Source of the DNA: a virus
Taxonomy: Duplodnaviria > Caudoviricetes
Strand: one strand, 5' to 3'
DNA: 32,102 bases
Virus record (IMG/VR): IMGVR_UViG_3300011337_000412
Coordinates: 1-32,102 of that record
In this document: piece after piece, positions 1-32,102 of the stretch
Position numbering within the stretch: the first letter of the stretch is position 1
Layout: the number at the start of each line of letters is the position of its first letter
Translations under genes and position numbers: made by a program
The notes under the pieces: generated by a model
The model's input: the letters and a program-made list of their open reading frames with translations, nothing else
What the model was told of the DNA's origin: nothing
Databases searched by the model: none

Positions 1-629
1 TGGGAGAAGATTGCAAGCTTCTTTGCGAGAACTTGTACACGGTCAAAAGTTGGGGAACTTTCAGTAATGTTGGTATTATCAGTAACCCAGTAAGCAGTTG
101 GAGAAACAGAGTTCTTTGGAACTTGTAACACATCGCTGGTCATCGTTTTGACATCAGAGTTACGTCTTACAACACCATATTGGTCTCTCAACCAAATAAT
201 ACTGTCAATAAGTTCATCTGGTACTAAAAATCCACCAGCAGAGTTGGTAGTTTCGTTAGCAGCTTTAGTTGAAGTATTGTTCTTCATCCATTCTTGGGAT
301 TTCTTATTACCAAGCATAGAAAGGGCAAAGTGGCCCCATTGGAGTGCTTTAACACCCTTTTCATAATCTGAACCGGTAAAAGGTAATGCTTTGTAGTTTA
401 CCTTTCCTGGCAAAATAATATCGCTCATTTTTGTTTCCTTGATTTCTGTATTCTTAACAGGAAGAAGTTGAGTTTCTACACTCTTAAGTGCTTCAACCTT
501 TTCGCTGATTTTTGTGTTTTCGTCTAACAACTTTTGTGCGTCCTCAACGACACCATCTTCTGCTTCAAGGATTGTTTTGGCCTTTACAGCATTATTAACT
601 TTGAGGACTTCGAGTTCTTCGATTGTCAT
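1..629 (-). CDS. Major capsid protein, HK97 fold, N-terminal part (runs off the window start)
   Basis: Hand translation from ATG 629 (RBS AGGA) is open to the edge: MTIEELEVLK...KAANETTNSAGGFLVPDELIDSIIWLRDQYGVVRR...AYWVTDNTNITESSPTFDRVQVLAKKLAIFS. GGFLVP and ITES.PTF..V.L.AKKL are typical HK97-family motifs. Follows the prohead protease. Not in the ORF track. Confidence 0.93.
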   Translation of the reverse strand, partial: MTIEELEVLKVNNAVKAKTILEAEDGVVEDAQKLLDENTKISEKVEALKSVETQLLPVKNTEIKETKMSDIILPGKVNYKALPFTGSDYEKGVKALQWGHFALSMLGNKKSQEWMKNNTSTKAANETTNSAGGFLVPDELIDSIIWLRDQYGVVRRNSDVKTMTSDVLQVPKNSVSPTAYWVTDNTNITESSPTFDRVQVLAKKLAIFS

Positions 630-641
630 ATATTTTTCCTC

Positions 642-1688
642 TTATAATAAATCTAACATTGCTCTTTTGAGTAATGCTTGTTTTACTTCATCAACAGTTT
701 TTACATTTTCAACTGTTTCTGTTGTTGTTGCTGGTGTTTCATTTACATCTCGCAAATGAGACCAAACAATCCCAGACAAAACTTTCGCCTGGTTGTTAGA
801 AAGATTGAATACATCTCGCATCTTTCTCTCTAAATCTCTAATAGTTTCAGGAGTACTGTTTCTAAATGATTTTAACATAGCCATTTCAGCAGGTACACTC
901 ATATAAATATGTTCTGCTACATTTTTAGCTCTCATAACAAAACCATCAAGAAGGGCATTTACATAACTAATGTCTTTTCCTTCATCTAAAACTACATATA
1001 AACCTTCGCACATCTTTTCAAATAGTTCGTGGATAGCTTCTGATACTAACTCTCCCTCATAACCTTCAAATAATGTATCTGCTAACATTGTAGGGTCATC
1101 AGGTAAAACTAATGGCTCTTCTGGCATTTCTTCTTCCATATCTTCTTTCATTGGTTTGTACATATCCATACCATCATCTTTTTTAGGATAACAAGCATCA
1201 ACAAAATCAGATAAAGATTTAAATACTTTATTTCTACTTTCTGCTGGTGTTGGAGTAAGAGAGATTTCAGCAATAGGCCAACTCTTTACTTCAAATGATG
1301 CGCCTTTTTGAGTTCTTGATACTAAATGACCAGCACTACCAGATGAATAGCCTAACTTACCTTGTTTTGCCAGTTCATTAATCATTACAGCATATTTATC
1401 AGCCATATTTAGTTGTGCTTCAAACCAAATACCTGTATCATCATAAGTAGCAATACCACTTCCAATAGCATAAGATTTGATTGTATTATCTTGTCCGTGG
1501 TGGTAATACAAGTTCATTTTAAACTTGTCTCCCATTTTAAGAGGTCTACCAAAATCAGTGTTAGAAGTAAAAAAATCTGCTTCTAAATCAGTGTCGTTAG
1601 GGCTGCCAAATCTAATAGCATAACCTTTGACTAAACCATTTTCAGTAGCTTTGATTTCAGACCCAGAATGATAATATTGATGTTCCAT
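642..1688 (-). CDS. Prohead maturation protease (HK97-type, S78-like) with acidic C-terminal extension, possibly scaffolding
   Basis: VKGYAIRFG, YYHH, LGYSSGS and EISLTPTPAE motifs. Lies between MuF and capsid. Confidence 0.88.
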   Translation of the reverse strand: MEHQYYHSGSEIKATENGLVKGYAIRFGSPNDTDLEADFFTSNTDFGRPLKMGDKFKMNLYYHHGQDNTIKSYAIGSGIATYDDTGIWFEAQLNMADKYAVMINELAKQGKLGYSSGSAGHLVSRTQKGASFEVKSWPIAEISLTPTPAESRNKVFKSLSDFVDACYPKKDDGMDMYKPMKEDMEEEMPEEPLVLPDDPTMLADTLFEGYEGELVSEAIHELFEKMCEGLYVVLDEGKDISYVNALLDGFVMRAKNVAEHIYMSVPAEMAMLKSFRNSTPETIRDLERKMRDVFNLSNNQAKVLSGIVWSHLRDVNETPATTTETVENVKTVDEVKQALLKRAMLDLL

Positions 1689-1692
1689 ATGT

Positions 1693-2721
1693 TTACCTTA
1701 TATCTCGTAGTGGTTTAATAATAGTTGTTGGTCCCCATTCTTCATCTTGTTTTATTCCAACAAATGTATTTAATGGTTTTCCTTCTTTCCACAAGTTATA
1801 TCTTTCAGGACCTAATACCCTTTTTTTATCTTTTTCAGATAACCTACCAAAAAGTTGCTCTGCTGTTGGGATTTTATCAGATGTTTCTTCTATGGTATCA
1901 TCTCCTGTTATTTCAGCCCAAGTTTTTGTTTTTGGAACTATAACACATCTACAGTTAGGATGAGTTGGAAGTATTTGATTTAACTTGTAAACTGTACCGT
2001 GTAAGGCATAACAAGCAGGACAAGTACGAGCATCTCCAGCAGCTAATCTTATATAACCACTAATAAGGTCTGTGTTTTCGCTATAGTTTTGTACTGTTGC
2101 TGTTCTTGCTGCTCTTAAACTTTCTGTCCTCGCTATTGTATTTGCCCTATAAAGAGGCATCATTGTTTGTCTTTTTATTTCTCTTGCTATTTTTACTGGA
2201 TTTTGGCCTTGTAAGATACCGTTAGATAATGTATTAGTTATATCTGTCCCATAATCAACAACAATCTTTTGAAATAAATCATTAAGAGGACTGCCATTAG
2301 AAGCAAACCCAACAAACTCTTCCATAGCACCAGCATCAATAAGATTTATATTATATTCAAATCCTTTAGGTGGTTTTCCTAATGATGCTTCTATATTATC
2401 TTTACTATAATCTGTTCCAATCTTTACACTATTTCTTTGTAAATCTTCAGTAATATCTATAGCATCCTGGTTGAACTTTTCTATCTTCTCTTCTATAGCA
2501 TTTAATCTTTGCTCATAAAAACCCTTCATTTCTTCGTATATTTCAACATCGGGTCTACCATCAGCAATCATCTTATTTATTTGTATTTCAAGTCTATTTA
2601 GTTCATTTAGTACAGGAGATAAGGAAGCAGTATAAGCCCTCGTCATATCTTTGAGGGCTTTTTCTTCTAATAATCTCAATCTCTTCTTATATCTATTGGC
2701 AACTGTATATAATCTTGCCAT
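1693..2721 (-). CDS. Minor head protein, MuF / SPP1 gp7 family
   Basis: RANTIARTE, DARTCPAC and PTHPNCRC motifs. Directly after portal. Confidence 0.92.
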   Translation of the reverse strand: MARLYTVANRYKKRLRLLEEKALKDMTRAYTASLSPVLNELNRLEIQINKMIADGRPDVEIYEEMKGFYEQRLNAIEEKIEKFNQDAIDITEDLQRNSVKIGTDYSKDNIEASLGKPPKGFEYNINLIDAGAMEEFVGFASNGSPLNDLFQKIVVDYGTDITNTLSNGILQGQNPVKIAREIKRQTMMPLYRANTIARTESLRAARTATVQNYSENTDLISGYIRLAAGDARTCPACYALHGTVYKLNQILPTHPNCRCVIVPKTKTWAEITGDDTIEETSDKIPTAEQLFGRLSEKDKKRVLGPERYNLWKEGKPLNTFVGIKQDEEWGPTTIIKPLRDIR

Positions 2722-2723
2722 AT

Positions 2724-4367
2724 TTAGTCCTCTGGTTCATAAGGTACTATATTCTTGCCTTCATCCATTAGTCTATTTCTTATTTTAGTAGACCAACTTT
2801 GCCCAGCATCTCCACCCCATAAACTCCACGCTACTCTTCCTGGACTTGGATAACCTTCTTCTCCACTATTAAAACCTTCTGCTTCTTTATCTACTTCGTG
2901 TCTGGCAAAGAAACTATACATACGCAAAATAGTGTCATCAGATAAGTTTTCATTATTAACGATTTGATTTGCTCGTGCTAATCCTACTCTTGTTCCACCT
3001 TTATAGCCTTCATCTTTCCATTTGAGGGCTTTCTTTGCTTCTTCTTTCATACCATCTGTTGGGAAATATTTAAAAGATAAAGATTTTGTAACTTCAGGAA
3101 CAGGAAAACTAACAGCACCATAATAAAAATCTTCATCTTCTGGTAATGGCTGAATACTAATCATTCTTTTTGCATCTGCTCTACTAATAACACCTTTTTC
3201 AAATAATGTAGCAGCTCTTTCGGAGTTAGCATAAACATCTTCTGCTAATGCTCTTACTTCAGAAACATCATAATCTACATAATCTCCTGGTTTTGGACTG
3301 AACTCTGGAAGAAGCATAATAGATAAGATTTCGCAAAGACTATCAAGCATTGGAAGCATACCATCAGTCCAAGCTGCTGATTGGCTTTGTTCATAGTTGC
3401 TATATGTAGAGTTTTCTAATCCAGCATTCAAACCAAGACACATAGCATTTAAACCTAATGCTGCTGGTACTCTGGTTTCGGGCAATCTTCTTATTTCAGA
3501 TAAATCAAGTTCAGAAGGAGAAAATGAAACTCTTTCCATTTTATAAGCGCCAGATAATACAGCAATACCACCAGCATTATCAGTAGCAAAATCTTCTCTT
3601 AATCTTCTTTTGATTGTTTTAGCATCATCTGGGCTAATATCAACACTATTATCATTAGCATCAGGACCAATAATCATAGATGGAAGAGCACCATTTTTGA
3701 TTAATCCATATGCAGTTGAAGAAGCTTGATTATCGCAAGAAATCTCCCTTAAAACACTATTTATAGGGCTGTTTCCAAGTCTTATGTCTGTAGTTGAACG
3801 TCCAAATCTCCAATGAATAATATCTTCTTTTTCAATCTTATATTCTGCGCCTGTAACTGTGTAAATATAATATTGTATTGCTACTTTGCTGTCTCCAATA
3901 GGCCTAACCATATCAGCAGGTAAATATTCAAGAGCAATAACAGAGTTTCCAATACCTCTGATTTTTCTTAAATAAGCATTACCAAGAAGTAAATAGTCTT
4001 GAATATAGTTTCCCCATACAATAGATGGAGGAATATTACCATTCATAGGGTCTTTTAAGAGTTCAAGGATATCATTCATTTGAACTTCTTTTTGACCAGT
4101 AGATTTATTTACAACTTGAAAAGCAACTTGAGAAAAGTTTGTCAAATACCAACGAGTACAAATAGCAACAATAGAGTTTAGAGATAAATCTCCTGCTTCT
4201 CTTACCCAGTCTCTATTAGATGAAGGTAGTTTTTTCTGAAGAAGGGCAAGTAAATCTCCATTACCTCTACCTGTTAATCCACCTACACTCATTGAATAGT
4301 TGTTTGGTGGTGGTAGTTGTTCTTTATTGTTAGCGCTTGTTAGTTTTAAGAAATCAAAAAATCCCAT
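2724..4367 (-). CDS. Portal protein (HK97 family) with an extra C-terminal domain of about 100 aa
   Basis: LLLGNAYL, EDIIHWR, G.SPI, KNGALPS and TYSNYEQ motifs. Directly after terL. Confidence 0.93.
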   Translation of the reverse strand: MGFFDFLKLTSANNKEQLPPPNNYSMSVGGLTGRGNGDLLALLQKKLPSSNRDWVREAGDLSLNSIVAICTRWYLTNFSQVAFQVVNKSTGQKEVQMNDILELLKDPMNGNIPPSIVWGNYIQDYLLLGNAYLRKIRGIGNSVIALEYLPADMVRPIGDSKVAIQYYIYTVTGAEYKIEKEDIIHWRFGRSTTDIRLGNSPINSVLREISCDNQASSTAYGLIKNGALPSMIIGPDANDNSVDISPDDAKTIKRRLREDFATDNAGGIAVLSGAYKMERVSFSPSELDLSEIRRLPETRVPAALGLNAMCLGLNAGLENSTYSNYEQSQSAAWTDGMLPMLDSLCEILSIMLLPEFSPKPGDYVDYDVSEVRALAEDVYANSERAATLFEKGVISRADAKRMISIQPLPEDEDFYYGAVSFPVPEVTKSLSFKYFPTDGMKEEAKKALKWKDEGYKGGTRVGLARANQIVNNENLSDDTILRMYSFFARHEVDKEAEGFNSGEEGYPSPGRVAWSLWGGDAGQSWSTKIRNRLMDEGKNIVPYEPED

Positions 4368-4395
4368 ATGTTATATCCTCATTGGTTGCTTTTTT

Positions 4396-4408
4396 ATTTT
4401 ATCGTTAG
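4396..4408 (-). promoter_or_regulatory. Candidate late promoter (CTAACGATAAAAT) for the portal/head operon
   Basis: Variant of the TAGACGATAAAAT motif. Overlaps the terL stop codon and lies upstream of the portal RBS GAGGA. Confidence 0.6.
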
Positions 4409-5832
4409 TAGGCCATAAACTTCTTCAATATAAATAGTTGAGAAAATGCATCTGACATAGCATCAACTTGGTCATCGTGTTTACCAAGAGGAAATGTTCG
4501 TAGTTCATCTATAAAACTCTTATTCCAATCTCCCTTAACTAAATAAACATTACCAGCATTTACTTGGCTTGCTATACCTTCTGCTCTTACTTCTTTCTTT
4601 CCAGTGGGTCTTATTTTAGCAATGTTATGACCAGCTAATAATCTAAATAAATATTGTGTTTGGAACTTACCTGCTGCTCCTGGGTCTTCTGGTATTGTAA
4701 TATTTATTCTTCCATCCATATCAGCAGTATTTTTAATCCATTTATCTCTTTGATTAGGTTCCCATTGTCCACATACTACATCAAGGATATAAATATTTTT
4801 ATTTTCATCTATTCCCATTTTAATCCCAGCGCTAAAGTCTCCATCATTTTCAGTTGCTGCTAAATCCCAACTTCTTATAGTTTTAGTAAGATTATTAGGT
4901 GCAGCACTAATAATATTTAACTCCTGTATTTTGAAGAATGAGCCCTCTTTTGGGGTTGGATTTACTTGATATAATGATTGGAATGCATAGTCTCCAATAA
5001 CCTTCTTAATACGCATAAAATCATCTATATTGTATCTTTCTGGCCACAATGCTTCTCCTATGTTTCTACCTAAAGCATCGTCTACATTATCGCAAATAGC
5101 AGGTAAATCAAGTATATGCCATTTATCTGGTTCTGCTTCTACTACTCTTGCACTTAAATCATCTTCGTGCCAAGGTGTCATAGTTATTAAAACTTTTCCA
5201 TTTGGTTCTAATCTTGTAAGTAAATCTGAACCATACCAATCCCATACATTTTCTCTATATGTTTTACTTTCCGCTTGTTCTCTGTTAGCAATAGGGTCGT
5301 CGATACAGATAAGAGAAAAACCTTGGCCTGTTGGAGCATTACCAGTTCCTCTTGCCATACACGTTCCACCATCTTCTGTTTGCCATTCATCAGCAGCAGT
5401 TTTAGTTCTATCTATCTTATTTCTTGATGAATATATATTTCTTGACATTCTTGAGAAACGACGAGCCATTCTTTCATTGTAACTTGTAATCAATACATTA
5501 TCTTCAGGATATTGTTCCATCATATAAGCAGCAAGTCTAATAGTAGAAGATTGAGTTTTACTATGACGTGGTGGCATTTTAATAAGTAATCTATCAAACT
5601 TACCATCTAAAAAATCTTGGATTGTTTCTGCTATTTTAATAATATGTGGAGGCAAAGACCAAGTTTTAGGATATGTCTCTTGTAGGAAATCTAAATATAA
5701 TGGATGTTCTTTTTGTTTTTTATTGTTCTCTATCCGGGTTTGCTGCTGATAAAAGTTGAACCGACCAGTTTGCAAGTTGTTGATGTAAATCGGCAATCTG
5801 TCCTGCGCTTTGTGTCCTAATATATCTCTCAT
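4405..5832 (-). CDS. terL: Terminase large subunit (start uncertain)
   Basis: Walker A MPPRHSKT, Walker B LICIDDP, coupling motif TPWHEDD, nuclease motifs SWDLA and HDDQVDA. Confidence 0.96.
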   Translation of the reverse strand: MRDILGHKAQDRLPIYINNLQTGRFNFYQQQTRIENNKKQKEHPLYLDFLQETYPKTWSLPPHIIKIAETIQDFLDGKFDRLLIKMPPRHSKTQSSTIRLAAYMMEQYPEDNVLITSYNERMARRFSRMSRNIYSSRNKIDRTKTAADEWQTEDGGTCMARGTGNAPTGQGFSLICIDDPIANREQAESKTYRENVWDWYGSDLLTRLEPNGKVLITMTPWHEDDLSARVVEAEPDKWHILDLPAICDNVDDALGRNIGEALWPERYNIDDFMRIKKVIGDYAFQSLYQVNPTPKEGSFFKIQELNIISAAPNNLTKTIRSWDLAATENDGDFSAGIKMGIDENKNIYILDVVCGQWEPNQRDKWIKNTADMDGRINITIPEDPGAAGKFQTQYLFRLLAGHNIAKIRPTGKKEVRAEGIASQVNAGNVYLVKGDWNKSFIDELRTFPLGKHDDQVDAMSDAFSQLFILKKFMAY

Positions 5833-6100
5833 CTTGACCTACTTTTGCTATTGTCTCTATTGCTTTTAAATGTTCTTTTAGGGATGATATTAATAAATCT
5901 TCTATCCTATCAACAGCATTTTCAGGTAATAAAGATTTCTGGTCTTCATCTAACTCTGATTTTATTTTAGATACAGCACTTTTAGCAATACCGTGTTGTC
6001 TTGATAGTTCGCACACTCCAAGGCCTACTAATAATCCAGCAATAATATCTGCTTTCATTGCATTAGTTATCTTTGTGTAAGTTCTTTTTTGTTCTTCCAT
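5720..6100 (-). CDS. terS: Terminase small subunit (putative)
   Basis: N-terminal HTH (VCELSRQHGIAKSAVSKIK), helical C-terminal part, immediately upstream of terL, RBS GAGGT. Confidence 0.75.
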   Translation of the reverse strand: MEEQKRTYTKITNAMKADIIAGLLVGLGVCELSRQHGIAKSAVSKIKSELDEDQKSLLPENAVDRIEDLLISSLKEHLKAIETIAKVGQDERYIRTQSAGQIADLHQQLANWSVQLLSAANPDREQ

Positions 6101-6117
6101 AATATACCTCTTTTATT

Positions 6118-6130
6118 ATTTTAGCGTCTA
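6118..6130 (-). promoter_or_regulatory. Candidate late promoter (TAGACGCTAAAAT) for the terminase genes
   Basis: 12/13 match to the motif at 27768 and 31619. Sits between a terminator and the terS RBS. Confidence 0.65.
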
Positions 6131-6134
6131 TGAT

Positions 6135-6167
6135 AAAAAAAACCCCAGTAGGAGAAGTACTGGGGTT
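6135..6167 (-). terminator. Rho-independent terminator
   Basis: 10-bp stem AACCCCAGTA/TACTGGGGTT with a 7-nt loop, followed by a U-tract on the minus strand. Confidence 0.88.
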
Positions 6168-6197
6168 AAGGAGTTTGAAATGTCAATGAACCTAACA
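6135..6197 (-). ncRNA. Candidate small RNA of about 60 nt
   Basis: Perfect extended -10 TGgTATAAT at 6203-6211, then a short ORF-free stretch and an intrinsic terminator. Confidence 0.45.
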
Positions 6198-6214
6198 AAT
6201 ATATTATACCACAT

Positions 6215-6451
6215 CTACAAAAGTTTTACCTGCTCATCCCAACTATGTAAGTAAATATTAGCATAACCACCATCTAATAGTTCTTTAATAAACTCAATAG
6301 GAGAACTGTCCATATCAAAAGCTTCCATAAGTTCTTGGATTGTTGCCATATCGTGGTCTTCTGTTTTAGCAGCAATGGAGATTTTAACCATTGGATATAA
6401 ACCTTTTAATCCTGACTTATCTTCCAAGTTGTTGTAATCTTCTTCTTTCAT
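6215..6451 (-). CDS. Hypothetical acidic protein, 78 aa
   Basis: RBS AAGGA, tight operon packing. Confidence 0.7.
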   Translation of the reverse strand: MKEEDYNNLEDKSGLKGLYPMVKISIAAKTEDHDMATIQELMEAFDMDSSPIEFIKELLDGGYANIYLHSWDEQVKLL

Positions 6452-6459
6452 ATTTATCC

Positions 6460-6708
6460 TTATACTAAATACAGTCTATCATTCTCTGTTCTAAAATAGC
6501 AATAGTATCCATCTTCTATTTTATTAACTTTTTTTCCTTTAAACTTTTCAGAATGTTTTGCCCAGTCATCTCTACTAATATATCCTACGATGAGTTTACT
6601 TATTACAATGGTCATTTTAATGCCTAAAACAAAGCCAATAAGCACTCTAATACTACCACTGTCGTATATTTCATCTAACTTGCTAATATCTATGCTATGC
6701 TTCATCAT
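6460..6708 (-). CDS. Hypothetical protein, 82 aa
   Basis: ATGA overlap with the upstream gene, in operon. Confidence 0.6.
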   Translation of the reverse strand: MMKHSIDISKLDEIYDSGSIRVLIGFVLGIKMTIVISKLIVGYISRDDWAKHSEKFKGKKVNKIEDGYYCYFRTENDRLYLV

Positions 6709-7076
6709 TCAGTCATTCCAAGATATTTACTTATTAAATCTATTCCAGTTTGTGCATCCTTAACTTCAACAAAAAGAGGCCATTTTGATGTGTTTTTCAT
6801 TATAATCTCTTTCCATTCTTGTTGTTGCTTTGATAGTTTACCTTTCTCTGATTTTACTTCAATATAGAGGGCAGAATAAACACCATTATCAAGAGGTACT
6901 ATTAAATCCCATACTCCACTCCGCATACCAAGTTTCTGTAGCCATTTAACTATTCCAAAGCTAACGCCAAAGAAAGAGTTAGGTGGATGATAAATACATT
7001 TTAATGCTTCAAAATCTTCTTCATTTGCCCGCACCCAATCCATAATCTCTATATGGATTTCAGCTTCTTTTTTCAT
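6705..7076 (-). CDS. VRR-NUC family nuclease (putative Holliday junction resolvase), start reassigned to MKKEAE at 7076
   Basis: EAEIH, HPPN, GMRSGVWDL and LYIEVKSEKGKLSKQQQEW match the VRR-NUC pattern. The ATG at 7091 lies inside the promoter motif. Confidence 0.85.
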   Translation of the reverse strand: MKKEAEIHIEIMDWVRANEEDFEALKCIYHPPNSFFGVSFGIVKWLQKLGMRSGVWDLIVPLDNGVYSALYIEVKSEKGKLSKQQQEWKEIIMKNTSKWPLFVEVKDAQTGIDLISKYLGMTE

Positions 7077-7081
7077 ATAGC

Positions 7082-7094
7082 ATTTTACCATCTA
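7082..7094 (-). promoter_or_regulatory. Candidate late-type promoter (TAGATGGTAAAAT), probably giving a leaderless mRNA
   Basis: Motif variant directly after a terminator. Only 5 nt separate TAAAAT from the ATG and there is no SD. Confidence 0.55.
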
Positions 7095-7126
7095 AAAAAA
7101 ACCCCTCTTTTTAGGGAGGGGATTTT
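7095..7126 (-). terminator. Rho-independent terminator, copy 1 of an identical 32-bp repeat
   Basis: CCCCTC/GAGGGG stem plus U-tract. Identical to 7415-7446. Confidence 0.9.
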
Positions 7127-7141
7127 AGAAACTATATTATT

Positions 7142-7339
7142 TTATTTTTTATAGGTTTCAACTTGTTCAGCAATCAAATCATTTATTGCTTTTTTAACTA
7201 TTTTGACATCATCTGTTGGAAGTCTGTTACTCAATAAGTTATTTACACTGCGGAGTATATTCAAAATATCTTCTGCTTGTAAATCTACACCATTAGTTTC
7301 TTCTAACAGTTGTTCCTTTTGAACTTGTTTTATCTTCAT
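7142..7339 (-). CDS. Small helical early protein, 65 aa, paralog of 7450-7677
   Basis: Has its own promoter, RBS AAGGAG and terminator. LNILRSVNNLLSNRLPTD aligns with LKELRNIKEILSNPLATD. Confidence 0.85.
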   Translation of the reverse strand: MKIKQVQKEQLLEETNGVDLQAEDILNILRSVNNLLSNRLPTDDVKIVKKAINDLIAEQVETYKK

Positions 7340-7373
7340 AACTTTTCTCCTTGTAGCTCTTATCTACACTACT

Positions 7374-7401
7374 ATTATACACCTTGCTGTTTAGATGTCA
7401 A
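7374..7401 (-). promoter_or_regulatory. Consensus sigma-70 early promoter
   Basis: TTGACA (7396-7401), 16 nt, TATAAT (7374-7379). Confidence 0.88.
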
Positions 7402-7414
7402 ATATTTTAGGCAT

Positions 7415-7446
7415 AAAAAAACCCCTCTTTTTAGGGAGGGGATTTT
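7415..7446 (-). terminator. Rho-independent terminator, copy 2
   Basis: Identical to 7095-7126, 320 bp apart. Confidence 0.9.
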
Positions 7447-7449
7447 GCA

Positions 7450-7677
7450 TTACTTCATCAACCACTTGTAAGCGTTAAGATGAGTTGTTATCAATCCATC
7501 AACTGATTGTCTTACCGTTTCCATTTGGTGGTCTGTAGCAAGCGGGTTGCTTAATATTTCTTTGATATTACGCAGTTCCTTCAACCAATCAGCGTATTGG
7601 ACAGACATCATATCTATATGCTCTTCCTTCTGGTCCTTAAGCTCTTGCAACGCAACCAACAGTCCATCTTTTCTCAT
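7450..7677 (-). CDS. Small helical early protein, 75 aa, paralog of 7142-7339
   Basis: Has its own promoter, RBS AAGGAG and terminator. Confidence 0.85.
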   Translation of the reverse strand: MRKDGLLVALQELKDQKEEHIDMMSVQYADWLKELRNIKEILSNPLATDHQMETVRQSVDGLITTHLNAYKWLMK

Positions 7678-7711
7678 AACATTTCTCCTTGTAGTGCTTG
7701 TCTACACTACT

Positions 7712-7739
7712 ATTATACATCTTTCTGTGTAGATGTCAA
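7712..7739 (-). promoter_or_regulatory. Consensus sigma-70 early promoter
   Basis: TTGACA (7734-7739), 16 nt, TATAAT (7712-7717). Near-duplicate of the 7337-7401 region. Confidence 0.88.
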
Positions 7740-7764
7740 CCTTACCTCTAAAACAATTTTGGGT

Positions 7765-7795
7765 AAAAAATAGCCCCGTGGTTAGCGGGGCTATT
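7765..7795 (-). terminator. Rho-independent terminator of the SprT-like gene
   Basis: AATAGCCCCG/CGGGGCTATT stem plus U-tract. Confidence 0.88.
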
Positions 7796-7802
7796 AGTTG
7801 TG

Positions 7803-8501
7803 TTACAGCAGGATTTCTGGTCCTGTGTACTTGCGGATTTGCATCCAAGGTTTCTCTCCACTTGGTAGCGCAAGCCAGCTATCAAAGTTTGGCTCCGGTC
7901 CTTTATATGGCCAGCATTCTGGACATACATAGTACTTGCTTGGTCTTGACACGCTTGGGTAGCTAAAATCGCAAACCTCGCAGTAGCGTTCAAACTTGGC
8001 TGGTCTACCTTTGACACCGGATGGTCTTAAACCAAACCCAATGCGCTCTCCTTCTGCCCAAAACTCATCGCTATGGTCAAAATAGGTAAGGTGTGCTATC
8101 TCGTGGTAGAGCGTCTCAAGGATTTGAACAAACCCCCAATCCTCATAGTACTTGTAAGATATTGATATTTCAAATGTACCACCCTTTTCAGGTCGGCCAT
8201 AGCTGCGACATCTACCAGCGTACCCAACCTTATATTTGTTAATAGTAAGGTAATCAGGACGCTTTAGCACTGAACCTGGCTCAACTCCCGCACCCACATA
8301 ATGCACAGCCATACAATAGTTATATGCTGCCCAAAGGAAGGTGTGTAGTTCTACCTTGCTCAACGTCTTGTCTTCAATGTCATACTTACCAGCAAAGTGG
8401 ATGTTGTTGATAAAATTGAACTCCTTTTTAAGGCGCTCCACCAACTTGTCCTCATCTACATAAACGTGGTCTTCCCAACCATTATCTCTTTCTCTCGACA
8501 T
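7803..8501 (-). CDS. SprT-like zinc metalloprotease with C-terminal zinc ribbon
   Basis: AGRC, TLYHEIAH (HExxH), third ligand in HSDEFW, CEVC...CPEC. RBS GGAG. Confidence 0.85.
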   Translation of the reverse strand: MSRERDNGWEDHVYVDEDKLVERLKKEFNFINNIHFAGKYDIEDKTLSKVELHTFLWAAYNYCMAVHYVGAGVEPGSVLKRPDYLTINKYKVGYAGRCRSYGRPEKGGTFEISISYKYYEDWGFVQILETLYHEIAHLTYFDHSDEFWAEGERIGFGLRPSGVKGRPAKFERYCEVCDFSYPSVSRPSKYYVCPECWPYKGPEPNFDSWLALPSGEKPWMQIRKYTGPEILL

Positions 8502-8798
8502 TTTCTTTCTCCAGCTGCGGATGTTCCGCAGTCCTTATATTTGCTACTCTCTCCGCCTATGATGCGCAGTGCTCCCTTGCGGGTGCTGATTGGTTCATCC
8601 TGCTTCTCTTCCACACCTAACCCATCAGTTCTGCTGGTTGCTTACCTCCTTCTTGGAACTCATCGGTTTCAGGAGAGCCAACGTCAGTTGGGGTTTGTGC
8701 GGGAGCCCTGCTATCAGTACCTCTCCTGCTATGTTTAGTAACGTGCTGCTTGCGGGAGCCTTTCGGTCCCAGTAGATTAGGCACTTGGGCTTTGTCTA
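8502..8798 (-). ncRNA. Candidate structured RNA or long 5' leader, about 300 nt
   Basis: GC-rich, lies between a consensus promoter and the SprT start, has GAAA and GCAA tetraloop hairpins and several stems, and no convincing ORF. Confidence 0.5.
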
Positions 8799-8803
8799 CT
8801 TCT

Positions 8804-8832
8804 ATTATACATCATTCCGCAAGGATTGTCAA
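8804..8832 (-). promoter_or_regulatory. Consensus sigma-70 early promoter
   Basis: TTGACA (8827-8832), 17 nt, TATAAT (8804-8809). Confidence 0.9.
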
Positions 8833-8882
8833 CTTACCTGCTTGGTAGCCTGTGCGCTGGTCTTGCTTCCTGTTGTATCTCT

Positions 8883-8910
8883 ATTATACACCATTCCGCA
8901 GGATAAGCAA
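8883..8910 (-). promoter_or_regulatory. Second, tandem early promoter
   Basis: TTGCTT, 16 nt, TATAAT. The spacer is nearly identical to that of 8804-8832 (TGCGGAATGrTG). Confidence 0.75.
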
Positions 8911-9020
8911 CTCCACCTTCTTTTGAATAATGCCACGATTTATTAACCATTGTAATCGTAGGATTGTACATAGCCTTGATTAGCGGGTTAGGGTATAATA
9001 AGAAAAAAACCTCAAGACTT

Positions 9021-9080
9021 ATGTTGACTAAATCAGTAGGAATATACTACTTAATAATGTTGACTAAATCGATTGGAATA
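9021..9080. repeat. Direct repeat with a 36-bp period (ATGTTGACTAAATC-N4-GGAATA, two copies)
   Basis: 9021-9044 and 9057-9080 share the 14-mer and the GGAATA block at the same offset. Confidence 0.8.
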
Positions 9081-9118
9081 CTATGAATAAATAATGCCAA
9101 AAGTTTTTCAGATACTGC

Positions 9119-9146
9119 TTGCTATTTATGCTATAAAGTGTATAAT
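9119..9146 (+). promoter_or_regulatory. Sigma-70 early promoter
   Basis: TTGCTA, 16 nt, TATAAT, then a TGTAAG/CTTACA leader hairpin and RBS AAGGAG. Confidence 0.8.
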
Positions 9147-9186
9147 ATGTATGTAAGGTTGATTACACTTACAAAGGAGAAATCAA

Positions 9187-9414
9187 ATGGTTAGTTATTG
9201 GACTTATAGTAAAGATACACAGTATCTGATGGAAATAGTAAAAGGCAAAAATGGAAAGTTTGCTGTAGTAAATCTGGAAAGATTTCCAATGACATTTGAA
9301 AGGTCATTGAGCCAGTGTAAAGAAGAAATCAGATATGCGATAGAAACAGAAACACTAACAGGAAGTCAAGAAGAAATAGCAGAAATAATCCAGAAGTTAG
9401 ATAAGATGAAATAA
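9187..9414 (+). CDS. Small early hypothetical protein, 75 aa
   Basis: Has its own promoter, a strong RBS and a terminator. Confidence 0.85.
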   Translation: MVSYWTYSKDTQYLMEIVKGKNGKFAVVNLERFPMTFERSLSQCKEEIRYAIETETLTGSQEEIAEIIQKLDKMK

Positions 9415-9419
9415 GCAAG

Positions 9420-9449
9420 AAGCCCCTCCTTTCAGAGGGGCTTTCTTTT
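9420..9449 (+). terminator. Rho-independent terminator
   Basis: AAGCCCCTC/GAGGGGCTT stem plus U-rich tail. Confidence 0.88.
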
Positions 9450-9536
9450 GCTTTTGTAGTATCAATAATAAATAATGAAATGAAAATATTTTTGCCTTTT
9501 TTTCATTCTACCCTGATTTTTCAGGTTTAGTAAAAG

Positions 9537-9692
9537 TTCGTACATCTATCTAAAAAAGTTCGTACAAGTACCATTTTATTTTCGTACATCTTTTACTTTT
9601 TTTCGTACATCTTTTACTTGTACGAGTTTTTTAGCCTATAAATCCATTCTCTTATATAACTCTCTATAACTAAAATAACTAATAATAACTAT
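9537..9692. repeat. Putative replication origin: iterons plus AT-rich repeats
   Basis: TTCGTACA at 9537, 9559, 9581 and 9602 (spacing 22, 22, 21), inverted TGTACGA at 9619, then ATAACT at 9656, 9666, 9675 and 9685. Confidence 0.7.
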
Positions 9693-9963
9693 TAAAGGAG
9701 AAACCCAGAAAAGGCTTCGCCTATTTATTTCTTTTTTTTTAATAAAGAGAGAGAAGGTCCGCTTCGCTCCAGCTAAATAAGAGAGAAAATAAGAGAAGGA
9801 AATAATATACAATATAGAGAATAATAAAATATCAAACTTGGAGGAATAAAAAAATGGTTATTGATATTACAAATACAGCTCTTGTTGTAATGGGATTGTA
9901 TTTAATAAATGAAGTTAGGTTATATATGCTGTATTCAAAAATATTAGAACTTGAAAAAATAGT

Positions 9964-9992
9964 TTGCATTGATAAGAAATAATAGGTATAAT
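9964..9992 (+). promoter_or_regulatory. Sigma-70 promoter of the plus-strand operon
   Basis: TTGCAT, 17 nt, TATAAT, then AGGAG. Confidence 0.8.
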
Positions 9993-10013
9993 GATAGACA
10001 GGAGAAAAATGAA

Positions 10014-10964
10014 ATGTACACAGAAGAAGATTACCAAATAGAACAGCAAAGAGATTTTTATAGCTCTATGATGAATGACTATAATAAGCCAAACAAAAAG
10101 AAATCTCAAAAAGAAGCATACTTTGTTTTTGAAAGTGCAATACAGTTAAGAATAAGCACACAATATTTTGAACATAAAGAAATAGAAGCAAAAGACTTTA
10201 GACATATCCAAGGTATTAGAGAAGCTTATAACTTTATTGGTAAAAACCACTATACCGTAAAACATTCATTCAAATGGTTCAATGATAACTTAAAGGATGA
10301 ATGGTTATATTGGTCTACTGATGATTGGGTTAAAAATGATAAAAAGGGTAGATTTATTCTTGAAAGTTGGATAGACCAAAACATAGTCAAAAATGCTATA
10401 AAACACTATCAAAAACCTATAAGCATACCAAAACCCATAATAATAGCAGAAACGCCTAAAACAGTGGTTATTGAGCCTAAAAAAGAAGAAGTAGAAGTTG
10501 CTATAGTTAAGATTAAAAAAGAAAAGCCAATATTCCATCCTACTCATAAACTTGTAGTAAAAGATGGAAAGGTAGATATAAATAGTTTAATCCTTGCTTT
10601 AGCTGATTTGGTTTGGAGGGAGCCAAATAGGAAAAACTTATATTATATTGATAAGCTTGATTTATCTGAACTTACTAATGACCAAAAAGATTATGTAAAG
10701 GCTGTTTTCTATCCTAATAAAAATAATGGAAATATCGCAGTATTACAAAACAACCCTTACTGGACTATTGAAAAAGCAGGGAAGAATATTATGTTAGTGC
10801 CATCAAGAAAAAGAGAAGGCTATTACTACATAGATAATAAAAATGGTAATCCAGGTTTAGTATCATTAACAACTATCAGCACCAGACTAAATATAGCAAA
10901 AAATACAGTTATTTATAGACTATCAAATATGTCATTGAAAGATTTAGTAAAAATGTCCAAATAG
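10014..10964 (+). CDS. Hypothetical DNA-binding protein, candidate replication initiator (start reassigned to MYTEE at 10014)
   Basis: RBS AGGAG before ATG 10014, basic composition, C-terminal HTH-like segment (LTTISTRLNIAKNTVIYRL), adjacent to the iterons. Function is inferred from position only. Confidence 0.5.
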   Translation: MYTEEDYQIEQQRDFYSSMMNDYNKPNKKKSQKEAYFVFESAIQLRISTQYFEHKEIEAKDFRHIQGIREAYNFIGKNHYTVKHSFKWFNDNLKDEWLYWSTDDWVKNDKKGRFILESWIDQNIVKNAIKHYQKPISIPKPIIIAETPKTVVIEPKKEEVEVAIVKIKKEKPIFHPTHKLVVKDGKVDINSLILALADLVWREPNRKNLYYIDKLDLSELTNDQKDYVKAVFYPNKNNGNIAVLQNNPYWTIEKAGKNIMLVPSRKREGYYYIDNKNGNPGLVSLTTISTRLNIAKNTVIYRLSNMSLKDLVKMSK

Positions 10965-11042
10965 TAGAAGGTGTATATAAAAAGTCTCCAGAATAGTAAA
11001 TATGTTATAAGTTGTATAACGTAAATATAGGAGACTTTTGAA

Positions 11043-11669
11043 ATGATAGGAAAACTTTTTGATAGCGGATTTCGGGATTGGGATTTATTAGAACACGAGC
11101 TTTTATTACAAGCAAAAGTAAATATTAGACAACATATTAATGAACTTAAATCCCAACAAGAAGAGATAACAAATAGACACAACCATATGATGCAAATAGA
11201 TACTACACCAAGATTTTTAAATACATTTGATATTGATGCTTTATTGACACCACAAGGAGTTGATTTTGATTGTTTAATACAAGAACAAGGTATTAGTCAG
11301 TTTCAACCATTTGCGTTGAATGAATACAAGATTTATGAAGATAGTACAAAAAGAGGGTTTTTAAAAAAATCCCAAAGATTAGCATTAGTAGAGTTAGCAA
11401 AGAAGAGCAACTTACCAGCATATTGTATTTGGAGCCATAATAACAAGGATGGTTCTTATACTTGGTTTAGAATATGTTTGCATCATACAACAGAACAAAA
11501 TATTGGTAAATATGGTATAATGAGCGATAGACAATATTATACTTGGAAGATGAGATTGAGAAAACTATACACAGAGATTGATACTGTACATTTAGAAACA
11601 TTATCAGATACATTGGTTAGAAACAGCGACAAGATTATGGAGGATATATTAAATAATGCCAGCAAGTAA
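11043..11669 (+). CDS. Hypothetical protein with a PD-(D/E)xK nuclease-like motif
   Basis: D.D...ALNEYK...SQRLALVELAKKSNLPAYCIW pattern. RBS AGGAG. Confidence 0.5.
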   Translation: MIGKLFDSGFRDWDLLEHELLLQAKVNIRQHINELKSQQEEITNRHNHMMQIDTTPRFLNTFDIDALLTPQGVDFDCLIQEQGISQFQPFALNEYKIYEDSTKRGFLKKSQRLALVELAKKSNLPAYCIWSHNNKDGSYTWFRICLHHTTEQNIGKYGIMSDRQYYTWKMRLRKLYTEIDTVHLETLSDTLVRNSDKIMEDILNNASK

Positions 11670-11865
11670 TAACACATTTGGAATGACACAAATGGAAATA
11701 GCAAATAAGAGTGGTTTACATCAAAGTCATATTAGCAAGTATCTCAATGGTAAATCAATGCCTACTTTGGTTAATATTGAAAGGATTGCTGATGCTTGTA
11801 ATATTACGATTGAAGAAGTTAGTCAGTATCTTTTATCAGCATACAAGACAAGAAAAGCAGGATAG
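11656..11865 (+). CDS. XRE/Cro-family HTH regulator
   Basis: GMTQMEIANKSGLHQSHISKYLNGKSMPTLVNIERIADA is a classic HTH_3 pattern. RBS GGAGG. Confidence 0.92.
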   Translation: MPASNNTFGMTQMEIANKSGLHQSHISKYLNGKSMPTLVNIERIADACNITIEEVSQYLLSAYKTRKAG

Positions 11866-11913
11866 TTGTTATACCTCCAAGTATATATTAAATAATGTAC
11901 TTGGAGGACTATT

Positions 11914-12684
11914 ATGATGCATACAAGTTGGACTGATTATAACATTAGTCGTAAAAAAAATAAGTTACCTACTCTCGATGATGATAGATGGTTAGCAGAT
12001 AAATATAATAATGGTAGGGATAAGGATGCTAATAAGGCAGCAGAAGAAATCTTATCATTATATGGAAATCTTGCTCATAGTATTGCTATTAAATGTAAGG
12101 GTAGAGGAGTTGAGTTAGAAGATTTATTACAATCAGCAAAAATGGGATTATTATATAGTCTTACAAAATACAATGCTGATAAAAGTAAACTATCAACTTA
12201 TGCTACACCTTGGATTTGGCAATATTGTTTGAGAACTATTGAAAATACAGGAAGAACTATTAGACTTCCAAATCATATCCACGAGGCTTTAATACAAATC
12301 ATTAGAGCAGGAATAGATTTAGATTATACAGAACTAATAAAAATAATAGATTTACCACCAAGTAGAATACAGGCTGCTCTTGATGGATATAAAACAATGA
12401 CAATGAGCCTGGATGATATTAATGATATATATGAGGATAAAAATATGGACAGAGTTATTTTAGACAGCGTAATGGAAAGTGTTTTAGAGTTGTTTTCAAA
12501 GGATGAGTTATCTCTCAATGTTATTAAAGATTATTGTGGTCTTGGCGATGAAGATGAGATGATGGATGTTCAGTTACTTTCTGCTAAATATAATAAGCCA
12601 GTAAGAGAAATGACTGATATCTTAAATACAGCTCTTAATGCTATTAGAGACAGTGGTATTCTTGATGGAGAAACAATAGAATAA
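11914..12684 (+). CDS. Phage-encoded sigma-70 family RNA polymerase sigma factor
   Basis: Region 2 GRGVELEDLLQSAKMGLL...KLSTYATPWIWQ and RTIRLPNHI, region 3 SLD, degenerate region 4. Confidence 0.92.
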   Translation: MMHTSWTDYNISRKKNKLPTLDDDRWLADKYNNGRDKDANKAAEEILSLYGNLAHSIAIKCKGRGVELEDLLQSAKMGLLYSLTKYNADKSKLSTYATPWIWQYCLRTIENTGRTIRLPNHIHEALIQIIRAGIDLDYTELIKIIDLPPSRIQAALDGYKTMTMSLDDINDIYEDKNMDRVILDSVMESVLELFSKDELSLNVIKDYCGLGDEDEMMDVQLLSAKYNKPVREMTDILNTALNAIRDSGILDGETIE

Positions 12685-12685
12685 T

Positions 12686-13111
12686 ATGGAAAAAAAGATT
12701 AGTGTTGGTTATGATTGCTATAAGAGTATTGTAAGCGATAATGAAGATTTGCGTAATGAAAATGAAGAGTTAGAAGAAGCAGTAGAACAACTAAAAAAAG
12801 AACTACAAGAAGCTAAATCAGAACATACAATGGACCAAGCAAGAGTTGTATTTGCTCATCATATATTAAATGGTTGTAGAGACGAGCAAGTTTTAATACA
12901 CCAGGATAAAAAAGCGCAAGAAGTTGTATTTTGGAAGATGAAGAGCGATAAGTATTTTTATGAGATGGAACATTATCAAAAAAGTAATAAAGCTTGGCAA
13001 ACAAAATATGAAAGTTTATTCCAAAAACATCAAGAGCTTTTAGGAGCAATCGTAGAACTTGAAAATGTTATAGATGATTATCAAAAACATAGCAAGTGTT
13101 GTAAGAAATGA
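12686..13111 (+). CDS. Coiled-coil hypothetical protein
   Basis: Heptad-rich E/K/L sequence, RBS GGAG, in operon. Confidence 0.75.
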   Translation: MEKKISVGYDCYKSIVSDNEDLRNENEELEEAVEQLKKELQEAKSEHTMDQARVVFAHHILNGCRDEQVLIHQDKKAQEVVFWKMKSDKYFYEMEHYQKSNKAWQTKYESLFQKHQELLGAIVELENVIDDYQKHSKCCKK

Positions 13112-13221
13112 ACCAGCTATTATTTTGGTTTAGTATAGTTCAACTTTTCTTATGTGGATTTTATTTTGGATATTTATTTGGCGATAGAAATGAGAAAAAA
13201 AGAGAAAAAAATGAAAAGTAA
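13108..13221 (+). CDS. Small membrane peptide, 37 aa (MNQLLFWFSIVQLFLCGFYFGYLFGDRNEKKREKNEK)
   Basis: Hand translation. ATGA overlap with the upstream stop, one hydrophobic helix and a charged tail. Confidence 0.6.
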   Translation: MNQLLFWFSIVQLFLCGFYFGYLFGDRNEKKREKNEK

Positions 13222-13279
13222 ACTGGGCGATTATGTAATAGAAAAATATTTAGAATGGTTGAAGGAAAAAGATAGATAG
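13211..13279 (+). CDS. Possible 22-aa peptide (MKSKLGDYVIEKYLEWLKEKDR)
   Basis: Overlaps the previous stop codon and looks like an amphipathic helix. Confidence 0.4.
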   Translation: MKSKLGDYVIEKYLEWLKEKDR

Positions 13280-13404
13280 ATGTTGTATAATATAAGTGTA
13301 AGTGGAAATCAGACAGGATAGTAGACGTACATTAAAATGAGCAATACATAAACTTACAAGAAATAAATAACATTTTTGTTTATTTTGCAACACAGTCTAA
13401 AGAA

Positions 13405-13452
13405 AATAACCCCGGAGGTAAACGTATTTTTACGATGAGACCGGGGTTATTT
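13405..13452. terminator. Bidirectional terminator-like hairpin where the two transcription directions converge
   Basis: AAATAACCCCGG/CCGGGGTTATTT 12-bp stem with a large loop. Confidence 0.7.
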
Positions 13453-13457
13453 GTATG

Positions 13458-13643
13458 TTATCTCTTAAATCTATTAAACTGTTCTAACTTTAAAATATAT
13501 GCTAAATGTGCTAAATCAACTGGGTCGAGTTTTTGTAGTTTTATTTTTTCTACTGCCAATGTTGGTTTTGATAAGTTTATTGTTTTTGTTTGATTGTGTA
13601 AAGGATTTTGTACTAAAAATAAAAGACAGATTAGACTACTCAT
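13458..13643 (-). CDS. Small protein with hydrophobic N-terminus, possible lysis accessory
   Basis: Likely start MSSLICLLFLV overlapping the upstream stop. Downstream of the endolysin. Confidence 0.5.
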   Translation of the reverse strand: MSSLICLLFLVQNPLHNQTKTINLSKPTLAVEKIKLQKLDPVDLAHLAYILKLEQFNRFKR

Positions 13644-13878
13644 AACCTTTTCCAATACCAGCTTTATTTGCTGTTTCTACTTTTACTTTGCGATGATACA
13701 TTTCTACTTGCACAGCTTTATCTAACAGCTTCATATCATCATCAGAAAGGGGCTTAAATACCTCTTTTACGCCATTCTTAATCAAACTATCCATCAACAT
13801 ACTACCAAGTGGAAAAGAAGCTAAATCCACTTCAGGAACACCGATTTTCTTCTTCAAAAAGTTGCTAATAATACTCAT
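13636..13878 (-). CDS. Hypothetical protein, 80 aa, in the lysis region
   Basis: RBS AGGAG, directly after the endolysin. Confidence 0.7.
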   Translation of the reverse strand: MSIISNFLKKKIGVPEVDLASFPLGSMLMDSLIKNGVKEVFKPLSDDDMKLLDKAVQVEMYHRKVKVETANKAGIGKGYE

Positions 13879-13886
13879 TCTATCTC

Positions 13887-14411
13887 CTAATACATTTTAA
13901 TAAAACCGCCAAATACTCCAAAGTTTATCCATTTTCTATGTTTACGGTAAACTCCATCTCCATTTGCAGTTACTACATCAGTTTCTGGGCCAGTATTACC
14001 TTCAACCATTAATACTCCACCCTCAATAGTATTTATTACAACTCCAATATGGTATATCCTGCCTTTTGTTTTGCTATAGAATAAACCAAGATAACCTTTT
14101 TTCAATAGTTCTGGATTGTCTCTTGCTTCTTGAACAGTAATAAATCTTTTATTATCTTTTGCCCAAGCAGCCCAATCAGGTGTCCATCCAGATAAATCCA
14201 TAAAAGATTTAGGCATTTTCTTCTTTAGTTTTTTTGCTGCTTCAATGTATCTATATTTAACAAAAGCTGCACACCAAGCATAACCTTCATCAAGATTTAC
14301 TGTTTTTAAATACTTGGCGATATGGTCTCCGTGGTTGTCTTCGCCCTTTTCTGTTGTGCCTACATTTAACAGTGCTTCTTCCGCTGCTTTTATTGCTATT
14401 TGTTCGTCCAT
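13887..14411 (-). CDS. Endolysin, CHAP / NlpC-P60-type peptidoglycan hydrolase
   Basis: AWCAAFV (catalytic Cys), HIGVV (His), VEGNT and DGVYRK motifs. Confidence 0.88.
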   Translation of the reverse strand: MDEQIAIKAAEEALLNVGTTEKGEDNHGDHIAKYLKTVNLDEGYAWCAAFVKYRYIEAAKKLKKKMPKSFMDLSGWTPDWAAWAKDNKRFITVQEARDNPELLKKGYLGLFYSKTKGRIYHIGVVINTIEGGVLMVEGNTGPETDVVTANGDGVYRKHRKWINFGVFGGFIKMY

Positions 14412-14416
14412 ACATC

Positions 14417-14429
14417 ATTTTATCCTAAC
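14417..14429 (-). promoter_or_regulatory. Candidate late promoter (GTTAGGATAAAAT) giving a leaderless endolysin mRNA
   Basis: GATAAAAT is 5 nt before the ATG with no SD. Same geometry as 7082. Confidence 0.45.
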
Positions 14430-17310
14430 TAAATGTAACTCCACCGTCATAACTTCTGACAATAGTAATGCCTGTTGTAGCGTGGGAATATACTAAATAA
14501 ACTACGTCATCTCTTGTGTATGCAGCTAATCCATTAGTAGTTACATTTCCAGTTACTACAATAGAAGATGCTATAAATGTATTTCCAGCAGGGTCTATTG
14601 CTATTCTTCTAATAGAACCTCCACTATCAGTAGTACGGAAAAAATGAAACTCTACACCATTTCTATACAATGCTACTGCTGGTTGTGTTCCAATGCCTAA
14701 TGTTGTTGCCAATGTTGCTACTCCTGTTTCAAGATTATTTAAGATATATTTATTTATATTTCCTGCGCTGTCTTGCACATCTAATATAAGATTATTTGTA
14801 TTACTAAATCTTTGCCATTTTACTGCTGCTCCAACTGCTCCTGTAATATTAGTAGTTAAGATAGTATAAGTGGAGAAATCAGGAGTTATATTTAGCTGAA
14901 GTTTTATAACACCAGCATCTTGATAAGCAATAACGTGTTGATACATATCGCTATGGTCTGCTGATAAAACAGCATTAACTACAACAGGATTTATGAATGC
15001 TCTTCTATACTTTTTAGAAGCATAAAGAGGTGTAATGTTAGATGTTAAAGTAAGGTAATCTACTCTATGGTTTTTGAATGAAAGACCCATAGGAGTACCT
15101 GTCTTATAAGTGCCATTTAAGGCTGAAATACCGCTTCCTCTATTAGCAAGAGTAGATGACAGCTTTAGGTCAACATTACCAGCAAATAAGGGTGTTTTTG
15201 TGCCATCTACTAATAATCCAAATGCTGGTCCTCTCAATATAGAAACTGATGGTAATGTAATCAATGGAAATGATGTTTCTTTGTAAACACCAAAAGGGTC
15301 TCCATAATCAGGTATTAGTTCATTTGTTAAAAACTCATCAAAATAAGTTTGAGCAAGAACTTGACAATCTGCTTCTCCTTGATTTTGATAAACATTTAAA
15401 TAATCTTTTTGTATTGTTCCACCGCCAGTATCTGCTTTATAAGTAATGCCACCTAACCAAAGAGCATAACCTGTTGCAGAGTTAGCATAAGATAATCTAT
15501 TAACCCCAGCAGCCGTAGAAGGAGAAGCAGTCCAACCTTTATGATTACCTTGTACTCTTGTAGTAAAGTTTGTTATTGTATTATTAGTTGCTACACCTGA
15601 TACTTTTAGAACATCAAACTCTTCCTCGTGTCTTCCTGATGTATTTTGACACCATAATCTTCTACCAAAATATGTAGTTCCAGCTGTAGCATCAGTTTCT
15701 ACCTTTATATAATATTCAGGAGCAAAAGCAAAATCAGATTGAGAAGTAGTAGCATCAGCAACCACCCATACCCTACCCAAAGTAATGTTAGCATTAGCGA
15801 TAGCAAGTTGAGATATCCGTGTAACTCCATACCAATCAAGATTAGTCCTCTCTTGTAATGGATTTGAGCCAGATGGAGACAATCTTGGATAAGGGTCATC
15901 TTGGTCATCTATGCTCAATGATTTATTTTTAGGTATCAGTAAATCAAATCTTTTTATCTCATATGCTGCTGATGATGTGCTAAAAGTATATGATTTTGTG
16001 TCAGAACCAGGTTGACAAGTTAAAGATAATGTATCTGATTGTAAAGTACCAGTATTACTTTTTACTTCTATTTCAAGATATCTATAACTATTAAAGTTTT
16101 CTGTAGGGCTAAATGTTCTTGTATTTGTAGTTCCACCAGCAGTTATTTGTGTGGAGTTAGCAAGTTCCATAAAAGCGCCAGGAAAGTTCCAACCTCTAAA
16201 TGGCAATCTGGTGTATTTAGGGTCATCTCCATTAGTTGTAAGAGATGAACCAATAATAGCGGTCTTTATAGCATTAGGAAGTGTAAAGACAGGTCCAGTA
16301 TTAACTATTTGTGCTGATGCTCCAGGATAGGCTAAAAGATTACTGCTAATACTATAATCAAAATAAGTATCGCTTTCATCGTAACTACCTGTTCTAACAA
16401 TATCTCTATAACCTAAACCAGCATTATCTACACCAGTTAATCTAATAGTTAATGGATTTGGATAAGATACATCATAAGCATTGATTTTACCAAGAAACTT
16501 CATTCTTCTTTCTAATGCTGTATGTGCTGTCATTGTAATAGTTGACTGCTGTGGGTCTCCAAAAGCATCATCAGTGCCAAGTATCTTAAACTCTGCTGAT
16601 GTTCCAGTTTGAGTAGCATAAAAGTTTGAAGAAATAAAGTTTAAATGGCTATAACTTGGAACTGATACAAGATTAGTAGTCATAGCAGAAAGATTTAAAA
16701 TACTTAAACCAGAAGCAGCACCAGCCTTATAAAAACTACCAACAATAGTATCAAATCTATAATCTGTGCCAAGAGAAGTAGCAACAACAGAAGTTGCTGT
16801 AACTGTTGTACCACTGATAGTTACTTGACAAAGAGCAGTACCACCAACAGTACTTCTTTCATATTGTTTGTAAGTTGTGTAGAGAGGATAATCTAATACT
16901 GCTGTTGCTGTTTCATTGACATCATATTTTATATCTGATGGTACTTCAAAATGAAAACTACCACTCATAGTACCAGTTACATTAGCATAAGATGCAGCAG
17001 GAATACCAGTTTGACTATTTAGTAGAATGTCAGAAGTAGTAGATGCTCCGTGTCCATTGGTAACAGTTACACGAGCATATAAAAACCAAGACCAAGGTAA
17101 ACCAATGCCAGCAGTAGTTTTAACAATCAAACTTCTTATTCTTGCTGAACAACCATAATGACCACCAACAGTAAAATCAAAGTTGGAAGTTTGCATATAA
17201 GTGCCAGGAGGAATAACAGCATTAGGATGGCCTTCTTTTTGATTAAATCCTATGAAAGAAAATAAAGCATCCTGTCTGCTTGTTCTTGATAAATCAGTAA
17301 ATGTTGGCAT
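14425..17310 (-). CDS. Large tail-tip or receptor-binding structural protein
   Basis: 961 aa, T/S/G-rich beta character, downstream of the tape measure gene. Confidence 0.65.
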   Translation of the reverse strand: MPTFTDLSRTSRQDALFSFIGFNQKEGHPNAVIPPGTYMQTSNFDFTVGGHYGCSARIRSLIVKTTAGIGLPWSWFLYARVTVTNGHGASTTSDILLNSQTGIPAASYANVTGTMSGSFHFEVPSDIKYDVNETATAVLDYPLYTTYKQYERSTVGGTALCQVTISGTTVTATSVVATSLGTDYRFDTIVGSFYKAGAASGLSILNLSAMTTNLVSVPSYSHLNFISSNFYATQTGTSAEFKILGTDDAFGDPQQSTITMTAHTALERRMKFLGKINAYDVSYPNPLTIRLTGVDNAGLGYRDIVRTGSYDESDTYFDYSISSNLLAYPGASAQIVNTGPVFTLPNAIKTAIIGSSLTTNGDDPKYTRLPFRGWNFPGAFMELANSTQITAGGTTNTRTFSPTENFNSYRYLEIEVKSNTGTLQSDTLSLTCQPGSDTKSYTFSTSSAAYEIKRFDLLIPKNKSLSIDDQDDPYPRLSPSGSNPLQERTNLDWYGVTRISQLAIANANITLGRVWVVADATTSQSDFAFAPEYYIKVETDATAGTTYFGRRLWCQNTSGRHEEEFDVLKVSGVATNNTITNFTTRVQGNHKGWTASPSTAAGVNRLSYANSATGYALWLGGITYKADTGGGTIQKDYLNVYQNQGEADCQVLAQTYFDEFLTNELIPDYGDPFGVYKETSFPLITLPSVSILRGPAFGLLVDGTKTPLFAGNVDLKLSSTLANRGSGISALNGTYKTGTPMGLSFKNHRVDYLTLTSNITPLYASKKYRRAFINPVVVNAVLSADHSDMYQHVIAYQDAGVIKLQLNITPDFSTYTILTTNITGAVGAAVKWQRFSNTNNLILDVQDSAGNINKYILNNLETGVATLATTLGIGTQPAVALYRNGVEFHFFRTTDSGGSIRRIAIDPAGNTFIASSIVVTGNVTTNGLAAYTRDDVVYLVYSHATTGITIVRSYDGGVTFS

Positions 17311-20300
17311 TATAGTGTGTCAAAAACCTTAAAATACAATGGAACAGTTAAACTTTTTCCAGTTCCATAAGAGTTAGTAACTGTCAAACTTACATTAGCA
17401 ACTGATTTAGTTTGTGCTGGAGATGGTGTCCAATCAAATATAATATTTTGAGTAGAACCATCAAATGTTGAACTTGATACTGTCATACCACTTGGAACAC
17501 CAGATGTTGTAAATGTAAGAGCATTTGCACTTGTAATAAATCTTAAGATAGTTTTTGATGCAACATTTTTTTGTACATTGACTACATTGCTATAAAGCAA
17601 GTTTACTTTATCATCTTCATAAATATTTGCTTTATTAGTATAGTTTACTTTGACTGCTTTATAGGTTGCTTGTGTAACATTTATTTGGTCAGGCTTTTGT
17701 AAAACACCAAGAACATAAACAGGAATGTTAGCTTTGACAAACTCAACTTTATAACTTAAGATTTTATAATATCCAGTTGAAGTTCCTGTTGTATCAAATA
17801 TTTCAACATCTTGGTCGCAATCTAAAAATGCATATTGGTCGCAAAGTATATAAGGATTTCTTGTGTAATATTGAGATGATGTTACAGCATAAAGAGCATT
17901 TGTTGTTAATGTTAAAGAAGTATTCGATGCTATTGTTGCTACTGTTCCAATAAGATAACCATCAGGAGAATATAACTTATCTCCTATAGCAAGTTGAGAT
18001 AAGAATAATGTTCCTACACCACCAATACCATTACTATAAGTAAAACTATCAATAGTGCCATTTTTTGCTGGTAAAGGTTCCGCATTTGGATATTTTGTAA
18101 AGTTATTATAATAAGTTAAATAATCAGAAGTAAACTCTACTATTTCTCTTCCGGTTGTTATTTTATCAAAGAAACTTTGTGCAGAACTTTCAACAATATT
18201 TTGTGTAGTCAATCTATCATTTTGATAACAAAATGATTTTACTAAACCAAGCCAGTTATTAGGTCTGTTAGTAATGAAAGGATTTTGAGAGTTTACATCA
18301 TCTATTATTGCTGTTAATCTATCATTATTTGTTTTATCAGTGCCAATAACAATAACTTGATTTGCTTCTGGTTGTTCATAAGTCTTTTTTAAGTTTCTTA
18401 TTGTTCTTTTATAAGCTTTTGATAATGCGATAGAACCAAAAGTATTAGCATTTGTTTCTGATAAATATAATGGAACACTAAATGTATTATTATATGGTTG
18501 AGTTGTATTTCTATTTGTTAACCATACTGTACCTGCATTCAAAAATCTATTATAATCTGTATTATAAAACCAGCCGTATGTATATTTATAGGCAATATTT
18601 TGAGTAAGTTCTGAACGTAGTTTTTCAATAAAAGAACCTACACTATCGGAAATATTAGCAGTCCAGTTATATTGACCATTAGAGTTATTTCTATTAAAAC
18701 CTAAATCATAACCAAGTAATGATTGGTCTTGTAAAACAAAAGTTGGTTTTACTGCTAAACCACCATAGTTGCCTAAAACAATAAAAGCATTTTGTAATGA
18801 TAATCCATCTAATGAAGGTGCTTTTGTAAAATAAACTTCATTTAATGCTTGTTTTCTATCATAACCTTCAAAAGTTAATAATGAATATTTATCATAGTTA
18901 GGCCCTTGAATGTACTCTATTTCAGGATTTTTGAGAAAACCTTCAAATATAAGTATTTCATCATAGTTTAAATCTCTTGGTTTAAGAGTAATCTTTACAG
19001 GTCTATTTGATAACCTATCAGGATTTGTCATTCCTAAATCAATAAGATTTTGTTTTCTCGCACTAAATGTACAACCATTTTCTCCTTCTTCTGTTTTTTC
19101 AATAAGTAAACTTTCAACAACAGATGTAATATCTATTTGTGTAGTTTTAGTTTTTTGATTTTCATAAAAAATAATAACGTCAACAGAATAAAAAGTAAAT
19201 GAACTATCATTATTTTTAAGAGGATTAGTTGGAGCTATTGTGCTTTGGCTTGTTGCTTGTATTACAAAATATGAACTACTTGATAAACTTTGTCCTGTTC
19301 CATTTCCTAAAATAGTAAGACTTGGTGGCAATATATCAGATATTTGTGTAGTATTAGCAGGACCTAAAACTTCTACTTGATTATTTTGAAAAACACTATT
19401 AATAACAGGTAAGTTAGTCCAATATGCTGAAGTACTACAATCTGTCATACTATTATAATATAAAGTCATTGAAGTATTTGAAGATATACTTTGTACTTTA
19501 CCTAAATAATAATCATTTGGGTCGTAAATATCATCATTTACAGCAACTTCAGTAGTAAATAATGTTCCGACACCAGTTATAATATTTGATGATGTTGATG
19601 CAGTTATAGTGCCAGTTTTTTTCTTCATCAAAGTAAATGAAGATGCTTGTTTAAACTTTCCACTTCCAGTTAGTGTTAATGATGTAGTAGAAGCAACAGA
19701 AAAGATAGTTCCTATTTCAAGTGGACCAAAACCATCTGACTCAAGACTAAATAATCTTCCACCAACCCAAGATGTTAAAAAACCAGTTCCTACACCAGTT
19801 ACAGTATTTGAATAAGTTGATGAAGATATAGTTCCTACTTCAGCAGTTACAGTTCTATAACCAAAGTTTGAAAAACCTTGAGCAGCAACTTCATTATAAA
19901 TATTTTTACTTTTGATAGTCCAGTTTGAAAGAAAACAAAGTTTAGCAAGCTGAAATGCTACTTTACCATTAGGAATAACAATACTAAAAGCTCCTGTAGG
20001 TAATATTTCTGGAACCATAAAAGCTTGACCAGGAACAGCTGTACTTCCAGCTGAATATCCACCCATATAATACAATACAGGCCCAACATCATTTGGAGAA
20101 ACTAAATCCTCAAAAGTATGAGAAAAGTTTAAACCATAGTTAGTATTGATAACAAGTTCTTTGCCTCTCATAGGCATAATATAAACATCATTGTAATCAT
20201 TATTAGGATTACCATTTCTGATGCCTACTGCTTGTTGATTGTAGTTATTTTCATTTCTACTATAAGATGCAACTTTTTGAGGCTGTTTATTATGAAATCT

Positions 20301-21023
20301 TCCAGTGTAGTTGAATGTAGGATTAAAAAATAATATTAAAGTAGTAGCATTTGTAATAGATAGAACTGTTCCAATAATCCTACCATCTTCTGTATATAAG
20401 TTATCATTAGCTGCGAGTTCTGTAGTAAATAATGTACCTGTTCCAGTTACTGTTGCTGATGAAGTACTACAAACAATAGTTCCAGTTTTTAAAATATAAC
20501 CACGGTAAATATCGCAGGAACCATCATCTTTCAAATGAAGTTGAGTATCTCTATTTACAAAACTATTTCCAGCCCAAAATAACTTTGCAGTAATATTAGT
20601 ATTACTTTCTTTTTTATTTTGTCTAATGAAAGAAAAGAATAATGGTTGATTTCTTGATACTCCACCATTTAAACTAATAGCGCCATTCATTATTGGTACA
20701 GAGTTAGATAAACAATAAAAATATGGGTCTGTAGTGCTATAGAAGTTTATATCTTTCCAGGATGATGGAGAAGTAAATGTAAAATCAGCAAAAAGAAATC
20801 TTGCATATCCTTGACCTGTAAATGTTGTTTTCCATTCAGGTGTGTTTGGAATAGGCTGTCCCATAACTGCTCTTGTAACTGGTTCAATATAACAGTTGAC
20901 AGCAGTAGATGTATCCCAAGAAGTTCCATCAACAGCATATACAAAAGGTGCTTTTACATTTCTACGGGATTGTGGATAATCAACATAAACTTTTACATCA
21001 AGTTCATCAAGATTAGATGGCAT
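17310..21023 (-). CDS. Large tail hub-like protein with four inserted repeats of about 60 aa
   Basis: 1237 aa directly after the tape measure gene. Repeat GT...TG.GT.F......D.L...G..IGT..SI...T.LTL occurs four times. Confidence 0.7.
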   Translation of the reverse strand: MPSNLDELDVKVYVDYPQSRRNVKAPFVYAVDGTSWDTSTAVNCYIEPVTRAVMGQPIPNTPEWKTTFTGQGYARFLFADFTFTSPSSWKDINFYSTTDPYFYCLSNSVPIMNGAISLNGGVSRNQPLFFSFIRQNKKESNTNITAKLFWAGNSFVNRDTQLHLKDDGSCDIYRGYILKTGTIVCSTSSATVTGTGTLFTTELAANDNLYTEDGRIIGTVLSITNATTLILFFNPTFNYTGRFHNKQPQKVASYSRNENNYNQQAVGIRNGNPNNDYNDVYIMPMRGKELVINTNYGLNFSHTFEDLVSPNDVGPVLYYMGGYSAGSTAVPGQAFMVPEILPTGAFSIVIPNGKVAFQLAKLCFLSNWTIKSKNIYNEVAAQGFSNFGYRTVTAEVGTISSSTYSNTVTGVGTGFLTSWVGGRLFSLESDGFGPLEIGTIFSVASTTSLTLTGSGKFKQASSFTLMKKKTGTITASTSSNIITGVGTLFTTEVAVNDDIYDPNDYYLGKVQSISSNTSMTLYYNSMTDCSTSAYWTNLPVINSVFQNNQVEVLGPANTTQISDILPPSLTILGNGTGQSLSSSSYFVIQATSQSTIAPTNPLKNNDSSFTFYSVDVIIFYENQKTKTTQIDITSVVESLLIEKTEEGENGCTFSARKQNLIDLGMTNPDRLSNRPVKITLKPRDLNYDEILIFEGFLKNPEIEYIQGPNYDKYSLLTFEGYDRKQALNEVYFTKAPSLDGLSLQNAFIVLGNYGGLAVKPTFVLQDQSLLGYDLGFNRNNSNGQYNWTANISDSVGSFIEKLRSELTQNIAYKYTYGWFYNTDYNRFLNAGTVWLTNRNTTQPYNNTFSVPLYLSETNANTFGSIALSKAYKRTIRNLKKTYEQPEANQVIVIGTDKTNNDRLTAIIDDVNSQNPFITNRPNNWLGLVKSFCYQNDRLTTQNIVESSAQSFFDKITTGREIVEFTSDYLTYYNNFTKYPNAEPLPAKNGTIDSFTYSNGIGGVGTLFLSQLAIGDKLYSPDGYLIGTVATIASNTSLTLTTNALYAVTSSQYYTRNPYILCDQYAFLDCDQDVEIFDTTGTSTGYYKILSYKVEFVKANIPVYVLGVLQKPDQINVTQATYKAVKVNYTNKANIYEDDKVNLLYSNVVNVQKNVASKTILRFITSANALTFTTSGVPSGMTVSSSTFDGSTQNIIFDWTPSPAQTKSVANVSLTVTNSYGTGKSLTVPLYFKVFDTL

Positions 21024-22585
21024 TATGCTCTCCTCGGATTAATATTTAAACTATTGGTAACTTGGTGTCCTTTGATAAGTTTTATAACACCTCTTGAAAT
21101 ATCATTAGAAGCACTGATTTGAGGACTGCCAACTCTTCCATATCCTCTCATTTCAGTATTAGAAATGCCTTGTGCTGCTAACATACCACCACCATATGTA
21201 AGATTTCTCAATGTTGCTTCTGATGTTTGTTTAGTATGGTTTTCAATCATATTAAGTGCTTTTAGTTGCTTTTCTTGTATTGCTTTAGCTTCTTTTTGTT
21301 TACTACCAGCACCGCCACTTTCATCTCTTCCAGAACCAGTAGTAGCATTAGCATTTAACATTGTATCATCAGGAATAAATGTAGTTTTTTTACCAAAAGC
21401 TTGCCCTATTTTATATGCATTATCATTAGCAGTTTCTCCAATAACACCTTGAAGAATATTTAGTTGTCTCATTTGACCAGATAAATCTAATGTAGCAGGA
21501 GTAAGTTTTATATTACGAAGTTCATCTAACTTTTCAAAATCCCAATCAAGAAAAGCACCAATCTTTTGCATTATAAGGTCAACTTCTAAAAACTTTTTAC
21601 CAATATAATCAAAGACCTTACCAATCATAGTTCCAAATATTTGTGCGTGTGCTGGAATAGATTGAAAATATGCCAAAATAGTACCTACTACTTTTGCAAT
21701 CATAGTTTGAACACTTTTATTATCAATACCTTTTGATAAGTTGTTCATCATTCCTGTGCCAATAGCTAAAAATCCCTTTACAGTATCAGCAATAACACCA
21801 GATTTAATAACTGCCCCTAATGTTTTATTTAGGGCATCAATAAGAGGACCAGCAAAAGATATAAGTTCTTTACCTATTTGTTCTTTTAAACGAGTAAAGA
21901 AATCAGTAAGAGTTGCTAATCTTGCTTCAAATGTTTTACCAACTTTTTCAGTAAGACCAGATGTCATTCTATCTATTTCATTCATAACTGCTTGTATAGC
22001 TGGTCTAATACCACCAACAAGCTTTCCTTGGTCAAACTTTAATCCAGCTTTTACTAAAATATCTGAAAAGCCTAATGATTGTAATAGTTCTTGGTCTGGT
22101 TTAACGCCTGCTCTCAATAAGTTTAGAAGTCTTACCATTCCTTGTAGTTTTTCAGAACCACCACCAATAGCATCAGCCCATTTAGCTAATCTTGGAACAG
22201 CAGCATTAACATTAAACCCTGCTTGATGAAGTTGAAGGGTCATTTCTTTTAGTTGAGCAGTTGTAAGAGTAGATGTTTCTGCTACACTATAAAGCATTTG
22301 ATTTGTTTTACCAACATCTAATCCAAATGCTGCAAAACGAGCATTAGTAGTTTCTGCTTCCATACCAGCTTGAAATAAAGATTTAGCAAGGTCAAAAGCA
22401 CCACCAGCCATTTTCATCAAAGTATCGCCAATAATATTACCAGTAGCAATAGACATAATGGAAGAAACCATAGAGTTAGCAGATTTACCTGTTTCCTCCA
22501 TCGTTTTTCCAACTTCTTTAATATCAGATTTAAGTTTTTCAGCACCAACAGTACCAAACTTAATAATGAGTTCAGCAAATGTCAT
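21023..22585 (-). CDS. Tail tape measure protein
   Basis: 520 aa, helical and A/G/K-rich, starts MTFAELIIKFG, follows the chaperone genes. Confidence 0.88.
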   Translation of the reverse strand: MTFAELIIKFGTVGAEKLKSDIKEVGKTMEETGKSANSMVSSIMSIATGNIIGDTLMKMAGGAFDLAKSLFQAGMEAETTNARFAAFGLDVGKTNQMLYSVAETSTLTTAQLKEMTLQLHQAGFNVNAAVPRLAKWADAIGGGSEKLQGMVRLLNLLRAGVKPDQELLQSLGFSDILVKAGLKFDQGKLVGGIRPAIQAVMNEIDRMTSGLTEKVGKTFEARLATLTDFFTRLKEQIGKELISFAGPLIDALNKTLGAVIKSGVIADTVKGFLAIGTGMMNNLSKGIDNKSVQTMIAKVVGTILAYFQSIPAHAQIFGTMIGKVFDYIGKKFLEVDLIMQKIGAFLDWDFEKLDELRNIKLTPATLDLSGQMRQLNILQGVIGETANDNAYKIGQAFGKKTTFIPDDTMLNANATTGSGRDESGGAGSKQKEAKAIQEKQLKALNMIENHTKQTSEATLRNLTYGGGMLAAQGISNTEMRGYGRVGSPQISASNDISRGVIKLIKGHQVTNSLNINPRRA

Positions 22586-22773
22586 ATTCTACTTCCTAAT
22601 AATGCGTTAAGAATGGCAGAGGCGTTATCAGCCTCTGCCCTATCTATTTCCCGACCTATCATTGCTATTTCTGCTATTTGGTCAAGAGTTAAATCAACTT
22701 CTATCGGATGTCTTTTCAAGTATTTAACGCAATAATATAATACTTGTTGGGAACATCCGATTAGTCGTTTTTT
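22582..22773 (-). CDS. Tail assembly chaperone GT extension, made by -1 frameshift
   Basis: Slippery A AAA AAC at 22767-22773. The -1 frame reads RLIGCSQQVLYYCVKYLKRHPIEVDLTLDQIAEIAMIGREIDRAEADNASAILNALLGSRI and stops at a TGA overlapping the tape measure ATG. Confidence 0.8.
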   Translation of the reverse strand, partial: KKRLIGCSQQVLYYCVKYLKRHPIEVDLTLDQIAEIAMIGREIDRAEADNASAILNALLGSRI

Positions 22774-23141
22774 GCTTCTTGTACCTTTTTGTCAATATTA
22801 TTAGAAGGAAAAGCGTTAAGGAACTCTGTTAGAATATGATAAAAACATTCTTTATTATCTCTACCAAGTTGTGCAAAATCGTGTATTGGGTTTGTTTCAT
22901 TAGGGTCATTATCCTGATGAACATAACATTTACCCAAAAGAGCAATCTGATATAACATTGCATCAGGATACTCTGGATACTTGATTTTAAGATTATGAAT
23001 AAAACCAGCATCAGGAAACAAGGCTGCGCTTGTTGGTTCTGATAGTTCTACAAAACAATCTTCTCCCGCAAAAGATGATAAATCAATCTTTACAGCAGGA
23101 CGTACTTCTAACTTTTTTACTTTTGATAATCCACTAATCAT
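22761..23141 (-). CDS. Tail assembly chaperone G
   Basis: Lies between tail tube and tape measure genes and ends EAKND over the slippery site. Confidence 0.8.
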   Translation of the reverse strand: MISGLSKVKKLEVRPAVKIDLSSFAGEDCFVELSEPTSAALFPDAGFIHNLKIKYPEYPDAMLYQIALLGKCYVHQDNDPNETNPIHDFAQLGRDNKECFYHILTEFLNAFPSNNIDKKVQEAKND

Positions 23142-23153
23142 ATATTTTCCTTA

Positions 23154-23600
23154 TTACGCAGAGATAGAAGTCAAACCAAATGCTCCGAGTTTAATAGTTG
23201 CACTTTCCATTTCAACATTGTTTGGGTCTAATGAAATAGATTGGTCTGTAACTAATCCAGCATATGTAAATGTACCACCAGTAGTTGTGGTAAGGTCTAC
23301 TAAAATCTTACATAAGAAACCAACTTTGTCCCTAAAAATAGGACCATCAACTTTATCAACATAAAGTTCAATATCTACTGTTCCACTCTTTCTTGTTTCA
23401 AAAACAGCGTCAATATTTGAACATAAAGTTGACAAATCAATAGTTTGACTACCGATAGATGCTTTAAAACTTTTAGCATAACAGGTATAACTTACAGTTG
23501 GTGCAGCTGGTACTGCTGTAGCACCACCAGTTGCTTGAGAGACAGTACCAAAACTGATTTTGACTGTTGCTCCATTTACTAAAACAGGCGTATTAGGCAT
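23154..23600 (-). CDS. Major tail tube protein
   Basis: 148 aa beta-rich (IDLSTLCS, SGTVDIE, FTYAGLVT), position, RBS GAGGA. Confidence 0.8.
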   Translation of the reverse strand: MPNTPVLVNGATVKISFGTVSQATGGATAVPAAPTVSYTCYAKSFKASIGSQTIDLSTLCSNIDAVFETRKSGTVDIELYVDKVDGPIFRDKVGFLCKILVDLTTTTGGTFTYAGLVTDQSISLDPNNVEMESATIKLGAFGLTSISA

Positions 23601-23615
23601 TTTTTATAATCCTCT

Positions 23616-24098
23616 TTATTTAATAACTACAAAACGAAATAACATTGATAGGCCAAAATCAACTCTACCATCTTGTTGTACTACTACAGGCATTTCAGTA
23701 TCATATCTTTGACATTGAAACAACACACCATTTACAGTGGCAGTAGTATTACCCAATAAAGTATCAACTCTCTCGGCAATAGATTTTAGCGTATTGAATG
23801 AAACAGCTCCAGAAGAAGAGTGCCAAACAGTTATTCTGTACAATGGATGAGATAAATAAGTATCCCCACATAAGACTGCATCATCTACACTTTCAGAACC
23901 ATTACGAGCAAAAACAACATATGGAGTTTGAGGTGTAACTCCACTTACTGGGTCTCTTTCAGGTGCTAATGTTGAATAAACTCCAATCTGATAGTTTTTA
24001 ACAGCACTATTAACTTTTGCCAGTTCTGTTTGTAAAGTATTATCTACTTTTAATGTACTGTAAATATATTGTTCTATTGCGAGTGGTTCAAAAGCCAT
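23616..24098 (-). CDS. Tail terminator / completion protein (DUF3168-like)
   Basis: IYSTLK.D, PYVVF, ITVW and IAERVDTLL patterns. Position. Confidence 0.82.
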   Translation of the reverse strand: MAFEPLAIEQYIYSTLKVDNTLQTELAKVNSAVKNYQIGVYSTLAPERDPVSGVTPQTPYVVFARNGSESVDDAVLCGDTYLSHPLYRITVWHSSSGAVSFNTLKSIAERVDTLLGNTTATVNGVLFQCQRYDTEMPVVVQQDGRVDFGLSMLFRFVVIK

Positions 24099-24502
24099 TA
24101 TTTTTTACCTCTATTTATTGCTTTTATTGTCTTCATCAGTTTCTTTTTAGCATTTTGTAAAGCAGGAGTAATAAATGGTCTTGCTGCCATTCTTGATGTT
24201 CCAACTTCAAGAGCTAAAGCATATTCAGAGTTAATAGATACCTCGTGTTGAGAAGCAGATTTCTTTTTATATCTAATACTACCAACAAGTTTTCCACTAT
24301 CTGTTGCTGGTGCTTGTCCAGGAGCAGAAGCAGTATGAGATATATTTCCTCTTTGATAAGTAATACCAGATTTAGAACCAGTTTCTATCTCATTCTTAAT
24401 CTCTGTTTCAAACTCTGTTGCTGCTTTTCCTAATAATAAATGAACCTTATCAATGAGTAAAGCATCGATATTATTATTTATTTTAGTACTTACTGTTATC
24501 AT
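24098..24502 (-). CDS. HK97 gp10-family neck / tail-completion protein
   Basis: ASAPGQAPATDSGKL and YALALEVGTSRMAARPFITPA motifs. Confidence 0.92.
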   Translation of the reverse strand: MITVSTKINNNIDALLIDKVHLLLGKAATEFETEIKNEIETGSKSGITYQRGNISHTASAPGQAPATDSGKLVGSIRYKKKSASQHEVSINSEYALALEVGTSRMAARPFITPALQNAKKKLMKTIKAINRGKK

Positions 24503-25215
24503 TATAAGCTCTTAACTAATAACTGCAATGGTCCAAAAGATACAATGTCAGATACACCAGTAGTTCTTACAGCATAAATATTGTAAGTACCAGCGTTAGC
24601 AGTAACTGTAGCATCTAACTGGAATGATGCTTCTCCATTAGCATTATATTGAATAGTTGGACTATATGTAGCTACTAATGTGTTAGATATATCATAAACT
24701 TTAATAGATACTAATGAAACACCTACAGGAACAGGAGCATTATTAGCATCTACCATTTGAACATTAACATCTAATACAGAACCCTTATAAACATCAAGTT
24801 TTGCATCAAGATTACTTTGGTCTGAAACAAGTTGATAAGGAGCAGTAGAAATATGGTTTTCAACAACATTACCCAACTGGAACATAAAAAATGCTGAACT
24901 TGATGCTGAATAACCGTGGAAAGAAATAACAACTTGGTCTTTTCCAGCAACGAGAGCAGCATCTGGAATATCAAACCTATATAAACCAGGAGTATTAGTA
25001 GCATCTATTTCCTTAAAACCACCACTAACATATGCTCCTGTTACTGTTTGGTTAGCAAGAGTAATAGCTACTGGTGCTTCTCCTGGTCTAACATATCTAA
25101 CAACTAAACCAGCAGTGTTAAATGCTAATCCTGTTGCTGGGTTATTGTTATTTGCTCTTATTTCTAAAATAATACTTTCAGATGTAGAACCTGCTGGCAT
25201 ATAATGAAAATCCAT
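24502..25215 (-). CDS. Two-domain beta-sandwich structural protein, shares its C-terminal domain with 25216-27741
   Basis: N-domain with EIDATNTPGLYRFD. The C-domain aligns with that of the neighbouring gene. Confidence 0.6.
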   Translation of the reverse strand: MDFHYMPAGSTSESIILEIRANNNNPATGLAFNTAGLVVRYVRPGEAPVAITLANQTVTGAYVSGGFKEIDATNTPGLYRFDIPDAALVAGKDQVVISFHGYSASSSAFFMFQLGNVVENHISTAPYQLVSDQSNLDAKLDVYKGSVLDVNVQMVDANNAPVPVGVSLVSIKVYDISNTLVATYSPTIQYNANGEASFQLDATVTANAGTYNIYAVRTTGVSDIVSFGPLQLLVKSL

Positions 25216-27741
25216 TTATCTTACCTCTAACCTTAATCCACCGTATTTTGTAATAATAGTTCCATTATCTATTGAAAGAACTATATAATAAGTACCCTTT
25301 GTGGCTGTAGTAGTAGTAGAAATATCAAAACTTACTTGACCACCATTTGCGTAATCAACAGTACCACCATAAGTTCCAGCACCAGTTCCACCAATATCAT
25401 AAATATTTACAGTATAGATAAATGCTCCTGATAATGGAATAGGCTCTTGGTTTTCATCAATAACTTCTAATACAATATTTCTTGCATCATTTTGTACTAA
25501 ATCAAGAATGTCATTTTGTCCCATATCTTGTGTAGCATTAAGTTTAAATGGACCTTGTTTTACAATAACTCCACCACCGCCACCACCACCAGCAGTACTA
25601 ACTCTACTGTCCAAGAAGTATCCAAATGTACCAACAGCAGGAATACTACCTCCATTTGCTGTGGCTCTTACTTGGTTCCATATTGCTGACATTATTTGAG
25701 GGGTAGTAGGAGCAGCACTATAAGAAGAACTTGCCAATCTACTTGAAACTGTAGCATCAAGATTAGTTCCAAGAACATATCCTGCTTGACCTAATGTAAA
25801 TGTACCAGGAACTGCTTGTTGCCATATTTGAGCAACTGTAGGAGCAGCACTATAAGAAGATGATGCTAATCTTGAAGAAATAGTGGTATCTACGTTAGTT
25901 TTAAGCAATAAACCAATACTATTTGTTGTTAGGATATTACCAGTAAGATAATCCCAAATATTAGAAATATTACCTACACTACCAACACTTCCCACAACGG
26001 ACCCAACACTTCCAACAACATTTCCGCCCAAGTTTCCAACAACTGAAGCAACTGTTCCATTGACATTTCCTGCTACTGAACCAGCTACAGAACCAACGCT
26101 TCCAACTACAGAACCAATGGAGCCTGTTGTATTGAATGTTTGAGATGTTGATAATGAATATCCTGTTTTATCTAATACAGTACCAGCAGTAACTCCACCA
26201 GTACCTGAAATAGAAAGTAATGAGAAGTTAGTAGGTAATGTAAATGTTGCCATTCTACTTGAAACAGCAGCATCTAATCTATTTCCAATGATAAAACCAG
26301 CAGAACCAGCACTATAAGCACCTGGAAGAGCTGTACTCCAAGGGTCAGCAGCACCACCAGCAGCATTAAGTTTAAATCCTGCTTGACCTGATGTATATGT
26401 ACCTGGTAATGCTTCAGACCATACTTGTGTAGCGATAGCAGCACTTGTTGGCGGAGTGGTGTAAGATGCACTTGCTAATCTTGTTGAAAGTACTACATCT
26501 AATCTATTTCCAAGAATGTTTCCAGCAGTACCAGCAGCATAACTTCCTGGGATTGCTGTTGCCCAAGGGTCTCCAGCAGAAGAAGCAGCATTAAGTTTAG
26601 CACCAGCACTACCAACTGCAAATGTACCAGGAATAGGTTCTGTCCATACTTGAGTAGATATTTGTGCAACAGTTGGCGGAGTAGTATATGTAAATGTAGC
26701 CATTCTACTTGAAGTAGCAACATCAATATTAGTTTTTAGTTGAACACCAATACTACCAACAGCGGTAATAGCAGAAGTAGCAACATCCCAAACTGATTGG
26801 CTTGTTATATCGTTAAAACCAGTAATACCAGTGCCTTTGGCGAGTACTATATTAGCACCAGAAGATAATGTTCTTGTAGCAGCAGCCCAAACATCAGTGG
26901 CAGCTATATCATTTAGTCCAGTAAGTCCAGTTCCCTTGGCTAAAACAATATTTGTACCAGCAGTAAGAGTTCTTGTAGCATTTGTCCAAACTGTAGCATC
27001 TGTTGCTCTTGAAGATATAGTAGCATTTAGGTTAGTACCAATAAGAAGACCAATACTACCAACAACAGTATTATTAGCAGTAAGGTCATCCCAAATATTT
27101 TGTACTGCTGTTGCTGTTAAACTACCAACACTTCCAACAAGGTTTCCATTGATATTTCCAGTAACTGAACCAACAGCACCAACAACAGAACCAACTGAAC
27201 CAGTTACAGAACCAACTGCTCCAACAACAGAAGCAACAGAACCACCTACATTACCTGTAACACTGCCAACAGCACCAGTTACAGAGCCTACCGAGCCTGA
27301 TACTGTATTGACTGTCGAGATTGCTCCTGAACCATTAACACTGATTTGGTTTGCACCAGTACCTGTAGTTGGAATAGCACCAAGAGAACCAGTAGCCACA
27401 GCAGGCAAGGCAGTAAGCCCAAGATTTGTGGCTGCAAAATAATCGTATGCCATAACTTGTACGATGGCATTATAGTCTCTACTAACTGTTGCTTTTTCAA
27501 TATTTACTGCAATCCATCCTAATGTATCAACCTCGCCAGAAGTAAACTCATAATAATACTGACCATTACCTATTTCAGTCCAGGTTCCAGCCCCAGCAGC
27601 AGCAGCAGCACCAAGTTTAGATATATTAATAGTAGGAGTTACAACACCAGTTTCAGGGGTAAATCCATCAGTAATATCAACTAATAATACTGGTATTCTT
27701 CTTCTTGCTGCTGTTGCTTCAGATTGTTTTATTTGATACAT
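25216..27741 (-). CDS. Repeat-rich fibre-like virion protein, 841 aa
   Basis: GSV(T/V)G repeats, VW..ATRTL repeats, W...PG....G.AG..L...LD..VSSR repeats and a Gly7 linker. Confidence 0.7.
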   Translation of the reverse strand: MYQIKQSEATAARRRIPVLLVDITDGFTPETGVVTPTINISKLGAAAAAGAGTWTEIGNGQYYYEFTSGEVDTLGWIAVNIEKATVSRDYNAIVQVMAYDYFAATNLGLTALPAVATGSLGAIPTTGTGANQISVNGSGAISTVNTVSGSVGSVTGAVGSVTGNVGGSVASVVGAVGSVTGSVGSVVGAVGSVTGNINGNLVGSVGSLTATAVQNIWDDLTANNTVVGSIGLLIGTNLNATISSRATDATVWTNATRTLTAGTNIVLAKGTGLTGLNDIAATDVWAAATRTLSSGANIVLAKGTGITGFNDITSQSVWDVATSAITAVGSIGVQLKTNIDVATSSRMATFTYTTPPTVAQISTQVWTEPIPGTFAVGSAGAKLNAASSAGDPWATAIPGSYAAGTAGNILGNRLDVVLSTRLASASYTTPPTSAAIATQVWSEALPGTYTSGQAGFKLNAAGGAADPWSTALPGAYSAGSAGFIIGNRLDAAVSSRMATFTLPTNFSLLSISGTGGVTAGTVLDKTGYSLSTSQTFNTTGSIGSVVGSVGSVAGSVAGNVNGTVASVVGNLGGNVVGSVGSVVGSVGSVGNISNIWDYLTGNILTTNSIGLLLKTNVDTTISSRLASSSYSAAPTVAQIWQQAVPGTFTLGQAGYVLGTNLDATVSSRLASSSYSAAPTTPQIMSAIWNQVRATANGGSIPAVGTFGYFLDSRVSTAGGGGGGGVIVKQGPFKLNATQDMGQNDILDLVQNDARNIVLEVIDENQEPIPLSGAFIYTVNIYDIGGTGAGTYGGTVDYANGGQVSFDISTTTTATKGTYYIVLSIDNGTIITKYGGLRLEVR

Positions 27742-27767
27742 TTATGGTCCTCTATGTTTGCTGTTGT

Positions 27768-27780
27768 ATTTTATCGTCTA
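27768..27780 (-). promoter_or_regulatory. Candidate late promoter TAGACGATAAAAT
   Basis: Identical 13-mer to 31619-31631, upstream of RBS GAGGA. Confidence 0.68.
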
Positions 27781-28842
27781 AAAATCTAACTGATTAAATG
27801 CAGCTGGTAATGATGCTACTGTAGTTCCACCTGTTTGGTCATATTTTATAGTGTCAAATAATAAATAACCTAAACAAGTTTTACTTGTTGTTTCCGTGTA
27901 TGTTGTGCCATTATATTCCACCATATTAGCAACTATTCCGTTTCTAACATCTGTCATAACTTGAGCATTAAGATTTATAGCAGTTCTCATCAATGGTGGA
28001 GTTCCTGTTGTTCCTGTTAGCATTATATAATATTTAGTACCAGCAACAAAATCAACTGGTGTATCTAACTCAAAATAAGGTTGAGAAGCAGTAGTGTTAA
28101 AGTCTCCATCAATAGTAGCAGTAGCAAGTAATGTTCCAGCAGCATTTCTAACTCTTACACTAAAAACTGTACCTGTTGAAGGAGAAACTGTTTGAAACTG
28201 TAAACTTCTCAATGTTATAGTTGGATGATTAGCAGGAAGTTGAAATGTTGTTCCTATTTCATTTGGAGAACTTCTTGCTGTTTCTGAACCAGTAGTAGTA
28301 TAAGTAGAAGGTCCATAATATTTAGTTCCAGAATATAGCCAAAAGTTTCCACCAGCACGAGTACTTGCTCCGCCCCAAACACCAGAAGTTCTTGTATGAT
28401 AACCAACCATTTTATTTAAAGTATTGTTATTATTACCAGTAGTTATAGAAACAGCACCAGAATATCCAGATGTAGCATTTCTGATAACTACATAGTATGG
28501 AGTACCTCTTACCATAGCAAAAGATGTAACAGTTACAGAAGCAAAACCACTTCCAGAAGCAGGACAAGTCCAAGTTCCTGATGTAGCAAAAGTACCATTA
28601 GGAAGTCCAGTACCAGAAATACCTTGAATACCTACATCAAAAGTAGCAGGAGATGGAGTTGTTGTAACACTATAAAAAAAGATTATAGTTGTTAGTGTAA
28701 ATGCTTCTTGAGGTACATAATACCAAGCAACACCTCCATTGTTAGCATTTATATTTTGTGCCACGGAGCCCCAAGTATTTTGAGCAGTAAATCCATCAAG
28801 AGGAATAATAAGTTTATCTGTTGGTATTGTAATAGTGGCCAT
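27778..28842 (-). CDS. Beta-rich structural protein, paralog of 28842-29948
   Basis: Shares ANHP.I, NAAGTLL.T and TKYYIM motifs with its neighbour. Confidence 0.65.
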   Translation of the reverse strand: MATITIPTDKLIIPLDGFTAQNTWGSVAQNINANNGGVAWYYVPQEAFTLTTIIFFYSVTTTPSPATFDVGIQGISGTGLPNGTFATSGTWTCPASGSGFASVTVTSFAMVRGTPYYVVIRNATSGYSGAVSITTGNNNNTLNKMVGYHTRTSGVWGGASTRAGGNFWLYSGTKYYGPSTYTTTGSETARSSPNEIGTTFQLPANHPTITLRSLQFQTVSPSTGTVFSVRVRNAAGTLLATATIDGDFNTTASQPYFELDTPVDFVAGTKYYIMLTGTTGTPPLMRTAINLNAQVMTDVRNGIVANMVEYNGTTYTETTSKTCLGYLLFDTIKYDQTGGTTVASLPAAFNQLDF

Positions 28843-29948
28843 TATCCGTTAAATCCTCCTGTAAACATTGGAGATGCATTAACATATCCTCCAGCACCAC
28901 CACTTGCATTATCAAATCTTATTCCAGATATTTCTAAACTAAAAGACATAAGTTCTGTTGTTGTTTCAGTTATAACTCCACCACTTCTAATAGCATAGTT
29001 AGCAGTATATGCTCCTCCTGCTGTTGATAATGCGTTGCTATAAGGATATTTAGATATTTGGAAGTTATTAGAAAAAGTGCCTGTAAATCCAAACATTATA
29101 TAATATTTAGTTGCTGGCTCTAACCAAATATCTGCTGTTGTAGCATTCCAAAAATATGCTATACCAGTACCAGTAGTAGTATTAAATCTATCAGTGTCTT
29201 GTGTGTTGAATGTATGTAATAATGTACCAGCAGCATTATAAATCCTACAAATAACCATCATACCAGGATTACCACTTCCAGCATTATTATTTGTACTATT
29301 GGCAAAAGATATTTTTTCAACTCTTATAGCAGGATGATTAGCATCTAATGTAAAAGCAACTCCATAATCTTGGCTTGCGACAGCATTGACAGGAGTTGGA
29401 CCTTCTGGAGTTACTGGAATATCTACACTATACCAACGAGTAGCATCTCCAACAGTTACAATACTACCTGTCAAACTTGAACGAGACCAAACTGATGCTG
29501 CTCTTGTTGATGCTCTCCACTGTCCATTATAACTATATAATCCATAATGGTTTTGTGCGATACTAATAACTCCAGTATATGAGCCATTAGGTTTAAAAGT
29601 AAGCCAATAAACATTTCCTTTGACTACTGAAACAGCATTTGTCAGAGTTATAGTAAATGGCGATGTAGCAGTATTTGAAGAAGCAGAAAAAACATTAGGT
29701 GTAGCAAGAAAAGTATCTGATGGTAAATCTCCTGTAGCGTTAGAAGCCATAATACCTACTTCAAGATTAGTTATATTAGAAGATAAAAGAGCATAAAATA
29801 CTAATCTTGTTAATGAACCTGTAAACTGTGCTAAAAATGGTAAAGATAGACCAGTAGCAGTAGAGTTTATAGTTGTTTGGTTATTACCAGCAAATGACCT
29901 TTGATTATAACCTATTTGTAAGTTGGTATTTACAGTTACTATAGCCAT
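28842..29948 (-). CDS. Beta-rich structural protein, paralog of 27778-28842
   Basis: Same shared motifs, coupled by TAATG overlaps. Confidence 0.65.
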   Translation of the reverse strand: MAIVTVNTNLQIGYNQRSFAGNNQTTINSTATGLSLPFLAQFTGSLTRLVFYALLSSNITNLEVGIMASNATGDLPSDTFLATPNVFSASSNTATSPFTITLTNAVSVVKGNVYWLTFKPNGSYTGVISIAQNHYGLYSYNGQWRASTRAASVWSRSSLTGSIVTVGDATRWYSVDIPVTPEGPTPVNAVASQDYGVAFTLDANHPAIRVEKISFANSTNNNAGSGNPGMMVICRIYNAAGTLLHTFNTQDTDRFNTTTGTGIAYFWNATTADIWLEPATKYYIMFGFTGTFSNNFQISKYPYSNALSTAGGAYTANYAIRSGGVITETTTELMSFSLEISGIRFDNASGGAGGYVNASPMFTGGFNG

Positions 29949-30218
29949 TTAGACAATCCTTACAATATTACCATCAACATTAGCAAGGTCAAAAATCATC
30001 TTTTTTCCTACTAAAGCTTGTCCACCAAAATGAGCACAATAACATACAATATATTTACGCAAGTTGTCTATTACTTCAGTATCATACATACTACAATCTT
30101 GGTCTAATGTAGTTTCTGACACATATTGAAATGCTACATTATCATCAAAAGCAATAACAATCATTCCATCTGGTAATACATCATAAGATGCCAAACCTAT
30201 CTCAAAATATTCATCCAT
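29949..30218 (-). CDS. Small acidic hypothetical protein
   Basis: Tight operon packing. Confidence 0.7.
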   Translation of the reverse strand: MDEYFEIGLASYDVLPDGMIVIAFDDNVAFQYVSETTLDQDCSMYDTEVIDNLRKYIVCYCAHFGGQALVGKKMIFDLANVDGNIVRIV

Positions 30219-30459
30219 TAGTTATTCCTGTTCCTTTTTGATTGTTAACTAAATACCCTAAAATACTGGCTAAAACAGCACTAATACCATTCTTTAAGGA
30301 AGATACAATACTAACTTCAAGTACTATCTCAAAATCAGAAAACGTAGCATTATTTGGCATATTTGTATGAGAAAATGTATTAGCAAAACTGGTTAAAAAT
30401 GTAATAATAAATGCCATTAATATTACCATAAACATTTTATTGATGGAAATGTTTTTCAT
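30211..30459 (-). CDS. Holin-like membrane protein with two TM segments (likely start MKNISIN at 30459)
   Basis: RBS GGAG before ATG 30459, two hydrophobic segments. Confidence 0.55.
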   Translation of the reverse strand: MKNISINKMFMVILMAFIITFLTSFANTFSHTNMPNNATFSDFEIVLEVSIVSSLKNGISAVLASILGYLVNNQKGTGITNG

Positions 30460-30736
30460 TACTTTTCTCCAACATCTCGACTTTTGCTTGTAGTACCCCA
30501 ACTGTTGTATGAAGTTTATTTACAGCTTGTTCGTTGTTTTCAATCTTTCCTTCTATTTTTTCGATTTGTTTGCTCATCTTTTCAACGTCATCTTTTACAT
30601 TTTTGACATCGTTTGAGACATTATCAAGTTTTTTAGAAATATTGGAGAAAAATAAAAATCCTGGTATGACGATTGTACTAATGACCAATATTCCATTACC
30701 GATTACTCCATTTATAACATTAGGGTCTATAGACAT
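30437..30736 (-). CDS. Single-TM coiled-coil protein, holin-associated type
   Basis: N-terminal hydrophobic helix followed by long heptad repeats. Confidence 0.6.
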   Translation of the reverse strand: MSIDPNVINGVIGNGILVISTIVIPGFLFFSNISKKLDNVSNDVKNVKDDVEKMSKQIEKIEGKIENNEQAVNKLHTTVGVLQAKVEMLEKSNEKHFHQ

Positions 30737-30740
30737 TATT

Positions 30741-31115
30741 TTAACTCCAGCGTTCTATTAAATCTGCTGTCGTAAATAATCCTTCTGTTTGTCCATAATC
30801 AGAAGCAATGACTAAATAATATCTTTCTACAAGAGCATCATCTTTTATTTTTATTTTGTCATCTGGTCTTATTTCAACATCTGATGGTAAGATTATTTGC
30901 CATTTTGATGAAGATGCTAAACCTCCACCTGTTTGTTCTTCTTGAAAGTTTTTAGCTACAATACGAGCATTAACAGTGTAAATAACTCTATCATCTGTAG
31001 TAATACCGCCAGCAACATCTACTTCTGTTATTGCTCTATAAACAATAACAATATCTGGTAAATGATATGCTGCGGATACATTTCTTATTTTATTTAAAAG
31101 GTTTTGATTTATCAT
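30741..31115 (-). CDS. Head closure (stopper) protein, SPP1 gp16-like
   Basis: D.AGG and IILPSDVEIRPDDKIKI patterns. Follows the adaptor. Confidence 0.78.
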   Translation of the reverse strand: MINQNLLNKIRNVSAAYHLPDIVIVYRAITEVDVAGGITTDDRVIYTVNARIVAKNFQEEQTGGGLASSSKWQIILPSDVEIRPDDKIKIKDDALVERYYLVIASDYGQTEGLFTTADLIERWS

Positions 31116-31600
31116 TAGTAGATTACCACTGGTCTATATTTTTCAGCCATTACAATAAACTGTTTTTGCAATGCTTCGAGGTTAATATCTTGGCTACCAT
31201 CTTTACTACTAATAAGATTGGCTACTTTGGCTGCTTTTAAAATCCATCCAGCCCTTACAGCTTGTCTTACATCATATCTTTCAACATTAGCAGTACCATA
31301 ATCTACCCAAGTAATAGTATTGTCTCCAAAAGAAATACCAGTAGCTCCATATGTGTAATAATCAGGAAAAATATTAATAGTTCCACTTGTTCCTGCTTGA
31401 ATACATTGATACAGCCTGCCATTTTTTACTAATGGTTCTACAATATCTCCATAAACATAAGCAGTAGAAGCAACCCAATCAGAAGACCTTTTATAGTTGT
31501 CAATAAGAGTACCAAGTTCATCAGAGTTTAACTCTGGATATTCATTAGATTGGACCATCATTGAAAGTTGTTGTATTGCTTGTGTTCTTGTTAGTGCCAT
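31115..31600 (-). CDS. Head-tail adaptor with an inserted CBM5/12-like module
   Basis: First gene after capsid. YDVRQAVRAGWILKAAK adaptor helix. Insert WVASTAYVYGDIV...GRLYQCIQAGTSG...DNTITW. Confidence 0.75.
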   Translation of the reverse strand: MALTRTQAIQQLSMMVQSNEYPELNSDELGTLIDNYKRSSDWVASTAYVYGDIVEPLVKNGRLYQCIQAGTSGTINIFPDYYTYGATGISFGDNTITWVDYGTANVERYDVRQAVRAGWILKAAKVANLISSKDGSQDINLEALQKQFIVMAEKYRPVVIY

Positions 31601-31618
31601 ATTTACCTCGCTGTTATT

Positions 31619-31631
31619 ATTTTATCGTCTA
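31619..31631 (-). promoter_or_regulatory. Candidate late promoter TAGACGATAAAAT
   Basis: Directly after the capsid terminator and before RBS GAGGT. Confidence 0.68.
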
Positions 31632-31633
31632 AC

Positions 31634-31665
31634 AAAATAAAAGGGGCCTCCAAGAAGGAAGCCCC
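31634..31665 (-). terminator. Rho-independent terminator after the major capsid gene
   Basis: GGGGCUUCC-UUCUU-GGAGGCCCC followed by UUUUAUUUU. Confidence 0.88.
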
Positions 31666-31688
31666 AGTTGAAATGAGAACCAGTAAGA

Positions 31689-32102
31689 TTAAGTGGTTCT
31701 GCGGAGAATGATAACTGAACCAGCAGCTGAAGAAGAACCGGGGTCGTGGCAGGTAAAGCCCATTCTGGTAACTGCACGGAATGCAAGAGCGTCAGCTTGG
31801 AAGTAGAACTGGTCAGAAACCTTAATAGAAAGGTCTCTACGGTCTCCATATACACATCCAGTTTTGAGGTTACCAAACGCACAAAGAGGAGTGTTAGCAG
31901 TACCAGCAGCAACTGAAGCAAGATGCTGGCTGAACTCAATAGGATAACCAAACAATGTAGGTTGCCCGTTTTGGAAGTTCATAATATCGAGGGCTGCATT
32001 ACCAGACAATGCATCAAGTCTGTTGGCTACAACATCATTAAAGAAAGCCTTGGACATAAACCATTTTGCTTCATTTGGTCTATCAGCATACAATGGAAGT
32101 TT
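31689..32102 (-). CDS. Major capsid protein, C-terminal part (enters from the window end)
   Basis: Open from the edge: KLPLYADRPNEAKWFM...PTLFGYPIEFS...AFGNL...GDRRDLSIKVS...FQADALAFRAVTRMG, an HK97 P/A-domain pattern. Confidence 0.93.
   Translation of the reverse strand, partial: KLPLYADRPNEAKWFMSKAFFNDVVANRLDALSGNAALDIMNFQNGQPTLFGYPIEFSQHLASVAAGTANTPLCAFGNLKTGCVYGDRRDLSIKVSDQFYFQADALAFRAVTRMGFTCHDPGSSSAAGSVIILRRTT

Follow-up and report, generated by a model that had tools for sequence, protein, structure and literature searches.

StxS, a small RNA of Stx phages, derives from the leader of a late promoter. Together with the c4 RNA of P1/P7, which blocks a ribosome-binding site, probably via its loops, it is presented as a short trans-acting phage RNA in the accessible part of a review (PMC12197685); according to that part, a function is known for few regulatory RNAs from virulent phages. 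In beta-cyanobacteria, the small RNA PsrR1 (SyR1) lowers the expression of photosynthesis genes and, in the available portion of the report, is a proven repressor at ribosome-binding sites (PMC6596454). The endoribonuclease RegB of phage T4 cuts GGAG Shine-Dalgarno motifs of early mRNAs, late mRNAs being spared, according to the accessible text of PMC3014915.

The DNA analyzed here is a phage record of 32.1 kb with a GC content of roughly 34%, the whole of which is referred to as the window; the capsid gene is broken over both of its ends. Structural genes are located on the minus strand. In the early region lie cassettes of the sigma-70 type together with an HTH gene and one for a sigma-70-family factor.

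A predicted small-RNA unit ahead of the terminase genes

The window contains a compact unit with a 78-aa gene on one side and the putative terS gene on the other; the elements of this region are as follows.

5720..6100, minus strand: putative terminase small subunit gene (terS), named by its position only
6118..6127, minus strand: late-type box ACG(A/C)TAAAAT between terminator and terS, a putative promoter
6135..6167, minus strand: intrinsic terminator with a 10-bp stem (6141-6167), loop CUUCUCC (6157-6151) and eight U
6135..6197, minus strand: small RNA of ~63 nt, predicted from the sequence
6169..6174, minus strand: first anti-Shine-Dalgarno motif, ACUCCU
6177..6191, minus strand: 15-nt seed, invariant in the alignment, containing two anti-AUG triplets at a distance of 6 nt
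6188-6179, minus strand: 10-nt core common to the seed and PsrR1
6203..6213, minus strand: extended -10 promoter-like box (TGGTATAAT at 6211-6203; TGTGGTATAAT over 6203..6213) without recognisable -35, predicted +1 at ~6197
6215..6451, minus strand: 78-aa gene of unassigned function upstream of the unit, its stop codon adjoining the promoter box
6180..6254, plus strand: 24-aa ORF, judged a non-gene and not conserved

The extended -10, a 17-mer (6168-6184), the hairpin with loop CUUCUCC and the 24-aa plus-strand ORF had been listed in an earlier note on this DNA, and all were present as listed. The upstream part of the promoter overlaps the final codons of the 78-aa gene and, because a -35 is lacking, the promoter is omitted by a sigma-70 scanner. 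About 30 pyrimidine-rich bases separate the extended -10 from the terminator, and a second CUCCU is found across the terminator loop (6157-6151) and the stem base next to it. The same terminator (6135..6167) also ends the upstream run of VRR-NUC, 82-aa and 78-aa genes. The fold has a z-score of -3.28, with 1/200 shuffles equally stable, mostly through the contribution of the terminator; the seed of the window variant is only ~0.6 unpaired. At the level of the sequence, the locus thus combines its own promoter and terminator with no conserved ORF, as would suit a trans-acting small RNA directed against ribosome-binding sites. PHROG and Pfam searches with the putative terS product returned no matches.

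The late-type box ACG(A/C)TAAAAT occurs five times in the window against 0.4 expected (minus strand; 6127, 4405, 27777, 31628 and 23792). Four copies lie directly upstream of structural genes, and the box is also found in relatives. Upstream of the lysin and VRR-NUC genes there are variants of the box, the leader there being nearly nil. The box is a putative late promoter, possibly one used by the phage sigma factor encoded at 11914-12684; if so, read-through of the terminator would not be needed for terS expression.

Elsewhere in the window, repeated early cassettes (7102-7121, 7422-7441, 7374-7401 and 7712-7739) share a near-identical promoter, leader and terminator and carry one small gene apiece. 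An SprT-like gene has a GC-rich, strongly folded leader of ~297 nt (8501-8797, minus strand) with four (C/T)CCGCA repeats and strong tandem promoters ahead of it; its cassette is inverted in the relatives L004, L006 and L009. The intergenic region 9530-9620 (plus strand) contains short direct repeats of TTCGTACA, possibly origin iterons.

Conservation in close relatives

Each of the nine viral loci found via the terS protein (9/9) retains all parts of the unit, from the promoter and the invariant 15-nt seed to ACUCCU and the hairpin. Aligned with the window, they give 10 sequences representing 8 distinct variants, among which the extended -10 box is invariant (10/10) and the seed is fixed, flanks and spacers being variable. 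ACUCCU follows the 15-nt block after 2-4 nt and is followed in turn by a CCCCAG/CTGGGG hairpin, the loop of which always contains CUCCU in these close relatives. At the outer pair of the terminator the variants have A-U, G-C or G-U. In 5/8 variants a 5' stem of 5-6 bp displays the seed in a 13-nt loop, with stem sequences that differ between the L002 and L003 types; the window variant, L006 and L009 are without this stem. RNAalifold, run on an automatic alignment, gave no covarying consensus. Conservation in related contigs, proposed as a check in the earlier note, exceeds chance in that the seed is invariant in 10 sequences.

Searches beyond the clade yielded little. GenBank phages gave no blastn match to the unit, matches in plasmids were at chance level only, and an SprT profile search produced no new relatives of substance. 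A relaxed pattern scan covering ~3/64 parts left 7/120 loci after a crude hairpin filter, two of them from this clade, and a second scan gave 22 loci, nine from the clade itself and 13 further ones in which this terminator layout was missing. No paper on this small-RNA family was found in a literature search whose reach mostly excluded subscription journals. It is likely that the unit represents an uncatalogued family of phage small-RNA genes.

L234 and L229 resemble the unit in layout, a promoter, a pyrimidine-rich stretch, a hairpin and a late-type box being located upstream of terS (L234, 850-970; L229, 470-600); their pyrimidine-rich sequences are not those of the clade, and their restriction profile differs. 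Separately, an unrelated phage group (L276, L280, L288, L293 and L294) has a -10, the identical 10-nt core, a 4-nt gap, UCUCCU (5 nt to CUCCU) and a long stable hairpin.

Candidate targets among the phage's own genes

GGAG is present in 10/10 early starts of the window and in 5/26 late starts (p 1.2e-5), the late set including two mis-set starts (g81 and the lysin). The relatives, whose starts are non-independent, show the same split with 15/18 early versus 23/126 late starts. In addition, matches between the terminator loop and early leaders reach lengths of up to 7-10 nt, the two mis-set late starts being left out of this comparison. The earlier note had described a stand-alone RNA complementary to start regions; this is supported, and within the clade the predicted RNA fits early leaders better than late ones.

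The best in-phage candidate for the seed was obtained in pairing tests:

8487..8523, minus strand: start region of the SprT-like gene

It comes top among 28 gene families, with a family-wise p of 0.10-0.13. In four held-out lineages, 9/3000 and 13/3000 shuffles paired as well (p about 0.004); the pairing register differs by lineage, and the starts are similar in two of the four. Partial matches to four start regions, on which the earlier note had built its list of targets, are indeed present. The SprT-like one holds, 10014 is borderline in two held-out lineages (59/3000 and 41/3000 shuffles as good), and 11043 fails: neither of the two divergent relatives carrying the gene retains its match, and 2943/3000 shuffles were as good in held-out relatives. 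A combined p for the four (0-2/1000) was post hoc and was set aside. CATG is absent from the genome; AATG contexts are therefore common and short matches inflated.

Comparison with shuffled controls, also suggested in that note, gave a divided picture, the SprT-like start pairing better than most shuffles and the best window start belonging to a non-conserved late gene. Of the 35 starts in the window, that of the late 99-aa gene at 30736 gave the strongest duplex (-21.1 kcal/mol), with a best-of-all p of 0.023, or 0.084 when the anti-Shine-Dalgarno motif was kept fixed. This gene was rejected as a target, its start not being conserved.

A related core in two distant genomes

The complete genomes G107 and G108, with terL 46-47% identical, have no such unit ahead of their terminase genes. 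Upstream of the VRR-NUC gene, however, they contain a related core followed by AACUCCU and an unrelated terminator. The core carries one change, A to G, which still pairs with U, and is enclosed by a 5' stem of 6-7 bp with one compensatory pair between the two genomes. About 0.007 matches to the core pattern are expected per genome, for a pattern written after G107 and G108 had been seen. G108 was flagged independently by the PsrR1 model at 19 bits; the clade model R1 detected neither genome in the parts searched, and the core pattern was absent from the three partial records G109-G111.

Both genomes are without an SprT-like gene. GGAG is found in 1/8 and 1/10 of their early starts, with no early preference, and early leaders mostly read AAGGA(A/T) (6/8 in G107, 9/10 in G108). 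Late starts pair better with the RNA than early starts do. The best own-gene duplexes were those of late genes (1/500 shuffles), and were given no weight because the shuffles left the anti-Shine-Dalgarno motif unfixed. Since the core is kept without an SprT-like gene and without GGAG-type early leaders, a target outside the phage, and hence an external constraint on the seed core, is likely. The earlier note had suggested shut-off of early/replication genes or of host translation; the phage's own early genes fail to explain the core in G107 and G108, and its remark on the host now points to the likelier target. The timing it proposed, at the early-to-late switch, is not supported; the promoter resembles the host-sigma type.

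Host clues

GATC, CATG, CTAG and CGCG have 0 sites each in the window, AATT has two and GANTC one. This avoidance is common to the close relatives and partial in G107 and G108, and it is consistent with a host that has many restriction systems. Their number is high in bloom-forming cyanobacteria and likewise in some heterotrophs, according to the accessible part of PMC8262939. The lysin match with the best E-value was to a Microcystis phage (35%; 2/15 records), the 13 weaker matches being from Streptomyces. Matches of the sigma factor and portal were taxonomically mixed, and NblA was absent from 5/5 records. Window positions 1-16000 gave no spacer-like match to plasmids, and an exact-seed scan of species genomes returned 21 scattered, unrelated matches with no common family, none labelled cyanobacterial. 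Terminase, portal, sigma factor, tail protein, the Atlas and the available part of a methylome paper (PMC6329791) contributed nothing decisive.

Proposed function and alternative explanations

We put the probability at roughly 55% that the unit (6197-6135) makes a stand-alone RNA of ~63 nt which would pair with the Shine-Dalgarno sequence and start codon and thereby block ribosome loading, mainly on host mRNAs. Host RNA polymerase would transcribe it from the extended -10, the promoter looking like a host-sigma type, and additional copies would perhaps come from the 3' end of the upstream operon transcript. The seed would stay unpaired, held in the majority of variants in a loop that the 5' stem closes, and the RNA would bind GGAG-type leaders. 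Structural genes would escape, their leaders being mostly GAGG or other. The phage's own early leaders, the SprT-like one foremost, may be secondary targets. In favour of this reading are the fixed seed amid variable flanks, the recurring 5' stems, the core in G107 and G108, the PsrR1 match and the GGAG split in the window; against it count the RNA run that showed no transcript of the unit, the scattered exact-seed matches with no host target among them, the window variant's missing 5' stem and only partly unpaired seed, the lack of a covarying consensus on the automatic alignment, the post hoc core pattern with the negative result of model R1, the other sequences at the same layout in L234 and L229, and the inflation of short matches by AATG contexts. 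As the seed is fixed, the RNA family is directly testable by reporter.

A rather unlikely reading is that the main role of the RNA is shut-off of early genes of the phage itself, the SprT-like cassette and AGGAGAA leaders above all, as a counterpart of T4 RegB in RNA form. The early/late GGAG split in window and relatives, the loop-to-leader matches, the first rank of the SprT-like start with its recurrence in held-out relatives and the borderline values for 10014 all argue for it. It is weakened by the family-wise p, the failure of 11043, the varying SprT registers and a top window start that is late and non-conserved, and by G107 and G108, where the core is retained although late starts pair better. 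We consider it decidedly unlikely that the conserved block, in which TTGACA occurs, is instead a site on the DNA or an RNA motif bound by protein, with the hairpin serving as the terminator of the upstream operon. TTGACAT is the -35 of the phage's early promoters, a -35 is lacking from the unit's promoter, and no transcript of the unit was seen in the single RNA run, whose contigs cover only 6756-7025 and so speak neither for nor against expression. Yet no -10 follows TTGACA, the distant core reads TTGGCA, two CUCCU are kept, spaced as a Shine-Dalgarno sequence is to AUG, and the 5' stems covary.

The position of the unit directly upstream of the packaging genes could also suggest an attenuated late-operon leader of the lambda pR'/tR' kind, which would make the short RNA a by-product. 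As its alternative, the earlier note had offered a type I toxin-antitoxin locus, with the RNA as cis-antisense partner of a 24-aa peptide on the plus strand; the ORF does have a good Shine-Dalgarno sequence and ATG. Both explanations are weak, because terS has its own late-type box and the ORF is not conserved. The attenuator is very improbable: the box, a putative promoter, lies between terminator and terS (6127-6118) and is repeated before other structural genes, the phage encodes a sigma-70-family factor, and the related unit in G107 and G108 precedes a VRR-NUC gene. For the toxin-antitoxin locus hardly any likelihood is left. Among relatives the ORF has 4, 5, 12, 13, 24, 35 or 49 aa in shifting frames and is therefore not a conserved toxin; moreover, it shows no hydrophobic helix, no family match and no convincing plus-strand promoter.

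Comparison with PsrR1 and other known systems

Rfam at gathering thresholds gave no matches in the window. The best match over the 161-nt locus was PsrR1 (RF02701), with 29.7 bits (E 4e-4) against the gathering cut-off of 42 bits that defines membership. The phage unit is not a PsrR1 member. An E-value scan of eight relative loci gave no PsrR1 match at E <= 1; a later family-specific search did, and the PsrR1 model matches the element in 8/10 clade records at 23-29.7 bits and in neither G001 nor G005. As background, 2/39 unrelated viral records matched at E <= 0.01, reaching at most 21.4 bits, and 61 genomes of one phylum (62 candidates scored each) contained four places at 29.2-30.2 bits, none above the cut-off. 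None of eight background places viewed had the 10-mer (0/8), several being terminators after anti-start-like sequence. Convergence can therefore give this score. In the bacterial genomes L298, L299, L300 and L302, terminators follow sequence antisense to a start region, and these may be further anti-start RNAs.

The likeness lies in the arrangement. In the Synechocystis sequences given in the accessible part of PMC6596454, PsrR1 has the same 10-nt core CAUUGACAUU, with CUCCU after it and then, beyond a short linker, a CCC/GGG terminator. The conserved single-stranded core with CUCCU before a terminator thus recurs in the phage unit, spacer bases aside. The gap between core and CUCCU measures 5 nt in PsrR1 and in 5/10 phage sequences, including the window, and 7 nt in the other five; the bases of the 5-nt spacer differ. 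The phage RNA is phage-encoded, is about half as long as PsrR1 (63 versus 131 nt) and has an extra anti-Shine-Dalgarno loop. An RpaB (HLR1) site, a trait of the PsrR1 promoter, is absent (11-13 of 16 positions in 10 promoters, background mode 11). Titles and opening abstracts on PsrR1 and cyanophages suggested no phage-borne PsrR1.

The unit may nonetheless work like PsrR1, which pairs with and represses psaL, cpcA, psaJ, chlN and psbB. As a sub-case of start blocking on host mRNAs, it is conceivable, though doubtful, that these phages infect bloom-forming cyanobacteria with a minimal, light-independent PsrR1 mimic, or a captured 3' half, that would repress phycobiliprotein and photosystem I mRNAs. 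Photosynthesis would then be remodelled in infection by a viral small RNA and not by an auxiliary protein. If the likeness is not functional, the unit would still provide a test of late-gene favouring by leader type and of RNA silencing of GGAG leaders.

StxS and c4, in the available part of the literature on them, belong to temperate enterobacterial phages and have no reported sequence match to the unit; here, in addition, a separate promoter seems to serve the downstream operon. With T4 RegB, as far as its accessible description goes, the unit would share early GGAG leaders as the class acted upon, late ones being spared; however, RegB is a protein nuclease requiring S1, and the phage unit is an RNA for which cleavage is not implied. 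Should the likeness to PsrR1 prove functional, a virus would have copied, in the form of RNA, a regulator of its host's photosynthesis.

Follow-up and report, generated by a model that had tools for sequence, protein, structure and literature searches.

The window analysed here is the whole 32,102-nucleotide viral record IMGVR_UViG_3300011337_000412 (Duplodnaviria; Caudoviricetes), which at 32.1 kb appears to be complete and encodes a terminase, a portal, a prohead protease, a VRR-NUC protein and a sigma factor of its own. Strains close to this phage are present in river, freshwater, estuary and marine runs, and the closest terminases of cultured phages share less than 40% identity with that of the window. 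The sigma-70-family factor (11914-12684) is 83% identical in relatives. In run X18 a related strain covers the GC-richer part of an 841-aa gene (25500-27600) thinly, and the match in the relative G002 extends over no more than 286 aa of this gene; this is a variable segment, probably concerned with host range.

On the minus strand of an early-type region built of promoter-gene-terminator cassettes there is a leader of about 300 nt in front of a gene for a SprT-like protease (7803-8501). A reading made from the sequence alone had pointed to these GC-rich nucleotides within an AT-rich phage, and the leader is indeed the most GC-rich stretch of the window (52% against 34% overall, with none of 1591 sliding 298-nt windows, step 20, as high); the GC content of the SprT gene is likewise elevated (45%). 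The perfect promoter that it described is also present, a sigma-70-type TTGACA-17-TATAAT at 8832-8804 that agrees with the consensus at 12 of 12 positions. TATAAT lies 4 nt ahead of the first stem of the RNA in all eight homologues, with 3-6 of 6 matches to the -35 element, and canonical spacing predicts a start site near 8797, so that the first two bases of the first stem may be upstream of it. The cassette ends with a terminator-like hairpin at 7769-7795 that has an 11-bp stem, is listed on the plus strand and is followed by a T run on the minus strand.

A weaker promoter-like site with a unit of about 50 nt behind it lies further upstream (8833-8910, repeat D4; -35 at 8910-8905 and -10 at 8888-8883) and is present in six of the eight homologues. 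In L008 (from the relative G001) the unit behind this promoter (1163-1209) copies the 5' hairpins of the RNA, and the same copy is seen by eye in L179 (1100-1150); the window, L002, L003 and L178 have a different unit of about 50 nt at this position. The 5' domain of the RNA may be a separate small RNA. An identical 7-nt word is found in the spacers of both promoters (8880-8900 and 8801-8821) and as an inverted pair in the hairpin next to the ribosome binding site (8515-8531); it is operator-like, yet it is absent from that hairpin in L008, L117 and L009. The AT-rich DNA at 9021-9080 and 9553-9632 has tandem repeats of 24 and 21 nt and an inverted repeat and is origin- or operator-like; in relatives, members of the 24-nt family are again found ahead of the promoter. 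Two more promoter-small ORF-terminator cassettes at 7090-7740 have perfect promoters at 7739 and 7401 and share a leader repeat of 66 nt and, without differences, a terminator repeat of 32 nt. We read these as swappable expression cassettes; their 65-aa ORF (7142-7339) has no tblastn match in seven related sequences and their 75-aa ORF is matched in three.

The 232-aa product of the downstream gene is predicted to be a SprT/WLM-like HExxH zinc metallopeptidase, and thus a putative protease, with a four-cysteine C-terminal part. Pfam WLM matches are found in 10 of 10 family members and SprT-like matches in nine (E≤0.05), with the window protein itself below the Pfam cut-offs (17.9 against 25.6 bits for SprT-like, 19.5 against 26 for WLM). 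H133, E134, H137 and H143, which form the HExxH motif and the third histidine, are invariant in 9 of 9 proteins. The predicted model (pLDDT 79.7) has its best structural match in 6mdx_A (Z 9.6, rmsd 3.3, 109 residues aligned, spanning residues 22-191), Foldseek returned no match to it at E≤0.001, and a protein atlas places the protein with SprT-like clusters (0.92). The SprT-like label given to the gene beforehand is upheld by these family matches and by the zincin fold. The HExxH zincin fold is shared with the SPRTN and Wss1 zinc proteases (6mdx, 5ln5); identity is 19%, and the activity here is a predicted one. The fold also matches YbeY-type ribonucleases (Z 5.7-6.1), whose histidine spacing is like that of the protease, though the protein keeps the peptidase glutamate. 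The close protein family comprises 15 clusters at 90% identity, with three clusters at 50% having E below 1e-30; the shorter relatives P0016 and P0017 have no cysteine-rich tail.

At least eight loci carry the RNA: the window, L002, L003 and L009, the last three found by protein searches, and L008, L117, L178 and L179, found by scans for RNA motifs. L180 duplicates L003 and the L178 contig ends within the RNA, leaving seven full copies. In all seven loci with downstream sequence the RNA precedes a co-oriented SprT-like gene and has a promoter upstream, and the linkage holds from either direction of search, since the RNA is present in 3 of 3 loci found through the protein and the gene in 3 of 3 that the RNA led to (L008, L117 and L179). 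Each of six records has a single full copy. The five records with flanking genes belong to one narrow phage group, and the median identity of the other genes is about 77-81% in the four relatives compared. The RNA and the protease stay together even where they are inverted relative to their neighbours, in L003 (G004) and L117 (G003). The RNA-protease block points away from the VRR-NUC/terminase block in these two and the reverse in the window, L002, L008 and L009; the L003/L117 orientation is a recurrent inversion.

Wider searches returned few homologues. Blastn of 8480-8960 against 50,697 phage records gave 17 short matches, all at chance level, the L009 RNA has no homologue among the plasmids searched and the L117 protein none among the phages. 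A search of metagenome contigs with the protein alignment gave 0 of 597 stretches, and none of three candidate loci in genome (GTDB) contigs is real. Scans with 15-mers and with the P3 hairpin (described below) gave 4 real loci of 47 and 4 of 8 respectively, all of them already known, and the RNA-motif scan, which covered 38 of 64 parts, gave at least 119 loci, of which at least five are real and one is new; there may be further viral homologues beyond the parts scanned.

The most conserved part of the leader is a 177-nt core (8556-8732) with 111 of 177 positions invariant in the seven full homologues and with identities to the window copy of 0.72-0.99. Core identity to the window is 0.83 in L009, 0.84 in L008 and 0.90 in L003, against 0.62-0.66 at fourfold-degenerate sites, so that three of four relatives have a core conserved above these sites; the exception is L117 (0.72 against 0.69). 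Identities of 74-100% over part or all of the length are also seen in other between-gene stretches (ig_1_640 was left out as coding), and core identity alone is therefore not special. The gene behind the core is among the most divergent of the shared genes, with the protease showing 34% identity in G001 and in G003, where it ranks lowest of 10 shared genes in each, and 52% in G002, where it is second lowest of 21; in G004 its conservation is ordinary (82%).

The leader is, judged from the alignment, a real and non-coding element. A 55-codon GTG frame is intact only in the window and L002, ends after 15-16 codons in L003, L008, L179 and L117 (four of eight) and is shifted in L009 and L178, so that the codon-type conservation of this ORF that the sequence-only reading had named as the finding against an RNA is not seen, the frame being lost in six of eight copies. 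Leader indels of 1, 2, 4 and 7 nt occur besides multiples of three; in this comparison the coding rows of L179, which had been cut out of frame, were set aside. Stop-free runs of 63-93 codons are present on the opposite strand in all seven full copies, in a frame that differs between copies.

Several helices are kept across the homologues, and the hairpins listed in the sequence-only reading are all present in the window. The 5' stem P1 (8799-8795 with 8776-8772) pairs in 92.5% of alignment cells with one U-A to U-G change, and encloses a structured insert of about 80 nt in L009. Hairpin P2 (8770-8754) forms 5-6 bp with variable letters in seven of eight homologues and is missing from L009, and P3 (8704-8721), a 7-bp stem with an invariant AUAG loop, pairs in 52 of 56 cells, with three columns that vary on one side and keep their pairing and one column that is A.G in four of eight. 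The long-range 4-bp helix Pa (8692-8689 with 8624-8621) closes a predicted knotted domain and is Watson-Crick in 32 of 32 cells. Within this domain is an invariant 11-nt segment (8688-8678), identical in all eight copies, whose final five bases could pair with 8666-8662, with 8637-8633 or with 8593-8589. The CCAAC/GUUGG hairpin proposed at 8691-8678 loses one pair in L117, and the GNRA loops that had been pointed out in the window are there, although only some copies keep them. The 6-bp helix Pk (8676-8671 with 8650-8645, CUCUCCU/AGGAGG) pairs in 45 of 48 cells, and the 5-bp helix Pc (8660-8656 with 8631-8627), which crosses it, is Watson-Crick in 40 of 40 cells; Pc never varies, so covariation neither supports nor contradicts it. 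Towards the gene there are a hairpin of variable length, P7 (8583-8574; 3-7 bp in all seven full homologues and longer in L117 and L009), and, after an A-rich linker and immediately 5' of the Shine-Dalgarno sequence, P8 (8531-8515; 6-8 bp in all seven, with changed letters), in which two pairs change on both sides; read on the opposite strand, P8 resembles a terminator in the window and L117 and not in L009. Invariant purine-rich blocks with few supported pairs lie in the 3' third of the core; a self-complementary 6-mer here (8563-8568), kept in six of seven full copies and reduced to a 4-mer in L117, could allow dimers to form.

In the untouched alignment seven helices pair in 95% of 280 cells against 30-44% in slid controls, with five both-sided pair changes against 0-1, in a test that ignores the relatedness of the copies. 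Two helices with two Watson-Crick swaps each arise in 8 of 2000 column shuffles and one such helix in 200 of 2000, which is the level matched by Pa, where both pairs changed on both sides are changed in L117 only. The three columns of Pk with Watson-Crick swaps appear after gaps were moved by hand, and the register of that helix is to this extent hand-set. Where P3 and Pk change on one side only, the result on the transcribed strand is G-U and never A-C. From these comparisons P2, P3, Pa, Pk, P7 and P8 appear to keep pairing through base changes, in few independent events. Because Pc crosses Pk, the core is likely pseudoknotted or a kissing-loop junction; two topologies are compatible with the model: Pa, Pb and Pc may meet in a three-way junction in which Pk is the kissing-loop pairing, or Pa, Pb2 and Pk may form one nested stem, its apical loop folding back to pair through Pc. 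The minimum-energy helix 8628-8619/8595-8586 has four of ten pairs broken in L117 and competes with Pa, and was set aside. A helix at 8627-8623/8564-8560 holds in all seven full copies, one double change in it involving a wobble; it uses bases that also belong to Pa and Pc and is a possible alternative fold.

Folding energy gives a different picture. The leader has a z-score of -0.87, with 42 of 200 shuffles folding as well, and the scores across the seven full homologues run from 0.0 to -1.96, so that the leader does not fold more stably than shuffles, an outcome that the sequence-only reading had itself counted against an RNA. We give the paired base changes more weight than the z-score since the folding program cannot score pseudoknots.

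Comparison with known RNA classes bears out the statement that the leader could not be matched to any of them, as the RNA copies of the window, L009, L008, L117 and L179 match no Rfam 15 covariance model at E≤10. Being non-coding and conserved, with paired base changes and no Rfam match, the leader is best read as an RNA of the kind first suspected, and the alignment supports a structured RNA, so far uncatalogued, with a fixed place before a variable protease gene in one narrow phage group. The short purine-rich blocks of the core are reminiscent of the conserved elements of cobalamin riboswitches; the cobalamin riboswitch model (RF00174) matches 0 of 1 record at E≤10, against 11 of 14 control genomes, and the closing helix that it needs is lost. 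Phi29-type pRNA (RF00044) matches none of four records, the stem of an SRP RNA helix 8 is not kept and is changed in L117, no tmRNA gene is found, and resemblances to group I and group II introns and to hammerhead motifs were considered and dropped. As a phage RNA that is made from a strong promoter and has a covarying pairing between loops, possibly of different molecules, the leader resembles phi29 pRNA and other loop-loop multimer RNAs (ROOL, GOLLD and OLE); the window phage differs from the phi29 case in having an ordinary terminase, portal and prohead protease.

The leader RNA is not described in the literature found. Fremin et al. (2023, PMC10690425) list two candidate viral RNAs, DNAVirus_6430 and DNAVirus_8057, no more than 25 bp before SprT genes, one of 67 nt with seven marine sequences and a Hyphomonas host and the other of 40 nt with 45 freshwater sequences. 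They are unlike a 300-nt motif with six IMG/VR copies, a comparison made on the sizes and habitats tabulated in that study; the 40-nt candidate may overlap part of the leader RNA. The accessible text of the Minerva preprint mentions neither SprT nor a protease. The leader of timP, from the timPR type I locus, is also long and has a covarying pseudoknot far upstream of the ribosome binding site of a potentially harmful protein, and as described there the pseudoknot is required for translation of the toxic protein (PMC11228461). It shows no likeness to the leader here in sequence or in Rfam; no antisense antitoxin RNA is identified at this locus and the gene is that of a 232-aa phage protease. 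We use timP as a working analogy only, under which an effect of the leader on translation is predicted.

A Shine-Dalgarno-like GGAG (8512-8509) lies 7 nt before the ATG, and such a motif is found 7-9 nt ahead of the start codon in all seven full copies, with a predicted unpaired probability of 0.53-0.87; in the unconstrained ensemble it is mostly open. The sequence-only reading had envisaged a switch in which 8677-8670 pairs either with the upstream CAGGAGAG or with an orphan Shine-Dalgarno sequence. Both partners are present, but the switch between them is unsupported. Both strands of 8676-8671/8650-8645 change in L003, L009 and L117 with loss of the Shine-Dalgarno-like reading, the letters of AAGGAGGU are changed in the same three copies and partly in L008, L178 and L179, and the pairing with CAGGAGAG (8728-8721) loses its inner half and keeps its outer three or four pairs. 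We therefore reject that switch, the 8650-8645 pairing being a covarying structural helix whose Shine-Dalgarno-like letters are not kept.

A different candidate anti-RBS is formed by the invariant segment 8688-8678 and the 8 nt that follow it. Together with the 5' strand of Pk this segment makes the best duplex with the ribosome binding region in six of seven copies, and it is able to cover the Shine-Dalgarno and start-codon region in all seven, in a register that differs between copies. Against shuffles that keep the Shine-Dalgarno sequence and AUG, the p values are 0.23, 0.26, 0.05, 0.014, 0.024, 0.012 and 0.06, for a segment that was picked post hoc. The SprT ribosome binding site ranks third of 33 window genes in its pairing with the segment, two other genes pairing better, and shuffled ribosome binding sequences choose the same segment in 16-101 of 150 trials. 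The anti-RBS fold is at least as stable as the nested core fold in all seven copies, with the core scored without pseudoknot energy. The anti-RBS switch is a weak lead. Complementarity of the core to the rest of its own genome reaches at most 13 nt, and none is common to the window and G002.

We tentatively favour, at a little short of an even chance, a conserved non-coding 5' leader whose likely pseudoknotted core would gate translation of the protease. The folded core, closed by Pa, would hold the segment 8688-8678 and the Pk 5' strand; on unfolding of the core these would pair with the Shine-Dalgarno sequence and start codon and turn the protease off. Stabilisation of the core, and with it translation, would come from a conserved host cue (a small molecule or a protein) or from slow refolding. 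The cue is more likely to be something conserved than the protease itself because proteases of 34% identity are swapped beneath a nearly unchanged core. What marks a cis-acting leader is found here, as the same gene family is always 3' and co-oriented and there are compensatory changes, of few independent events. On the other side, P8 and the ribosome binding site track the protein clade and not the core type, as is expected of two independent modules, and a very strong promoter and 177 conserved bases exceed the needs of a simple gate.

The main alternative, somewhat less likely than the gate, is a stand-alone early phage RNA that is strongly transcribed, cut or trimmed from the front of the message and active in trans, where it would bind a host protein or RNA or self-assemble through intermolecular loop-loop pairing at Pk. 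P8 and the Shine-Dalgarno sequence would then be the protease gene's own short leader, and this resembles the neighbouring cassettes, each with its own promoter, short hairpin and Shine-Dalgarno sequence; retention of the core while the gene is swapped also fits. The sole metatranscriptome contig on 6000-10500 lies inside the core (8556-8717) and carries the variants of a close strain, which the DNA of the same sample holds at depth 37, and one of its ends, at 8556, is the last conserved base of the core; such contigs, here from one study, show neither ends nor strand. Its depth of 9.5 is ordinary for its run, in which the control stretch 10501-30500 has nine contigs, the eight listed having depths of 2.1-21.2 and lengths of 151-359. 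The leader appears in the RNA library as other phage parts do, and the absence of RNA contigs over the SprT gene carries no weight as evidence (run X22 has only pieces below 25 nt and run X19 is probably DNA). Against an independent RNA, it is never found apart from the gene (seven of seven loci), and no sense-strand terminator was found between the core and the SprT gene in the window, L117 or L009.

A bolder form of control in cis, which we regard as improbable, would be a new class of riboswitch carried by the phage. It would respond to a signal from the host, for instance an immune second messenger or a metabolite of one stage of infection, by allowing translation of an anti-host protease that is rapidly exchanged. 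Purine-type translational ON riboswitches combine a three-way junction with kissing loops. The leader resembles them in one of its two possible core topologies, where a loop-loop helix accompanies a three-way junction, in its invariant junction bases, in its low folding z-score and in its possible anti-RBS; it differs in having no Rfam riboswitch match and a weakly supported expression platform.

Two other readings are doubtful to a similar degree. One is that a ribozyme or processing signal cuts the transcript, so that a protease message starting near P8 is set free. Catalytic RNA cores have many invariant bases beyond simple stems and crossed helices, and the leader has both, with P8 and the Shine-Dalgarno sequence as a plausible new 5' end; no Rfam ribozyme model matches it at E≤10. 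The other is a two-part system in which the zinc-binding C-terminal part of the SprT-like enzyme would bind the RNA, with the enzyme serving as its own repressor, as an activator or as an antitoxin-like partner. The linkage of RNA and gene is fixed, the 6mdx_A match spans both the protease and C-terminal parts, and the zinc-binding domain of SPRTN binds single-stranded DNA. Such partnership is argued against by proteins of 34% identity behind cores that are 72-84% identical, with a core type that does not follow the protein clade, and by PADLOC, which matches none of 10 proteins. Type III toxin-antitoxin loci carry RNA repeats followed by a terminator in front of the toxin gene; here there is no terminator between RNA and gene, no repeat family lies within the RNA among the 20 of 34 repeats listed, and there is one full copy per record.

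It is less probable still that the leader has no RNA function and is a hidden peptide gene, a DNA-level control region or passively conserved among close phages. The non-significant folding z-scores, the equal conservation of other between-gene stretches and the open runs on the opposite strand all agree with this; the broken or shifted GTG frame, the non-triplet indels and the opposite-strand frames that swap between copies do not, nor do the whole hairpins inserted at loop positions in L117 or the G-U pairs, which favour an RNA made from the transcribed strand. The suggestion of a CsrA/RsmA-type sponge is scarcely credible, for although the reported count of about ten GGA is borne out in the window copy, it is at chance level (10 against 7.4 ± 1.9, and within 1.4 sd in all seven full copies), none of the nine window GGA listed in the column scan is kept in all seven full homologues and most lie within stems or linkers and not in the loops of hairpins.

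The catalogue of structured regulatory RNAs from phages is thin. The present leader, which has no Rfam match, is small and self-contained, with a reach limited by the single narrow phage group in which it is found. If the riboswitch reading were true, a fixed RNA sensor would be wired to swappable effector alleles. That a constant core precedes a gene which is among the most variable of the phage points to a sensor or a scaffold tied to the conflict between phage and host.
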